Virus record (IMG/VR): IMGVR_UViG_3300037137_001027
Coordinates: 32,001 to 96,000 of that record
Source of the DNA: a virus
Strand: one strand, 5' to 3'
Length of the DNA: 64,000 bases
Shown: positions 1 to 64,000 of the stretch, piece by piece
Layout: each line of letters starts with the position of its first letter
Numbering within the stretch: the stretch's first letter is position 1
Program-made: the position numbers and the translations under genes
The notes under the pieces: model-generated
Databases searched by the model: none
Told to the model about the DNA's origin: nothing
Seen by the model: the letters and a program-made list of their open reading frames with translations, nothing else

Positions 1-68
1 AGAATACGAGAAAGAAAAGGGGAAGCTGGACAAAGCTAAATTCCGTCTCAAGATTATGAAGGGATAAT

Positions 69-344
69 ATGGAAATCGAATACAACCTAGTAAATTACAA
101 AGGCAACGTGGAGAAGGAAACGTCACGCATAGGTGACTACCTTTATAATGCGATTCTCTATAAAGAAGAGAAGATTCGGCTTGAGGATCAACCGAAGGTC
201 GTTTGCGAAGCATTGGGGCGGTTGGTTGAACGTCTCTTAGACAAAAATGTATTGAATCTGGATGATTTCAAATACATTGCAGATTGTGGGTGGGACAGGG
301 AGAGCGATTCGCTCAAGCTAAAACCTGCTGAGAAGGAGGAATAA
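69..344 (+). CDS. hypothetical protein
   Basis: 91-aa ORF, co-oriented and tightly packed with neighbours. Confidence 0.7.
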   Translation: MEIEYNLVNYKGNVEKETSRIGDYLYNAILYKEEKIRLEDQPKVVCEALGRLVERLLDKNVLNLDDFKYIADCGWDRESDSLKLKPAEKEE

Positions 345-345
345 T

Positions 346-624
346 GTGGCTACTGTAGTTTGCCAATTGTGGGAAGAAAGCGAAGCGGGGTGGGGTTGTC
401 GGCCTGATGGCTGGACGGTACATAAAAGCGAAGCCGACCGCGTAGCTTTTTGTAAGGCGTATTGGGCGCGGCAACCTGCTGGTCCAGCACCAGATGAATA
501 CACACGCGAATGCGGCGACCCGTATTTGATGGACCTTGACGCATGTTCAAAGCTTTATGAGGCTTTGGAAAAGTCTAATAATGGGGTTTGGGGCGAAGGA
601 AATCGCCCGCCAACGTCTAAATAA
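346..624 (+). CDS. hypothetical phage protein
   Basis: GTG start preceded by AGGAGG RBS. Confidence 0.7.
   Translation: MATVVCQLWEESEAGWGCRPDGWTVHKSEADRVAFCKAYWARQPAGPAPDEYTRECGDPYLMDLDACSKLYEALEKSNNGVWGEGNRPPTSK
617..623 (+). promoter_or_regulatory. putative T4-like late promoter CTAAATA
   Basis: CTAAATA 5 nt before ATG 629; resembles T4 late TATAAATA. Confidence 0.45.
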
Positions 625-628
625 CGTT

Positions 629-1153
629 ATGGAGATGAATTTTAGGGAATATGCGGAAGCATATTGGGGCAAAGCATTAGGGGCTATTGGCGGCGGTATG
701 TTGGGTGGAGTGCCTGGCGCTATTGGTGGCGCTTGGCTAGGACACAAAGCCGATCAATGGTATGATAAAGCAATGAACCCCCAACAGTACAGCAAACCAG
801 ACCCTAAGTATTTCGTTTACTATAAGGATATAGGCGGGAATGTTAATAAGGAATTGTTGCCAAACGAGTATATTCCTATTGACAGAAAGTGGGAGAAATT
901 AAACGCAGACCCATCACATCCTTATTATTACTATGGCGATGAGAAACAGAATAAGATTGTTACGAGAGTAAAGGCGGGTTATCAGAGCTATCAACGACAA
1001 TCAAAGCAAGGTCAATACCCAAGGGGTTATTTCAACCCACGTTATCAGCAAGGCTACGGTCAGCAAGGCTACGGTCAGCAAGGCTACGGTCAGCAAGGTC
1101 AGCAAGGCTACGGCGTGTATGGTCAACGTGGTTACGGTCAAAGCTGGCGATAA
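629..1153 (+). CDS. glycine-zipper protein with GYGQQ low-complexity tail; possible internal virion protein
   Basis: GAIGGGMLGGVPGAIGGAWLG zipper; QQGYG repeats; MNFREY N-terminus; start moved to 629. Confidence 0.7.
   Translation: MEMNFREYAEAYWGKALGAIGGGMLGGVPGAIGGAWLGHKADQWYDKAMNPQQYSKPDPKYFVYYKDIGGNVNKELLPNEYIPIDRKWEKLNADPSHPYYYYGDEKQNKIVTRVKAGYQSYQRQSKQGQYPRGYFNPRYQQGYGQQGYGQQGYGQQGQQGYGVYGQRGYGQSWR
1046..1090 (+). repeat. 3 x 15-bp tandem repeat CAGCAAGGCTACGGT (encodes QQGYG)
   Basis: read directly. Confidence 0.95.
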
Positions 1154-1155
1154 TT

Positions 1156-1374
1156 ATGCAGTTTCCAACTTTACATTGTCATTGCGAGAAAGGCCATATT
1201 TGGGCGACATTGATCCCTGAATATTGGTTTGAGGTTAAGGACATTCAGTGTCCAGAATGCTATGGCGTCGTAGTTAAAATGAAGGCTGGAAACTGGAAAA
1301 CTCTGGAAGAAATTCAGCAAGCCTACGGGAATCGAGGTTGTACTAATCCTCCTGACGGTGAACAACAAAAATAG
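1156..1374 (+). CDS. small Cys/His zinc-ribbon-like protein
   Basis: CEKGH...CPEC. Confidence 0.6.
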   Translation: MQFPTLHCHCEKGHIWATLIPEYWFEVKDIQCPECYGVVVKMKAGNWKTLEEIQQAYGNRGCTNPPDGEQQK

Positions 1375-1389
1375 TCAGGGGGTATTCAA

Positions 1390-1548
1390 ATGTATCATTG
1401 TACAACTTGCGGAGCGCCAATTTCGGCAAATGCTCCAATTTGCTTCAACTGTGGTGAAACGGCAAGCGACGGCTGTAGTGGCTGTTTCGTTATCATCGGC
1501 TTCATTTTATTCCTCATGTTTGCTGGATGTTGTGGTGGGTTTCTCTAA
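1390..1548 (+). CDS. zinc-ribbon protein with C-terminal TM helix (52 aa, below ORF-track cutoff)
   Basis: MYHCTTCGAPISANAPICFNCG...FVIIGFILFLMF; follows motif at 1330. Confidence 0.65.
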   Translation: MYHCTTCGAPISANAPICFNCGETASDGCSGCFVIIGFILFLMFAGCCGGFL

Positions 1549-1641
1549 TGGAACACGTTGGAACAGCGAGAGTAGTTAAGGCGTTGGTCGAATGCGCTGA
1601 AAAGCTTAATGGAGCGTTAAGCGGCGCACAACTGGCCAAGT

Positions 1642-2160
1642 ATGAACCTTTGTTCACACTATTGGTGTAAAATGCCATTCTTCCTAAATGATAAGGAAGT
1701 TCAGCCTGACGATGAAGGCTGTTTTGAGGCGAATTGCAGTGTTTGTTTTTCTGACAAACAGTGTCATTCGATCACTTATCCTAAGATTCAGGAGATATGT
1801 GCCGCCTTCAAGATCACTCCGCATTCATTTGCAGTTTGTAAAGATTGCTTTAAGAACGTGGATAAGCGATCCTTACAGACTAATATAATGGATTATTTCG
1901 TCATGGACGAATTATATCGTTGGACAATGGGTGCAAAGGATGGTGTTGTAAGAAGCGATTTGGAATTTCGTACTTTGATACAGGTGGCTATGGATCAAGG
2001 TATTCTTTATCGTGAAGAGAAGCGAACCCGCCATCGCTATACAAAAAATGAACGTATAACCCACACAGGGCTTATTAGTATGCTTAGAAGGGAAAATACA
2101 GGTGATTTTACTCCTAGCTCGCTTTACCAAAGTTTGTTTAAGAAGTTGTATGATGGATAA
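1642..2160 (+). CDS. hypothetical Cys-rich protein
   Basis: 172-aa ORF, CxxC pairs. Confidence 0.65.
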   Translation: MNLCSHYWCKMPFFLNDKEVQPDDEGCFEANCSVCFSDKQCHSITYPKIQEICAAFKITPHSFAVCKDCFKNVDKRSLQTNIMDYFVMDELYRWTMGAKDGVVRSDLEFRTLIQVAMDQGILYREEKRTRHRYTKNERITHTGLISMLRRENTGDFTPSSLYQSLFKKLYDG

Positions 2161-2172
2161 ATAGAGAATATT

Positions 2173-3510
2173 ATGAAAGATTCTAGGTCACAAAAATCCT
2201 GTAAAATGAAGAAGAAAGAGCTTCGCGCTAAACGCGCTGCGATCATCGAACGGGCCGAGAAAGATAAGACCCCACCTAAAATCTTCATTTTGTCTCAAAA
2301 AGTCCGCAATATGCCAGTAGCCATTGAAGCGGCTTTTAACGGGGAAAATTTCCCTTATAGTGAACGTAAGATTCAGAACGTTATTCAGGCAAAAAACAAA
2401 CATCCCGACCCAGCTTTCTTAAAGCGAATCTTCCTTCATTTCGCTAATTTGAAAATCGAATTTGCTGACAAGAAACCAACCTACGCTGCAACAGGTTCCG
2501 CCCCTATTGATATACTTACGAATCTGGCTCACTATCAGGGTGATGTAATTCGTGAAGTAGAAACGTGGAAACCCAGCAGTCATAATCTTCAAAAACAGGT
2601 TTATTCTTTCGCACGGCATTTGTTTGCAAAATACTACATTCCAGCTTTCATGGACTCCGCTTGGACGGGTGGCCCTGGCAGCTTGTATATGAATTGGTTC
2701 GTTCAGATTGGGCAAGGGCATAACATTCGCACAATGAATGGACTGCCTATTCCCTTGACAAAGAAAGAAGCCCATCTGACAATGGAAGCGCCGAAGGATT
2801 TCACCATCCCGCAAGCAATCCGTTATGGGCAGGTTTTGAATCTCGGTGGAGACGAGCGGTTAGTTCGCCAGCTTCTTCGTACCCGAATTGGAGTGAATTT
2901 CGAGAATAATGAATTTTGGGTGAGCGTGTTTCGTTGGCTGCTCTTACACCCCATGCTTGACGTTGCCCATTATGCTCCTGTTGTCGATTACATTTTCAAT
3001 CAGAAATTCGTTCCGTATCGCATGGATGAGAAAGGATATATGGTTTGCGCTCAACCTAATTTAAGCATGAAAGGCCGCGACCCCGAAAGCCTGCTGCGTC
3101 AAGTTGAAGCGTGGCATAAGCAATTAGGGAAGGAAAAGAAGGGCAGCTTTTCTCAGTGGGCATCTTCGGGCATTAAGGGCTTTTATAGCAAGAATGACCG
3201 CGAAAATGTTATTCGTATGATTCAGGAGATTTGCACGCAAAAAGAATTGATTAACGAAGGTCGGGTAATGAAGCATTGTGCGGGTTCCTACGCTGGTTCC
3301 TGCGCTCAAGGGCGTATCTCCATTTGGAAGTTTGAAGAAATGTCGGCGGAAGGGATAGAGAAGAGATTGACAATCGAAGTCAGCAACCGCGATAAATCTA
3401 TTACTCAGGCTCGCGGTAAGTATAATGCTATTGCAAATGCCAGCGATAAATACTGGCTTAACCAGTGGGCAAGAGAAGCGGGATTAGGTGTTTCTCGCTA
3501 TATGATATAA
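2173..3510 (+). CDS. PcfJ-like domain protein
   Basis: C-terminal ELINEGRVMKHCAGSY...RLTIEV...QARGKYN typical of PcfJ-like domain. Confidence 0.8.
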   Translation: MKDSRSQKSCKMKKKELRAKRAAIIERAEKDKTPPKIFILSQKVRNMPVAIEAAFNGENFPYSERKIQNVIQAKNKHPDPAFLKRIFLHFANLKIEFADKKPTYAATGSAPIDILTNLAHYQGDVIREVETWKPSSHNLQKQVYSFARHLFAKYYIPAFMDSAWTGGPGSLYMNWFVQIGQGHNIRTMNGLPIPLTKKEAHLTMEAPKDFTIPQAIRYGQVLNLGGDERLVRQLLRTRIGVNFENNEFWVSVFRWLLLHPMLDVAHYAPVVDYIFNQKFVPYRMDEKGYMVCAQPNLSMKGRDPESLLRQVEAWHKQLGKEKKGSFSQWASSGIKGFYSKNDRENVIRMIQEICTQKELINEGRVMKHCAGSYAGSCAQGRISIWKFEEMSAEGIEKRLTIEVSNRDKSITQARGKYNAIANASDKYWLNQWAREAGLGVSRYMI

Positions 3511-3960
3511 TGGAAAAGATTAAACCTGGAATAGTAGTTAAAGACTACTATGGTAATGAAACCACAATATATCCCACGGGGATAGAGTGGCTTTTTGCAT
3601 TTGCTTTTAAGGGATGCGATTGGGCTATTAAGCAATTGGAGAGTTTAGAACCACATAGATATGATGCCGAAATCTGGAAGGGTGACGGCATTTGAAGGAG
3701 GATTAACATGGACGAAAACAGAACACTACAGGACGTACTGGCGGCTTTGGATGAATTCCTGATTTACCGTACTGATGGTAAATTGCAGGATTTGTTGAAG
3801 GTCCGTAACAAATTGCGTCAGGAACGACAGGAGAAGGAACATGCTGGACATGCTACTCCGCTTTCCAGTGGCTGGCCTTGCGTGTGGCCTTGGTACGGCG
3901 GTTATTAACCTCTAATTGAGGTTGTACTAATTGGGTTGTAGCTTGCACAAAGGATCGAAC

Positions 3961-4266
3961 TTAGCGTTTCCATGTAGGGTCGTTGTATTGACCATAGGTG
4001 CGTGGTGATGCTCTTAAACCATGTGGCGTTGTTTCTGGTGGTACGAAACTTTGATAATACCGTAATTTATTTTTAGGTTCACTTAACCACCTTTGAAAAG
4101 CATCAACAAGCGAAACTCCTCGCCCTTGTCTTATATCATCAATTTCCTGAATGGCCTTCGGGTCAAGAAGATCATACAGGTTTTTCAGCCTCTGAGGTAA
4201 ATCGCCATATTGAGGGTTCCATTTACCTTTAACATACTGTTTGAACCCTTCATTGAAAGCTTCCAT
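3961..4266 (-). CDS. hypothetical, probable late-expressed protein
   Basis: Minus-strand ORF with CTAAATA (4271-4277, - strand) 4 nt before ATG. Confidence 0.65.
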   Translation of the reverse strand: MEAFNEGFKQYVKGKWNPQYGDLPQRLKNLYDLLDPKAIQEIDDIRQGRGVSLVDAFQRWLSEPKNKLRYYQSFVPPETTPHGLRASPRTYGQYNDPTWKR

Positions 4267-4337
4267 AACCTATTTAGCCGATGGAGAATGATATTCTAAT
4301 GTATAAATACAACCAATAAAGAAGCCTAAATTATGTT

Positions 4338-4628
4338 ATGAAAAATGAATTAAAAAGTTTATTAATCGGTGACGATAAGCAGCAATTACTCAAAGAACTA
4401 ATAATGTCTCTTAAATCTATATGCCAGGAACTAGACCTGGATTTTGATTTAGCCTTAGATAAATCTGATCCGCCTGTTGAATTTGTCTCAAGTGATTGCG
4501 AACATGTAAAAGCGTTCCCCTGTGGCGGCGACTCGGTTTTTTGTCCAACTTGCAACAGTTTCATTGTGAAGGGTAAAATGGGGGGCATGGACGTTTCTGA
4601 TTACCTGAAAATAAACCACTGGCGGTGA
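4338..4628 (+). CDS. hypothetical with CxH/CxxC motif
   Basis: TATAAATA at 4302-4309 upstream. Confidence 0.6.
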   Translation: MKNELKSLLIGDDKQQLLKELIMSLKSICQELDLDFDLALDKSDPPVEFVSSDCEHVKAFPCGGDSVFCPTCNSFIVKGKMGGMDVSDYLKINHWR

Positions 4629-4689
4629 ATTGCGGTTGTACTAATCAAATCGGAGCTTTCCAAAGGCAAAATTCGTGGTAAAATAAACT

Positions 4690-5007
4690 ATGTTGCGCAC
4701 TGACGGAAAATATGAAATTTACATTCTGGAGTTTAGCGTCAAGGGTGAGAACAAGTGGCATACACTTAGCTTCGACGCTGCCTGGGTGTCTCCAGAATTG
4801 TATAAAACCAAAAAAGAAATTTGGAAGACGTTCAGTGCATGTGGTCAATGCTGGCAAGAAATAGGTATCCACGGCACTTATGACGTGGAAATTGCGATTA
4901 AGTTATATGTTTTGCTTACACAATATGGCTTGCAGAAAGAACGGTATATGTACCGCGTAACCAAGAAGACCATTTCGCAAGAAAGCGAAGTTTTATGGTG
5001 TGGATGA
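4690..5007 (+). CDS. hypothetical protein
   Basis: follows motif at 4628. Confidence 0.65.
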   Translation: MLRTDGKYEIYILEFSVKGENKWHTLSFDAAWVSPELYKTKKEIWKTFSACGQCWQEIGIHGTYDVEIAIKLYVLLTQYGLQKERYMYRVTKKTISQESEVLWCG

Positions 5008-5316
5008 AATGGACGAATTAGAAAAATTGAAAAAAGAGAACGAACAGCTAAAGCTGACCATCAAGCAACTGCGTCAGCAGTTAGAAGCTTATCAGCAGCA
5101 GTCGCGGCGTCAATTCCATGATGACTACGACCACGTTCCCTATCACGAACATGACCGTGACTAATTGAGGTTGTACTAAATCATGGTAGGAAGATCGGCG
5201 TGCAATGGATTTGTTGGAAGGACGCTGGCCCTAACCTAGACTAGCCTATGGTATGTCTGGATTCATTCCTTTTAAGAACATTTACGGGGTAGTAAAACAA
5301 CAAATGGAAAATTCAA

Positions 5317-5775
5317 ATGGGGCTAATGGGTCCAAAACACCCGACTGTTCGGGTTAGAGTCCGATATATGGACGCAAGGATTGATGTGATTCTTGCGCCA
5401 CTAATCAAAACACTCTGGCAATATGGCATTGTGACACTGAATTGTTGCCAGGAGAACCGTCCAGGCATTGCCTGGATTCAGTTTCAAACTCCGTGGGACG
5501 CAACCAACTTTCTCAACGTGGTAGCTGACCTTCCTACTAAGCAACAGCTTAAAACCTACCAATTTTGGGATACAACGTATGGTCGCATTACCCGCGAAGG
5601 ACAATTTGGCGAATGGGAATATAAATGTCACGTTCGCAACGAAAATGAAAACATTGGAAAAGCACTATTTAATTTCGCTATTTCTGTTCGCTTTCCAGTG
5701 ACCGATCTTCCTGCAATTATGAAAGCATTTGGGGACAAACAAAGAGTTTTGGAGAGAATTCGTAATGTATATTAA
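5317..5775 (+). CDS. hypothetical protein
   Basis: 152-aa ORF. Confidence 0.65.
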   Translation: MGLMGPKHPTVRVRVRYMDARIDVILAPLIKTLWQYGIVTLNCCQENRPGIAWIQFQTPWDATNFLNVVADLPTKQQLKTYQFWDTTYGRITREGQFGEWEYKCHVRNENENIGKALFNFAISVRFPVTDLPAIMKAFGDKQRVLERIRNVY

Positions 5776-6269
5776 TAGTTGGAATACCGTCCCCGATGGG
5801 GCGAGAGTAATTGAGGACACATACAACGAGGTATATGTAGTCTTTACCAAGGATGACAAGAAATGGCTACGGCAAGTCGGCTGGCAGGTTGGCGATAAGC
5901 CTGTGCCTGATTGTGAGCGACCATGCGATTTTGAGCCTGATTGCATTTACGATCAACCCTGGATACGCCTTGATTGAGGTTGTACTAAACCATGTATGAT
6001 CCAGAAGCAAGTTTTACCGCTAACACTGAATTTGACAAAATGGCAGCAAGAGTAGAACAATTTGCCCAAACTCTTAGAGCTACTACTGATGATTTACCAG
6101 CGGCAATACGGGTTGGTGATGGCTTGAAGCAAGCTGTTGAGTTACTTCGTCATCAATATGACGAATATCTCAATGAATTTGATCCTGATAAGAAAGCAAT
6201 GCTCCACAAGCGATGGCACGCGAAAGTTGATGAATTTCTTGCAATACTAAAAGGAATGGCTGAACAACT

Positions 6270-6626
6270 ATGATAAGCGGCAAACTAGACCATGAGTATG
6301 ATACCGAGGAAGGGGAGCTATTCGAGCTTGAAATCGAATACTCCTATGTCCCATATACCCCCGCCAAACTGACTGCTGATCCCTATTACAGTGAGCCAGC
6401 GGACGGCGGCGGCTGTGAAGAAATCATATTCAAAGTCGTAGGCTATCGTCAATATGATGAAAACAATGATGTTACTCAGGATTTGCCAAAGCTGACTCCT
6501 GAACAGAGTAAGAAACTAACGGACAAGTTTGATAAAATGGTAAGTGATAGTCAGCGATTGCAGAACTATTTCCAAGACCTTTGTAGCAGAGACGCTGAAC
6601 GATCAAGGGAGCCTGATTATGAGTAA
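6270..6626 (+). CDS. acidic hypothetical protein
   Basis: ATGA overlap with upstream 5992..6273. Confidence 0.65.
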   Translation: MISGKLDHEYDTEEGELFELEIEYSYVPYTPAKLTADPYYSEPADGGGCEEIIFKVVGYRQYDENNDVTQDLPKLTPEQSKKLTDKFDKMVSDSQRLQNYFQDLCSRDAERSREPDYE

Positions 6627-7020
6627 TATCCAATACTACTACGGTACGAAAAAGGTTCGCCAAGCAATCGGCACCATTTATCGTGGTGACTTTGAAGGCG
6701 ATTTTGGCGAAGTCCTTAATAGCTTTATGGCAGAGTATGCCAGTTATAAGAAGTATCTTGATGAACCGCATGAAGTAACGGAGCGAAGCGGTTATGGAAA
6801 GCATTTGTATCTTGACGGCACGGATAAGAAGACCGTCAAGTTCGATAGCCTGCATCTTGACTGGCAAGACACTTATGACGACGAAAAGGAATTGCGGGTT
6901 GTCGGTGAGCGGGCAATGGATGCTGGTGAACTAGCTGCCTATGAAGCAGAACTTGAAAAGTCCAAGGAACGTGAAATTGAGCAACTGCGCAAGCTAAAGG
7001 AAAAGTACCCGAATGTCTGA
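6619..7020 (+). CDS. hypothetical protein
   Basis: start overlaps upstream stop. Confidence 0.65.
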   Translation: MSNIQYYYGTKKVRQAIGTIYRGDFEGDFGEVLNSFMAEYASYKKYLDEPHEVTERSGYGKHLYLDGTDKKTVKFDSLHLDWQDTYDDEKELRVVGERAMDAGELAAYEAELEKSKEREIEQLRKLKEKYPNV

Positions 7021-7092
7021 GGCATTAAAGAGCGGTCAGACAGTACAAATTGAAGGGGAGTCGCCGTTAATTGCGGTTGTACTAATTCAGTC

Positions 7093-7314
7093 ATGAACAT
7101 CAATCAAAAACGAGAAGTCATCCTTGAAACTCTTTGGAGTGAATATGATTTTGGGGATGAAGTAGTCAAAGACGTTAATGGGTGGGAGCGCACTAGCGTT
7201 GACGACTACAACCGCGTGGTTTTCCTCGAAAAGGGCGACGAATCTTCGACGCGGGCCGTATTTCATGTCAAGTTTAAGAAAGGCACCGTAGAAGTCGAGA
7301 GTCATGGCTTTTGA
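7093..7314 (+). CDS. hypothetical protein, probably leaderless
   Basis: ATG 9 nt after TACT of motif 7069. Confidence 0.7.
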   Translation: MNINQKREVILETLWSEYDFGDEVVKDVNGWERTSVDDYNRVVFLEKGDESSTRAVFHVKFKKGTVEVESHGF

Positions 7315-7831
7315 CAAACTGAGAATTCATATGGAGGGCTATATGCTTGAAGGCAACAAGATTCAACTAGAAATGGTTGAAGAGTTTCAATGTCCTGGCT
7401 GTATCAATGGTCATGGTCCTGAAACTTGCAAGTCATATAAACTGAAAGAAGACTACCTGGGTGGCAACCCACGTTACTTTCAGTGTGAAAACTGGCGTCC
7501 ATCGACGTTCATGAGTGGCGTGGGGCGTCTTTGTCTTGGCTTGCCCAAAGGTTTTTTGCGCACGGGTAGCGTGGAATTTGGTGAAAAGACACCGAATTAC
7601 TTGCGGCTCTATGAGAATCCTGAAAATCGTCCCCAATACAACAGGTTTAATATCCCTGTTTGGGCAATGGAGAAAGACGGATACCTCTATGTCCGTTGTT
7701 TCTGCCCACGAAGTTGTTGGGTATTCGTGGATGTAATCAAGGATGGCAAGGTTGAAATGGCGTCCTTTAAGGATGGCGCATACGAGCATAAAGCTATCAA
7801 CGTGGGTGAGTTTTACGATGAAATCGACTAA
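7304..7831 (+). CDS. hypothetical Cys-containing protein
   Basis: 175-aa ORF. Confidence 0.7.
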   Translation: MAFDKLRIHMEGYMLEGNKIQLEMVEEFQCPGCINGHGPETCKSYKLKEDYLGGNPRYFQCENWRPSTFMSGVGRLCLGLPKGFLRTGSVEFGEKTPNYLRLYENPENRPQYNRFNIPVWAMEKDGYLYVRCFCPRSCWVFVDVIKDGKVEMASFKDGAYEHKAINVGEFYDEID

Positions 7832-7843
7832 CAAGGGGACAAA

Positions 7844-8257
7844 ATGATTAATTTCTTCATTCTCAACGGCGATCAAAAGCGAACCTGTACCGCTTCCGAC
7901 GTGAGTAAAGCGACTCAAATTTTGTCGCTTATGTTTCCTACCAGCAGGGGTTATATTGTCGAAGACAATAAGGTTGTCTTCGCCCATAATATGACCCCTG
8001 ATGAAGCTGAAACTGTCGCTGGCTTGAAGCCTATGCAATCCATTACGCTTCTGGCTCCAAAGGCCGCTCTGGTCAAGCCGAAGAAAACTAAGGCTAAGAA
8101 GCCTGTTGTCAAGGCCAAGAAGACTAAGCTCAAGAGCAAGGTCGTGGTCAAGAATAACAAGAAGCCCGTCGTCAAGAAGACGGTGGTTAAGTCCAAGGTC
8201 AAGCCGAAGATTAAGGCTAAGAAGTCTGTCAAGGCTAAGGCGAAAGGCAAACGCTAA
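7844..8257 (+). CDS. protein with histone H1-like Lys-rich tail
   Basis: KPKKTKAKKPVVKAKK...KAKAKGKR. Confidence 0.75.
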   Translation: MINFFILNGDQKRTCTASDVSKATQILSLMFPTSRGYIVEDNKVVFAHNMTPDEAETVAGLKPMQSITLLAPKAALVKPKKTKAKKPVVKAKKTKLKSKVVVKNNKKPVVKKTVVKSKVKPKIKAKKSVKAKAKGKR

Positions 8258-9242
8258 TGGCCATATCTTGGGAGAATCAAAATGAAAGCAATAGAAAAGA
8301 ACTTGCGAGAGATTCTGGATAAGATGGATGTTCCTGCCATGCGGAAGGAATTAACGGTTCCTAATCTCCGCTGGTTGCAGAGAAATCTGTTCATCCGTAA
8401 TAAGGATAAGGATGAATTTCCATCTGCTGTCCATTTTATCGCTACATTGCTGACGTTCCACGGTGAAGACCCACGGATTGGAGCAATTGATGCTCACTAG
8501 ATTGAGTCCAATGATTCCTGAAAACGGAGAAGGCATCAAACGGAATTCATTGCTTTGTATATCTGATTTCATTTTCTGGCTTAACAAGAATAAGCCCGAA
8601 GTGTTCAAAGAGGCTGTAAAAGCTGTTGACGATTGTAAAACAGCTTTTAATGACCTTGATAAGCACGTTGAACTTTGGAGAAAGTAATGAAAATTGTATC
8701 AAATTAATTCGTAGGGCTGTGGGCTGTTCCGTGCGATCATCCCCGTGATTACGCTGAAATTAGGAGCTAATATGCACCCGTTTCATCGAGACATGCTTAA
8801 CAAGATTCAGGAGAAGTGCCTGAATTACCCGACCAATCATCCTCTCAAGCGGAGTAGCAACGTCGCTTTCAGGGATTTGTTTGATCCTTATTGCGACGAA
8901 TACAAGGGTATTGATGACGATACTCGACTTGCCATTCTCCGCGAAATGTTCAAGGAAGGCATGATTACAAGCCTTCTGGTGTTTTATAAGTGTTTCATGG
9001 ACATATTTGCGGAGAAGCGGCCAGACATTGCAAACGCGGCACCTGATGCACTAGCACTACTGCTAGAACACGCAGTCGTAACTCCAATTGTACCCAAGAA
9101 GGTGTAAGATGACCCAAGAAGAAGCTGCTAAGGTTATCGCAATCCTAAAAACCGCCGATGGTGGTTGTAAGTTTTGTGCAGCAGAACTATTGAAGAAGTT
9201 TTTTAAGGATTTCCCTGAGTGGAAATCATTGGCTAAAAAGAA

Positions 9243-9617
9243 ATGAGCGATTTCAAAATTAACGGCGTACCGTGGGAAAATTGTATTAGGTCGCCATACG
9301 AAGATCGAAGTATGCCTAAAGGAATTATCCTCTGGCTTGATGACGTGCGTGAAATGCCTGCCCATTATACGCATTGGGCCAAGACTGCCCGCCAAGCCAT
9401 TGAACTTCTCCAAACAGGGGAAGTTAGCGAGTGTTCGCTGGACCATGACTTAGGCAATCAGATTGAAACTGGTTACGATGTTGCGAAATGGATTGAAGAA
9501 CATGCCCATGACGGGACACTCAAACCGATTCGTTGCAGGGTTCATAGTCAAAACCCTGTAGGCGCAAAGAACATTAAAATGGCACTGCAAAGTGCTTATA
9601 GGGCATGGGGAACATGA
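9243..9617 (+). CDS. cyclic-phosphate-processing receiver domain protein
   Basis: LWLDDVR...SLDHDLG...TGYDVAKWI...HSQNPVG motifs. Confidence 0.8.
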   Translation: MSDFKINGVPWENCIRSPYEDRSMPKGIILWLDDVREMPAHYTHWAKTARQAIELLQTGEVSECSLDHDLGNQIETGYDVAKWIEEHAHDGTLKPIRCRVHSQNPVGAKNIKMALQSAYRAWGT

Positions 9618-9922
9618 AATCATTGCCATTATATCCTGGTGCTAGACAATGTGTGCGAAGTGGGTTTTGTTGTAAAGTCGCACCTTGTCCGTTCGGTACT
9701 TGGGATGAATTAGCCCATCAATGTAAACATCTTGTAAAGGATAAAAATGGGCAATACGAATGCGGAATCTATGAACAAATCGTTAGTAACCCGCACAGTG
9801 GATGGCAGTTCGCTCCAGCGTTCGGTGCGGGCTGTTGCTCCCCCTTCAACTCCGACCGTCAACGAATTATCAAAGAAGCAATTGATCGTGCTAATGGCAT
9901 TGTTCCAAGCACTCCTGAATAA
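9614..9922 (+). CDS. Cys-cluster (YkgJ-like Zn/Fe-chelating) protein
   Basis: CxxSGFCC...C..C...CGIY. Confidence 0.6.
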   Translation: MKSLPLYPGARQCVRSGFCCKVAPCPFGTWDELAHQCKHLVKDKNGQYECGIYEQIVSNPHSGWQFAPAFGAGCCSPFNSDRQRIIKEAIDRANGIVPSTPE

Positions 9923-10299
9923 CACCATGAGTCCTGATGTACGAGAACTATCCATTGGCGCGACGTGCGGCGCATTGCGGGGCATAATGGACGAAAAAGA
10001 AGTGGAGCAAATTGCGCGGCGTCTTATGAATTTCCGTCAAGGCAACATTATGGACTCAATGTTCTAGGAGGTAGAATAATGCACTGCCGCGACGAAAAGT
10101 GTCTTATATTCGCCAATGCAATCCTTTCCATGATGAAAGGACTAACAGCAATGGAAGCCAAACCATTGCACGGCGAAGCCCAATTAAACTTTTGCGTGCT
10201 GCCAATTCTTAATGCAGTCCAAGCAAAATTGGAGCAATTTAGAGAAGGCGAAGACGTTAAAGTGGACGATTTTGATGACCTTTGGAAAGGTAATGTATA

Positions 10300-10698
10300 A
10301 TGGTCGCTCTGGCTGATAGATTGGCTATTCCTAACGGCCCGCGCTATGGCTGGCTCCAAACCAATGATACCTATTTGCTCTGCGAACTAAATAACATTTT
10401 TGGTAAGGAACTATTCATTCGCGGCGCAGTAGAGAGTAAGCAAAAAGGCTCAGAAAAAGCCAATGAGTATTTCGATAAGCATTTAGAAGTGGATTACTTC
10501 ATCTATTCCACTGACGCGCCAACGCAGTGCGACTTAGTTTATGTGGAAAAAAGTCGTATATTGTTTTATCGGCCTAGTAAAACTTGGTCGCGTGGTCGAA
10601 GCGGGCGGTCCCATTTTAGACCAGCTTCATGTAGGTTTGTTAGGCTGAAACGGCAAATTCTGACGATCTTTGATGAAGAGTTGTACATCAAAAAGTAA
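10300..10698 (+). CDS. hypothetical protein
   Basis: 132-aa ORF. Confidence 0.6.
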   Translation: MVALADRLAIPNGPRYGWLQTNDTYLLCELNNIFGKELFIRGAVESKQKGSEKANEYFDKHLEVDYFIYSTDAPTQCDLVYVEKSRILFYRPSKTWSRGRSGRSHFRPASCRFVRLKRQILTIFDEELYIKK

Positions 10699-10720
10699 TT
10701 GCGGTTGTACTAATCCAAGC

Positions 10721-11206
10721 ATGGACACACTCAAATCCTACCTGGAATCTTCCATCTTGGCCTGGAAAGACTCGGCTATTGCAGCTTACAATAAGCTGAT
10801 TCTCGACCACGGCGAAAGGTTCTGTGGAGTAGTGCCTTCTGACTCAATCGAGGAGACAAGAAAGTGGCGCAAGGCTCGCAAGCCTAAGATCAAGCAATGT
10901 TTCTATAATTCGCAGATGTTTATACTAACCGCTGACAATGGCCTGTATTATGAAGGCTATTGCTTTGACGGTCTAATCCCATTTCATCATGCCTGGGTTG
11001 TCATTGATGGCAAAGTGGTCGATTTCACCCTGGAATCGCGGGATAAGTCGCTCAAACGTCAAAAGATTAAGAATACTGCCAGTAACCCTGTATATCTTGG
11101 CGTGGTCGTACCGAAACGGTTCATTATGACTAATATTGTCAAAACAGGCGTGGCTGAACCTTTGGCACACAAACACTATCTTAAATCAGAATTAAGATTT
11201 TTGTGA
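10721..11206 (+). CDS. hypothetical protein (C...HAW motif), probably leaderless
   Basis: ATG 9 nt after motif 10697; QCFYN and HHAWV suggest a transglutaminase-like fold (weak). Confidence 0.65.
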   Translation: MDTLKSYLESSILAWKDSAIAAYNKLILDHGERFCGVVPSDSIEETRKWRKARKPKIKQCFYNSQMFILTADNGLYYEGYCFDGLIPFHHAWVVIDGKVVDFTLESRDKSLKRQKIKNTASNPVYLGVVVPKRFIMTNIVKTGVAEPLAHKHYLKSELRFL

Positions 11207-11989
11207 GGTAATTTAATGGAAATAGGTCAATGGGTCGCCCGCACTAAAACCCCCTACGAAGACTTCGACAGATTCACCTGAAGGCCACACTCATTCGGGC
11301 AGGTTGTCCGAAGAATAGATGAAGAATATAATCCCCCGCAAGAAGTATACAAGGTGAAACTGTTTTGCCCTAAGTGTATGCACAACAATGGTTTGGGTGA
11401 ACCATTTGATGATATGCCAGCAGAAAAAGACTGGCATATTGAAGAGATTGTAATACTAGATAGTTTGGAACTAGAAAATAGAATATCGAAACATGAAAAG
11501 GAATGTTATGCCGCCAGCAATTTGTAATGGATGTGGAAATGAATCTCCTGCGTGGGATCAGCTTTGTGAGGTTTGCGCACAGTATGTAACTTGCCAGAAT
11601 TGTAATGGTAAGTATAAGCGTGGTCAGGGGTTGCAGGAAGTTTTCCTTTGTGCTGCCTGTTTACAGGAAGTTTTCACTAATCAGGATGAAGAAGAGGAAG
11701 TTTTCCGTCCTAAGAAGGCTCGATCCACGGATGTAACTGAACACAGTGACCCATACGCTGAATATGGGTTCGATCACCAATGGGAGCTTTATGATCGTTG
11801 AACTAAAGAAACAGGCGAATGATCTGGCTCAGAATGTTTATCATAATCTCCAAAATGCTGTCATGGCAGCTTCAACTGGTGGGGATTATAGCGAAGATTG
11901 GGAGCGAGCAATGCAGAATCAAACTGAATTGCTCGCCGTCATTAACAACCTTAAATACAAACAATCCCAAAAACCACGGAGTACGCCAA

Positions 11990-12265
11990 ATGAATCGCAA
12001 GGAACTAACTATGATGGAATGTCCTGAATGCGGCAGCAACAAAGTAACTACCACCATTGAGCATGAAGTGCTTAAATGGGGTCAAGCTGGCGATACGTTT
12101 GAATGTGATACGCCAGTTCGACACTGCGAATGCGGTTTTAATTGGATCGACCATAAAGGCATGAATGCCCAAGACCTGGCTTGCTTTAAGTTTGAAAAGA
12201 GTAAGGGCATAAACAGAACCAAATTCTGTAGTGATACCGAGCGGCGTTTGTGGGAACAAGCATGA
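11990..12265 (+). CDS. YgiT/MqsA-type zinc-finger-like protein
   Basis: MECPECG...HCECG. Confidence 0.55.
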   Translation: MNRKELTMMECPECGSNKVTTTIEHEVLKWGQAGDTFECDTPVRHCECGFNWIDHKGMNAQDLACFKFEKSKGINRTKFCSDTERRLWEQA

Positions 12266-12795
12266 AAACAATTAGAATCCCTGGTCCGTGCCACCGCAAG
12301 AACTTATAGATAAGTTTATTAAAATGGGTGCGCCGAAGACGTTAATTGCTAATTCGACCCTAGATGATGATTTGGCAAAGATAATAGCTCTTAAATATTG
12401 CTGTTATCTTGAAAGGGCTGACTATGAAAGGGATGACGGGCAACAGAGCAATTAGAATACTCGAATGGGCTGTAGGAACGCTAAGATGGGCTGGTGACAC
12501 TGATCCCAGCCGCCTCACCCCATTTGAGCGAGAATTACTAGCCAAATGCAGGGAAATAGAAGTCAATATCCCTGGCTATGGCAGGGTGCCGACCCTTGAG
12601 GTTAGAGAAATTACCCCCAAAACCAAACTGGTATTAAACGATGGAACCGTATGGGAAGTGGAATCCATAATCAATGTGGATAGCGGTTTATTGGAACTTA
12701 CGCTGAACGGCATTTTATCTGGCCGACAAATCATAAGGAAACGCCCCACCACCAGAATAGGCTATATCAAGGATTGAGGTTGTACTAATCGAGTT

Positions 12796-12996
12796 ATGAG
12801 CAATACCATTCGTGCTATCCCTGGCAGTCTTTGCAACTGTGACAAGTCCTTCACCAAGGACATTGAGCGCGGCCACGTTGACATCCCCAAGGCTGACATT
12901 TTTGGTGATGATGTTTGGGGGCAGGGCGGCAAGAAACACCGTAAGAAGATGCTCAAGCGTGCTGCTCGCCGTACCAATAAGGTTATTGAGGGCTAA
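12796..12996 (+). CDS. small basic protein, probably leaderless
   Basis: ATG 9 nt after motif 12772. Confidence 0.65.
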   Translation: MSNTIRAIPGSLCNCDKSFTKDIERGHVDIPKADIFGDDVWGQGGKKHRKKMLKRAARRTNKVIEG

Positions 12997-13378
12997 TCAA
13001 GTGAGAGGCTATATCTACAATAATCCGAAGCTGGCCTATGAAGGCGATGGCTATTGGTATTTTCTTGATAAGAACCCGCACGCCTATTGGCTTGTACTCC
13101 GCGAGCAAGAAGACGGCTATGTATTGCTTGCGCCAATCATCTTTGACGTGATAGACAATCTGCCTGAGTCCGTCATTGATTCTTGCCCTGTCCAAATTGA
13201 TAACGTAACCATTGGCATCGGGCGGTGCATTACCCGCCCCAAAGAAGACCTAACCACTGAACCAGTAATCTTTTTCAATCCAGAAAAAGCTAAACAGGTT
13301 TATAACATTCTGGCGCGTAGCGTGCGTGGAGATGACTAATTGAGGTTGTACTAAACAGTTCAACTAAGGAGGTCACTA

Positions 13379-13645
13379 ATGAGCATGGCATGGGAAGTAA
13401 CCGAAGAAGATATTACGCAAGTTCTGGTGGCGCACAACGTTACGTTCACTGATGAAGTTAGTGAACAAGTCTGCGAAGATGACGTGGAAGCTGCTGTTCT
13501 GAGTTATGTCGATTTCGACAATCAGGTTACGGCAGCGCTGTGCGAGATTGAAGACCAGCTTATCGCTGCTGGCGTTATTAAGGGTGAAAAGAAGTTCAAC
13601 CCGCCCGAAGGTGATGACGAATGGGAGGATGAAGATGACGAATAG
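13379..13645 (+). CDS. highly acidic small protein
   Basis: AGGAGG RBS after motif 13338; D/E-rich. Confidence 0.7.
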   Translation: MSMAWEVTEEDITQVLVAHNVTFTDEVSEQVCEDDVEAAVLSYVDFDNQVTAALCEIEDQLIAAGVIKGEKKFNPPEGDDEWEDEDDE

Positions 13646-14184
13646 AGAACGGGAATACGCATCCTGTGGGTTTGAATACGCTGAAGGAATTGAACGTGCA
13701 AACGTAGTAATCGTGCCTGGCACTGGTCGAGAAGTCAGGAAAATCGAAGAGGGTAGGTGGGAAGCACAACCCTGGAATGATAACTATTGGCTTGAATTCG
13801 ATGATCTGCTAGACGCCTTGAAAGCGGCAACGAGGCCAAAATGAACTCATTAGCAGTTAAAAAAGGCCGTGAATGGCTAGATGCGAACCATCCTGGCTGG
13901 CAAACTAAAATCAATTTCGATACACTTGACCTCCGTATCTGGAGTCGGTGTATTTTAGGCCAAGTATTAGGAGTTGCCAATCTTATACAAACTCCTAACT
14001 TGGTCGAGCATGGTTTCTTCTCTGACCATACTGCCGAAACAAACCAAATGATGATCGAATTGTGGAAAAAGGAAATCAATGGAAACTAAGACGCGGGACC
14101 GTGTTGCCCTGACAATCATCGCCATTCTTATCCCAATTATTATCAGTTGGGGTTATATGATGCTTAAAACCTACGGACAGTAAT

Positions 14185-14511
14185 ATGGAATGGTTCTGGC
14201 TCGCCATAGCCTTCGTCATATACATCATTTGCGCTTATCTTACCTATAAGGAAGAATGGCGCAATGAATGGTGGTATATCCCCGTTAGCTGTACTTTCGG
14301 TACTGTACTGGTGTTCATATGGTATTACGTTGTAAAATACATCGGTGACAAGGACCGAATCTACTTCTACAGCTTGTGTTGGGACGCAATTCTTGTTGGC
14401 GTCTATTATTTCTTACCAATCCTGTTTTTTGGCGTAAAATTGGATAGGTACGGCATCGCGGGACTGGTGCTGATGACTGCTGGCTTGATTTTGCTTAAAC
14501 TGAGACATTGA
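14185..14511 (+). CDS. 4-TM small membrane protein (SMR/DMT-like)
   Basis: four hydrophobic segments, C-terminal GIAGLVLMTAGLILLK. Confidence 0.7.
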   Translation: MEWFWLAIAFVIYIICAYLTYKEEWRNEWWYIPVSCTFGTVLVFIWYYVVKYIGDKDRIYFYSLCWDAILVGVYYFLPILFFGVKLDRYGIAGLVLMTAGLILLKLRH

Positions 14512-14857
14512 GGTTGTACTAATGTGGAGAGAAGTGCTGGAAACCTACCGTTGTCTTGTCAGGGCCAAGAACAATCTTGAATTCCTAAAACGATTGGCGA
14601 AGGACAGTGGTTATATCGAAGACGAAACTGGCCTACGCGGTCAGTATGGAGGCCACCGTGAATGAATTTGTAATGGTTTCTCCAATGGGGCAAGTCGTTG
14701 CATGGGCTTATGTCACGGCAGAATTGCTCCGCGCTCGTTATAAAGATGACGAAATGCGGTTGCCCGAAGTGGAAGAGTTTATTGAAAATTCAAAACCTGG
14801 GCATTTTATTGCCCTTGATGAAGGACATCTTCTTTTTAGGGTGACACAATGCTCAGA

Positions 14858-15130
14858 TTAACCCTTGATTTTTGCTTCTAGCTCTCTAATTTGATCCTGT
14901 GTATTTTTCAAAACCCTCTTTAATTTTACCATTTGTAGGTAATCTTTCATTAAATCTGGTCTAGTTTGCGGGATTTGCGGCTCTGATAGGGAACCATAAG
15001 TAGAAGAATAACCATGAGGTAATGGTATTGCTTCTGGTATTTCTTCTCCACTTGGGTCGGGCTGGTATCCAGTTGGGAGATTCTTAAACCGTGGGAAACG
15101 GGCTTCTAAAAATTCATTAAAAGTTTTCAT
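14858..15130 (-). CDS. possible internal head protein
   Basis: N-terminus MKTFNEFLEA resembles T4 capsid-targeting sequence MKTYQEFIAE. Confidence 0.6.
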   Translation of the reverse strand: MKTFNEFLEARFPRFKNLPTGYQPDPSGEEIPEAIPLPHGYSSTYGSLSEPQIPQTRPDLMKDYLQMVKLKRVLKNTQDQIRELEAKIKG

Positions 15131-17712
15131 GAAATTATATATCAAAAATGCGACAAATTATAAGGTGGAACAAATGACTCTTTACGATCTAATTCAGGTG
15201 CAGAAGGGGAAAGAAACCGTAATGATGACGGATTCTCTTTCCAAGGTAAGCAACCGTATGCGGACCTTGCGGACCAGTCATAAGGGTAAAAATATCGTAT
15301 ATGTCATTCGTCCGTCAACGGGTGAAAAGTATAGGCGTCCTGCTGCGCCAGGTGGCTATCAGTCTGGCGATTACGCTATCAATCCACCGAGGATCAAATG
15401 AAAGAATTCATTGATAATTTGCGTAAACAAGCTGCTGGTATCATGACGGAAGAGACTGCCGAATCGCAAAATCTCACCCTTACCAAAGAGCAATTCATGG
15501 CGGATATGCTCAAGGAAAAGGATGGTTTGGCGCTGTTGGATTGTTTGGAAAACGGCGAATGGCGAGTCGCTGAACGTTTGGGCCTGATTAACGGCTATCT
15601 CAAGGATGGTGCGCCCTATTTCGACGTGCCACGGTGGAACAATCTGGTTGCCCACTTGAGGATTGTAAACAGCGTATGAAATCCCAACACATAGAAGTCA
15701 AGACCGTTATTGAAGTTATAACTGAGGAAGAAATCAGTTATACGGAAGCAGAACGGCTTGCTCATGAAGTAGTCTCACGCGCATTGGAAAAACAATTAAA
15801 TAACATTGTTGAAAGAACAGAGAATCTTTCTCCACCTTTCTTTAACTTTGAGGTGAGTTATGCTCAAGGATATATTCCACAAAAGCAGAAGTGAGTTGGA
15901 ACGCATGGTTAAGTCTCACAAAAATAGAATGAGACTAATACTCGTTGTGTTTATTGCCTGTCTCGCTGGCATCGCACTAACTGTTGTGATGGTGCTGAAT
16001 GATTATCAATTCCTTTGGCTTATCCCTTTTTCTTTTGTGATGGCTGGACAATGGTGGCTCTCAAATGGCGGTCGCTGGCGTAAATAGGGTATGGAAGAAT
16101 TTGTAACTGCCGACCTTCTTAAACCTGGCGATATAATAAAATGTATATGCGAACAAGGATGTGTCAAGCCTGATACATGCCAGCAAATGCACTGTAAAAA
16201 CGATCCATGCAATACCACGCCACAAGGAACCTGGGAAAAGGTACTCCATGTCGCTATTCAACCCGCCACTAATAGCGACTGGTTTTACTTTACTTTAACC
16301 CATAATAAAGAATTTGGGACGTGGGGTAAGAACTTAGTTATACGCTTCAAACCCGATTGAGGTTGTACTAATCAAGTCATGCAAGACCCCAAGCTAGACC
16401 TGAAACACTTTCACTGGCATAAGGAAACTCGTACACTCACAACCGAGTTGTCTAGCCTGCCCATTAAGGTGCTGCCTTTCTATATCACTATTGAGAATCC
16501 CCAAACGGGGCAGTCTCGCGTGTTTAGAAAGGCAAATGTGGACGCAAACGAAGAAGGTGAAGTGCTGGCTTGGAAGTATGAAAACCTGAGTCATTCACTC
16601 CGTTTAACAATTTGGAACGATTAACATGGACTGGAATACTTTCGCTATTTGCTGGTTGGCGACTGCAACGTTTATCAATTTGTTTGATATGCGTTGGCAA
16701 CATTGGCATATGCCACGGTTTTATTTCTACTTCGTCCTGAATTTCATTATCATGGCTATCGCCTGGCCATACTTTGTGGCGAAGTGGATTTGTCACTGGA
16801 AGCGAACCGTCCCTACAAGGCTATACTCATGAAACGTAAGGAAATTAAATCCAAAACCATAACCCAAAGCAATGACGCAACTTCTATCAATTGCAAGCGC
16901 GGCAAGATAAAGCGTGCTAAGCGCCATAGCAGTAAGAAGTTGCGTCAAGAATTGAGGAAAGAAAATGCGGAAGGTCGGCAAGATGAAGCTGATGAAGTTC
17001 GGTGATATGCACTACGGTCAGTGGTTTCGAGAAGCTAACGGCGACCGTAGGTTTGTGAAGCTGCAAAACGTACTGCCGTCTGGCATCAAGGTTATTTATC
17101 GCAGCTTTGAAATTGAGAGCATTCCCGAAGGCCAAGACGCACGGCACGCAAAGCCTGGGCAGGCTTGTAGTTGTTTGCATTTCAATGCCGTCGATCAAGA
17201 CGGAATTCCAGGCTCTTGCCCTGATTGGCTTGAGTTTGAAATTATCGACGCACCATTTCCACAAAGGATTCATAATCATGTCGAAAGTTCTCACAGTTGA
17301 TAAGGCTTTAGAAATTCTTTCTAGGGCGAAAAAGCGTGTTGGTGGCGATGCTGCCCTGATCCTAAGTCTCAGTGATAGCGAACTTTACGATGTTAATGTG
17401 AATAACATGGTTATTTGCAAAGACAAAGACAATCGCTATGTCGAAGTTCAAGTCAAACACGATGGATTGGTGAAGTAATATGAAATCTGCTTACGATTTT
17501 TGCATCTATACTCCTGGTGAACCTGATTATTGGGGACAATTCGATAATCAGAGGGAGTTGTTTAGCTATCTTTCTCTAGCGGTCCCTGGATTCGTACCCC
17601 ATCTGCATTTGCGGCCAGAAGAAAGCACGGAATTCCGCGCTAATTACAGAGTAGGCGGCACACTGGTTGTAGTAACTGGAATGTAACAATTGAGGTTGTA
17701 CTAATCGAGGTC

Positions 17713-18024
17713 ATGATGGCTGAAAAGAAAGACTTCATGGGCGTCTATAAGAAGCGATACAACCCCACCAAAGAGGGCTATGGTAACGCTACCGAATGGA
17801 ACAGCGCATTCAGCGCTCGCATGGGCAGGGATGAAGCTAAGAAGACTCTTGGCGACACTGATCCCCTGGAAGCGCTTGAACTAACTGGCAAACCTACTTG
17901 GGAAGAAATCAAGACACAATATCGTAAGCTGGCAATGCGGTATCACCCTGACCGTGGCGGCGATGCTGTGATGTTCAAAAAGGTTCAGGCAGCTTACGAA
18001 CTACTGGAGGAGCAATACACATGA
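17713..18024 (+). CDS. DnaJ (J-domain) protein
   Basis: EIKTQYRKLAMRYHPDRGGD...FKKVQAAYELL. Confidence 0.9.
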   Translation: MMAEKKDFMGVYKKRYNPTKEGYGNATEWNSAFSARMGRDEAKKTLGDTDPLEALELTGKPTWEEIKTQYRKLAMRYHPDRGGDAVMFKKVQAAYELLEEQYT

Positions 18025-18255
18025 AATTGTTTCTTTATGATACTAAACGCCAACAGGTTACTGCCCAAAAAGATATGGGTAATTTAACCGAGAAAGATGT
18101 TGCTTTGGTTAATACTGTCTTGGAGTTTCTTCAAGATAATCTTGTCACCGATGGCCGATATAAGAATCTGACCTTGGCGGAAAGTATCGACGTAATTTAC
18201 GACGATGGTGAGCCACAGTTGGTAATCCGTGATGTACAATAAGGAGAGGAACAAA

Positions 18256-18498
18256 ATGGCTAATGCACTCGTTCTGCGGCGTGATGAAGTTCTCCCTGAC
18301 AATAATTTGTGGGAAAATAGGTTTGAAATTCATTCCGCCACTTCCGACCGCGTTTATATCGTGGCTCAGAACAAAGCAAGGCGGCATTGGGCTTGTTCCT
18401 GCCCTGGCTGGCGGCGGCACAGGAATTGCAAGCATCTGGATTGCCTGCGGCTCCCGAACTACGAAAAGCCGCATGAAGTTGTTCTACAATTGAGGTAA
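18256..18498 (+). CDS. SWIM zinc-finger protein
   Basis: WACSCPGW...CKHL. Confidence 0.75.
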   Translation: MANALVLRRDEVLPDNNLWENRFEIHSATSDRVYIVAQNKARRHWACSCPGWRRHRNCKHLDCLRLPNYEKPHEVVLQLR

Positions 18499-18769
18499 AA
18501 AATGCACTGCACATTTAGTACCAATATCGACTGCATGAAGCGGTTTATGGGTAACATTTCTGGTCTACCCATCGAACCGTCTGTGGGCGATTTAGTTCGC
18601 GTCTGGAAAGATTCGGAATTAGAAGTGTATTTGCAAGTGGTGGCACGGACCTGGACCTTTACAAATGGCTCAGACCCGCACCTTACTTGCGAACTACATT
18701 TGCCTAAACATAATTGGGAGTCCTTGGCCCATTTCATCAAGGTAATGGGCGAGCATAACATCCGATGAA

Positions 18770-18858
18770 CACGGTGAGCGGGCAACGGAGGTATAAGCAG
18801 CGCCGCAATACCCACGGTGAGCGGTTGCTGTAGACTTATACCCCGCCCCGCAATACCC
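18770..18858. repeat. two-fold symmetric intergenic rod/hairpin
   Basis: ACGGTGAGCGG x2 and CCGCAATACCC x2 with mutually complementary spacers. Confidence 0.75.
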
Positions 18859-18902
18859 GCATAATTGCGGTTGTACTAATCGTGGTATAGAACACTAGAA
18901 CA

Positions 18903-19328
18903 ATGGAGATTACCATGATTCCTGAAGCACTGGAAAAGCGAAACAACGTCCTGTTTGAAAAGCTGGTTCCTGGGCAGGGCCAATGCGATACCCTGGAAGG
19001 TGAAACCCTTCGGGCCATTAACCGTATCATCTATCGCTATTACAACGATGGCGATTACTGGTTCGATGGCTATGGTTGCGAAACCGCTGGCCCCGCTGAG
19101 TCCTTCCTTCGCCAGTATGGTGTAATCGACCTTCGGATTGAACTTGAAGCAAGCAATGGCACCGAAGACAAAGAGTACGAAAAGCAGCTTGCAATCATGC
19201 TGGAAAAGGTTGTCACCTATATCGAGGCGCAGACTGAATATCGTAAGAATTACCACGATATGCTGGATTGCGAACCGCGATATGAGGAGGAATACGAAGA
19301 GGAGTACGAGGAGGAATATGAAAGTTAA
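18903..19328 (+). CDS. hypothetical phage protein, EEEY-repeat tail
   Basis: LVPGQGQCDT.EGE.LRA..RI.YRYYNDGD. Confidence 0.75.
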   Translation: MEITMIPEALEKRNNVLFEKLVPGQGQCDTLEGETLRAINRIIYRYYNDGDYWFDGYGCETAGPAESFLRQYGVIDLRIELEASNGTEDKEYEKQLAIMLEKVVTYIEAQTEYRKNYHDMLDCEPRYEEEYEEEYEEEYES

Positions 19329-19925
19329 AATGACCGATCTTGAAATTCAGCAATCAACAGAAGTAAAGGCAGAAGCTCTAAAAGCTATTGCTGCCCTTAA
19401 TAACCTGATTATCGCTGGCGTGCGGCACGAAAACATCACCAATGCTGATTTTCTAGTCAATACTTGGTTTGATGCCATTATTGGCGAGGAGGAACGATAA
19501 TGCTTGTTTGGAAGAAAATTATCTGGCTCCGTGAACGTGTCTACGAACAAAAGAAGTGGATTGACCGCTGCGGTGGCAGTCTTAGTGGTTATATCGACAA
19601 CTATGGCGACCCTGGCATTCCGCCCCTAAAGGACGGCAAGCCGCATATTCTCACTGTCCCTGCTAATAAGCAGCACTTTATCGAGAATAGCCATGCCCGC
19701 GTCCCTGGCACGGATGACCAGTTCTACGCCAATTACTACGGCGAGGGTGGCACCAAGATTTATGAAGCAGACTTTAATCGCCTGAAATCCTGGTACACCG
19801 AACTCAGTGAATTGCAAATCCATAACTTCGCTGCTCGCCAGAAGGCAGACGAAATGGAAAAGAAAGGCGTCAAGGTAAGAGAGTAATTGCGGTTGTACTA
19901 AACAGAGCAACAAAGGAGAAATAAA

Positions 19926-20438
19926 ATGCCGCGAACCGACCCGATCACTGGTTGCTCAGTTATGACCTTCCCTGAATTCATCCACGGTGAAGCAGAACGG
20001 GAAGGCAAGGAACCACACGAAATCATGGATGAAATCGTCCAGAGTATCGAAGACGATAATGAAAAAATGCGGCAAGAATACCGCACCAATGCCCTCAAGT
20101 ATATCCAAGATGAAGCAAAGGAATTGCTCCACGGTTGGACCGAAGATGCCAAACATAACGGCCAAGTCGATAAATTCAATCGCTTTGATTTCAAGACTGA
20201 CCAGTATATCCACGAAACCCGTGTCTATGACGCTGGCCCCCGCCCGCCACAACCTATTGCCGTGATTGAAGTTGTGGACGTTGATTTCAAGCAGACTTTT
20301 CGTAGTTCGGGGTCCAAGATTGTCGCCAAGTGCGCGGCAGACGACGGCAAGGAATACACTTACACTCTGACCCGTAGTGACTGGTCTGGTTCATTCTATG
20401 AACCGCCAGATTGCGATGTTGAATTGACGTGGGAGTAA
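19926..20438 (+). CDS. hypothetical protein
   Basis: AGGAG RBS after motif 19885. Confidence 0.7.
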   Translation: MPRTDPITGCSVMTFPEFIHGEAEREGKEPHEIMDEIVQSIEDDNEKMRQEYRTNALKYIQDEAKELLHGWTEDAKHNGQVDKFNRFDFKTDQYIHETRVYDAGPRPPQPIAVIEVVDVDFKQTFRSSGSKIVAKCAADDGKEYTYTLTRSDWSGSFYEPPDCDVELTWE

Positions 20439-20552
20439 TTATGCCTTCATCTGAAGATTGCATTGATGCTCGAAACAATGTCCGCGAATGGGCTATTCAA
20501 GCCTTAATTTAGGACTAGGACTACCAGAAGTCCCGCTCCACATTTCAATTGG

Positions 20553-21326
20553 TCACGGAGTTTTATAACTTTTGATCCTGGGAGCGATAATTTCATCAAT
20601 ATAAATGGCGCTGATTTCATTCAAAATGAAATTTCGCTTATTGAGTATGCAGGACACAGCTTCGCTCCCCGAACCGCCAAAGGGGATATAAACTAAATCG
20701 CCTTCATTGGAACTAGCCTTGATAATCCGTTCGCACAGCTTGAGGGATTTTACAGTAGGAAACGCTGATCCATCACTAAGGTAAAAGCGTTCTTTTGAAC
20801 TTTGGCTTGCTTCGGTTATATCTGCCCAAACGTCGGTGCATCTTTTGAATTTGTTCTTGCGTGGCTTGCCATCGAATCCTAAATCCTTGCGGTTTGTAGG
20901 CTCATCCAGGTATATTGGGTTCCAAATGTACTTATCGCCTTTAGCCATGAATACTAATTCTTCTCTGGAATGGACAAAACCCTTTTTCGTTCCTCTGCCC
21001 CTGCTGTTTCTTTGGGTTATCCAATTGATTACTTTGAATAAGTTGTTCTGCTCTACCCACTCGGCCAATCGAAATAGGGGGTAGCCCTTATTATAACCAA
21101 TGGTCCCCCATAGGTAGAACGTACCATTAGGCTTTAATACTTTATGGCACCCTTTGATCCAGCGCTGGCACCAAGCTAGGTATTCATCAAGGGATTTCCA
21201 AATGAAATCAAATTCGCCACATATTTCAAAATAAGGCGGATCGGCAATGACTAAATCGAATATGCTGGGTTCGCAAGAATCGAGATATTCAATGCAATCT
21301 ATGTTGTTTATTGTATTGAGTTCCAT
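20553..21326 (-). CDS. DNA methyltransferase (N4-C/N6-A, beta class)
   Basis: DPPY precedes PFGGSG SAM-binding motif. Confidence 0.9.
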   Translation of the reverse strand: MELNTINNIDCIEYLDSCEPSIFDLVIADPPYFEICGEFDFIWKSLDEYLAWCQRWIKGCHKVLKPNGTFYLWGTIGYNKGYPLFRLAEWVEQNNLFKVINWITQRNSRGRGTKKGFVHSREELVFMAKGDKYIWNPIYLDEPTNRKDLGFDGKPRKNKFKRCTDVWADITEASQSSKERFYLSDGSAFPTVKSLKLCERIIKASSNEGDLVYIPFGGSGSEAVSCILNKRNFILNEISAIYIDEIIAPRIKSYKTP

Positions 21327-21493
21327 ACCTGTTCAATAATTCAGTAATCGCGGACAAAAAATACAGCAATTAGCGGCATCTGAAAAAAATACAGCAGATG
21401 CCGCTTTACAATCGGAAAAATCGTCGTAGAATAAGGTTATCGCGGTTGTACTGAACAGGGAAGCGACACCTCATTAGGGAGAAAACTAGCTTT

Positions 21494-22369
21494 ATGTTCC
21501 AACCAAAACTGACGGTTTCATCTTCTCACAAGGCTGAAAAACTTGTGAAGATCATGGGTGGTAGCTCGTTGCCATATAGTAACAAAGGTGTTACTGTAGA
21601 TCAAGTCAAAAAGATCATGGATGGCGTTATTGCGTCATCGGGTTACATGTCGTTTGTCCTTAATGCCATGTTGGGTGGTTTGGGTGATATTAAAATCTGC
21701 ACCAAAAAGCTTGAAAAGCAGTTAAGTGACCCTGAAGCTTACGGATGGCTCCAGAAAAAGGGCGTGCAATATGTAGTTGATGGTAAGTTTAAGGGCGTAT
21801 GGACACGGCAACACGTCCTTACTATTGGCACTACTTTGTATCGCTGGTATGAGGATGAGCGCCGCAATCCGTTAATTTGGGGGACCGAGCAAGCCGCTAA
21901 AACTATCGTTTATTGCTCTGTTTTCCTCTTACTGCCTTGTATCGAATGGCTCGCCCGCCGCAGGCTAGTGATTCCTTTAGTGTTTAGTGCTAATAGGAAT
22001 AATATCACTCTCAGTGCGCAAAAAGAACTTGAATGTCTTCTGGACCTATATGAGCATGTAGAGCTTATTTTTAATGGCGAGCGCCTACCTCTCAGCTATG
22101 TTAGAAATGAAATTTTGGATAAGAATATCCGAGCGTGTTATGATAACCATAATACAGACTGGACTAATTTGGTCTTTAACCGCGAACCTTCTGCCCTGGC
22201 CCGCTTCGTTGAAAAAATCGTCCTTAATAACAAAGACGTAGATTGCACTTTCGTCCCAATTTTAGATGAGGTGCAAATTGGTTCCGCTGTCGGTGGGCTG
22301 GTTGACCGCGTGATGCAACAATTAAAACTTATTAAGTCTGACCAAGAATTAAAGGCATTGGTTTCTTAA
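21494..22369 (+). CDS. SF2 helicase-like N-terminal half (degenerate)
   Basis: GTEQAAKT (Walker A-like) and PILDEVQIGS (Walker B-like). Confidence 0.5.
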   Translation: MFQPKLTVSSSHKAEKLVKIMGGSSLPYSNKGVTVDQVKKIMDGVIASSGYMSFVLNAMLGGLGDIKICTKKLEKQLSDPEAYGWLQKKGVQYVVDGKFKGVWTRQHVLTIGTTLYRWYEDERRNPLIWGTEQAAKTIVYCSVFLLLPCIEWLARRRLVIPLVFSANRNNITLSAQKELECLLDLYEHVELIFNGERLPLSYVRNEILDKNIRACYDNHNTDWTNLVFNREPSALARFVEKIVLNNKDVDCTFVPILDEVQIGSAVGGLVDRVMQQLKLIKSDQELKALVS

Positions 22370-22392
22370 CCCTTTTTACGACGGAGGATTTA

Positions 22393-22569
22393 ATGTTTAT
22401 TTTCGTGTCTGCTACACCTGTCTGCCTAGTGATTGACGAAACTCACTATGGGACTGAGTATCAAGGTGCCTGCCGCTGGCTTGTTCGCCTATCGGCAGGG
22501 CGCATTCATTCAGGAATTGACGAAACTTACTATGGGATTGCGATTTTTAACGGCACAACTTTGTCCTAA
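22393..22569 (+). CDS. 58-aa ORF with helicase-motif fragments, or rearrangement scar
   Basis: GGAGG RBS; FVSATP, LVIDETHYG and IDETYYG. Confidence 0.4.
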   Translation: MFIFVSATPVCLVIDETHYGTEYQGACRWLVRLSAGRIHSGIDETYYGIAIFNGTTLS

Positions 22570-22588
22570 CTGTAATCAAGAGGTGTAT

Positions 22589-23455
22589 ATGGCTATTCAT
22601 ATTAGGGAAATCGCTGTCTCTGCTACTCCTACTGAACAATGGACTAAGTTCAAGTATGCCCGCTGTCCATTGTGGATTGATGAAACCCAAGGTCAATGGC
22701 TCGCACGTTTTAATGGCATGGTGCTACCTACGCTCTCAGGCGTTGAGCCTACGCCGCCGACTGTCCTTGCCCTGGAAGATGAATTTCCATCGCTTCGCCC
22801 CTATCTGGCGAATTCCGAAGACAGAAAGAAGTATAATCTCTGCAATGATCCTAAATTTGCCAAAGAACTTCTATCTGTCCTTTCTGGCCTTGTAAGCAAG
22901 AATAAGAATTGCGTCTTCTTGCGACCTGATAGCCGCAAGAAAAATTGCCGCAAGCTGACCGAGATTTTAAGTGGAATGGACCAGCATATCAAGTTTGATA
23001 TGCTCACCTACTTTGGAGCGCTGGATAAGGCTCTCTTTGGTGACAGCACTAAGAATCAGATGAAGACGGTAAAGGAAGTTCTGCTTGACGGATACCGCAA
23101 TAAGGATGCTTATGCAATCTTGGTGACTGGTAGTGGTCGCAGTAAATACGGGGATTCCTTCCCGAACATCATGTCTTATCATTTTGATTTCTATAATTCT
23201 CCCTTTAATTGGGAGAGTTTGCGGCAAGCAACGATTGGCCGCTCTTGCGGATTCTTTAAGGATTCTTTCGTCTACATGCGAAAGAATCTGGTCCGTGAAT
23301 GGAATTATTATTATGCCAATGGTTGTAAGGACGACCGCGTTGATGGACGCGACCCTAGCAATCGTTCCAGGCATTATCTCAATAAACGTCGTCGTGGTCG
23401 GGCTTCGCTAACCGCTCGCATTAACTTCCAAGATTGGAGTAGCTTCAATGCGTGA
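22589..23455 (+). CDS. SF2 helicase-like C-terminal half
   Basis: AVSATP (motif III), RQATIGRSCGF (motif VI-like); GAGGTG RBS. Confidence 0.55.
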   Translation: MAIHIREIAVSATPTEQWTKFKYARCPLWIDETQGQWLARFNGMVLPTLSGVEPTPPTVLALEDEFPSLRPYLANSEDRKKYNLCNDPKFAKELLSVLSGLVSKNKNCVFLRPDSRKKNCRKLTEILSGMDQHIKFDMLTYFGALDKALFGDSTKNQMKTVKEVLLDGYRNKDAYAILVTGSGRSKYGDSFPNIMSYHFDFYNSPFNWESLRQATIGRSCGFFKDSFVYMRKNLVREWNYYYANGCKDDRVDGRDPSNRSRHYLNKRRRGRASLTARINFQDWSSFNA

Positions 23456-24233
23456 TATTAACTCTTCTGATATTCAGACCGATTTGATTAAGGATATTCA
23501 GAAGAACTTATGGGAGAATCTGAATAATTCTAAATTTAAGCGGCTGCAAGCCCCCGCCCAAGTTGGCGCTGCTGATATGCACTTTTATAAAAAAGTGTTT
23601 CCTAACGACGTTTTGAAAGCGTTGGAGTCTACAGGCACCGTCTTTTCTTTATGGGGAACAGTAATCACGCTTAAAAAGCGTAATCGTCCTAACCAAAAGC
23701 TTTATATTGGGTGCGGTCCTGATGGCTTTGCACCTGTCGGCCTTCGGTGGTGTCGGGACGCCACGGAATGGAAGCAAACAAATAAGCAGACTCGCCAAGT
23801 GGATAAGAGAGGCAATATCCAGATTTGGCGACCGCAGATTATCGTTACCATGCGGCCACAACATCTTTATGATAAGTGGCGCAATGATTCTTATTTTACT
23901 TCCGACAATGACAAAAGTGGCGGAAGTCGTAAATTCATTACAAGCCGTATCATCGCTCAACCCGAATGGAAAGATGTTAAAATTGTGCCGCTCCAGGTAA
24001 CACTCAGGATCACTAGCCATAGTAGCCACAGCTTCCCCACAGAAGCCTTGCAATACTCTAAAGGTATTGAAACCACAGAAGAGAGTCGGCATCATCATGA
24101 TGATGAAGAGTTTCTTAAGGATTCAGATTTCAAATCAAGACTTGGCAACGAAGAAGGACATATTAACGGGATGCTGGACTACCTGCGTAAGATTAACAAG
24201 CAGTATAACGAAGAGGTTGGCGTATCATGGTAG
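23448..24233 (+). CDS. hypothetical protein
   Basis: 261 aa, start overlaps upstream stop. Confidence 0.7.
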   Translation: MRDINSSDIQTDLIKDIQKNLWENLNNSKFKRLQAPAQVGAADMHFYKKVFPNDVLKALESTGTVFSLWGTVITLKKRNRPNQKLYIGCGPDGFAPVGLRWCRDATEWKQTNKQTRQVDKRGNIQIWRPQIIVTMRPQHLYDKWRNDSYFTSDNDKSGGSRKFITSRIIAQPEWKDVKIVPLQVTLRITSHSSHSFPTEALQYSKGIETTEESRHHHDDEEFLKDSDFKSRLGNEEGHINGMLDYLRKINKQYNEEVGVSW

Positions 24234-25174
24234 ACTGGACATTACGAAACAATAAACGTTTCCAAAGAGAACAACTCTTCGTTGGCGTGCCGCCTGTCAC
24301 TAACTACCTGACCCTTCCAGGGAACCAGGCGCTTGATGTGATTGAAGGGGCAAGCGAAGGAATTCTTACTAAGGGAACGCATATCTGCGCTGCCGAACGA
24401 GATAAGGAAGCCTATAAGGAAGCCAAAATTTGGTTCCGTGACAATTGGCCTGGGACAGTAAGTTTTTTCTGTGATGATTTACACCAGCTTAAACTAGACC
24501 GTCCTTATGATCTAGTCTTTCTGGATTATTTGGGCAATATCAGTCGAAGCGGAATTACATGGATGGAATCGGAATTACAGAATAATTTGGCTCCACTGGC
24601 ACGGGTTGCTCTTACCACTCTCAAAAGTTTTCGTGGCAATAAATTCTTTGCTCATTTGTATGGTAAACTCCATCAGGAATTGCCAGCACTAATGAAAAAA
24701 GATGCTATTACCTGGAGAGATAGAGGAAGTTATCCGATAAGTATGCTAGGGTATTTGTCGGTCTATAGCGTCTTGCTAAAGACGTTTATTTTCACCAGGA
24801 ATGTTTACCATATTTCTGCTTATTTTTATGGTGAAAACACTGCATCGGTTATGATCTTTTTCACCATTGATTTTAAGGAAGGGGTCCGCTGCCTAACACC
24901 AGAAGAAATACACGCTCAGCAAATAATTAGTGGCGTTTTAGGTTGTTCTGTTTCTAAACCATTTTCAGGAGAGGTTCCAATGGCAACAGCTAGTGAGTAT
25001 GTGGATAAGTTCTTGGCCGCTCCCAAGACTTATGACAGTATGCGGGGCTTGAAAGCAAGCCTCACTAAGTTCTGTGAGAAGAAAGAGCGCGAGACTGGTA
25101 CACCCGCTCGACGTTTTCGCGCCGCTATCAAGGCGGTCATTACCCGTAAGGGTGGCGACTCAAGCAGCTTGTAA
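24227..25174 (+). CDS. SAM-dependent methyltransferase-like protein
   Basis: YLTLPG, CAAERD, YDLVFLDYLG. Confidence 0.55.
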   Translation: MVDWTLRNNKRFQREQLFVGVPPVTNYLTLPGNQALDVIEGASEGILTKGTHICAAERDKEAYKEAKIWFRDNWPGTVSFFCDDLHQLKLDRPYDLVFLDYLGNISRSGITWMESELQNNLAPLARVALTTLKSFRGNKFFAHLYGKLHQELPALMKKDAITWRDRGSYPISMLGYLSVYSVLLKTFIFTRNVYHISAYFYGENTASVMIFFTIDFKEGVRCLTPEEIHAQQIISGVLGCSVSKPFSGEVPMATASEYVDKFLAAPKTYDSMRGLKASLTKFCEKKERETGTPARRFRAAIKAVITRKGGDSSSL

Positions 25175-25231
25175 TTGGGGTTGTACTAAACGTGATGGGC
25201 AATCACGTTAAAAGGCCCATAGGAGTTTGAA

Positions 25232-25463
25232 ATGAAAAAAGACCCAATGGTTGTCCTAGAGGAACTTGTCATAAAACATGGCGTTCCTGCTGTAATTAGT
25301 GCGCTGCAAAGCGCTATAACTATGGAATAACAATTACGAAGTATTACCTATTGTAGCAGATGCTTTAGAGGAAGCTGGCTGTACAAATCAAAGTATGTTA
25401 GATCACTTTAGAAATAACAAGGAATGGACAAGGGCTGATTGGTATGTGAGGAAACTTAATTAA
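25232..25463 (+). pseudogene. frameshifted gene with LPIVADALEEAGC motif
   Basis: 32-aa ORF stops at 25330; +1 frame continues LPIVADALEEAGCTNQSMLDHFR with no start of its own ahead of the motif. Confidence 0.6.
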
Positions 25464-25559
25464 CGAAGAACTGCCCGAAGCACTCACTGAATATGAAACC
25501 GAGATTACTGAGTAATTGAGGTTGTACTAATCAGGGCAGAACAAGTCACCTAACTCTTA

Positions 25560-26960
25560 ATGGAGAATAGAACAATGTCTTACCTGATGATTAGGAATCC
25601 TGGCGTTGCTGATCCCTCCGCTTTTACCCTGTTGGGCGTTTCGACTACCCGCTACTCTGGCACCGCTGGCACCATCGGCCAGTATGGTAGCGGTAGCAAG
25701 AATGCCCTGGCCAAGTTGCTGCGGGATAATCATAATCCCGTTATCGTTCCTGGCAATTTGAAGATGGAATTCTTCTCCCGTCCCCGTATCATCGGTGGAC
25801 AGGAATTCAATCAGGTTTGCGTTAAGTATTCGGGCAAGGATTTTGACGGCACTAGCCGCACCTCTACCGAAGACCTTGGCTTCACCCTGGAATGGGGCGT
25901 CCAAGATTGGACCAACATTGCAATGGCGTTTCGTGAATTTGTCGCTAATGCAATCGACGGTGCTACCGTGTCTGGTGGTACTTATAAGGATGTGGAATTC
26001 GAGGTGGTCGATAAGCCCCGCGCCAAGGCTGGCTATACCGCCGTCTTCCTGCCCCTTACTCCTGAAATTCAGGAATGCTGGAAGCAGTTGGGTACTCTTT
26101 TCCTTCATTTCTCTCAGCCGCATTTGCTCGGCTCTAAGATTCTCCCGAAACTCAGCACTGGTAAAAATGTCCTAATCTATAAGAAGGGCGTCCTCGTCTC
26201 CCGCGTCGAAGAGGAAAGCGTCTTTGATTACAACTTGGGCGATGAATTGAGCCTGGATGAATCCCGTAATGCGCAAGTTTGGGACGTGCGTTATGCTTGC
26301 TCCAAGGCAATCGGCACCGCTGAAGCTGGCGATTTGGCGAAGATTCTCAAGGCGCAAATTGAAAATCGCAAGGTTTTTGAGAGCAAGTTTGAAACCAGTT
26401 ACGTCCATAATGAATATGATAACAAGGACGTAAAGGATAAGCGAAAGGAAAAGTTCCAAGCTGCCTTCAAGACCGTCGCTGGCAATAATGCCGTCCTTGT
26501 TTCTGGCAAGAAAGCTGTGTCTGATTTCGTCCAGAAAAAGGGTTTTGAGCCTGTTAAGATCGAAGGTAATTGGTTCCAAACTCTTCAGCAGCTAGGCATT
26601 ACGACCGAAGATAATGTCTTGGATGGACTGGAAAAGGAAGGATTCGCTGAGTCCGAAGCGTCTCCCGATATGCTCAAAGCGCTCGATATGGTCTGGAATT
26701 TGCTCGAAACCTATGGTAAACTGAATGGGCGTGAAAAGCCGCCTGTCAAGGGTTTCAATCCCATTATGAGCGCCGAAGCACAGACGGGCGGTATGTACTA
26801 CAAGGGAACCGTATACATTCATACGGACCACGCCACGATGGGTTATATGCTGCTCAAGGTCATGCTGGAGGAAGTTAGCCACCATACGACTGGAGCTACG
26901 GATATGTCCCGCGACCTGCAAGACTACCTGTTCCGCCTGATTGTAGAAACCGCCTTCTAA
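25560..26960 (+). CDS. GHKL/HATPase-like protein with C-terminal metallopeptidase-like EExxH
   Basis: IRNPG...IGQYGSGSK; FREFVANAID; LEEVSHH. Confidence 0.65.
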   Translation: MENRTMSYLMIRNPGVADPSAFTLLGVSTTRYSGTAGTIGQYGSGSKNALAKLLRDNHNPVIVPGNLKMEFFSRPRIIGGQEFNQVCVKYSGKDFDGTSRTSTEDLGFTLEWGVQDWTNIAMAFREFVANAIDGATVSGGTYKDVEFEVVDKPRAKAGYTAVFLPLTPEIQECWKQLGTLFLHFSQPHLLGSKILPKLSTGKNVLIYKKGVLVSRVEEESVFDYNLGDELSLDESRNAQVWDVRYACSKAIGTAEAGDLAKILKAQIENRKVFESKFETSYVHNEYDNKDVKDKRKEKFQAAFKTVAGNNAVLVSGKKAVSDFVQKKGFEPVKIEGNWFQTLQQLGITTEDNVLDGLEKEGFAESEASPDMLKALDMVWNLLETYGKLNGREKPPVKGFNPIMSAEAQTGGMYYKGTVYIHTDHATMGYMLLKVMLEEVSHHTTGATDMSRDLQDYLFRLIVETAF

Positions 26961-26966
26961 TTGATA

Positions 26967-27027
26967 TGGCTTAGAGTTAGGTAGTCGCCCGCCGTTAGGA
27001 GGGGAGAAGACGCCTAACTCTAAGCCA
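26967..27027 (+). terminator. 15-bp perfect stem-loop
   Basis: TGGCTTAGAGTTAGG ... CCTAACTCTAAGCCA; no U-tract. Confidence 0.55.
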
Positions 27028-28826
27028 CCATAATTGGGGTTGTACTAATTGCGGTATGGAGGTAACAATGGAAATTTCTCGACTCCGCGATTCTCTGGTA
27101 GGCAAGCGTTACCGCATCTGCGGTGAACCCGAAAACAAAACCTGGACCGTCCGCGAAGGCAAAGAACCTTGGTGCGAAATCACCGTCAGCGAAGAAGTTT
27201 ATAGTGACAATAAGCCCACTGGCCGATTGCTCGTTACTTCTTTCGGCGGCGAACTCTGGCCTTCCGCATGGCCGTCAATGTTCGCCTGCCACCCCAATGC
27301 CATGACCTCTAATGGCACCATCGTTACTGAAAATGGACGCAAACTCTTGGAGAATGCAAATGAACCGTCGCAAGCTGGAACAACTTAGAATGCTGATGGA
27401 TTGGCAACTTCGTCAGTTGGGCTATGATCCAATTGAAATTACGCGACTCTGCATGAAAGCCGATGAACGGGATGAAAAGGCCACACTAGATGATTTGAGG
27501 AGAAACTAAAATGATCCGTGAAGCAACCTATACCAGCGTGTTCGATGACTCCATTACCTGCACTTCCAAGTGCAAGTATGATACCGATACCAAAACGGTA
27601 ACAGACATTGAAGACGCCGATAACACCGAAGAAGCGGATGACGCTAATGGCCTGACCGATGAATATGTCACCATTGACGGACACCAGCTTCGGGAAGATG
27701 ATGGAATAACTTTCGAGTATTAAGAGGATCAACGTGGTTGTCAAAGCAAAAGACCTGAAAGTAGGAATGAAAGTAGTTGTCGTTGAATTTGGAGAGAGAA
27801 AAGTCTACTCCCTGACCCATGTTCAAGAATTTCCTTCTCTTGCCAAAACCTTTGGTCCAGGCTTTATCGCTGTCGGCACCGCAGAATGGGACCAAGGCAT
27901 TCTAGGCTTAGGTTGCACTTTTGACCTGGATGAAGATATTGAAATTGAATAGTAATTGAACTATAATAATGGGAAGGAGTCTTCAAAATGTTCACTTTAC
28001 TACTCGTAGCGTTCCTTGCACCCGAACCCCTTCCCATGCCCACCCCTGTAGCGGCACCAGCATATTTTGAAATCACCGTTGAGGCCCGCACCCCTTACTC
28101 TCTATTTATAGACGGTAAGCCTATTGAGGCTAATGCCTGTTATAAGACTGAACCCATCACCGAAGTACATTGCGTAGAAATCGAAATTCGATATGTCTGC
28201 GGCGAAGAAGTGATTAAGAAGAAATTCTTTGTGGACCTTGAACCTGGATATAAACATCGCTTTTTAATTTCACTCTCTGCCCGACCTTCTTATGTCTGGT
28301 GTTAATTGAGGTTGTACTAAACGAAGCATGATGCACCATAAGAAGTTCCAAACCAAAAAGGACCAACAAAAAGACCATGCAAAACGGCGGTTTGCCGAAC
28401 GCCTGCGAATTAAGTTCTCCCAATACCTAAACGATCTGCTTCTAAACAAGATTTATACTCAACAGTGTAAACTGGTAGAGAGGCAGTCGCATCGCGTTAG
28501 CGTATTTGAAGTAACTTTTACGCCAAGACCCGTCGATATGCTAGATGGCGCTCCATCCGAAATCACTGTCCATCTTGTGTTTGATAAATTCAGGAAGACA
28601 ATCGTTACCGTTGCCCCACCTGGCGAACCTTTTGATTGTGAGGAAACCTAAATGCAAGATCGCGTTGATACTTTGGAGAAAATCTCTGGCCTTGAAGTTC
28701 GCTGCCGCAAGGAAAAAGCTCAAAATGTATTTGAGTTTTATTCTAATAACAAGTGTGTGAAAGCCTGCTTTACTTACGATAAAGCTAAACTGTTCGCAGA
28801 AGGCATTTGCTTTGGAAAGGAAATCA

Positions 28827-29813
28827 ATGTCCATTCATAAAATCCCCGTCGTCCCCGTTGTCCTTGAAAAACACCCGAACGCTGATTCCCTGTCTCTTGT
28901 CAAGGTGAATAACTTCACCTACGTTGCCCGTACCGAAGATTGGGTTAATAATCCACTCGGCGTCTGGATTGAACCTGATTACATCGTCCCCGCTGACCGA
29001 CCTGAATTCGCTTGGCTTGAGAAATCCCATAAAGTTATTGAAAACAATGGGGTTAAAGGCTACCGAATTAAAGTCAAACGGCTCCGTGGCATTATGTCTA
29101 TGGGCCTCATGGTTCCCGCTCCAGAAGGCGCTAAATTGGGCGATGATTTGATGGAGCATTTTGGTATCGTTCGCTATGACCCGCCTGTGATGTCCACTGG
29201 CGGCGAAGCTACCAAACCGCCCCCTGGCATCCGCTATGTCTATGACGTGGAAAATGCCTATAACTTTGCCCACCTCTTCACCGATAATGAAGAAGTTGTC
29301 GCCACCGAGAAAATCCACGGTGCAAATGCACGCTTCTGCTACACCACCGAAATGCACGCTGGCTCCCGTACCGAATGGAAACGTAATGATCCTAATATCA
29401 TTTGGTGGAAAGCAGTCTCTAATCACCCCGAAGTTGAGGAATTCTGCAAGAATAATCCCAATATCACTGTCTATGGCGAAGTCTACGGCAATGTCGGCGG
29501 CTTCCAATATGGACTGAAAAATAAAATCAGTATCCTCGTCTTCGACCTGCTCCGCGATGGCAACTGGATCGACCATGATGAATCGCGGGAAATTGGTAAA
29601 AATCTTCCTTGGGTTCCCGTATTGTATCGTGGACCGTGGAACAAGGAAGTGCTGTTTGCTCTGGCTGAGGGAAAGTCCGAAGTGGCTAAGAAGAATGATG
29701 CTGACCAGATTCGGGAAGGCATCGTTATTAAGCCTATCAAGGAACGTGGCAACCTTGAGATTGGCCGCACCCAATTGAAAATTGTCTCTAATGCGTATCT
29801 GGAACGGGGATAA
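28827..29813 (+). CDS. RNA ligase, DRB0094 family
   Basis: N-terminal HPNADSL; TEKIHG (motif I); YGE; EGIVIKP; KIVSNAYL. Confidence 0.9.
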   Translation: MSIHKIPVVPVVLEKHPNADSLSLVKVNNFTYVARTEDWVNNPLGVWIEPDYIVPADRPEFAWLEKSHKVIENNGVKGYRIKVKRLRGIMSMGLMVPAPEGAKLGDDLMEHFGIVRYDPPVMSTGGEATKPPPGIRYVYDVENAYNFAHLFTDNEEVVATEKIHGANARFCYTTEMHAGSRTEWKRNDPNIIWWKAVSNHPEVEEFCKNNPNITVYGEVYGNVGGFQYGLKNKISILVFDLLRDGNWIDHDESREIGKNLPWVPVLYRGPWNKEVLFALAEGKSEVAKKNDADQIREGIVIKPIKERGNLEIGRTQLKIVSNAYLERG

Positions 29814-30280
29814 GGCAATTGCGGTTGTACTAATGATGGCAGGAGGGGAAAAATGGATTTTGAAAAACGTAAGCTGACTGATGCGGAATTGTCTGATACC
29901 TGGGAAGCTATCGAAATAATTTGTGGTCAAGTCTATAGGGAAGGACACCGCAACCTGGGCCAGTTTTCTCAAACACTAGACAGGCTCCGTGAACTTGAAA
30001 AGAAAATCAAGTGGCATGAAGTGGCCTGTACCATCGAAAAGGGAGAACAAAAGTGAACGCCACTCTTACCGCTTGCGACAAGGATTCGAGCGCTGGCTAT
30101 GTCGATACCCTTCGGTTTGAGAATAAGGAACAATTCCTTGAACGATATAATGAATTCAAGGAAAATGTCCCGTTTTCTCGCTGGTATGTCGAAGTCGAAA
30201 GCGAAAACGACGAAGTTGAATCTTGGCTGGAAGACTAATAATTATCCTTCTTATCTGCATAAATACAATAAGGAGGATAT

Positions 30281-30469
30281 ATGAAACTTAAAATCGCACC
30301 TGATTCACAGGCCCACGTTTTTGAACTCGCAGTCCTAGCCGCCCTTGGCGCTGGATTGACAGTAATTGCTACTAACCTAGCAGGCTTGAACTTGGGCGCA
30401 TGGTCAGCAATTGTCTCGGCGGGCCTTACAATCGCAATGTCCCTAATCAAAAATATCGAAAATAGCTAA
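30281..30469 (+). CDS. small 2-TM protein, holin-like candidate
   Basis: two hydrophobic helices; ATAAATA at 30259 and AGGAGG upstream. Confidence 0.5.
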   Translation: MKLKIAPDSQAHVFELAVLAALGAGLTVIATNLAGLNLGAWSAIVSAGLTIAMSLIKNIENS

Positions 30470-30535
30470 TGTAAGCTATAATCACCCCATGAACAAGAGT
30501 ACACCACTCTTGTTCTGTCGTTTAAGGACGCAATA

Positions 30536-30838
30536 ATGCTTTCTAAACCCATTAGAGACGTGGCCGAAACCATTGGCCAATTCTATCTCCAAAAGAATAA
30601 CGGCGACTATGCCGCTACTGCCCAAGAAATCGCCAATCTCCGCATCGTTAAATTAGACCCAACAGGGGATTCAGTATCAATTACCACTGGTCGCCCTGGT
30701 ATCCTAATTGGCCGACGTGGAATAACCATAATTGCTCTATCCAAATTCATCCATGAAAAAATGCAGTTGAAAATCAAAATCATCGAAGATACCGATAATC
30801 TGCAAGATTGCCTGACACCACGAAGAGATGACTATTGA
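30536..30838 (+). CDS. KH-domain protein (ribosomal S3-like KH)
   Basis: ITTGRPGILIGRRG. Confidence 0.7.
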   Translation: MLSKPIRDVAETIGQFYLQKNNGDYAATAQEIANLRIVKLDPTGDSVSITTGRPGILIGRRGITIIALSKFIHEKMQLKIKIIEDTDNLQDCLTPRRDDY

Positions 30839-30873
30839 GGTTGTACTAATCAGAGCATAGAAAGGAGGACACC

Positions 30874-31563
30874 ATGAACATTAAGTTGTACCGTGTTGGC
30901 GGATTTGTTCGGGATGAACTCCTGGGCGTCCGCTCCAAAGACCTAGACTTCGCCGTTGAAGCTCCGTCCTACGAAGCTATGGTCGAATGGGTCCGAAGTC
31001 AAGGTGAGATTTATCTTGAATCTCCCCAATTCTGGACCGTTCGCGCCCACATCAAGGGCAAATTGCCAGCAGACTTCGTTCTCTGCCGTAAGGACGGCCA
31101 GTATTCTGACGGACGTAGACCCGATAGCGTTAGTGTCGGTACTCTATTCGATGATCTTTCGCGTCGAGACTTCACCATGAACGCTATCGCCGTGGACGAA
31201 ATCACTGGCGAATTTATCGACCCGTTCAACGGTAGAATTGATCTTGAAAACCGACTCATTCGTTGCGTCGGTAAGGCTTATGATCGTTTCTTCGAGGACT
31301 CTCTGCGTCTTCTTAGAGCTATCCGCTTCAAGATTGTTAAGGGTTTCAATTTGCACGAAGATGTTGTGGATTGTCTTCATAATGAAACGCTTGCGGAACG
31401 GCTTGCTAACGTGAGCGATGAACGCAAGCGGGAAGAATTGCACAAGTGTCTGGCAAATGATACTCCCGCCACGCTTGCTCTACTGGCCGAATTCGACCTT
31501 ATCACTAAGGCTGTTTTCGGCTCTAGGAAGCTGTGGCTCATGCCAACCATGCGTGATGCGTAA
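30874..31563 (+). CDS. cca: tRNA nucleotidyltransferase (CCA-adding/poly(A) polymerase family)
   Basis: VGGFVRD, DLDFAV, DLSRRDFTMNA, EDSLRLLRAIRF. Confidence 0.9.
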   Translation: MNIKLYRVGGFVRDELLGVRSKDLDFAVEAPSYEAMVEWVRSQGEIYLESPQFWTVRAHIKGKLPADFVLCRKDGQYSDGRRPDSVSVGTLFDDLSRRDFTMNAIAVDEITGEFIDPFNGRIDLENRLIRCVGKAYDRFFEDSLRLLRAIRFKIVKGFNLHEDVVDCLHNETLAERLANVSDERKREELHKCLANDTPATLALLAEFDLITKAVFGSRKLWLMPTMRDA

Positions 31564-31608
31564 AAACAGGGCAGGGGACCGCAAACCCTGCCCCATTTAG
31601 GAGAACAA

Positions 31609-32019
31609 ATGAAAACCAATTTGATTGGCGTTGCTGTTAAGACCCATTTGACCAGCACAACCGATGAAACCGTTGCCACCATTCGCGGTATCTATCGCAA
31701 GAATGGTTATACAATGACCATCCTTGTCGATGGTAAGGGCAAACTTTACGACCATATCCCTGTCGAAAAACTTACCCTTATTATGGATGAACGCCAATGG
31801 AGCGTCGTCCTTTATTGGGGTATTAACGACAAGATTAAGGCTATTAAAGCCATTCGTTGTATTACTTCAATGGACCTGAAGGCCGCAAAGGAACACGTTG
31901 AAGCACATCCTAATTGCGTGCCAATCAAGGATAAATTGACCCACGAAGAAGCCCAAGAAATCAGGCGTCGTATTAGCCAAGATGAAAGAATGGAATGCGA
32001 CGTGAGGAAGGCAATCTAA
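31609..32019 (+). CDS. protein with ribosomal L7/L12 C-terminal-like domain
   Basis: KIKAIKAIRCITSMDLKAAKEHVE. Confidence 0.65.
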   Translation: MKTNLIGVAVKTHLTSTTDETVATIRGIYRKNGYTMTILVDGKGKLYDHIPVEKLTLIMDERQWSVVLYWGINDKIKAIKAIRCITSMDLKAAKEHVEAHPNCVPIKDKLTHEEAQEIRRRISQDERMECDVRKAI

Positions 32020-34253
32020 TTGAGGTTGTACTAATCCAGACAGGAGGAAACACAAATGCTTGACGCTTATTGCAAACTGCTCTACGGTATCGGCTCTTGC
32101 GACGATGGCGTTGAAACCGTCCTGTCCCCAAACGCTTTCGCTGGCCTGATCGACCTGACCCGCGCCGTCTATGGCGAACACGCTGCCGAAGTAGTTAAGA
32201 ATCAATTTCAAATGAACAAACAAGGCGGCTGGACCTGCCCTATGGAAGAAATCGAAGACGCCTTCCGCCTCTGCCTGACTGGAGTAGGCTAGTGAATCGC
32301 AGTAACTTCATCAACGTCGCTACCAACAGCAACGACGGCAGCAAAATTGCTTGGACCGACGAAGAATTGCTTGAAGCAATCGAAGTGCTGCAATGTCTTG
32401 TTGCCTATTTTAGCACAAGAAAAGAATGCCTAATCGCCCATGCGCTGCGACTGGAACTAATGAGCATGGAAGGATTTGCTAACGCTCGCAAATGGGTATG
32501 CAATGGCGATACCTGGCAAATTAGACGGAAGGACGGCACCCTTGTCTAAATACTACGCCTTCATCATTGCGCTTATAATCCCTTGCATCCTGGCAGCGGA
32601 ACAGCAACCGAATCATTACCTGGCCCCACTCCAGAAAGGCACCGAAATTACCTTTCGGGAAGCCCCTGGCGGCTACAAAATTACACTGCAATCCCCTGGC
32701 ACACACAAGGTTACAGCAATGGACCCCGATTTCGTGACCATTACCGATGCCGCTGGCGTTACAACCATCCGCATCGGTAAGAATGCGGTCCTGTCTATTA
32801 CCGAAATTAAGATACCAAAGAGGTAAAAACAATGTATCTTGTTCACGCAACCGCTCCCTTCCGTGGTGGTAACAAAGGCTGGGATTTCCGCGCTGATTAC
32901 TTCCCGCGTAAAGTTCACTATAAGAAGGAAGCGCTCGCCCTGGCTCAAGAGGCTAAGGCCAAAGGCGCTACCAACGTCAAGCTAGAGAAGATCAAGTAAT
33001 TGAGGTTGTACTAAGCTGGGCATGATAATCAAAACCACATCCCACCGATCAAGGGAAAAGCTAAAACAACTCCTGGGCTATATGCCCCAAGGTTATTTTA
33101 GCTTCTATAAGAACGGCGACTGGCGGGAAGTCCCCGATGATCGTTCGGAAGACGTTTTGAAAATCAAAGGTATCAGCCGTTCCAAACTGCCTGAAACAGC
33201 TAGACAATACATTGATTGGAGCTAAGAAATGGCTAACTGGCGTTATAAGATCGAATTGAACAAGGTTCTCACCGAAATGTCCGAGAAGCATGACCTCGAA
33301 CGACATGAGGCCCGCTGCCCAAAGGAAGTCAAGGAAGCTATCGCCAAGGAACTTGAAAAGGCTTGGCCGCTCAAGCGCTTCTGCGAAAAAATCCTTAATG
33401 CCAAGAGCATCGCCCAAGTCAATCGTATCTTGAAAAACGTCTGGAATGCCGCTGACCGTGAACTTGTCTGGTGCGGACTGTAACTCCATTTGTTAATTGC
33501 GGTTGTACTAATCAGGACATGGAGAATAAAATGAAACTCAATGAACTTGAACAAAAAGCAGTCGATCATATCCGCCACAACGCTACTCGCTACGGCACCA
33601 GCGGCGGCGGTATGTTTGACAATCCCAAAACCCACGAAGATAAACGAACCCGCAAGCTGCTCGATAATGGCGTAATTCTCTACGTCGGCTGCGGCTCCCG
33701 CACTGAAAGCGGCTGGATGGGCGGCGCTGGCCTGATCCCCGCCGATATGTTTGATGCCACCAAACATACCAAACTGTCCGTCGATAGGGATTCCAGCCTG
33801 AAAGTGGTTGAACAAAAGTGTAATAATTCCCTGGCAATGGTCTATCACGTTGTCCTCGATGGCATCACCATTGCCGAATGCCGCGACCCTTATTGGGCAA
33901 ACTATCTGGCAAAGGCTATCAAGGGAAATCGCTACACCTGATTTAGCCGAATCAAAGTAGCACACACACAAAAAGTTCTGCCCCACTACATAAAGAATAT
34001 GTATTGGATTGCACGATTCGGACCAATTGAAGTAGGCAGAGTTACCACCATCCCTGGCAACCTGCCCTACTTCGTTACAATTAACGCCGTCGCCGTTAAA
34101 CAACTATGCAGCACCCCACTACCCGAAACAGCCTTTATTAAATCATTCAGTGATTTTTATGCTGCCGAAGCCTACGCAACGTCCTTCTTCCCACTGGATA
34201 CCCAACCATTCATCGAATGGACCCAATTTAATTGAGGTTGTACTAATCCCAAT

Positions 34254-34568
34254 ATGATTACTACAGCAAACGCTCTGGATGCACTGAAAGATAAATTCAT
34301 CACCGACTGGCGAATGAAACTCTGTCGGGATGATAACCTGAAATGGAAGTCCCCCGTCGTCACCAGCGATAAGGTTTCTGTGTCCAACGAAACCTATGGT
34401 AAGACTTCATACCTGTACTTCCATGCCAAAACCGCTGAATTGGCCAAAGAAATTGCGGCAACCCTCCGCACCATCGGCGGCAAACCCAACTTCGGCTGGT
34501 GCGCATCTGACCCCACTTGCTTCGATTTACAAGTGTCCCGCTTCAACGGCTACCACTGGTGGGAATAA
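34254..34568 (+). CDS. hypothetical protein, probably leaderless
   Basis: ATG 9 nt after motif 34230. Confidence 0.7.
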   Translation: MITTANALDALKDKFITDWRMKLCRDDNLKWKSPVVTSDKVSVSNETYGKTSYLYFHAKTAELAKEIAATLRTIGGKPNFGWCASDPTCFDLQVSRFNGYHWWE

Positions 34569-35233
34569 TGAACTACAAAATCCTACTCGATGAAGCAAAA
34601 TTCGATGAATTTACTAACTTCCTCCCCGACCTGGAAGCCAACGAAGTCTATTACCTCTCCCTCTTCGCCCGACATAAATACTGTACCTCTGTCCCTAACA
34701 TAAAAGACAACCAACTCGCCCGCTTCACCAGCAGCAAAGAAACCCTGAAAGAACACATCCTTCGTCTGGAATGCTCCATCGGTGGCTATAAAAGAGAAGG
34801 AATTGACGTTCCCCAAGAAGCATTGGCGCTTTACATTGCCCTGAATCCCCGTAATATAGTTAAAGCAAATAAAGAACTTTTGGTCGAATTGGCTAAGTGC
34901 TTCGCGGAAGGAAAAGCCGATTTTAACCCGCTGTCCCTCGCCCGTACCGCTATCCACCACGCAACAAACCGTAAAGTCTTTGTAGACTTTGATTATGATT
35001 TTATCGCTCCAGAAACCCATTTGCCCAAAATTAAGGAAGTTTTACCAGATAACGCATTCAAAATCCTTAAAACAAGAGGCGGCTTCCACATCCTAGTCCT
35101 ACTCGCTAATGCTCCTAAAACCAACTGGTTCAAAGCACTAAGCAACCTAGAAGGCTGTGACGTTAAAGGTAGTAATACCCTTATTCCCGTCCCTGGCTGT
35201 ACCCAAGGCGGATTCACCCCTTACCTGGAGTAA
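34568..35233 (+). CDS. hypothetical, AEP primase-polymerase-like motifs
   Basis: VDFDYD and KTRGGFH. Confidence 0.5.
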   Translation: MNYKILLDEAKFDEFTNFLPDLEANEVYYLSLFARHKYCTSVPNIKDNQLARFTSSKETLKEHILRLECSIGGYKREGIDVPQEALALYIALNPRNIVKANKELLVELAKCFAEGKADFNPLSLARTAIHHATNRKVFVDFDYDFIAPETHLPKIKEVLPDNAFKILKTRGGFHILVLLANAPKTNWFKALSNLEGCDVKGSNTLIPVPGCTQGGFTPYLE

Positions 35234-35963
35234 AATATGCCGACGAATAACCCCACTGGTTACGAAACCTATGTCTACGATCATAGACAATACCCCCACG
35301 CCAACTATGATGGCGCTATCTACGAAAGTCGCCAACATGCCAACGCGCCGCTCCATGACCCGAAATCCCTCCCTAAACCTGAATGCGATAACGATTCCCT
35401 ACCCCGCGTCATGGTCGAACCATGCTACGCCAGCCGCTCCAACGATGTTTGGCTCTATTTCAGGGAAGGTCATAGCATCATGCTCCCCCGCATCATGGCC
35501 GAACAACTAAGAGATGCCCTAATCAAAGTCTGCGAGAAACCTAAACAAGAAAAAACAACATGGGAAACCCAATAAGTAAGGTTGTACTAATAACAATATG
35601 AACACCAAATACCCACTACTCGACGCCGAAGCAAAACGCATCGCCTCCGATACCTGCAAGGCTATTAACCTAGCCTCCCAAAACACCCAAGATGAAGGTA
35701 TGCCCTATAAGGCCCAATATATCTTGGAAGAGGTTATTAAAATCCTGAAGGAGAAGGTCTAAATGTCCCGTAAAGACGCAATCCGTGCGCTCGCCAAGGA
35801 TTTTATCAAATTCGTCACCAAAGAAGATGATAAAACTGGCGCACTCAACGCCTGGAACCTTAAACTCCAAGAAGACCTCGCAAAACAAATTAAATACGAA
35901 TTGGAAGAACAACTCCCCAAAGAAGACCTATGATTAAACAATCGAGGTTGTACTAATCAAAAC

Positions 35964-36413
35964 ATGGACACCAACATCGCTGTATCACTGGCCCGCCAAC
36001 TAATGATCGACCACGGTTTGGGCCACTGGTCCTTTGAATTCGACCGCGCCAAACGCCGCGCTGGTTGCTGCAAACACCGTAGCTCAATAATTAGCCTGAG
36101 CTATGTCTACACCACCCGTAATAGCGAACCCGAAGTCAAAGATACCATCCTGCACGAAATTGCCCATGCCCTCGCTGGCCCAAAACAAGGCCACAATAAC
36201 GTCTGGAAAACTATCTGTCGCAGAATCGGCGCTAAACCCGTTCGCTGCTATAGCGCTGATACTGTCGATATGCCCAAAGGTCGCTGGAAAGCACAATGTA
36301 ATTCTTGTAAAAAGGAATTCCATGCCCACCGTCGCCCTAAAAACCACATGAATCGCTATTGTACCCGCTGTGGCCCCGTCAACGGCGCAATCACCTTCAA
36401 ACAAGGATACTAA
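35964..36413 (+). CDS. SprT-like zinc metalloprotease
   Basis: RRAGCC, TILHEIAHA, H...WK, CxxC...CxxC. Confidence 0.9.
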   Translation: MDTNIAVSLARQLMIDHGLGHWSFEFDRAKRRAGCCKHRSSIISLSYVYTTRNSEPEVKDTILHEIAHALAGPKQGHNNVWKTICRRIGAKPVRCYSADTVDMPKGRWKAQCNSCKKEFHAHRRPKNHMNRYCTRCGPVNGAITFKQGY

Positions 36414-36880
36414 ACATGACCGAATCCATCTTCTTCACCGTTATTAACCCCCATACCGAAGAAGAAACCAGAATCAATATCTCTATTAACCCCGAAGAAA
36501 AAATCTTCGCGGTTAATAATATCCTAATCGACCCCCAACAACTGGCCGAACTAGGAATGCTCCTGTTCGCCCTGGCTAACCAACACGGTCAACCTGACCT
36601 GGACTCCTGCAACGAACTACTCTACGGCTTTGATATTCCACTCCCTATCAAGGCGCTCAAAGAGGTTATCGACATAGAAAAGGAAGTTGCATGAAATTCT
36701 TCGATCTTAAAATTCGTATTAGCTCCAATTACCAAACAGAAAAAGAGGTAATGGAGAAGTTTGGAGAATGGCTCGCTGCCACTAAAGGTATCAAAACCTC
36801 TCTTTGGCAAGGTAATTCCTGCATCGTTGAACTTGGCGTTACGCAACTGTCCGAAAAGAATGCGTCAATCGGAGCAAACC

Positions 36881-37294
36881 ATGAAAATTGACCCACGCTT
36901 TAAGGATACTGAATTCGTTGTCGAAGCCGATTCCTTCGCCCGTCTTGCCCTGTGGGAACGCTTCTCCACCGAAGCACTACATAAAACCGAATTGAATACC
37001 ATTAACTGGCAACAAGACTCTATGGGAACCTGCTACCAAGTCGGCTCCCTAGATAATCGACCAGTTAATATCGACTTCGTTTGGGCCAAACTCAATAACC
37101 ATTTAATCCTCTTTTACCACGCCTGCTCCCAAGTAGTCGATCATAAAATGGTCGAAAATTGGATTGAAAAATACTGTAACCCCCAACATAACGAACGCCG
37201 CTCCCATTGTGATGCTAATAACTTCGCTCATGCTATTAGCTATATCTCCAACTTCGCTGGCTGGGAACCTACCGCTCCCGCCAGTAAAGCCTGA
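36881..37294 (+). CDS. hypothetical protein
   Basis: GGAG RBS, 137 aa. Confidence 0.7.
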   Translation: MKIDPRFKDTEFVVEADSFARLALWERFSTEALHKTELNTINWQQDSMGTCYQVGSLDNRPVNIDFVWAKLNNHLILFYHACSQVVDHKMVENWIEKYCNPQHNERRSHCDANNFAHAISYISNFAGWEPTAPASKA

Positions 37295-38867
37295 GACGCT
37301 CTAAATAATATCGGTAATCAAATAACCGATTATTAACCACCCTGTTATGACGCCGATATAACCAAAAATTAAAGTATGACACATCCTATCTATCACCAGC
37401 GGAATCTATTCACCTATCTATTCACCAATTTCCGCAAACCCCATGAAATCAAGCGTTTAGGGCAAAAGAATCTATTCATCTTGTCAGAAAAACACCCCCA
37501 CTTTCCTGACAAACCCAAAGAATTGCGGTTGTACTAATAGAAGCATGAACACCAAACTTAAAACTGGCTCAATCATCCTGGTCCACGGCTGGATTATGAC
37601 CAAAGGACTAGACGGCGGGCAGAAATACCGCGTCCAATCAATGCCAGACCACCACGGCATCCCTACCTACCAGTTTACTAAGGCAAAAGGTAAGAAACTC
37701 GTCGCTCGACATTACATTGGCGATATTGATGTTTGGATTAGGACAAAAGATCATCCCGACCTGAACCGAATTGAAATACTTGACGCCACCCCACAAACAA
37801 AGTAAAATCTCATACATACCATAAGAGGTGTAACCCATGAATTTCAAAGTGCAACGCGCTGGACTCCAAGGCGATAAATGGCAAACTGTCTGCACCAACC
37901 CTAATCAGGATTATGCCGAAGAAATCTACCAGAAACAATTGGTCATGTACTCCATCGGGCGCTTCCGCCTCCTTGACCCCGATGATAAAGTAATCAAAGA
38001 AGGTAAAGCCGCTCCACTGTTCAGTAGGAACTAATCCCATGACCTGGACCTACAAAAATGTCACCGTCTTTCCCGCTCCCCTAAATGGCTCTGGCATTCG
38101 CTGGACCGCTAATTGTGGTGTCGGCTATTCGCTCCGTGCAGACTCAAAAAGTGAAATGCGAAAACTTATTAACGCCCTGCCAAATGAGGAATAAACATGA
38201 TCGAACTCCCTACCGAACTTACCGTAGAACAACTCGAAGTCACCTGGCTTAATATAAATGGACCTGTAAATGTTATAGCCAAACTTAGCCAGTGGATGTA
38301 TGAAAATAAATGCTCCCCTATCTGGGACTGCGCTGGCTCCGCTGGCCCCTGGTTTATTAAAATGGCCTTCCAACCAAATAAAGCTACCCAAGTCCTGGCC
38401 AAAATTAAGGAAATGATAGAGCAAAATAATGTAGTACCTAAGTCCTGAATAGGAAAGAACTTAGGAAGTCACCCACTTTTTCCCATTCCGACCCACTAAA
38501 TAAGGGGTCTAACCACTTTTCTATAGAGTTAATTTCTTATACTCCACGGAAAAGATTTCATAATCATAAACATAGTGTGCATATGCACTTATGGCGATGT
38601 GAAAAGATTTCAAATACACATAACGGTGTAATTAGAGGACAATTAGTTGTGTACTTTGTGATGCGGGCGTGTGTATAATGGGCATATAACGTGTGTATAA
38701 ATGCGCCTTATATGCGTGTCTAAATGGGCATATAAATGTGTGATGCGTGTATGTGATGCGTGTATGTGCGTCCACGCCCGCGTGAGGGGTAAGCCTAGAT
38801 GGGACAAGTTTTTTTGTTGGGTAAATTTTAGGAATTGAGGTTGTACTAATTGGAAGTGTTGGGAAAA

Positions 38868-38903
38868 CAAATAAGCCAGGCAAAACTATGCCTGGCTTAT
38901 TTG
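38868..38903 (+). terminator. 15-bp perfect inverted repeat
   Basis: CAAATAAGCCAGGCA-aaacta-TGCCTGGCTTATTTG. Confidence 0.7.
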
Positions 38904-39386
38904 ACCCAAACCAAAAAGGTTTTTCGTGGTATCCACCACCTTATTTTTAACCCAAAATAAGGAAAGGGATTTATCTGATTTGCACCTGGAAGGTGTATTG
39001 TAGGCAAATTAGGATAGCAAGTTGTTTAGACTTGCTATCCTGTACCGCACAAGTGTCGCCCAGTCACTTGCTTGGTACTACTACTTTACACCAATAACCC
39101 CCAAAGTAAAGAAGAAAAAAAAGAATTCAAGAGTTCCACATCCAAGAGATACGCTGAACGGCCTCCATTTCTTTCCTCCAAATTATTATTTCCCCCAAGT
39201 GCATATGCAGCTTATGCTTATGCACAAAAGAATTTGATCTCTTGTGATGAGTGCGTGTTATGTGCGCTCGCGTGGGGGTGTAAGTGAGTTCGCGTGGCGG
39301 CTAGAAAATTATTTTCCCTAAGTCGTTATGGCTGTAGGGGAAGAAACTTGCGAAATAGTCGGACAAGTAAGGATTCTAGCCGTTAA

Positions 39387-39481
39387 GGTGGCTGCCTGAG
39401 TTCAGGAAATTTTGATTTATGGCACGTCCTGGTGGCTGCCTGAGTTCAGGAAATTTTGATTTATGGCACGTCCTGGTGGCT
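39387..39481 (+). repeat. 44-bp tandem direct repeat (2 copies + partial)
   Basis: GGTGGCTGCCTGAGTTCAGGAAATTTTGATTTATGGCACGTCCT at 39387 and 39431. Confidence 0.95.
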
Positions 39482-39738
39482 TGCCATAAGTGTTGTTGGC
39501 TGTAGGAGATAAGGGAGATGGGTGAATGGACAGTGGATACTGTTGGTGGGTTTGCTGGGGGTTGTTGGGGATGAGTGCCGAACTGGGGAATTTGAGGTTG
39601 TACTGAATTTTGGCATGGCGAAGCTACGAACACAGCTAAGGGGGTATACGGGTTATGACCAGCGACCATCCATTTTTGATTTTGGCTAAACTGTAGGAAA
39701 GTCTAGTTTGGCCAAATTGAGGTTGTACTAATTCGGTC

Positions 39739-40152
39739 GTGGCGAACCGAACTTTAGGGGGGATTGCAATGGTTGCTTCACAGTGGGGTTGCGAGTGTCA
39801 GCGTTATTTCATTCAAACTGACGAGGTGAATAAGAAAGGAAACGCAAAAAGTATTCCCGTTGAGGTGCGGAAGATGCACATTCGCGGTTCGTTTCTTTTT
39901 ACCGATTATTTCCGCGTTGTCTTGGTCAAGCGGAAGGCGGGCAACATCTATTCGGTGAAGCAGCGAAAGAAGCCAGAGCGGGCATGGTGGGATAAGACGC
40001 CGATCAAGGATGAAGATTGCAAAATGGTGAAGGAGGGCAGCTATACACGCGAACAGTTTCTTGCGTGGTTGGTGCATTACGTTCCGAACCCGATGGGGGC
40101 TTGCGTGGAACTGGAAACTTGTCCACCTGATGTGGAGGTGGCGGCGGCTTAA
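39739..40152 (+). CDS. hypothetical protein
   Basis: follows motif 39715; ends VAAA. Confidence 0.7.
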   Translation: MANRTLGGIAMVASQWGCECQRYFIQTDEVNKKGNAKSIPVEVRKMHIRGSFLFTDYFRVVLVKRKAGNIYSVKQRKKPERAWWDKTPIKDEDCKMVKEGSYTREQFLAWLVHYVPNPMGACVELETCPPDVEVAAA

Positions 40153-40282
40153 TTTTGTCTAAGAATTCCCTTACCAATCCCGTTATTTGGGGTAAAGTAG
40201 GGGAGTTCTAGTTTAGGCAAGAATTGAGGTTGTACTAAACCTAGCACAAGGGAATTCACTCAAACCAAGAAAGAGGTGGACT

Positions 40283-41311
40283 ATGGACGCTGTTGAGACG
40301 ATGGGTTATGTTGGTGCGACTCCTTGGCACGGCAAGGGCAAGTCGGTTACGAATGAGGATGCCATGTACAACAGCAAGTTGTTCGTGGCGGAATGCGGTT
40401 TGAATTGGGAAGCGGAGAAGCGGCAGTTGTATCGTACCCGCGTCGGCGGTGATGGTGCATCGGTCTACGAACCCGCGTCGGCGTGGGAAGTGGTCCGCAA
40501 GAGCGATGGTCACGTTCTGGCCGACATGGTAGGCGAGCGGTATACCATTCTCCAGAACGAGGAAGCGTTCGCGTGGTTCCAGGGCTGGCTTGATGCCAAG
40601 GAAGCGGCGTTGCATACGGGCGGCGCGTTGTTCGGTGGTTCCCGCATTTGGGCGCTTGCCAAGTTGAACCGTGATCCTATGGAAATCGCTGCTGGCGATA
40701 TTGTGGAGAAGTACGTTCTTCTCTCCCATAGCCACGACGGTTCCCTTGCGGTGCGCGTCGGTTTCACCCCGATTCGCGTGGTTTGCTGGAACACGTTGAG
40801 CATGGCGAATAAGTCGGATGCTTCCAAGCTCATCCGCCTGAAGCATTCCAAGAATGTCCATCAGAACTTGGACAACTTGCGGGATGTGATGAACCTTGTC
40901 AATCAGGACTTCGAGGCGACGGCGGAACAATACCGTCTGTTGCAGCGCAAGTCCATCAATCAGAACGACTTGCGTAAGTACGTCAAGCGAGTTCTGAAGG
41001 TGGACGCGGAGGACAGCGTTATTTGGACGGGTTCGGCCCGCAGCAAGGAAATGAAGGAAGTGGTTTCCGAGCGGGAAAAGAACACTCTGGACAAAGTGAT
41101 TGGCCTTTGCGAATCGGGCAAGGGTAACAATCTACCGTCCGTGCGTGGTACTTACTGGTCCGCTTACAATGGCGTGACGGAGTATCTGAGCTACGTCAAG
41201 GGACGGAACGAAGATAACCGTCTGAACGCCTTGTGGTTCGGTACGAACGCGACGACGAACAGGGATGCGTTGTCCGTCGCGGTGGATATGGCGAGCGGCA
41301 TGGCCGTCTAA
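40283..41311 (+). CDS. DUF932 (LGT_TIGR03299-like) phage/plasmid protein
   Basis: TPWHGKG, YTILQNEEAF, SHSHDGS, TPIRVVCWNT, GTYWSAYNGVTEY. Confidence 0.9.
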   Translation: MDAVETMGYVGATPWHGKGKSVTNEDAMYNSKLFVAECGLNWEAEKRQLYRTRVGGDGASVYEPASAWEVVRKSDGHVLADMVGERYTILQNEEAFAWFQGWLDAKEAALHTGGALFGGSRIWALAKLNRDPMEIAAGDIVEKYVLLSHSHDGSLAVRVGFTPIRVVCWNTLSMANKSDASKLIRLKHSKNVHQNLDNLRDVMNLVNQDFEATAEQYRLLQRKSINQNDLRKYVKRVLKVDAEDSVIWTGSARSKEMKEVVSEREKNTLDKVIGLCESGKGNNLPSVRGTYWSAYNGVTEYLSYVKGRNEDNRLNALWFGTNATTNRDALSVAVDMASGMAV

Positions 41312-41318
41312 GGCTATA

Positions 41319-41353
41319 AGGAAGGGGGGAGAAATCCCCCCTTCCTCTTTTTT
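41319..41353 (+). terminator. intrinsic terminator
   Basis: AGGAAGGGGG/CCCCCTTCCT stem followed by T-tract. Confidence 0.85.
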
Positions 41354-41523
41354 TGTCTTATAGGTTTATAGAGGTTGTACTAAACCTATCATGGACGAAC
41401 GGCTTTTTTGTGAATGGGAGAATGGGTCTTACGTCAATTCTCTTATGGGCGGCGACCGCTTCTTAGAGGATTTGATGGAATTGGTACGGGAGTATGGTCC
41501 ACCGATCAAGGTGGAAATCCGTG

Positions 41524-41659
41524 GGGCTAGTATGGTTTCGACAGCGGCCCAAGTGACAGGCTAGACCGTGGTAGGTCGGACCCGAAAACATGCCTAAAAA
41601 CAAAGTAGGGTGTCTGTTAGCAAGTCGTCTGGACCTGGGTTCAATTCCCAGCTAGTCCA
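41524..41659 (+). ncRNA. miniature tmRNA-like RNA (tRNA-like domain, no tag region)
   Basis: GGGCTAG/CTAGTCC-A acceptor with G3-U; TATGGTTTCGAC; GGAC-CTGGG-TTCAATT-CCCAG T-arm; helix 2; only 136 nt. Confidence 0.8.
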
Positions 41660-42641
41660 ATTGAGGTTGTACTAAAGGAGGCACTATGAAACACGAAGCG
41701 AGCGACTGGATTGTGTCTCACTGGATTGGCAAGAGTGTGCGGCAGGCTTGCGGTTCCGAAGACTGCGTAGGCAGGGTTGGAACGGTGGAAGAAACCATGT
41801 GGGATGAGAATGGTGCATTGCATTGCCGCATGGTGCATAATTCTGCGCACGGTATGACTTCGGAGTGGTGGTGTCCCGCACTGTTACTGGAGATAAACTA
41901 ATGGAAAGTTTGACGGCGCTCATTGAAGAGTATCGGGACCACAAGCGTATGCACTGTATGGAAGGTTCTCGCGGTGTCGAGAATCTTTGCAAGCTGGTGC
42001 GGGCGCTGGGCTACCGCGATTCCATGAACCGTATGCAATTCCGCGACGGTTGTTTGGGCGACCTGTTGGAATTCCTTGAAGACAATTCAGGCGCAATTGA
42101 AGCTATTGTAACTTGGATTGGCGAGCGGGAAATTCCCGAATGGAAGGAAGCCATTGAATCGGAATTACCCGAACGCGGTACTTGTCCCGCTTGCGGCGAA
42201 CCGTTGCAGGATGATGTTTGCCAGAACACGGACTGCGATAGTTAAGGTTGTACTGAATTCGTTCAAGGGGGGAATGAAGATGGATATGCCTGCGTGGTCG
42301 AATTACGGGGATTACAAGTCGGACAACTACGGTGCGCATACCTTGCGTTTCGATGTTGGTCCCTATACCTTCTGGTATTCGTATAAGACTCTGGTAGCAT
42401 TTCGTGCGCCAGAGCATCCCCGCGTGGTTTGCCAGAATGTTTGGACGCGAACGACTGGCAAGCATTTGAACATGATTGACGGTGGCGCTTACAATGAGCG
42501 GGTGGACGCTGATACGTTTGCGCGGCTTGTCAAGGATTTGCTGGCCCCGCACTTTGCTAATGTAGCTTAGTGCGGTGGTTGGGAATTGAGGTTGTACTAA
42601 TTGAGTTGTTCCGACACTTTCACCAAAAGGGGAGAACACAC

Positions 42642-43376
42642 ATGGCGAAGAAACAAGATCGTCCGCAAATTCCCGTCCCAGCGGCTTTGCTGCCGTCGTT
42701 TGAGCGGTTTGCTTACGCCAAGCAAATTTGTGAGAAGGCGGAAGCCCGCATGACGGCGGAAGAGGGTTTGCTCAAGAGTACGCTGATTGATTCGTTTGCG
42801 GATAGCTTGAGCAAGATGCGGTGCAAGCCTTCAAACCCGCGCCTGATCGTCTACAAGGATGGCAAGCCCGATATTGAGGGTTTGTTCCAGGTTCAGGCAA
42901 AGTTCTACCCGCAAGCGGACCCCGAATGCCAGGGCAACGCACAAGAGAAGCTGGTATCGGCGCTAATGAAGGCGGGGCTGGCGCATGACGTGGCGGAAAA
43001 CCTTGTGAAGAACGAGGTTGCGTGCGAAGACAAGACCACTATCCGTCCGTTCAGTGAGCTTATCAACGGCGCGCCTGTTGAGCAAGCGCTGGCGGAAAAG
43101 CTGATGAGGTTGCTGCTGGCGAATTTCACGGATGATGAGCGGCGCTTGATGCTTGCTCCCGTGGAGAAGTACGAAATCAAGGATGGTTTCTTCGAGCGGT
43201 TGGCCATGTACGTTCCGACGAAGGAAGGTATCTTGGCCTGTATCAAGGTATTGCGTCCCGTCCACTTCCTGTCACATCTCAAGGTGGGCGTGGGTGAGAG
43301 TCCGATGGGCGTGTTGAATCGGCTCTATATGTTCACCAAGGATTTGCTCTTTGGTGCTGAGACGAAAGCGGCGTAG
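42642..43376 (+). CDS. hypothetical protein
   Basis: GGAG RBS after motif 42584; terminator-like hairpin at 43393-43423. Confidence 0.75.
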   Translation: MAKKQDRPQIPVPAALLPSFERFAYAKQICEKAEARMTAEEGLLKSTLIDSFADSLSKMRCKPSNPRLIVYKDGKPDIEGLFQVQAKFYPQADPECQGNAQEKLVSALMKAGLAHDVAENLVKNEVACEDKTTIRPFSELINGAPVEQALAEKLMRLLLANFTDDERRLMLAPVEKYEIKDGFFERLAMYVPTKEGILACIKVLRPVHFLSHLKVGVGESPMGVLNRLYMFTKDLLFGAETKAA

Positions 43377-44087
43377 TCCTCCCTTGTTCGGAGGGGTAGC
43401 TCGTTCTGAGCTACCCCTTTTTTATGCGCCTGTAATTAAGGTTGTACTAATTAGAGCAGGAGGGACAAACATGAAAGCCTTTGTGTGTAAGCCGCAGGGA
43501 TTGGGGATTTTTGTAACAGGGGAATATAAGACCCTGAAGAATCTCATTCGGTATGGCGTAAAGCCTTACATCAAAGAAACGGTCGAGGTAGAAGTGTTCC
43601 ACAATTGGGACAATCGTTACAAGGCACCTGACAAGGTTGTGACGGTTCGGCCTTAATTGCGGTTGTACTGAACAAGGCACAAGGGGAAACAAATGGACGT
43701 TGAAATGAGCGATGGGGGCTGCCTGGAGTTTCCTGAAGACGACGGGACGATTCGACGCCGTGACGTTCACGGTAATTGCGAAGAGATTCGTCGTCCAGAA
43801 GACGACGGGTGGAAGGAATGGGCAGACCTATTTCCTAACTACAAGGAATATACGGTCGAGTTTGAGGTTCGTTTCGTTACGAAGATACGGTGCAAGTTGG
43901 AAGACTTGCCCGACTTGGTATCGGACGTGAACATTCCCGAAGACGACGACGTGACGTATGTTCCTGATAGTTTCGAGGTGTTCAGCATCGAGGACGCGGA
44001 CGGCAAGGAAGTAGAAGTCCCCTAATTGCGGTTGTACTAAACAGCATGTAAACAAGTTTCTTTTCTTTTAAGGGAGGTTTTAGTCTC

Positions 44088-44450
44088 ATGGCTCAGAACG
44101 AACTGGTCCACAGTGGCGCGAACGAGGTTGCTCCGATTTGCCGTGGCAAGTTGACCACGGGGGGCTTCTATATCTTCCGTATGCCGCGTGCCGACAAGGG
44201 CGTGGTTCGCGGCCCGCGTGAAGCGGTCAAGCCCGTCAAGGCGAGCAAGGCGAAGCGCGGCCCTGGTCGGCCCCGCGTGTACGATGGTTCGGTGCGGCGC
44301 ACGATTGCCAGCTTCCTGAAGAAGTATGGCTACACTCACGGTCTGAAGCTCTTGAAGAAGGAGCGCAAGATCAAGGTGAGCAAGACGGTTGCCCGCCACG
44401 TTGCTGCCGAGGTGGGGATCACGTTCAAGCGTGGTCGGCCCGCAGCGTAA
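44088..44450 (+). CDS. basic AT-hook DNA-binding protein
   Basis: KRGPGRPR and KRGRP. Confidence 0.7.
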   Translation: MAQNELVHSGANEVAPICRGKLTTGGFYIFRMPRADKGVVRGPREAVKPVKASKAKRGPGRPRVYDGSVRRTIASFLKKYGYTHGLKLLKKERKIKVSKTVARHVAAEVGITFKRGRPAA

Positions 44451-44547
44451 CTAACAAAGGGGGGAAAAGGAACTTCCCCCCTTTTTATCTTAACTCCAAT
44501 TAAGGTTGTACTAATTGGAGCGTAACTTAACTCAAACAGGAGAGCAA

Positions 44548-44832
44548 ATGGCGCGCAATGAGACAACTGCTGACTTCGAGGTTTTCGAGTTGCCAATGAT
44601 TCGTATTGTCTGCTCGAACACGTTGAGCCTTCACAAGACGTTCAAGACTTCGGCCAAGCAATTCGCGGCAGCGAACAAGGTCGAGTACGTCGTGGCGCAG
44701 AACTTCCTGAAGTTCCTGGTGTCCGCTGGCGTGGCAAAGGAACTTGAGCCGCTGAAGATCGCGGGCAAGAAGGGCAAGCCGACAAACATCTACGAAGTCC
44801 CGCACAACATCGCACTGAAAGTGGCCGCGTAA
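44548..44832 (+). CDS. winged-HTH-like small protein
   Basis: LKFLVSAGVAK...GKKGKPTNIYEV wing-like motif. Confidence 0.55.
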   Translation: MARNETTADFEVFELPMIRIVCSNTLSLHKTFKTSAKQFAAANKVEYVVAQNFLKFLVSAGVAKELEPLKIAGKKGKPTNIYEVPHNIALKVAA

Positions 44833-45185
44833 GAACAGGGAGCGCCCACTCCCATCATGCCTTAATTGAGGTTGTACTAATCAGGGCAGGAGGTAGACTA
44901 ATGCTGTTCAGAAAGATTACTGGTGGTGGCGTCGTGATTCAGACGTTCAATGATGCTGGCGAGTGCATCAAGCAGGAATTCAAAATCTGCGACCACGGCG
45001 ACGTGGAGTACGAAACCGAGGACGGCGACCCGATCAACATGCAAGACATGCCGCTGGCGGGGCGGGAATACTTCCCGTTCGCTATGCGGCAACCGTCCGA
45101 CGACTGTTACAAGGAAGAGTAATTGTAGGCTAAGCATGATGGGCGTTACATGCCGTGATCCGCCGCGTGAGAGCGGGGAATTTAT

Positions 45186-45257
45186 GCCGCCATCTTCTAG
45201 TGGCAGGATGCTAGGCTTTCAACCTGGCGACGTTGGGTTCAAATCCCACTGGCGGTA
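45186..45257 (+). tRNA. tRNA-Glu(TTC), CCA not encoded
   Basis: GCCGCCA/TGGCGGT acceptor; CTAGG-CTTTCAA-CCTGG anticodon arm; GGG-TTCAAAT-CCC T-loop; one extra base in T-stem. Confidence 0.85.
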
Positions 45258-45260
45258 CTC

Positions 45261-45504
45261 GGTTGCTCCCATGTACCAAGTACAAACAGCGGCTTGGGGC
45301 CGTGAGCTTGGGCTAACACTCTCCCCAAGAGGGAGGGGGCGACCGCCTAACAAGAGCAGCAACAGAATGAAATGAGCCGTTAAGCCGATGCACACTGCCG
45401 AACCCTCCAGACGGCAACGGTTCCCGACGTGGCCCAATCACGGGCTAAGAAAGGCCAATCCCCTAGTGCAACCGTGAGCGGCGGAAGGGGAGAAAGTCAT
45501 TTCA
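45261..45504 (+). ncRNA. candidate structured RNA downstream of tRNA
   Basis: multiple nested and crossing complementary segments; no credible ORF. Confidence 0.45.
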
Positions 45505-45972
45505 CCTATGTTGAATTGCGGTTGTACTGAAAAGGTTGTGAGAGCTTTCTCTTTCTCGGAGGTAACATGTTGTACGGTTTGAAGGGGACGCATCCTGTCG
45601 ATGGTGAACTCTATCAAGAGTTTACCAAGAATGAGCGGGAGACGGCGGTAGCCATTGCACGCATTTGGCACGCCAAGGGCTGGAAGCCACTTTTGCTTGA
45701 TCGGTACTGGCATAGCTGCCGCATTTCTGCCCTGAACAATCTCATCGGGCAACGTCAGGCAGCGTAACTAGGAGCTAACCTTATGCAGCGCATAGCGCGG
45801 AATCCCGTAATAACGGTGCTGATAGTTGGGCGCTAGGGGCGTATGGACCCTAGCGCCTAAAATCAAAACCCACATATTTTTTGATTGGACGGGGGACCGC
45901 AAACCCCGTCTTTTTTGCACTTGTTAATTGCGGTTGTACTAATTACAATGAGACAATTAACCTGGAGGCAGC

Positions 45973-46413
45973 ATGAACGTAATGGTTGTGATGCAAGGGG
46001 CGTCTGGCTCTGGCAAGTCCACCGTGGCCGAAACCCTGAAGGCCATGCTGGAAGCGACTGGCCACAAGGTCGAAATCGTTTCGACCGACAAGGAATTCGA
46101 GGTCGAGGGTGTTTACACCTTTGACCCGTCCAAGCTGGGCGAGAACCATGCCAAGACGCAAAAGAAGGCACGGTATCACCTGGATGGGGGTACTAGCGTA
46201 ATCGTGGACAATACGAATACGCAAGCGTGGGAAGCGCGGCCCTATGTCCAAATGGCGCAAGAGCTTGGGGTTCCCGTGTTCTTTGTGCCGTGTCATGGCC
46301 GATTTAACAATACGCATGGTGTTCCCGCCGATAGGGTGGAAGCAATGCGCCAGCGGTGCGAACCTTTGTCGGTTCAGCGTTGTCTGGAGGCTAAAGCGCC
46401 GTGGGAGAAGTAA
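45973..46413 (+). CDS. P-loop kinase (AAA_33 / polynucleotide kinase-like)
   Basis: GASGSGKS, VSTD, VIVDNTN, HGVP. Confidence 0.85.
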   Translation: MNVMVVMQGASGSGKSTVAETLKAMLEATGHKVEIVSTDKEFEVEGVYTFDPSKLGENHAKTQKKARYHLDGGTSVIVDNTNTQAWEARPYVQMAQELGVPVFFVPCHGRFNNTHGVPADRVEAMRQRCEPLSVQRCLEAKAPWEK

Positions 46414-47371
46414 ACCGTATCGCTAACGCTCTAAGGACCATACAAGGGATTTGTGATCTTTATAGCGTTAGCGATTATACAGTTATAGACGCAACAAGGA
46501 TAGCCGTTTATAACTGCGAAAATGACAATTTTCACTTTTTCCGTTGGTCAAGCGACTGCTGCCGCTACATATATTGCGGTTCGCAGGATTGTATACCCAA
46601 TTGGAAAAATAAGAGGGTGGCGATTTAGTCCTCTAATTGAGGTTGTACTAATTTCATTGTAGCCAAACTAACCTGGAGGCGACAATGATTTTGAAACCGT
46701 GCGACCTGAAAGTGGACGACGTGGTTTGTTACTATCGCAAGAATAATCCCGAACGCGGGCCGTTCTGCGATATGGTTGTCAACCGCATTGACGGCGTGGA
46801 CATTTACTTGCGTCGGCCTTACATAAACGCTGACGGGGAAGCGAGGTTTGAAGAGTTATATTGGCACCGTGACGCCAATTTCCAATTCCTGCTGATCCGT
46901 AGGTAGTTGCGGTTGTACTGAGCAAGACGTGACGGATACCCTGGCTGGAGGAATGAAATGATCGGCCAAGACCTTGAAGACGGTGAACGGGAAGAAACCC
47001 CCCGCAAGGGCGGCATGATACTGGCCGAGGATGATTTGGAAGTGGGCCAGTATGTTTGCGTCTACAATCTGAAAAAGACGGATGAAGGCGCACCCATCAT
47101 GGGCCAGAGTTTGCATATCAAGGCAATCTGCCTGCCCTACTTTGTGGGTCAGCTTTTGTCTGATCCAAGCGAACCCGTTTTGACCCTGGACTGTCGATTC
47201 CTGAACTTGATGAAAGTTTCCAAGGAATTCGTGGATGCACAACGGGAAGGAGCCAAGACACAGCTAGAAGGGCCATCCATGATGCGCCCGCCGCAAAAGA
47301 GGAGAAAACAAAAAGAAGACGGGCAATAATGCCCGTCTGTTACCTCTAATTGAGGTTGTACTAATAAAGAT

Positions 47372-48472
47372 ATGAAGACCATCGACTATCTGCGAAGCGG
47401 GAAGACCCTGGATGACCTCCATACCGAACTTGGTATCGAAGTCAATCGCCATGATAGTTTACCCCTGGCAATCCTGAACTACTCTCAGATTGATTCGCCT
47501 AAGACTGATCCCATCGTGCGGGAATGCCGTGGGCTTGTCCTTAATTCTGAGGACTGGTCGCTGGTGGCGCGTGCCTTCCCCCGATTCTTCAATTGGGGAG
47601 AAGTAGCGGACGAAATGCCGCTGTTCAATTGGGATAACTCCGTTGCGCTGGAAAAGGTAGACGGTAGCTTGCTGCTGTTCTATCATTTCGCGGGCGAATG
47701 GCGTGTGAACACTCGCGGTAGTTTCGCGGGTATGGGCATGTTCAATACGCAATGGCAAGCGGATTATTTCAAGATGCCTATGTCCTTCACCTGGAAGGAT
47801 GGTATCTTGCGGGCGCTGGGTATTAAGGATTTGTCCGAATTGGACGCTTACCTTGACCCTGCCCTGTCCTACGCTTGCGAATTTTGCTCCCTATGGAACA
47901 AGGTCGTTCGGGAGTATAAGACGCCTTGCGTATACCAGCTTTCCGCGTTCGCTGGCGAAGAAGAAGTCGGGCCGCAATCCGTTCCGTTCTTCAAATCCGT
48001 TGGCCAGTATTCGCTCCGAACTGCTGATGAGGTAACGGATTACGTTAATTCGCAACCCGAAGCGACGTGGGAAGGTTGCGTTGTGAAGGATGATGCGCAC
48101 CGCCGATGGAAGATCAAGAACAAGCGTTATCTTGCCTATCATAAGATGAAGGGCAACGGCGATGCGCTTTATAATCCTTCCAACCTGTTGCCGTTCATCT
48201 TGGACGGGGAAGGCGACGAATTGCTTGCGGTCTATCCCGAAGTCAAGGAATGCTTCGATAGCTACAAGTCCAGGGTGAATAAGGCTTTCAGCGAATTGGA
48301 TGCGCTGTGGCAAGCCAATAAGGACATTGAAAACCAAAAGGAATTTGCCCTTTCGATTGTGGGCAAGTCGCCTTTCACTGGACTGTTGTTCAGCGCACGA
48401 AAGAACAAGACGCCGCTCAAGGAGGAATGGCGAAAGGCGGAAGATTACATCTTGAAAGGGTTGTTCAAGTAA
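47372..48472 (+). CDS. RNA ligase, T4 Rnl1 (RnlA) family
   Basis: ECRGLV, FPRFFNWGE, EKVDGS, EGCVV, KIKN; leaderless start 9 nt after motif. Confidence 0.9.
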   Translation: MKTIDYLRSGKTLDDLHTELGIEVNRHDSLPLAILNYSQIDSPKTDPIVRECRGLVLNSEDWSLVARAFPRFFNWGEVADEMPLFNWDNSVALEKVDGSLLLFYHFAGEWRVNTRGSFAGMGMFNTQWQADYFKMPMSFTWKDGILRALGIKDLSELDAYLDPALSYACEFCSLWNKVVREYKTPCVYQLSAFAGEEEVGPQSVPFFKSVGQYSLRTADEVTDYVNSQPEATWEGCVVKDDAHRRWKIKNKRYLAYHKMKGNGDALYNPSNLLPFILDGEGDELLAVYPEVKECFDSYKSRVNKAFSELDALWQANKDIENQKEFALSIVGKSPFTGLLFSARKNKTPLKEEWRKAEDYILKGLFK

Positions 48473-48477
48473 CCTAG

Positions 48478-48514
48478 AGGCGTGTTCAGAAAATGAACAC
48501 GCCTTTTTCTTTTT
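48478..48514 (+). terminator. intrinsic terminator
   Basis: AGGCGTGTTCA/TGAACACGCCT followed by T-tract. Confidence 0.85.
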
Positions 48515-48574
48515 GGCTTAATTGAAGTTGTACTAATTCGGTTGTAGCGAACATCACCCTTCTGGAGAACTGCG

Positions 48575-48865
48575 ATGCGTTACGCTGATGCACGTTGCGT
48601 TTACACCGAGTCCCACGAAAACGGCCAGCACGTCTACGTCTACACTGGCCCCTGCGTTGTGACGGGCAAGCCCTACACCGTCAAGGTGCCTGCCGCTGGC
48701 TTGTTCGCCTATCGGCAGGGTGCATTCATTCAGGACGCCTTTCCCGCGCTGTCCAAGGATGATCGTGAGTTCCTGATTTCGGGAACAAGCCCCGAAGGTT
48801 GGGAACAGACTTTCGGCGGCGACGACGACGACGGCCCCGATTATGAAGGCGAGAACTACAACTAA
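48575..48865 (+). CDS. hypothetical cassette protein
   Basis: IQDAFPALSKDDREFLISG; GGAG RBS. Confidence 0.8.
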   Translation: MRYADARCVYTESHENGQHVYVYTGPCVVTGKPYTVKVPAAGLFAYRQGAFIQDAFPALSKDDREFLISGTSPEGWEQTFGGDDDDGPDYEGENYN

Positions 48866-49092
48866 GGGAAAGGGAGCGCCCACTCCCTTGTGATCCTCTA
48901 ATTGAGGTTGTACTGATATGGACATGAAAGCCAAAACGATCAAAGAGATTCGTGGCAGTTGCATCCCGACGATTCCAGTTGGGACTGAGTTTACCGTTGT
49001 CGCGGTTGTCGCGGGCTACGGTTATGCAACCTGTTTGGGGTTGGCCGTGTCGTCTGTTTGGTTGGATGAGTTTGTACCTTTAGGGGGCAGGA

Positions 49093-49305
49093 ATGACTGA
49101 GTTCTTTATCGAAGTGTATTTTCCGCCGAACACGTCCAAGAAAATGCGGGTGTTCAAGAAGAACACCCGCGATTGCCTTTCACCCGACATGATTGCATTG
49201 TTTTGGGTGAAGGCGAAGGACAAGGAAGAAGCACTGGCCTTGGCGCTGACGGGCGAAGCCTTAACCATAATGGCACCCGACGCCAAACAACTCCAGTTTG
49301 CCTAA
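49093..49305 (+). CDS. hypothetical protein, paralog copy 1
   Basis: near-identical to 49366..49593. Confidence 0.75.
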   Translation: MTEFFIEVYFPPNTSKKMRVFKKNTRDCLSPDMIALFWVKAKDKEEALALALTGEALTIMAPDAKQLQFA

Positions 49306-49365
49306 ACTGGAGTTCGGGTTGTACTAATTCAGTTGTGGCGAACATCCTCCTTCTGGAGAACTGCG

Positions 49366-49593
49366 ATGGTAGGAATGACTGAGTTCTATATCGAAGTGTA
49401 TTTTCCGCCGTACCCGAACACGTCAAAGAAAATGCGCGTGTTCAAGAAGTACGTCCGCGACTGCCTTTCCCCCAACCTTATCGCCCTGTTTCGGGTGAAG
49501 GCGAAGGACAAGGAAGAAGCGCTGGCCCTGGCACTCATGGGCGAAGCCTTCACCATGCTTTCACCAAATGCCAAACAACTCCAGTTTGCCTAA
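49366..49593 (+). CDS. hypothetical protein, paralog copy 2
   Basis: tandem duplicate behind its own cassette leader. Confidence 0.75.
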   Translation: MVGMTEFYIEVYFPPYPNTSKKMRVFKKYVRDCLSPNLIALFRVKAKDKEEALALALMGEAFTMLSPNAKQLQFA

Positions 49594-49673
49594 ACTGGAG
49601 TTCGCCCAATTGGGTAAATCAAGGTTGTACTAAATGAGTTGTGGCGGAATGATCCCCAACGGAGAACAGCAAA

Positions 49674-49988
49674 ATGCTGTACTGGAACTTCACGTTTGAC
49701 GGAAGTGACCGACCCTACAGAGGTTACGGCGACACGCTGGCACGGGCGACGGATGATGTGCGGGAGATGTTGGACGAGGGGTTGGCCCCCGACGAGGTTC
49801 GGAATTTGAAGGTGGTTGACGGGCCGCATGATTTGGCGCTAAAGACTGATTTTGGCCCCAATGGTCCGCAACCTGGCACGGTGGCCTACACTGCCTTTCT
49901 CATGGCGCAATTGTGTCCACCCGACGAAATCGGCCAGCCCGACGATTTTTGGGACGAATGGAAGGAGGACATGAAAGAACGCCTATGA
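49674..49988 (+). CDS. hypothetical cassette protein
   Basis: motif + GGAG leader. Confidence 0.75.
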   Translation: MLYWNFTFDGSDRPYRGYGDTLARATDDVREMLDEGLAPDEVRNLKVVDGPHDLALKTDFGPNGPQPGTVAYTAFLMAQLCPPDEIGQPDDFWDEWKEDMKERL

Positions 49989-51191
49989 TCCCAAGCTACG
50001 GGGAAGTCGTGGGAGAACCTGTCCCCTCCTTACATGGTAATGCGGACAGTAGTAACTTCAAGGGCAAAATAAAGATCAGGGGACCGCCCTGAGTTGCCCA
50101 TTATAAAACATTGTTGGGGCAGGGGACAATCCCCTGCCCTTTTTTATTTCCCCTGCAATCAAGGTTGTACTAATCAGAACATAACCCTAACCCTGGAGGT
50201 TGTGATGTCCGACGCGAAAGAAACTTTGGCCAAGTGGTATACTCATCTGGAATACTGCAAGGCAAAGGTGGAGCGTGGTGAGAAGCTGACCAAGGATGAA
50301 GACGATCAGCGCGACTTCATCGAGCAGAAGCTGGACGACTACCGTTCCGATTACTACGGGATGGAGAACTACTAACCGCAAGGGAGCGCCCACTCCCTAA
50401 TGATCTTTTAATTGCGGTTGTACTGATTGGGGCAGGAGGGAAACATGGAATTCTTGACTGGCAAGGACTATCCGTACCTTTGCGACAATTGCCGTGCGGC
50501 GATTGATTCGGTGGCGGCGATGTTTGCGGAAGGGGAAATGGCGGATACGGACGATGAAGAAGCGCCGTGCATGTACGTTTACGATAACGGCATGTATTGC
50601 GGTGGTCACGAATGCGTCAACTACCCGAAACTGTAATCACGGTTGTACTGAACAGGGCAGAGGCAACTTCAACGGAGATTGGTCATGGGCTGGAATCGCA
50701 AGCAATACGACAAGACGGGCAGGGTAGTACCCATTCACAAGGGCGAAAGGGATTGGACCCGTGAGCAAAAAGAACAAATCCGACAATTCGAGGACCGAAA
50801 TGCCAACGATCAACGAGGCACCGACGATGACGACGGCACCGAAAGAAGAAAAGCGGGATGAAATCGACCGAGAGTTCTATACCGAACACGGTGGCGAGGG
50901 CTAACATGGGCGGCAACATGGTTCGGCCCGATCTGGAAATGGTCCACAACGAAATGGGCTATTTCTACTATCAGGGCAAAGTCTACAACGTGGTCCGTCT
51001 CGCAAGCGGTTGGGAATTGCAACGCGGTTCCGAATCGCTTTATGCGGGCGAAAGCGTGGACGATTGTTCCACCTGGCTCATGGCGCAACTGACCTACTAA
51101 GGGGCAGGGCAACGGGATATAAACCGTTGCCTTGTTTTCTCCATCGTATCCTAATTGAAGTTGTACTAATTGGGGTAAGGAGAACCAAACA

Positions 51192-51380
51192 ATGTCACTG
51201 CTCAATCTGTCAACGCCAGTACGTTCGGAACGTGTCCGCGACTTCCAACCGCCTTGGCGAACCATCTTCGTCTACAAGTGCGGCACCTGCCAAAAGGAAA
51301 CCAAGGTACGCGCCAATTCTTTCCGTGGCAAAAGCGCCACGCCTGGCATTGGCGCAATCGTCTGCCCGCATTGTAAGTAA
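51192..51380 (+). CDS. zinc-ribbon cassette protein
   Basis: CGTC...CPHC. Confidence 0.7.
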   Translation: MSLLNLSTPVRSERVRDFQPPWRTIFVYKCGTCQKETKVRANSFRGKSATPGIGAIVCPHCK

Positions 51381-51504
51381 ACCACGTTTTTCCGAGTGGG
51401 CGTCGGAAACCGTCTTGCTCCGAACGGGCGTCGGAGCTTCTTCATCTTCCCCTGTAATTGGGGTTGTACTAATTAGGACATAACCCCAAACCCTGGAGAG
51501 TATC

Positions 51505-51864
51505 ATGGACCTGCACGAACGTATCAAGCTGTTTGTGACGACTGCCGACGAAGTGACCGCCAAGTATTGGCAGGAACAAGGTTTCACCTTCAGCCCACCG
51601 CCAAAGCATCGCGCCGACTTCATTTCCGACAAGTGGGCGCGAGTTGTCACCGTGGAAGACCGCAACGGGCAACCCAACGATTCCAGCGTGTTCGCCTTCA
51701 TCTGCCTGCAAGACGGCGCAACCAAAGCGCTCGGCACGCTCAAAACGGGCGACATTCACAAAGCCGCCAGCTTCAAAGCGCCCGCCAAGCACGCTCGCGG
51801 TAACGTGCTGAATGAGCTTTTCGCCAACTGCATCACGCCGCACGGTATCATCTACCTGAAATAA
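51505..51864 (+). CDS. phage protein (GDIHKAASFKAPAKHARGN motif)
   Basis: motif familiar from uncharacterised phage proteins; cassette context. Confidence 0.8.
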   Translation: MDLHERIKLFVTTADEVTAKYWQEQGFTFSPPPKHRADFISDKWARVVTVEDRNGQPNDSSVFAFICLQDGATKALGTLKTGDIHKAASFKAPAKHARGNVLNELFANCITPHGIIYLK

Positions 51865-51948
51865 CCGCAAAGGGAGCGCCCACTCCCCTAATCATCCCTT
51901 AATTGAGGTTGTACTAATCAGGGTGTAACCCTAACCCTGGAGAAACCC

Positions 51949-52254
51949 ATGAAACGCAAAATGAGTTCGCTGGTGCTTGTTGGACGCCGCTGGTTTGGTC
52001 GGACCAACGGCAACACCTACCATAGTTGCGAAATCATTGTGGACGGCAATTGCGTCCATAAAATCGACTACGCCTATGGCTACGGTCGGCAGTACGAAGA
52101 CAACGCGAAAATCTGGCTTGACCAGAACGGCTATCTCCCTGGACGGGAGAAACGCGACGGAACGCCAGGCGAGTCGCTTTGGCTGTACTGTGAGCGGTAC
52201 AGTATCATCTACACGAACACCGTTACCGACGTGGAAAGGAAGAAAGACCTCTAA
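51949..52254 (+). CDS. hypothetical cassette protein
   Basis: flanked by cassette repeats. Confidence 0.8.
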   Translation: MKRKMSSLVLVGRRWFGRTNGNTYHSCEIIVDGNCVHKIDYAYGYGRQYEDNAKIWLDQNGYLPGREKRDGTPGESLWLYCERYSIIYTNTVTDVERKKDL

Positions 52255-53048
52255 GGGAAGGGAGCGCCCACTCCCTAATAATCCTCTAATTGAGGTTGTA
52301 CTAATCCAGGCAGGAGGGAACAATGACACTGGAAAAGCGAGTCGCTGAAATCCGCCGCAAGCGGACCCTGCAAAACCGCCTGAGCAAGCTGCGGCTCCGC
52401 TACTTTGACCACGAAGACGCGGGCAAAGGCGACAAACATGAGCGCCTTGCCCGCCGTCTGATGAAGGCAATCATCAGCATACAATAGCGGTTGTACTGAT
52501 TGGAGTAAGGAGGGACAATCATGTGTCGATGGTGTCATAAACCGTGCGGCGAACGCGAATTTTGTGATGAGGTTTGCTTCGAGCTTCACGCCGAAGCGTG
52601 GGAAGAGTATCAGCGCTGGAGCGCTGCCCTTCCCGACGAACCCGACCCGCCGCAAAATGAATGGTGCGGCAGCAAGGGCAACAACTTTTAGCTCCAGGGG
52701 AAGCGGGGGGACAGCCAAACCCCCGCCTTTTCTATTTCCCTGTAATTAAGGTTGTACTAATTAAGATATAACCCAAACCCTGGAGGTCCAAAATGGACGA
52801 ACGCGATGAACTGCTGAATGACATGTGGAAGAACTGGAAGCCCTACAACAAGGCCGATAACGACAAGTGGCGCAGCTACGTTGTCTCCCAAAACGAGGCC
52901 AGCTTGCTCGAAACGGAAGCCGACTGCATTACCATCGTCCAAGGTGCGGATGGCCTGTACGTCCAGTAACACAAGGGAGCGCCCACTCCCATTATGTCCT
53001 AATTGGGGTTGTACTAATTGGGGCATAACCCTAACCCTGGAGGCTACG

Positions 53049-53537
53049 ATGCAATTCAGTGTCATTTACTCATTCGACGTTCCCGCCGATTTGTCCGTCA
53101 ACCAGTACAAGCCCCCCAAGTGGCGGCGCTGGGATTTGACGGAATGCGGCACCAGCGAAAACGATGACGGTGGCAAACACCGCAAGTATTGCGCCTTGCT
53201 CACGCAAGAGCAATTCGATGACTTCGTTGCCCATTGCGACCTGTACGCCGAACGCTGCCGCACAATGGGCAGTTTGGGAGCGCCTGGTTTCGGGTTCGGT
53301 TGGTCCCCCGCCGTGTCCTTCTGTAGTGACAACGGTATTTATGCAAACGCCTATGTGACGCCAGTAGGCAGCAAAGCGGAAATTGTCCAGTTTCTCCGCG
53401 AGCATGACCAGCTTGTGCCGCAAATTTTGCTGGATAGCGACAATCAGCAATACCTTTTCGACGGTATCGAAGAGGATGAAGGCCCGCAAGTATGGGATGC
53501 GCTCGAATCCCTGATGTGGGACAAATACGCGGCCTAA
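53049..53537 (+). CDS. hypothetical cassette protein
   Basis: start moved to follow cassette leader; ends YAA. Confidence 0.8.
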   Translation: MQFSVIYSFDVPADLSVNQYKPPKWRRWDLTECGTSENDDGGKHRKYCALLTQEQFDDFVAHCDLYAERCRTMGSLGAPGFGFGWSPAVSFCSDNGIYANAYVTPVGSKAEIVQFLREHDQLVPQILLDSDNQQYLFDGIEEDEGPQVWDALESLMWDKYAA

Positions 53538-53621
53538 AGGGATAGGGAGCGCCCACTCCCTAATTATCCCCTAATTGGGGTTGTACTAATTGGTGTATAA
53601 CCCTAACCCTGGAGGACTGCA

Positions 53622-53912
53622 ATGTACGCTCAGAACAAGTCCGTGCTGAAGATCGCCGCTGTCAACCCCGCACTGGCCGATAAGATCGCCAAACAGGGAA
53701 CCTTCCTCAGCGAAATGGACATCAACGAAGTCCACAAAATCGACCGCATGATGCTGGTGCTGGTCCGTTGCGGCAACGGGCGCTTTCTCTGCCCCGTCCA
53801 AGACGTGCAGCACTTCATCAACATCATCGAGGAACACGCCAAACTCAAGGAAGAGAAAGAGAAAAAGCCGTTCCAGGGCGACCACATCCGCGACGTGTCT
53901 TTCCCCGCCTAG
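53622..53912 (+). CDS. hypothetical cassette protein
   Basis: flanked by identical 72-bp repeats. Confidence 0.8.
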   Translation: MYAQNKSVLKIAAVNPALADKIAKQGTFLSEMDINEVHKIDRMMLVLVRCGNGRFLCPVQDVQHFINIIEEHAKLKEEKEKKPFQGDHIRDVSFPA

Positions 53913-53993
53913 CAGTAGGGAGCGCCCACTCCCTAATTATCCCCTAATTGGGGTTGTACTAATTGGTGTATAACCCTAACCCTGGAGACTGCA

Positions 53994-54482
53994 ATGAAGA
54001 CTCTCACGCTGGAAACGTTCCGCACCCAACTGCTGCAATGGCGTGGCGCTGCAATTGTGACGATTCACGCTGAGACGGTTCCCGATATGCGGAAGACGGA
54101 CAATCCGTATTTCGATAACCTTGTCAAGCGGAGCGCCGTCAATGGCGTCATCAATTGGGTTTACGAAAGCGCCGTCAATCGCCAGCGCGTGCGGGAAGAC
54201 TTGACGCCCGACTTCAGCGCTTTCCCCCGCAAGTGGGGCCAGCGCATCAATGGCACGCCCCTTGTGGAACATAAGGGGAACTATTACCTCGAAATGAAGG
54301 TGCAAAGCGCCTCGGCGCTTTACTTCGTCGGCACCAAAGAGGTAAGCCACAATGACGTTAGCGATTGGCTCCGTCCACCGTCCAAGCACCGTCAAGGCGT
54401 TTCCCGCGAGGTTATCTTGCGGGATTATGCTCTTGAAAATATCACTTGCTTCGTCTACGGCGAAGCCTACGCAATCCAGTAA
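53994..54482 (+). CDS. hypothetical cassette protein
   Basis: flanked by cassette repeats. Confidence 0.8.
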   Translation: MKTLTLETFRTQLLQWRGAAIVTIHAETVPDMRKTDNPYFDNLVKRSAVNGVINWVYESAVNRQRVREDLTPDFSAFPRKWGQRINGTPLVEHKGNYYLEMKVQSASALYFVGTKEVSHNDVSDWLRPPSKHRQGVSREVILRDYALENITCFVYGEAYAIQ

Positions 54483-54817
54483 GGGACGGGGAGCGCCCAC
54501 TCCCTAATCATCCTCTAATTGAGGTTGTACTAATTGGGGTATAACCCTAACCCTGGAGGCCGCGATGGATGTGAAGCTGACCGCTGCTGAGGTGAAGGCT
54601 GGAGCGATGGACAACTACGATCCCGCCCGCTACGATGCGCAGTTTCATTCCGATGGCAGTGTCACCTTGATTCCGCTGCTATGGTGGGATGATGCGAGCT
54701 ACGCACGTTATCAGAGCGCCGAGTAAAGGGAAGGGAGCGCCCACTCCCTAATCATCCTCTAATTGAGGTTGTACTAATTGGGTTGTAGCGACGATCACCC
54801 CTTACTGGAGAAACGCG

Positions 54818-55060
54818 ATGATTACCAAGGAATTCGCGGCTGGCTTGCACAAGGGCAAGACTCTGTATCACGCCACTGCCACGAACGCGGACGGCACGGC
54901 CAAAAGGTGCCGAATCAACGGCAAGCTGAAGATGTGGGTAACACGGCCCAATGAGTTCCGTATCCCCGTCAAACATGGCTTGTGGGATTGCTTCTATATC
55001 ACCCAAGACAACGCCAAGGAATGGCTCACCTACGACCGCACCGAACAAAAGGCCGCATAG
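54818..55060 (+). CDS. hypothetical cassette protein
   Basis: flanked by cassette repeats; ends KAA. Confidence 0.8.
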   Translation: MITKEFAAGLHKGKTLYHATATNADGTAKRCRINGKLKMWVTRPNEFRIPVKHGLWDCFYITQDNAKEWLTYDRTEQKAA

Positions 55061-55154
55061 TTAGGGGTGGGCAGGGGACCGCAAACCCTGCCTTTTTTTA
55101 TCCTCTAATTAAGGTTGTACTAATTGTGGTATAACCCTAACCCTGGAGGCGACA

Positions 55155-55373
55155 ATGATCTGGTGCATCACCGCGACGATTGAAAAGAAAACGAAAGACG
55201 GCGTGCAGACGAGTCAAATTCCCACGTTCTTCCTCGATGGCCGCGTGCAAGGTATCATGAACGAGGGACACGCGAAGTTCATCGGCGCTGAAATTATCAA
55301 CCCCATGCGGCTGAAAAATATCACGCTGCATGTGAGCGCCATCGCCGCTGACCGCGAAGTATGGGCAGCGTAA
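55155..55373 (+). CDS. hypothetical cassette protein
   Basis: flanked by cassette repeats; ends WAA. Confidence 0.8.
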   Translation: MIWCITATIEKKTKDGVQTSQIPTFFLDGRVQGIMNEGHAKFIGAEIINPMRLKNITLHVSAIAADREVWAA

Positions 55374-55706
55374 AGGGAAGGGAGCGCCCACTCCCATTAT
55401 ACCCTAATTGGGGTTGTACTAATTGGTGTATAACCCTAACGGAGAAAGCTATGAAGATCATCGCAGCGTATCACAAGGACAGTCGCAAGAATTTGACCCC
55501 CGAACAAATCCAGGCCGATATGCCTGCCCTGGAGAAAGAACACAAGAAAGCGCTGGCAGCAGAAGCAACGTGGCAATTCTTCGGCGGCATCATCGTCATC
55601 GGGGAACACGAATACCAAGTCTGCTAAGGGAAGGGAGCGCCCACTCCCATTATACCCTAATTGGGGTTGTACTAATTGGTGTATAACCCTAACACTGGAG
55701 GCTGTC

Positions 55707-55913
55707 ATGCGGTTTGAAGTGTGCATCAAGTACGGCAATCGCTGGAGCTACAAGGGCATTTACAGCGCTAACACATCACGCGCTGCTGCCCTGGACGCAA
55801 GCTATTCGTGGAACCGCAAGGTTATCCGCGTGCGGCCCGAAGATAGCCGCGACAAGTGGCTTGTGTATCGCTTCCAGTACGTCGGCACGCTAACCTCGTC
55901 CAGCGGAGTCTAA
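55707..55913 (+). CDS. hypothetical cassette protein
   Basis: flanked by cassette repeats. Confidence 0.75.
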   Translation: MRFEVCIKYGNRWSYKGIYSANTSRAAALDASYSWNRKVIRVRPEDSRDKWLVYRFQYVGTLTSSSGV

Positions 55914-55998
55914 GGGGAAGGGAGCGCCCACTCCCTAATCATCCCTTAATTGAGGTTGTACTAAATCAGGTGTAGCAACAACCCCAACGGAGAAAGCC

Positions 55999-56184
55999 AT
56001 GACTCGGAAAGATTACGAATTGTTCGCCAAGATGCTGCGGGAAGTCCCCAGCGCGGCCAAGCGGCTCGACTTCGCGGCGGAACTGGTCAAGGTGTTCGCT
56101 GCCGATAACGAACGCTTCAACGAGGCGACGTTCCGCAATGCGGCGGATTGCAAGGTATCAAGGAAGGGGGAATACGCCAGCTAG
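55999..56184 (+). CDS. small phage protein (MTRKDY...DNERFN)
   Basis: flanked by cassette repeats. Confidence 0.8.
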   Translation: MTRKDYELFAKMLREVPSAAKRLDFAAELVKVFAADNERFNEATFRNAADCKVSRKGEYAS

Positions 56185-56271
56185 GGCAAGGGAGCGCCCA
56201 CTCCCATTATCCCCTAATTGGGGTTGTACTAAATCAGGTGTAGCGAACATCACCCCTTTCTGGAGGCTACC

Positions 56272-56478
56272 ATGATCGTCTGTGACACGCCTGACAAAAT
56301 CGAAGCGTTTCGTCTGCTGGCGCTTCGTGGCGCTCTCAAGCTCGAATGCAAGGGCTTGCGGCGCAAGGGCCAATCGGTCGCCACTCTCGTCAAGCGGGAA
56401 TTCTCCCTGCGTGGCACCAATCAGCAAGTATTGGACCAATTCGAGGCTCTTTTGCAGGAAAGGTGGATTCTTGTCTAA
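56272..56478 (+). CDS. hypothetical cassette protein
   Basis: flanked by cassette repeats. Confidence 0.8.
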   Translation: MIVCDTPDKIEAFRLLALRGALKLECKGLRRKGQSVATLVKREFSLRGTNQQVLDQFEALLQERWILV

Positions 56479-56567
56479 GGGAAACGGGGAGGGACCGCTA
56501 ACCTCCCCAATCATCCCTTAATTAAGGTTGTACTAATTGGTGTATAACCTAACCCCTGGAGGCTGTC

Positions 56568-56828
56568 ATGAAAATCGTATCTATGTTCCAGACCTGTGAC
56601 GGCAAGACGTTCACGGACAAGAACGAGGCTCAACGCCATGAAAACGAGCATGAGGCGCTCGCCAAACTTCGCAGCTTACTGAATTCCGCAATTCAGTCGG
56701 AACTGACGCGGCGCGGCAACATCGACAACATCCTCCACAGTATCCTGATGGAGAGCGCGGAAGTCCGCAACATCCTCATCACCTACAACAAGAAGATGCC
56801 AAAGGAAGCGGCAAAGGTCGCCGCATAG
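56568..56828 (+). CDS. hypothetical cassette protein
   Basis: ends KVAA. Confidence 0.8.
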   Translation: MKIVSMFQTCDGKTFTDKNEAQRHENEHEALAKLRSLLNSAIQSELTRRGNIDNILHSILMESAEVRNILITYNKKMPKEAAKVAA

Positions 56829-56916
56829 GGCAAGGGAGCGCCCACTCCCATTATCCCCTAATTGGGGTTGTACTAAATCAGGTGTAGCGAACATCACCCC
56901 TTTCTGGAGAAGTGCC

Positions 56917-57231
56917 ATGACGAATCGCATCACTGCTGCCGTTGCCCGCATGGAAAAGCAAATTGCTGACCGTATCGCCAAGGGCTTGACAACGCAAGCC
57001 AAAGTCGATGCGCTGCACGCGCATCTCGACCTCGACATTCTGGAACACGCCAAGTTTCAGGAATACAAGTCGCTGGCCTACACCGAGGGCAAACTGACCC
57101 TCGATGAATCGCAGTCGCTGTACAACTTGCTGGGCAATACCGCCAGCACGTTCAACCGCCAACCCATCGCCGTCAAGTCCGTTCTCACCTCGCTGTTCGC
57201 GGAACTGCTCAAGATGCGCATGGCAAGCTAA
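56917..57231 (+). CDS. hypothetical cassette protein
   Basis: flanked by cassette repeats. Confidence 0.8.
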   Translation: MTNRITAAVARMEKQIADRIAKGLTTQAKVDALHAHLDLDILEHAKFQEYKSLAYTEGKLTLDESQSLYNLLGNTASTFNRQPIAVKSVLTSLFAELLKMRMAS

Positions 57232-57328
57232 GGGGAAGGGCAGGGGAACGCCAACCCTGCCCCTTTTATCCTCTAATTGAGGTTGTACTAATCTAGGTGT
57301 AGCGAGAACTCCTTACTGGAGAAACGCG

Positions 57329-57586
57329 ATGATCGCTGAATACGCGCTGGACAATCTGCTGGTTGGCCAAAAGGACCGCATCCTTGGCCTCTGCAATGCG
57401 GAGAAGTATGAGGAGGCGCTCTTGCTGCTCGACTTCACGGAGGAGATGTGGGCGGCTTGTCAGTACGCTTACAAAACGCGGGAAATACGCGACCGCATCC
57501 GCCGCGACCTAAACGAAAACGTCTGGAATGCGGAACACTGGAAACAGAAAGAGAAGTGGCAAAAGTTGCTCGTTACGGTGCCGTAA
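57329..57586 (+). CDS. hypothetical cassette protein
   Basis: flanked by cassette repeats. Confidence 0.75.
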   Translation: MIAEYALDNLLVGQKDRILGLCNAEKYEEALLLLDFTEEMWAACQYAYKTREIRDRIRRDLNENVWNAEHWKQKEKWQKLLVTVP

Positions 57587-57941
57587 AGGGAAGGGAGCGC
57601 CCACTCCCTAATTAACCTCTAATTGAGGTTGTACTAATTACAGTGTAGCGACAACCCCAACTGGAGAAGTGCCATGATGAATCATCTCTACGGTGAGAAG
57701 CTGGTTGACGGCAAGACGGTCACGCTGGATCACGCGGTACAGGAATTCACCGTCGTCATTCGTTCGTGCAGCGGGATTCACCCGCAAACGCTGAAAGACC
57801 TCATCGAGCGCAAGTTCGAGGTCGTCAGCATCAAGGCGGGCGAAAGCAAAGAGTACGTCAGCTAAAGGGAGCGCCCACTCCCATTATACCCTAATTGGGG
57901 TTGTACTAATTGGAGTATAACCCTAACCCCTGGAGGCAATC

Positions 57942-58199
57942 ATGGCGACTCGATTCATCATCAAGACGGACAATCCCGAAGGCATTCCCAGCACTTGGGA
58001 AATGAGCGATTTCGAGATGAAGCACGGCTTGAACGTCAACGAGGTGGACAAGCTGTATGTGACGTTCAAGGTGAAGAAGCGCCGCAAGATCAAACGGCTG
58101 CGCATCAACGTGAAAGTGCATCCTTGCGAGTTATGCGGTTCGCACGCATACGCAAGCGGCAGCGTCGGCAGCAAGGAATTCGACAAGGAACTTTACTAA
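57942..58199 (+). CDS. hypothetical cassette protein
   Basis: flanked by cassette repeats. Confidence 0.75.
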   Translation: MATRFIIKTDNPEGIPSTWEMSDFEMKHGLNVNEVDKLYVTFKVKKRRKIKRLRINVKVHPCELCGSHAYASGSVGSKEFDKELY

Positions 58200-58287
58200 G
58201 GGGAGGGCAGGGGAATGCAAACCCTGCCAATCATCCTCTAATTAAGGTTGTACTAATTGTGGTATAACCCTAACACTGGAGGCGGTC

Positions 58288-58476
58288 ATGAAGGTTTGCG
58301 AGCGATGCGGCTGCGAGATTGCCACGAAGGACGGGGACAACCTTTGCCGCGATTGCGACGAAGGCAAGAAGAAGCGGGACAAGCGGAATGCGTCCCGCAA
58401 AGCCCGCGAGGATGCGCTCCGCTCCATTGGTCTGGTCAAAGTCAAGGGCGCTCTTGGTGGAACGTATTGGGAATAA
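58288..58476 (+). CDS. zinc-finger cassette protein
   Basis: CERC...CRDC. Confidence 0.75.
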   Translation: MKVCERCGCEIATKDGDNLCRDCDEGKKKRDKRNASRKAREDALRSIGLVKVKGALGGTYWE

Positions 58477-58570
58477 GGGTAGGGGAGGACCGCAAACTCC
58501 CTAATTAACCTCTAATTGAGGTTGTACTAAATCAGGTGTAGCGAACATCACCCCTTTCTGGAGAAGTGCC

Positions 58571-58846
58571 ATGAAGCTGCAAAACGTCACCGTCGTCATC
58601 CTGGCCCGCGTCGAGAACAACGGCCTCAAGGTGGCCAGCGTCATCGACAATCCCGAAGTGCCGTCCAGCGGCGGCAAGCCCGTCATCGGCCCGCTGATGC
58701 GGCGGCTCATGTCGGTCAAGGAGGTCGTCGCGCGGACGGGACTGAGCAAGGGCAAGGCCGCTGATGCGCGGCGGCTCAACCCAATGACCTACCTGGCCGA
58801 CTTCGAGGGGCAATCGCCACTGGCGTTGTCGCTCCAGGCCGCGTAA
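58571..58846 (+). CDS. hypothetical cassette protein
   Basis: ends LQAA. Confidence 0.75.
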   Translation: MKLQNVTVVILARVENNGLKVASVIDNPEVPSSGGKPVIGPLMRRLMSVKEVVARTGLSKGKAADARRLNPMTYLADFEGQSPLALSLQAA

Positions 58847-59922
58847 CAATAAGGCGGTCGCTGCGGCAAGGTCGATCAGTCCACCCGTGGGACCGCAGGG
58901 CAGGGGGGGAACCCCTGCCTTTTTTGTTATCATCCCGTAATTAAGGTTGTACTAATTTGTGTGTAGCCAACAACCCCTTACGGAGAACTGCGATGCGACA
59001 CTACATCAGTCGGCAGAAGGCGCAGAGCTACGGCGGATTCATCTACTACCAGTGCAAGCGCGGCAAGTACATGCTGGTGAACTACCACGGCGAAACGATG
59101 TGGATGGGATACGTCCAGCCCCACGGCTTCTACGTCGTTCCCTTCGACCACGCCAGGGGCCAGAGCGAACAACTCAAAGACATGGTAGCATAACGTTAGG
59201 GGTGAGGCAGGGGACCGCAACCCTGCCTTTTTTCAATCATCCTCTAATTGAGGTTGTACTAATCTAGGTGTAGCGAACATCACCCCTTTCTGGAGCAATC
59301 ATGCTGACCAACACTTGCAAGCCCCGCTTTGCTACGCTGAATCTCACGATGGAACAGCGGTTGCAGCGCTGTGCCACGCCCATGACCAAGTTCACCCTGT
59401 TCAACGCACTAACGGGCCGCGCCATCAAGGGCGGCAGCACCATCAGCATCAACGGGATTCCGTGCATTCTCTCCAGCATTCAGAGAGAGGACGGAAGCGG
59501 CAGCAGCTTCAACCTCATCGTCTACGGCCCCGACAACCAGCCATACAAATGCTACTGCCGCACAACGGACTAAGGGGAAGGGAGCGCCCACTCCCATTTA
59601 CAAGATCATTGCGGTTGTACTAAATAGAGTAAGGAGGACAATCATGCACCAGACAACCGCAATCCGCCGCAACGACAAGGGCTTTATCATCAAGCTCGGT
59701 CCCGCGCCCGAACGCGGCAACCTGTTCCGCATTGCGGATCAGATCGGTATGGCCGCTGCTACTGACAAGCGCCAGCATCGCCGCCGTACCAAGGCCGCAC
59801 GCAAGGCCCGCCGCTGGAAAGCGGAGTAACAACAAGGGAGCGCCCACTCCCTAATGAGCCTCTAATTGAGGTTGTACTGATCGAGGTGTAGGACGAGTCA
59901 ACCCCTTTCAAGGAGCCATCGC

Positions 59923-60168
59923 ATGAACGCTCTGGTACAGGTCGGCGTCGGTGAGGTCATCGCGTCCCGCAAGCTGACTGGTGGCGGCATCCTGGTGCAG
60001 CGGCTTTGCTGCTCTTGCAAGCACGCTTTCTGGTCGGCCTACAACGAACACAAGAGCGCGTGTGCCGATTGCGACCCGCCCGCCAAGCGGCCCGAATCGC
60101 GGGGTATCGGTCGCAACCTCGACCGCAAGGCGAGCGACCGCCAATATCACGGTAGCAACGTGGAGTAA
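59923..60168 (+). CDS. zinc-ribbon cassette protein
   Basis: CCSC...CADC. Confidence 0.7.
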   Translation: MNALVQVGVGEVIASRKLTGGGILVQRLCCSCKHAFWSAYNEHKSACADCDPPAKRPESRGIGRNLDRKASDRQYHGSNVE

Positions 60169-60275
60169 CGCGGGGAAGGGCAGGGACCACAACCCTGCCT
60201 TTTCCTAATGAACCTCTAATTGAGGTTGTACTAATCAGGGTGTAGGACGAGTCAACCCTTAACCTGGAGACGACG

Positions 60276-60500
60276 ATGCACGATCACGGTTACACTCCCC
60301 CGCTCCCGTCCACCCGCGACGAACTGATCCGCGACACGAAGGCCGCGCTGAAGATGCTGAAGATGCTCCGCGACTTCGGCGTTGACCTCCGCGACAAGAA
60401 GATCATGGCGATCAAGCACCTCCGCACGCAGACGGGCCTCGGCCTCCGCGAAGCGAAGGAAGCCGTCGAGTTCGGCATGGAGTTGCTGGACGCAGCGTAA
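60276..60500 (+). CDS. ribosomal L7/L12 C-terminal-like small protein
   Basis: KKIMAIKHLRTQTGLGLREAKEAVE. Confidence 0.75.
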   Translation: MHDHGYTPPLPSTRDELIRDTKAALKMLKMLRDFGVDLRDKKIMAIKHLRTQTGLGLREAKEAVEFGMELLDAA

Positions 60501-60612
60501 CACGTTAGGGGAGGGGCAGGGGAACGCCACCCTGCCCTTTTTATCATTACAGTATCATTGAGGTTGTACTAATTGGGGTGTAGGACGAGTCAACCCCTTG
60601 CGGAGAACTGCG

Positions 60613-60927
60613 ATGCATACCACCGACTCCATCCGCGACCTCCTCACCCGCAACCCCAAGGCCGTTTACAGGGCGCTTGTCGTCCTGTTTGAGCGGCAGA
60701 CGGACGATGAGAAGGAGAGCGAGGAAACCAAGCACGACAACGGGCGCGGCTTCAATTACCGCGATGCCAAGTTCGGTTCCGACTTGGCGCAGAAGTGCAT
60801 CCGCCCCGACCCGCGCTACCCTTCCCCGCTCTCCGTCAATCAGCTTGCTGCGGCCCGCCGTATGCTGCACAAGTACGCTGGCCAGCTTGCCCGCATTGCC
60901 AACGGGCAGGAAACGGTCGAGGTATGA
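60613..60927 (+). CDS. phage protein (HDNGRGFN...LSxxQ...KYAGQL)
   Basis: motif familiar from uncharacterised phage proteins; terminator at 60935-60959. Confidence 0.8.
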   Translation: MHTTDSIRDLLTRNPKAVYRALVVLFERQTDDEKESEETKHDNGRGFNYRDAKFGSDLAQKCIRPDPRYPSPLSVNQLAAARRMLHKYAGQLARIANGQETVEV

Positions 60928-60973
60928 CCAAACGACCCGCCCGCAAGGGCGGGTTTTTTATTACCAATTTAGT

Positions 60974-60991
60974 TCCAGTACAACCTCATTT
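60974..60991 (-). promoter_or_regulatory. single inverted copy of the promoter motif
   Basis: reverse complement reads AAATGAGGTTGTACTGGA. Confidence 0.7.
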
Positions 60992-61277
60992 AATGCCAAT
61001 TTATACTGTACAAACTAGCGCCATGCCTGGAATGCGATTAAATCGCTTTTAAGCCACTCTAACCCTAAAACCGACCCGACATAGCCTTGACCCATTTGCG
61101 CTCGTCTCAAGCGATCCTGGCGCGATTACGGGCCATTTGAACCTCGAACCTCGACCGACTTTTGCGCCGTTCCATTCGCCTATGGTACGCTGGTATATGG
61201 CACCGTGCTAATGGTACTCTAATTGAGGTTGTACTAAATCAGGTGTAGCGAAGATCACCCCTTTCTGGAGTACGACG

Positions 61278-61493
61278 ATGCCGCGTTGCGAAGATTACCC
61301 CTGCTGTGGCCATGAGGCGGGTTGCTGCCCGAACTACGACCGCACTGGCAAGCAGACCGACATGGTTTGCACCTGCGGCGCTCGCCTGCCGATCACGGCG
61401 CGCTACTCCATCTGCGAGACGTGCCTCCGTGACGACGACGACGACGGCCCCGACTATCGGGGCGACGACTGGCAGGAGGTGGACGAATACTAG
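61278..61493 (+). CDS. Cys-rich cassette protein (CEDYPCCGH)
   Basis: flanked by cassette repeats. Confidence 0.8.
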   Translation: MPRCEDYPCCGHEAGCCPNYDRTGKQTDMVCTCGARLPITARYSICETCLRDDDDDGPDYRGDDWQEVDEY

Positions 61494-61598
61494 GGGAAGG
61501 GCAGGGGAACGCCACCCTGCCCTTTTTTGTTATTAACCTCTAATTGAGGTTGTACTAAATCAGGTGTAGCGAACATCACCCCTTTCTGGAGTACGACG

Positions 61599-61955
61599 AT
61601 GGGAACCCGCCTCTACCCGAACACCACCGACCGCGCGGCCCTGGAAGTTCTCGCTGGCGTTCCCGCTGGCACACACGCCCGCATGGACGAAATGGCCAAG
61701 CGGCACGCCGAGGCGAAGGTTGACCCCTTCGACCAGGAGGCGGGTTACGCGCAGTGGAAGGAGCGCAACGACGACGGGCCGATTGGCGACCTCGACGCCT
61801 TCCTCACCTTCGGCTGGGGCAAGTTCCGCCCCGTGGACGGGATCGGGGAGGACTGCGCGGGCCATGAGGACAACCTCGACCGCGCGGCTCGCCTGTTGCG
61901 GGCGAACGGGATCGGTGCGAACGTGGCAATGACGGGGGGATTGCACTGGGGCTAG
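61599..61955 (+). CDS. hypothetical cassette protein
   Basis: flanked by cassette repeats. Confidence 0.8.
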   Translation: MGTRLYPNTTDRAALEVLAGVPAGTHARMDEMAKRHAEAKVDPFDQEAGYAQWKERNDDGPIGDLDAFLTFGWGKFRPVDGIGEDCAGHEDNLDRAARLLRANGIGANVAMTGGLHWG

Positions 61956-62053
61956 GGGAAGGGCAGGGGAACGCCAACCCTGCCTAATTAACCTCTAATT
62001 GAGGTTGTACTAATTACAGTGTAGGACGGATCACCCCTTACGGAGTCTGACCC

Positions 62054-62281
62054 ATGTTCGCACTGTACGTTGACAACGGCACTGGTGAACTCAGCCGCGC
62101 AGTCTTCACGCTGGAAGAGATGCGCAACTACAGTGGACCTCGGCCCACTTACCTCCGCATTGGCGAGAGCGGGGAGCGCGTTTCGTGGGATACGTTCAAG
62201 GCCATTTGCGCGACGTGTCGGCCCGACGACGCGGACGACGACCCCGACAACCTCTTCGTCTATCGCAGCGACGACAACTAG
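62054..62281 (+). CDS. hypothetical cassette protein
   Basis: flanked by cassette repeats. Confidence 0.75.
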   Translation: MFALYVDNGTGELSRAVFTLEEMRNYSGPRPTYLRIGESGERVSWDTFKAICATCRPDDADDDPDNLFVYRSDDN

Positions 62282-62371
62282 GGGAAGGGAGCGCCCACTC
62301 CCTAATTAACCTCTAATTGAGGTTGTACTAATTGGGGTGTAGGACGAGTCAACCCCTTACGGAGTACGATC

Positions 62372-62827
62372 ATGGAAGCCGCACTGAAGCTGACCGATGC
62401 CAAGCCCGTCCGCAAGCCCCGCACGGCCCGCAAGGTCAAGCCCGTCGCCGCCGCGATGAAGCCCGATCACCTCCAAGCCTACGCCACCGTGGGCGTCATG
62501 TTCATGGCCGTTCTGTCCGCGCTGCTGAACGGCTACGCGAACGCGGCGAGCGCCGAGGTTGCGTGGGCAGGCTGGGGTATGGGCTTGGCCGTTCCCGTTA
62601 TCATCTTGCTCTTGGGCAAGGTTGCGGGGTTGCTCTACAAGCGCGGGCAGAAGCGCGCTGCCCTTGCTACTGCCAGCGCTGGCATTGGCTTGCTCGCGCT
62701 GTCCGTTTGGCACGTTAGCCTTTCCATCGCCGCCTTGACGGGAAGCCCGATCATGCTGGCAATGCCAATGGCGGTTGCAATCGACTGCGGTTTCGTCTGC
62801 TGCGAGGTAGCGGCCTTGCTCGACTAG
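62372..62827 (+). CDS. multi-TM membrane cassette protein
   Basis: four hydrophobic segments. Confidence 0.8.
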   Translation: MEAALKLTDAKPVRKPRTARKVKPVAAAMKPDHLQAYATVGVMFMAVLSALLNGYANAASAEVAWAGWGMGLAVPVIILLLGKVAGLLYKRGQKRAALATASAGIGLLALSVWHVSLSIAALTGSPIMLAMPMAVAIDCGFVCCEVAALLD

Positions 62828-63434
62828 GGCAAGGCAAGGGCAGGGGAACGCCAACCCTGCCCTTTTTGCTAATGATCCTCTAATTGAGGTTGTACTAAAT
62901 CAGGTGAGGACGAGTCACCCCTTTCTGGAGACGAACGATGAACTACGCTTACTTGCGGCTCGCGGCTTGGATGAAGATGATGCAAGGGGGCGAGCGGCGG
63001 CGGTGGGCGCGGGTCTGCAACTACCTTGACGCGAGGATGATGCGCTCTTGACCAAGGGCAGGGGAACGCCAACCCTGCCTAATTAACCTCTAATTGAGGT
63101 TGTACTGAATGGGGTAGGAGGATACCCCTGGGCATCGCCCATGCCCATTGAATTGTTATTAAGGTTGTACTAACATAATTAACATATGATTAATTAATTT
63201 CATTTTCTGTTTAAAAAAGTAACATCAGGGTGCCTACCGTGGACGCCATACCAGTGAGTTCTTTAAAAAAGTCAATTTCAAAATTAGCCGCCAGGGATTT
63301 TTCAAAATTCCACACATATCTTAAAAAAACTAATTTTTCCATTTTCCAAAAAATATACCAATCCAAAAAATTACCATTAGTAAAGTTTTGAAAAAATCTA
63401 CAATGGATTTTTCAAAACTTTACTATATTAAGGT

Positions 63435-63920
63435 ATGATTTGTAGTAAATGCCAAAACGATAAACCAGAGAATGCATTTTATCATTATTCATATGTTACC
63501 ACTTATGTTTGCAAGCAATGCAAGAGAGAAGCATCTTTAAAGTTATTAGATAATCCAAATAGAAAGAGATATAAGACAAAGAATTCCACATATCGGCAGC
63601 ACACAAATTTCAAAAAGATATACAAGGCTTATCATTCTGCTAAAAAGAGAGCAAAAAATAAGAACAGGGAGTTTGATATAAGCATAGATGATTTAATAAA
63701 CTTATGGGATAGTCAACAAGGGCGATGCGTACTGTCTGGTGAAAAATTTCATGAAGAACACGGAGCATATTCCGCAAGTTTAGATAGAATAGATAGTAAG
63801 AAAGGATACACAAAGGGCAACATAAGGTTTATATTATTTGCTCTTAATTCTGCTCTTTTGGATTACGGAATAGAAACATATTTAGATATTGCGGAAGCGG
63901 TGAAAAAAAATATGAGTTAG
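63435..63920 (+). CDS. HNH-like (homing-type) endonuclease
   Basis: CxxC N-terminus; QQGRCVLSG; SLDRIDSKKGYTKGNI. Confidence 0.8.
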   Translation: MICSKCQNDKPENAFYHYSYVTTYVCKQCKREASLKLLDNPNRKRYKTKNSTYRQHTNFKKIYKAYHSAKKRAKNKNREFDISIDDLINLWDSQQGRCVLSGEKFHEEHGAYSASLDRIDSKKGYTKGNIRFILFALNSALLDYGIETYLDIAEAVKKNMS

Positions 63921-64000
63921 CATTGTTTTTCCCTGAAAATCAGTTATCATGGTTTTTGACCAATTCAACAAGGGTCCAACCAATGTACGATATTAAATCA

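Follow-up and report, generated by a model that had tools for sequence, protein, structure and literature searches.

A short RNA gene lies between a DUF932 gene and a promoter-like motif

The DNA analysed here (the window, 64,000 nt) comprises bases 32001-96000 of G000, a 159.5-kb IMG/VR viral contig. In the window, a DUF932 gene is followed, in order, by a terminator, a promoter-like motif, a 136-nt RNA gene that we term the mini-tmRNA, and a second promoter-like motif. The elements of the locus, all on the + strand, are as follows.

40283-41311, + strand: DUF932 gene, the syntenic upstream neighbour (PF06067, 4e-48)
41319-41355, + strand: intrinsic-terminator-like hairpin and T run ending the DUF932 unit (12-bp stem with 8 G-C pairs, then CTTTTTTTGT)
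41367-41384, + strand: upstream copy of the promoter-like motif (..GAGGTTGTACTAAA), 140 nt before the RNA
41391-41564, + strand: 57-codon ORF or leader, running 41 nt into the RNA gene
41524-41659, + strand: mini-tmRNA gene, 136 nt to the discriminator A (RF00023, family model R1, covariation)
41524-41530, + strand: acceptor stem 5' strand, GGGCUAG (all 7 pairs form; G3 at 41526 faces U70 at 41656)
41531-41542, + strand: D-loop analogue TATGGTTTCGAC (RNA UAUGGUUUCGAC) with no D stem (Rfam consensus ucuGGaUUCGAC)
41542-41561, + strand: helix 2 5' strand, CAG-CGGC, internal loop, U-GACAGGC (partner 41612-41631)
41564-41577, + strand: hairpin A, GACC-GUGGUA-GGUC, 14 nt, at the position of pseudoknot 1 (covarying stem, fixed loop)
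41580-41611, + strand: helix B, ACCC/GGGU, a covarying helix closing a 24-nt A-rich loop
41588-41597, + strand: resume-codon-like context, with A(-4) at 41588, U(-1) at 41591, GCC at 41592-41594 and UAA at 41595-41597
41612-41631, + strand: helix 2 3' strand, GUCUGUU-A, GCAA, GU-CG-U-CUG (partner 41542-41561)
41635-41651, + strand: T arm, CUGGG-UUCAAUU-CCCAG, preceded by GGAC (3 of 5 pairs covary)
41652-41659, + strand: acceptor stem 3' strand CUAGUCC (41652-41658, pairing with 41524-41530) and the discriminator A (A41659)
41659-41676, + strand: downstream motif copy AATTGAGGTTGTACTAAA, starting on the discriminator base and serving the next gene (ATG at 41686)

An initial annotation of this locus had described the acceptor stem, the replacement of the D arm, GGAC followed by a T arm, and helix 2, and each of these was found in place. 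Helix 2 does enclose only ~50 nt holding two small hairpins, seen here as 41564-41577 and 41580-41611. A 3' CCA is not encoded, the discriminator A being followed directly by AUU (ATT in the DNA), again as that annotation had it.

The RNA matches the tmRNA model with its interior deleted

The Rfam tmRNA model RF00023, which has a gathering threshold of 47 bits, matched the window at 41524-41662 with 50.4 bits (E 6.3e-17) over model positions 1-374; in this alignment 33 nt stand for 256 model positions. Recognition of both ends around an internal deletion is what the initial annotation had anticipated of an Infernal-type check. Its expectation that ARAGORN would also find the RNA was wrong: ARAGORN left the mini-tmRNA uncalled, and its sole report in the window was a tRNA-Glu at 45186-45258. 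A covariance model built for the family (R1) scored the window copy at 147 bits. End-to-end matches to RF00023 above the gathering threshold were also obtained for the relatives L002, L005 and G006 and for the GenBank phage LR756511.1 (range 48.1-55.7 bits; 48-50 for L002 and L005, 55.7 for G006 and 50.4 for LR756511.1).

The RNA combines G3:U70 and A73 with a D-loop analogue, a T arm, a long helix 2 and a resume codon with a purine upstream. The D-loop analogue, GGNUUCGAC, occurs without a D stem and is accompanied by a T arm of the form GGUUCRANUCC; it constitutes the SmpB-binding side of the tRNA-like domain, and its GGUUUCGACAG is invariant in 11 members of the family. Pseudoknots PK1-PK4 and helix 5 are absent, the interior of helix 2 amounting to only ~50 nt. 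We also considered a tRNA-Ala at 41524-41659 and rejected it, as both ARAGORN and the Rfam tRNA model call nothing here and the RNA has neither a D stem nor an anticodon arm with a 7-nt loop. The GCC triplet was likewise rejected as an anticodon, lying in a loop of 19-24 nt and being followed by a pyrimidine.

A family of mini-tmRNAs in jumbo phages

Relatives were collected through the DUF932 neighbour, pattern scans and model R1, giving a family of 13 distinct sequences, 133-137 nt in length, from four other IMG/VR jumbo-phage contigs, GenBank phage LR756511.1 and eight metagenome contigs. The DUF932 neighbour led to jumbo-phage contigs of 341, 129, 390 and 373 kb, three of which carry the mini-tmRNA just downstream. 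One member (L080) comes from G006, a complete 355.8-kb genome with terminal repeats. In LR756511.1, a 595-kb unannotated GenBank 'uncultured phage', the RNA lies at 2250-2383, downstream of DUF932, and this copy was reached only via the neighbouring DUF932 protein: blastn of the locus against 50,697 GenBank phage records returned nothing, and blastn with the LR756511.1 copy returned only itself.

The first metagenome pattern gave 0 matches, and a viral scan with TTCGACAG...SCGTGGTAGS gave 31 new loci, of which 0 matched model R1. For the pattern used, no family member was found in representative genomes of 185,579 bacterial and archaeal species. The same species-genome scan turned up a different tmRNA-like RNA, 152 nt long, in a Saccharibacteria MAG.

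Covariation indicates a structured RNA under selection

The single-sequence fold of the window copy is unremarkable (-45 kcal/mol, z = -1.4). Because the fold alone is not significant, the evidence comes from the match to the Rfam model and from the relatives. RNAalifold applied to 11 sequences predicted 35 pairs, 23 with compensatory changes. In a 12-member alignment, which was fitted to the model and thus favours the structure (LR756511.1, the 13th sequence, lies outside it), compensatory changes were present at 26 of 35 pairs and 97.6% of cells were paired; 0 of 500 shuffles did as well, and slid partners were 27-47% paired. The initial annotation had named covariation in phage homologs as a check, and it is abundant.

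Helix 2 has 15 pairs in the 12-member alignment, 11 of them compensatory, and helix 2b is fully rewritten among members (GACAGGC/GUCUGUU, AAUUAGU/GCUAAUU, AAGUGCC/GGCGCUU). All 4 stem pairs of hairpin A covary (GUCC/GGAC, GAGC/GCUC, GGGC/GCCC), while in its loop, GUGGUA, the first five bases GUGGU are invariant. Helix B appears as ACGC/GCGU, ACGG/CCGU, GUAAGG/CCUUAC, CAAAG/CUUUG and UGUAG/CUACA. A loop-loop pseudoknot between GGUA of hairpin A and UGCC was considered and found to be unsupported: neither side varies in 10 members, and the pairing is weaker in L068 and absent in LR756511.1.

In the acceptor stem, none of the 12 aligned members departs from G1-C72, G2-C71 or G3:U70, although pairs 4-7 covary; the discriminator A73 is invariant in 13 of 13 members, and G3:U70 is found in LR756511.1 as well. 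The fixation of G1-C72, G2-C71, G3:U70 and A73 suggests selection for recognition by alanyl-tRNA synthetase.

By these comparisons, 41524-41659 is a real, conserved tmRNA-derived mini-RNA with an alanine-type tRNA-like domain, and the mini-tmRNA is a gene under selection as a structured RNA, not a relic. A decayed tmRNA pseudogene, or a remnant of an attachment site in ssrA, might be suspected, as IMG/VR labels several of the relatives 'provirus' and ssrA-integrating phages carry tmRNA fragments (PMC9004378). Covariation across the family rules out both: the two ends are present and paired, 26 pairs are compensatory in 12 members, and the interior loops are invariant. An attachment-site remnant, which would retain the 3' part only and undergo no structural evolution, was rejected on the same grounds. 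Moreover, G006 is a complete genome with terminal repeats, and the pattern used brought up no family member among representative genomes of 185,579 species. We therefore consider decay to have next to no chance of being the explanation. Among the outcomes that the initial annotation had named as counting against its proposal was that relatives would have a full-length tmRNA at this place, with the copy here unconserved and decayed; instead, the RNA occupies the same place downstream of DUF932 in relatives and covaries, and the full-length copies of two relatives lie elsewhere in the genome.

A resume-codon-like context is kept without a conserved tag frame

In E. coli tmRNA, PK1 ends 12 nt upstream of the resume codon at G90, and A86, four bases before G90, is almost universally conserved and sets the frame (PMC2481249); in a cryo-EM structure A86 is stacked on Tyr55 of SmpB (PMC8363625). 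The pseudoknots of tmRNA are replaceable (PMC2481249). In the mini-tmRNA, hairpin A ends 14 nt upstream of GCC, which lies in the A-rich loop of helix B (19-24 nt across the family). A(-4) together with GCN is present in 13 of 13 members, the codon being GCC or GCG (GCC in the window), and among 11 members A65, T68, G69 and C70 are invariant and C71 is at least 90% conserved. In its layout, A(-4)-N2-U-GCC matches the stretch by which SmpB, in full-size tmRNA, sets the resume codon in the ribosomal A site. At position -5 the mini-tmRNA family mostly has a purine, whereas full-size tmRNA favours a pyrimidine (PMC8363625).

What follows the triplet is not conserved as a reading frame. A stop closes the GCC frame ahead of the helix 2 3' strand in 7 of 12 members; the other two frames are closed in 8 and 9 of 12. 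Adding LR756511.1 (GCC AAC UGA) brings the GCC frame to 8 of 13. The products in these eight members would be ASTQVA*, ASIQVA*, ASIK*, AYIKVAC*, ASIKVAC*, AFTKSYTCYK*, AN* and A*, the window copy reading GCC-UAA at 41592-41597, that is, one more alanine and then a stop. In L061, L069, L072, L068 and L080 the frame is open through the T arm.

A true minimal tmRNA encoding a conserved short tag, such as the ASTQVA or ASIQVA of relatives, could be read into the eight closed frames. This reading was tested by frame closure, and closure proved no commoner in the GCC frame than in the others. In addition, the loop inside the supposed frame carries +1 and -1 indels, and in L061 and L069 UAG has become UAC with a compensating change across helix B, so it is the structure and not the stop codon that is kept. 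With the frame open in five members besides, we judge a conserved tag very improbable. Because no stop is fixed in the GCC frame, the family as a whole cannot depend on canonical release at a tag stop codon.

The family has no conserved tag frame and retains the structure and the resume-like motif. It resembles a tmRNA whose 5' half has been preserved as far as the resume codon and from which the tag frame, helix 5 and PK2-4 have been lost. The claim of the initial annotation that the tag-reading domain is deleted thus stands for PK2-4, helix 5 and the tag frame, but part of the domain remains: the hairpin at the PK1 position and an A-rich strand with A(-4) and GCC/GCG. Similarly, its statement that there is no tag ORF is right for the family, in which closure is no better than in other frames, but the window copy itself reads GCC-UAA.

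Transcription, maturation and partners of the mini-tmRNA

The 18-nt motif AATTGAGGTTGTACTAAA, with the core TTGTACTAAA, is present in 19 copies in the window, all on the + strand, against 0.3 expected. As the initial annotation had reported, the 3' end of the RNA abuts a copy of it, AATTGAGGTTGTACTAAA beginning on the discriminator base, and this downstream arrangement is repeated in L002, L005, L055, L060 and L072. In L060 and L061 a gap of 9-14 nt separates the end of a motif from the start of the RNA, and in L060 this motif directly follows a terminator; on this motif evidence the mini-tmRNA of both has its own predicted promoter. DUF932 precedes the RNA in L002, L005, L060 and LR756511.1. 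The overlap of the 5' end with the short ORF at 41391-41564, also recorded in the initial annotation, is present in the window; the ORF upstream of the L005 copy, however, runs into the RNA in another frame, and L002 lacks such an ORF, so the overlap is not conserved coding but incidental.

The nucleotidyltransferase proposed for CCA addition lies upstream in the window.

30874-31563, + strand: class II nucleotidyltransferase (CCA-adding / poly(A) polymerase family), 229 aa, head domain, a candidate for CCA addition

This 229-aa protein matches PF01743 with 89.6 bits, and among NCBIfam models it scores highest with CCA tRNA nucleotidyltransferase, reaching 138 bits against a cut-off of 290 bits. 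A second class II nucleotidyltransferase, of 546 aa, is encoded outside the window, and both fall below every equivalog cut-off. The initial annotation's statement that the phage carries a CCA enzyme consequently holds at the level of the family (two class II nucleotidyltransferases), but neither protein reaches any equivalog cut-off. The tRNA-Glu of the phage likewise has no encoded CCA. Given this CCA-less tRNA and the two nucleotidyltransferases, CCA addition to the mini-tmRNA is plausible. A T4 Rnl1-type RNA ligase is encoded at 47372-48472.

Such investment in RNA repair (ligase and class II nucleotidyltransferases) would also suit a tRNA-like element with another role, either a signal for processing by RNase P, RNase Z or a CCA enzyme within a polycistron, or a bait that lures host nucleases or defence sensors targeting tRNA or tmRNA. 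The element is indeed intergenic on the coding strand, in places without a terminator of its own. Yet a processing handle needs no helix 2, no hairpin A with a fixed loop and no resume-like motif, all of which are conserved, and in L060 and L061 the RNA is immediately preceded by a promoter motif of its own; we regard roles of this kind as improbable.

No SmpB gene was found in G000, G001, G003, G004 or G006. With no SmpB gene in these phage genomes, the mini-tmRNA would have to use the SmpB of the host. The RF-1 domain PF00472 was found only in G001, so there is no conserved release-factor partner.

In G004 (98% complete) and G006 (complete), the mini form is the only tmRNA above the Rfam gathering score. 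Two other genomes carry it together with a full-length tmRNA: in LR756511.1 this is a 353-nt RNA at 341278-341632 with the tag ANPEFAMAA, and in G001 an RNA of ~357 nt at 8556-8914 with the tag ATPYEYALAA. The first 18 kb of G001 lack the phage promoter motif, and the flanking genes are absent from G000, G003 and G004; this flank, unlike the rest of the phage, suggested a host origin for the full-length tmRNA. The full-length tmRNA of LR756511.1 is, however, homologous to that of G001 and also lacks CCA. Given this homologue, the full-length tmRNA of G001 is probably a phage-lineage gene.

Discussion

We describe a family of phage RNAs derived from tmRNA, in which the tRNA-like domain, helix 2 and the approach to the resume codon are retained. 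The bacterial tmRNA (RF00023) shares this 5' layout of tRNA-like domain, helix 2, structured element, A-rich spacer, A(-4) and GCN. The mini-tmRNA differs in that a 14-nt hairpin replaces PK1 and in the lack of H5, PK2-4, a conserved stop and an encoded CCA. The Ala-Ala outcome that the window copy would encode (GCC-UAA) is the same as that of the bacterial tmRNAs with 2-residue tags, of which there are 25 database entries (PMC11915505). Engineered E. coli tmRNAs, in work cited in PMC2481249 (its refs 11 and 25), tolerate replacement of the pseudoknots and the tag, with the frame set by A86, and this is the part that the mini-tmRNA retains; those constructs, however, swap pseudoknots for RNA of similar length, while the mini-tmRNA deletes the whole 3' ring.

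CDS-less tmRNAs are already known from jakobid mitochondria, some plastids and phage DS6A (PMC11915505). The closest known RNA is the 'TLD only' CDS-less tmRNA of Mycobacterium phage DS6A (JN698994 28478-28557; Hudson, Lau & Williams 2014, PMC4131195; PMC11915505), which on RF00023 scores 43.2 bits with its interior deleted. Like the mini-tmRNA it is phage-borne and tmRNA-derived, with a G3:U70 acceptor, a D-loop analogue, a T arm and no tag frame. The DS6A RNA measures 80 nt, of which 20 nt form the interior, and its helix 2 is reduced to a stub; the mini-tmRNA, at 133-137 nt, has helix 2 in full and covarying, a PK1-position hairpin and a conserved resume context. The two have no detectable sequence relationship outside the tRNA-like domain. 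The mini-tmRNA thus resembles the CDS-less class in having a tRNA-like domain and no tag CDS, but not in the description of that class as holding little beyond the tRNA-like domain (~65-80 nt). The jakobid mitochondrial and plastid tmRNAs also have no tag frame and are thought to use SmpB encoded elsewhere (PMC3590771; PMC11915505); they are organellar, ~65-100 nt long and have no reported resume-like motif, while the mini-tmRNA belongs to jumbo phages and sometimes sits beside a full-length tmRNA. Full-length phage tmRNAs have been described in the mycobacteriophage Bxz1 group, Bacillus phage G and huge phages (Al-Shayeb et al. 2020, PMC7162821). Those in LR756511.1 and G001 are 353-359 nt long with canonical hydrophobic tags, and these genomes too have no SmpB gene. 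Searches of the full-text literature for mini, minimal, truncated or phage tmRNAs returned no description of a form that combines helix 2 with a PK1-position hairpin and a resume context, the three features that set the family apart from DS6A.

What might such an RNA do? The best explanation overall, to which we give about an even chance, is a functional phage RNA that is charged with alanine, depends on host SmpB, enters stalled ribosomes and adds no degron. Transcribed from the phage's own type of promoter, the RNA would be trimmed and receive a CCA end, after which host AlaRS would charge it with alanine. Host SmpB and EF-Tu would then bind it, and it would compete with full-size tmRNA for entry into ribosomes stalled on broken mRNAs. 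Its alanine would pass to the nascent chain, followed by at most a few more residues (in the window copy, Ala-Ala and then UAA), such that the stalled ribosome would be engaged while the product gets no proteolysis tag. The features that point to active engagement are the AlaRS identity set, the SmpB-type resume context and the full-length phage tmRNA found alongside. In particular, an AlaRS identity set that is fixed while acceptor pairs 4-7 covary suggests an RNA that is charged and enters ribosomes. The mini-tmRNA probably acts on stalled ribosomes while leaving their products unmarked for degradation.

The mini-tmRNA alone may complete rescue, with host SmpB placing GCC in the A site and release following after one to a few residues with no degron, but we hold this to be rather unlikely. 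The points against engagement and release are the stop codon missing in five members, the purine at -5 and the short 3' tether. Only ~23 nt lie between GCC and the helix 2 3' strand; in an E. coli structure ~130 A separate PK1 from the tip of H5 (PMC8363625), and by that analogy it is doubtful that a ribosome could thread so short a loop.

The same geometry (PMC8363625) lends itself to an inhibitor or decoy, since the short interior is perhaps unable to thread the mRNA channel. Here the RNA would bind host SmpB through its tRNA-like domain and, by its A(-4) motif, occupy the face of SmpB on which the resume context is held; it might also act as a dead-end ribosome substrate. Both would stop host trans-translation and tagging during infection. 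According to work cited in PMC4131195 and PMC11915505, a DS6A-like TLD-only RNA is a strong inhibitor of E. coli tmRNA whether chargeable or not, and such inhibition fits a blocker as well as a competitor. GCC without a conserved stop after it, and the lack of a phage SmpB to offset titration, would also be in keeping with inhibition. A passive sponge, however, needs no alanine identity, and the fixation of G3:U70 and A73 while their neighbours covary argues against one. The co-occurrence of the mini form with a full-length, tagged phage tmRNA in LR756511.1 and G001 argues against a plain blocker, which would disable the phage's own tmRNA unless the two were made at different times. An inhibitor is therefore possible in our estimation, though on the unlikely side. 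Under engagement without tagging, the same co-occurrence suggests that the mini and full-length phage tmRNAs divide the work between them.

tmRNA-like RNAs of phages are almost unannotated. ARAGORN, the tool used in a large survey of huge phages (PMC7162821), misses the mini-tmRNA, including the copy in GenBank LR756511.1. The family constitutes a natural deletion series bearing on how much of tmRNA is needed for entry into stalled ribosomes and handover of the template, and offers a natural minimal tmRNA for testing. If the mini-tmRNA does complete rescue, it would lower the minimum size at which a tmRNA is known to work and would give jumbo phages a second rescue channel, a 'rescue without degradation', beside the full-length tmRNA or replacing it. 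The family also bears on whether phages boost, redirect or block host ribosome rescue during infection.

Full-length tmRNAs and other mini-tmRNA families

The 595-kb GenBank phage LR756511.1 and the jumbo-phage relative G001 alike combine a mini-tmRNA with a full-length tmRNA in one genome. The two full-length tmRNAs are homologous to each other, and CCA is encoded in neither:

LR756511.1 341278-341632 (L108:1503-1855), minus strand in extracted locus L108, full-length tmRNA, tag ANPEFAMAA
G001:8556-8914 (L039:1503-1859), minus strand in extracted locus L039, full-length tmRNA, tag ATPYEYALAA

Smaller viral contigs carry other, unrelated mini-tmRNA families of 130-150 nt, several with an encoded CCA, at the following extracted loci:

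L011:1623-1759
L022
L027
L028:10689-10823
L033
L019:1308-1437
L070:344-488
L036:655-804

The mini-tmRNAs of L011 and L028 have a reading frame in common; it ends at one and the same position in both, on a different stop codon in each (...TANTAGLTE* versus ...TANTVGMFK*), and on this sequence pattern some mini forms may therefore retain a tag. A 152-nt tmRNA-like RNA with encoded CCA (L094:2225-2376, minus strand), which scores 56 bits to R1, the covariance model of the mini-tmRNA family, lies on the Saccharibacteria MAG contig CAYVOF010000050.1. This contig is short and was binned to a CPR bacterium; the RNA may represent a cellular tmRNA in reduced form, or its contig could be phage.

Further small RNAs in a relative

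The 373-kb relative G004 encodes a second, different RNA of 127 nt (L044:1501-1627; G004:24758-24884), with a G3:U70 acceptor and T arm, without the UUCGAC motif, and with 29 bits to the Rfam tmRNA model. Adjoining it are tRNA-like genes (L044:2247-2311 and 2952-3016) in which the anticodon loop or T loop is truncated. About 640 nt downstream of the G004 mini-tmRNA, ARAGORN reports a 'tRNA-???' of 94 nt whose anticodon is two bases long (L040:2279-2372).

Promoter-like motif and putative RNA-repair genes

An 18-nt motif, AATTGAGGTTGTACTAAA, is found directly upstream of genes at 19 sites between window positions 5171 and 62899, all on the plus strand; its core, TTGTACTAAA, occurs 19 times in the window against 0.3 expected.

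40230, 41375, 41667 and 44032, plus strand, example sites of the 18-nt motif

Relatives carry the variants TTGTACCAAA and GCTGTACC, and the motif is probably a promoter recognised by an RNA polymerase or sigma factor specific to the phage. Across 55956-62930, almost the same leader of ~30 nt, tcaggtgtagcgaacatcacccctttctgg, comes after each of seven copies, a pattern that resembles a repeated 5' region or a family of paralogous genes.

An RF-1-domain protein (G001:79542-79853, locus L086; 234-aa open frame, 85 bits) was seen in one relative only. The window itself encodes the following two enzymes:

47372-48472, plus strand, T4 Rnl1-type RNA ligase (PF09511)
30874-31563, plus strand, short class II nucleotidyltransferase

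The tRNA-Glu and the mini-tmRNA are close by, which suggests that the two genes constitute an RNA-repair toolkit.

Follow-up and report, generated by a model that had tools for sequence, protein, structure and literature searches.

Why does a phage genome carry a long row of small gene units, most of them preceded by closely similar intergenic repeats, and by what means are such units gained, lost and moved? The window analyzed here is a 64,000-nt stretch (positions 32,001 to 96,000) of the IMG/VR virus record IMGVR_UViG_3300037137_001027 (159.5 kb, called G000). An earlier note had placed an integrase-free array of about 40 cassettes, with genes mostly alone between repeats, at 48520-63174. 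Motif and ORF mapping confirmed the array with 43 same-strand units, 41 of which contain a single ORF while two (at 48907 and 50642) contain two ORFs, but the interval turned out to be only the dense end of a larger system. The core RGTTGTACTRA is found in 89 copies in the window, all on the + strand (0.06 expected by chance): cores are spaced ~200-670 nt apart in the array, and 46 more lie at 1336-47364. The entire record holds 95 core copies over 83 kb, with none on the - strand. The features that define the system are as follows.

48526..63173, + strand: dense array, 43 promoter cores and ~44 small ORFs (37-162 aa)
1336..47364, + strand: sparse part of the promoter system, 46 further cores ahead of longer or multi-gene units
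53545..53560, + strand: hairpin A example, GGGAG-CGCCCA-CTCCC, no T-run, starting 8 nt past the stop codon (-12.1 kcal/mol with flanks)
61494..61530, + strand: hairpin B example with T-run, canonical intrinsic terminator (-22.8 kcal/mol, z -3.5)
53572..53589, + strand: 18-bp promoter block example, TAATTGGGGTTGTACTAA
53597..53621, + strand: leader type 1 example, ATAACCCTAACCCTGGAGG plus spacer, with the ATG at 53622
47354..48472, + strand: core and conserved RNA ligase (366 aa, PHROG 562), the ATG lying 7 nt past the core

In a unit of the array, an optional hairpin is followed by the 18-bp promoter, a leader (about four types exist) and a small ORFan. The repeats begin at the upstream stop codon, as had been claimed, in the form of TAA/TAG plus GGGRAAGGG, and their hairpin-promoter-leader anatomy is that of composite regulatory units whose primary role is gene expression. 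The hairpins have 5-8-bp stems within 16-25 nt. Type A (GGGAGCGCCCACTCCC) is present in 19 copies and type B (GGCAGGG...CCCTGCC) in 13, ten of which are followed by a T-run; in 11 units the hairpin is of a different kind or missing. A terminator scan detected the type B hairpins with T-runs, which fold at -19 to -23 kcal/mol and are intrinsic terminators. Type A, which has no T-run, is probably an attenuator or 3'-end stabiliser; a simple terminator role leaves its strictly conserved loop (CGCCCA) unexplained. The leaders form a few C/A-rich 5'UTR types with a CTGGAG(G) end (ATAACCC in 14 units, GTAGCGA in 14, GTAGGAC in six and a short SD in six). Because hairpin and leader types are unlinked (chi-square p=0.41), the proposal that they are mixed and matched holds for these two modules. 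An association exists between leader type and the promoter-proximal variant (Fisher p=6e-4), and leader types are clustered along the array (permutation p=2e-4). In Rfam, the repeats match no family.

The information in the sequence logo is limited to a contiguous 18-bp block (consensus TAATTGrGGTTGTACTAA), with no -35 element and nothing upstream at the sparse sites. Since an ATG lies exactly 7 nt past the core at 14 sites, that of the RNA ligase included (~1.5 expected, p=4e-10), the geometry marks the core as a putative promoter from which transcription would start ~8 nt downstream; many cores of the sparse part show this leaderless arrangement. A sigma-70-consensus scan of the array returned 4 sites versus 7.8 expected, and the repeats contain none. 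The sole sigma-like ORF found, in the 341-kb relative G003, resembles a late, gp55-type factor. T7-like RNA polymerase and beta/beta' Pfam domains were absent in G000 and G003, a result that is uninformative as the PF00940 control matched nowhere. A CCTC-TAATT-GAGG palindrome ahead of the core was considered as an N4-type promoter hairpin and rejected, there being no complementarity in G003 and the L043 group.

The 18-bp motif might instead act in RNA processing, as a signal at which long transcripts are cleaved into monocistronic mRNAs, some of them leaderless, with no promoter involved. Its fixed distance to the start codon, its dissimilarity to the sigma-70 consensus and the ability of leader type 1 to pair with the core in read-through RNA would all suit such a role. 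However, transcription must restart at the motif because a canonical intrinsic terminator lies just upstream of it in ten array units; furthermore, the motif has no conserved structure partner at the sparse sites, and a strand-specific motif ~8 nt before the first transcribed base has typical promoter geometry. RNA processing is accordingly considered a highly improbable role.

Five related arrays were recovered, all from incomplete contigs like every genome compared, and they fall into three sub-lineages with different core variants. G001 has the core of G000 and 76-90% nucleotide identity to it. G003 (G002 is the same phage) carries the core AATTGCAATTGTACCA in ~81 copies on one strand, with a density gradient as in G000, and L043/L044 (one phage), L045 and L046 carry AACTCCAGTTGTACCT. 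L043 and L044 are 100% identical and show no structural difference, L044 having N-gaps at intergenic regions. The core variant is uniform within each genome and differs between sub-lineages. Leader type 1 is kept across sub-lineages with different cores, a close variant of hairpin A is present in G003, and many L046 units are devoid of a hairpin. A lineage-specific core shared by all ~80-95 promoters of a genome would call for concerted evolution, in which ~90 promoters may change together with a putative recognition factor. Taken together, the cores would constitute a new family of phage promoters (TAAnTnnnnTTGTAC[CT]) in which leaderless transcripts are common and core variants are specific to a lineage. 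The combined pattern of hairpin A and core had zero matches in metagenome contigs and matched only G001 in viral contigs, and a search with the cassette protein 53994-54479 found no relatives. L042, which was matched via the protein 62372-62824, was discarded as a GC-rich unrelated phage in which the motif is absent. A GC3 gradient along the array is seen clade-wide.

Repeat copies and gene duplicates within the window are given below.

56175..56265, + strand: repeat copy preceding an unrelated gene; 84 nt match 56819-56909 exactly, and identity over the full 91 nt is 97%
56819..56909, + strand: partner of this 84-nt exact repeat
49086..49604, + strand: tandem gene duplicate, 49093-49305 and 49366-49593, 86% nucleotide identity

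The top exact matches between different intergenic regions span 84, 72, 68 and 60 nt, the median being 14 nt. Near-identical repeats around unrelated genes had been reported before and are found here in the 84- and 72-nt identities, the cassette proteins having no paralogues at E<1e-4 among promoter-proximal ORFs. These two identities lie inside one genome, its genes being ~80-90% identical to the nearest relative, and they may be read as recent copying. In the tandem duplicate, promoter and leader of the second copy are 92% identical to those at 48527.

Differences between relatives were mapped onto the following features of the window.

60172..60545, + strand: cassette A60225, consisting of hairpin B, promoter, 74-aa gene and hairpin B
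61172..61530, + strand: cassette A61228, 71 aa, Cys-rich, absent from G001
57866..58226, + strand: cassette A57900, 85 aa, with an unrelated cassette at the same place in G001
59575..59600, + strand: single hairpin A, of which G001 has two copies around an extra cassette, B2220

Over ~17 units compared between G000 and G001, 14 are common (one of them translocated), three are specific to G000 and two to G001, the latter five at four places. The translocated A60225, whose protein contains a partial L7/L12 C-terminal domain, is located three cassettes further downstream in G001. G000 and G003 have 14 of 42 cassettes in common, two of them out of order. In the comparison of L043, L045 and L046, translocation is seen for two cassettes and a swap for one adjacent pair, and a further cassette has a different context in two of these phages. 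Relatives do differ by gain, loss and relocation of whole units, as had been predicted; replacement is also seen, and the junctions lie inside repeats. These events are documented by direct comparison of six arrays, which come from five phages and represent three sub-lineages. The intergenic regions are reassorted as well: orthologous genes often have different hairpins and leaders, and in only 4 of 14 orthologous gene pairs is the best-matching upstream module the positional orthologue, the same being true for the leader.

These data bear on the possibility that the repeats are purely regulatory, their likeness being maintained by selection and gene content changing via random illegitimate recombination plus selection. 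The promoter block and the SD context are indeed functionally constrained, and leader type 1 is conserved despite differing cores between sub-lineages. Yet the 84-, 72- and 68-nt exact identities include spacer positions that are free to vary elsewhere, hairpin and leader types differ between orthologous genes, indels are bounded by direct repeat copies of which one remains, leader types are spatially clustered, and ~80-95 promoters with a lineage-specific core need concerted evolution. We therefore regard a purely regulatory origin as unlikely.

Crossover had been proposed to occur specifically in the core GGTTGTACT, which is not where the junctions lie. That of the B2220 indel is within the hairpin repeat, bounded by two hairpin A copies; the A61228 indel is bounded by ~70-nt direct repeats spanning promoter, leader and ATG; the A60225 move has its junctions in hairpin B and at the leader/ATG; and the move of L043_8139 has repeat homology on either side. 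Viable indels of dispensable genes tend toward intergenic ends under any mechanism, which inflates the association with repeats. In agreement with the label integrase-free, no tyrosine or serine recombinase (PF00589, PF00239) was detected in G000 (160 kb) or G003 (341 kb), both incomplete records; such an enzyme could sit in unsampled DNA, since all genomes compared are incomplete contigs. A RecA/UvsX-like ORF was found in G003.

The earlier note had favored an integron-like diversification system. In a dedicated system of this kind, an unrecognised recombinase would act on a fixed site (the hairpin as ssDNA, or the core) and would excise and insert circular cassettes. The loop of hairpin A, invariant in 19 copies and recurring as a close variant in G003, and the one indel junction that lies exactly in hairpin A are in line with this idea, as are the regularity and single direction of the array: like an integron, it is a one-directional series of many small unrelated single-gene units recombining at unit boundaries. 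In contrast to integrons, IntI (PF00589) was not found in the two records searched, there is neither attC (a 57-141 bp imperfect palindrome) nor attI, and a single Pc promoter is missing, every cassette having its own core, unlike integron cassettes. Moreover, junction positions are not fixed and spread over at least three modules, roughly one unit in four here and many in L046 have no hairpin, and type B hairpins are ordinary terminators. General homologous recombination is favored over the integron-like system because of the unit-specific promoters, the lack of an attC-like site and the varying junctions, and we consider the latter system very improbable. A slim chance is left to a broader variant, a dedicated cassette-mobilising mechanism outside the known recombinase families (e.g. 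acting on hairpin A ssDNA) together with an undescribed TTGTAC-promoter transcription system. If this were true, the factor reading the 18-bp TTGTAC promoter would co-evolve with ~90 promoters per genome, and the GC3 gradient would be the footprint of very high local recombination (biased gene conversion).

The reading that we prefer, with a probability of about 0.78, is that of regulatory repeats similar to the promoter-early stem-loops (PeSLs) of T4-type phages, which double as substrates for general homologous recombination. Each small gene would form a self-contained expression unit of hairpin, promoter, leader and ORF. As ~90 near-identical copies of 60-100 nt are present in direct orientation, the repeats would serve as substrates for the general homologous recombination of the phage, and unequal or ectopic crossover or gene conversion could take place in any module, be it hairpin, promoter or leader. 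Such exchange would delete, duplicate, insert, replace or relocate whole units and leave mosaic intergenic regions. We infer the expression timing, the recognition factor, the recombination enzymes and the circular intermediates of this scheme.

PeSLs are known from RB49/phi1, T4/PST and KVP40/nt-1 (Arbiol et al. 2010, PMC2839356; Comeau et al. 2014, PMC4122927), where the model invokes general homologous recombination with no dedicated recombinase and circular single-cassette products (mini-circles) are a feature (PMC2839356, PMC4122927). The principle is already known from these phages, and the same mechanism would operate here in a different lineage, with a promoter that has no sigma-70 consensus match. 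Shared properties are stem-loop/terminator, promoter and SD repeats of ~60-100 bp starting at the upstream stop codon, their bounding of indels and replacements between relatives, and their concentration in hyperplastic regions before ORFans: 39 of 41 cassette proteins have no Pfam match, and a G003 homologue exists for 30% of ORFs in the dense array versus 55-70% in the sparse part (Fisher p=5e-4). In contrast to the -35/-10 sigma-70 consensus and AT-rich upstream region of PeSL promoters, the promoter here is a contiguous, phage-specific 18-bp block with a core that varies between sub-lineages and is uniform per genome. The array is also far more regular (43 consecutive units, 95 one-strand copies), its few discrete leader types constitute a third exchangeable module, and the phage is uncultured, huge and, as far as tested, perhaps outside the T4 subfamily. 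It represents an unusually regular case with an unfamiliar promoter. Modular shuffling of the PeSL type, described for cultured T4-type phages, would also operate in a clade of uncultured huge phages.

Very small early genes also lie in clusters in the host-takeover module of Bacillus phage SPO1 and in the early regions of T4, T5 and phiKZ. There, all or almost all of the genes have a strong phage-type promoter and RBS, and many a terminator too; the promoters are of the host sigma type or read by a known phage RNA polymerase. Neither near-identical 70-90-nt intergenic repeats nor cassette translocation between close relatives is known from these modules. In halovirus HF2, for which mosaicism is known, intergenic sequences that recur in the genome are reported to act as promoters (PMC8707807); the virus is archaeal, and so are its AT-rich promoters.

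With 8 kb of the array as query, Megablast found no match among GenBank phages. By rIIA, the closest GenBank relative is LR756511.1, a 595-kb uncultured phage in which neither core occurs and the surroundings of rIIA show no obvious repeated motif. G000 encodes rIIA, RNA ligases and a baseplate wedge, and G003 a gp55-like sigma and a UvsX/RecA-like protein, which points to a huge uncultured myovirus with T4-like strategies. The array is presumably a hyperplastic accessory-gene region with early or middle expression. Its ~40 short, independently expressed ORFans per genome amount to a catalogue of candidate host-takeover or anti-defence functions, and promoters, UTRs and terminators for use as natural parts could be drawn from the repeats.

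In the window, the promoter core RGTTGTACTRA had 89 occurrences (0.06 expected), every one of them on the plus strand; the whole 159.5-kb IMG/VR record (called G000), whose positions 32001-96000 make up the window, contained 95 copies, located between record positions 11860 and 95163, with none on the opposite strand. Core spacing was 1-4 kb at the left and narrowed to 200-670 nt in 48526-63173, where 43 copies were found. Since the spacing shrinks towards this stretch, the interval singled out in the earlier note is a real, dense array of 43 cores, but merely one end of an 83-kb system comprising all 95. Hairpins in the dense array were of type A (19 copies), type B (13, ten of them with a T-run) or other/none (11), and the leaders were ATAACCC (14), GTAGCGA (14), GTAGGAC (6) and a short SD (6). 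Intergenic regions preceding unrelated genes shared exact matches of 84, 72, 68 and 60 nt; over all intergenic pairs the median of the longest exact match was 14 nt. The 41 cassette proteins showed a mean column identity of 7% and no paralogues at E<1e-4; two had Pfam matches and 12 matched PHROGs of unknown function. The descriptive points of the earlier note were all upheld, among them the repeat anatomy, the kinds of hairpin and leader, and the long identities before unrelated genes.

In the sparse part, a single 18-bp block, tAATTGaGGTTGTACTAA, carried all the information content of the sites, with no conservation upstream. An ATG stood exactly 7 nt past the core at 14 sites (~1.5 expected, p=4e-10), and at the remaining sites the leader began where the ATG stands at these 14 leaderless sites. 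One of the 14 is the start of a conserved gene:

47372: start of RNA ligase (MKTIDYLR), ATG 7 nt past the core

Because the geometry between core and ATG or leader is fixed, the 18-bp core probably marks a promoter, with transcription predicted to start ~8 nt downstream and many of the mRNAs predicted to be leaderless. The block is unlike the sigma-70 consensus, a scan for which gave four sites in the array (7.8 expected) and none in the repeats. T7-like RNA polymerase or beta/beta' domains were not detected in G000 or in the related 341-kb contig G003, in a search in which the PF00940 control was also without a match. G003 encodes a small ORF with a sigma region-2, resembling a gp55-type late factor.

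The PHROG scan identified rIIA, NAD synthetase, two RNA ligases, a tRNA nucleotidyltransferase, an 1840-aa tape-measure-like protein and baseplate wedge proteins. The closest GenBank phage, found via rIIA (59.6% amino acid identity), is an uncultured phage of 595 kb, and nearer kin are known solely from contigs of metagenomes, including one of 341 kb. On the basis of this gene content and the size of these relatives, the source virus of the array is a huge myovirus, of which G000 is a fragment. A DNA-pattern scan yielded the 63-kb contig G001, which has an identical core and 76-90% nucleotide identity to G000 positions 89266-149468. G003 and the 129-kb contig G002, both found via RNA ligase, belong to one phage. 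In G003 the core has diverged to AATTGCAATTGTACCA and numbers ~81 copies, on a single strand; the contig shares the density gradient and both hairpin kinds, with leader types of its own. Homologues of the cassette protein 62372-62824 led to three further phages (L043/L044, L045 and L046) with ~34 cassettes each; their core is a third variant, AACTCCAGTTGTACCT or AACTGCGGTTGTACCT. Only the positions TAA..T....TTGTAC(C/T) were common to the cores of all lineages. Within each genome, every core copy was that genome's own variant, even before orthologous genes, and on account of this uniformity the promoters of each genome must have evolved in concert.

The intergenic regions were mosaic. Among 14 orthologous gene pairs of G001 and G000, the upstream module that matched best within G000 was the positional orthologue just four times, and the same proportion (4/14) was obtained for the leader. 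Alignments of the two contigs revealed swaps from hairpin A to B and from leader 2 to leader 1 before genes that are 85-93% identical. Hairpin and leader types were unlinked in G000 (p=0.41), in agreement with the mix-and-match arrangement proposed previously; the promoter-proximal variant was tied to the leader (p=6e-4) and leader types were clustered along the array (p=2e-4). A tandem gene duplicate (49093-49305 and 49366-49593) has gained a promoter and leader that match the pair at 48527 with 92% identity. The mosaic modules, the clustering of leaders and the acquired promoter-leader of the duplicate together indicate that the repeats exchange often, with a bias to near neighbours.

Comparison of the last ~17 units of G000 with G001 showed 14 units in common. 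An unrelated cassette stands in G001 in place of A57900 of G000; B2220 was present only in G001 and A61228 only in G000; and in G001 A60225 has moved three places downstream, taking the position of A62889. Two copies of AAGGGAGCGCCCACTCCC flank the B2220 indel in G001, and one is left in G000; the A61228 indel is flanked in G000 by a ~70-nt repeat of promoter, leader and ATG. For the moved A60225, homology spans from the upstream to the downstream hairpin B, and at the new site the left junction lies directly past the ATG. G000 and G003 shared merely 14 of 42 cassettes, two of them out of order, and ORFs with G003 homologues made up 30% of the dense array versus 55-70% of the sparse part (Fisher p=5e-4). 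Among L043, L045 and L046, two cassettes (L043_8139 and L043_7172) were translocated, a third (L043_7768) had different contexts in L043 and L046, and a neighbouring pair was swapped; for one moved cassette of this group the homology block extended from the repeat upstream of it as far as the promoter core downstream. Gain, loss and reordering thus involved whole units with ends inside repeats, as the earlier note had anticipated, but these ends were spread over different repeat modules and were not specific to the GGTTGTACT core.

Tyrosine and serine recombinase domains were absent from G000 and G003, which like all the other records are incomplete, in searches whose positive controls matched for both families, and the array's description as integrase-free stands to that extent. 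The array lacks each defining integron feature that could be tested. G003 encodes a 393-aa RecA/UvsX-like protein. General homologous recombination over the full repeat length probably reshuffles the self-expressing units, as in the model for the promoter-early stem-loop (PeSL) repeats of T4-type phages; the proposed rearrangement of such units by repeat recombination is retained, with the whole repeat rather than the core as its likely substrate. PeSLs begin at the upstream stop codon and combine, within ~100 bp, a stem-loop terminator with a sigma-70-like early promoter and an SD; they cluster before ORFans in hyperplastic regions and give rise by homologous recombination to indels, replacements and mini-circles (Arbiol et al. 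2010, PMC2839356; Comeau et al. 2014, PMC4122927). The G000 array probably works in the same manner. It differs from PeSLs in that its promoter is a contiguous, phage-specific block varying by lineage, in its far greater regularity (43 consecutive units on one strand), in the discrete leader types that form a third module, and in its host virus, an uncultured huge phage.

Those type B hairpins that carry a T-run are intrinsic terminators of the canonical form. Type A has a 5-6 bp stem, an invariant CGCCCA loop and no T-run, and folds with its flanks at a predicted ~-12 kcal/mol; we infer a role as attenuator or 3'-end stabiliser. The type 1 leader GTATAACCCTAA and the promoter TTGGGGTTGTAC are nearly reverse complements (53572-53615, other type-1 leaders, and L043/L045/L046), and the two are predicted to form an 8-12-bp hairpin with a mean of -12.2 kcal/mol, compared with ~-6 to -7.5 for other leaders. 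The L043 group shows a further pairing, between the promoter half CTCCAG and the SD context, CTGGAG. Such pairing would be confined to read-through RNA or single-stranded DNA, and might silence or process read-through transcripts.

Several further elements were observed in and around the array. A ~300-nt non-coding stretch (60928-61226) had few mismatches to G001 and appears better conserved than most cassette genes; it contains a bidirectional terminator (60934-60955) and a reverse-oriented, core-like GGTTGTACTGG on the minus strand (~60975-60990), and is possibly a small RNA. A short tmRNA-like element (41524-41662; Rfam RF00023, 50.4 bits, 139 nt versus a 374-position model) and a tRNA-Glu(UUC) at 45186-45258 both have a promoter core after them. 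An acidic C-terminal motif, DDDDGPDY, is common to the otherwise unrelated cassette proteins at 61278-61493 and 48575-48865; the 45-nt stretch coding for it is 80% identical between the two genes. The 74-aa protein of the translocated cassette (60276-60500) matches part of the ribosomal L7/L12 C-terminal domain (PF00542, E=7.8e-7, residues 39-65) and could be a mimic directed at translation factors. The 151-aa cassette protein 62372-62827 has 109 homologues (46-79% identity) across many metagenomic contigs, including a Gemmata sp. genome and L042, a contig of an unrelated phage with 60% GC that lacks the promoter motif, a spread that hints at exchange outside the clade or a planctomycete host. 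Finally, GC3 of the cassette ORFs was ~0.45-0.55 in the sparse part, climbed to 0.65-0.75 within the array (48500-63200) and reached 0.8-0.89 at the distal end, and GC fell to 38-40% in the module after the array. The arrays of all relatives (including G003 and L043/L045/L046) showed the same rise and fall, which might stem from host-like codon use of early genes, from biased gene conversion or from a foreign origin.
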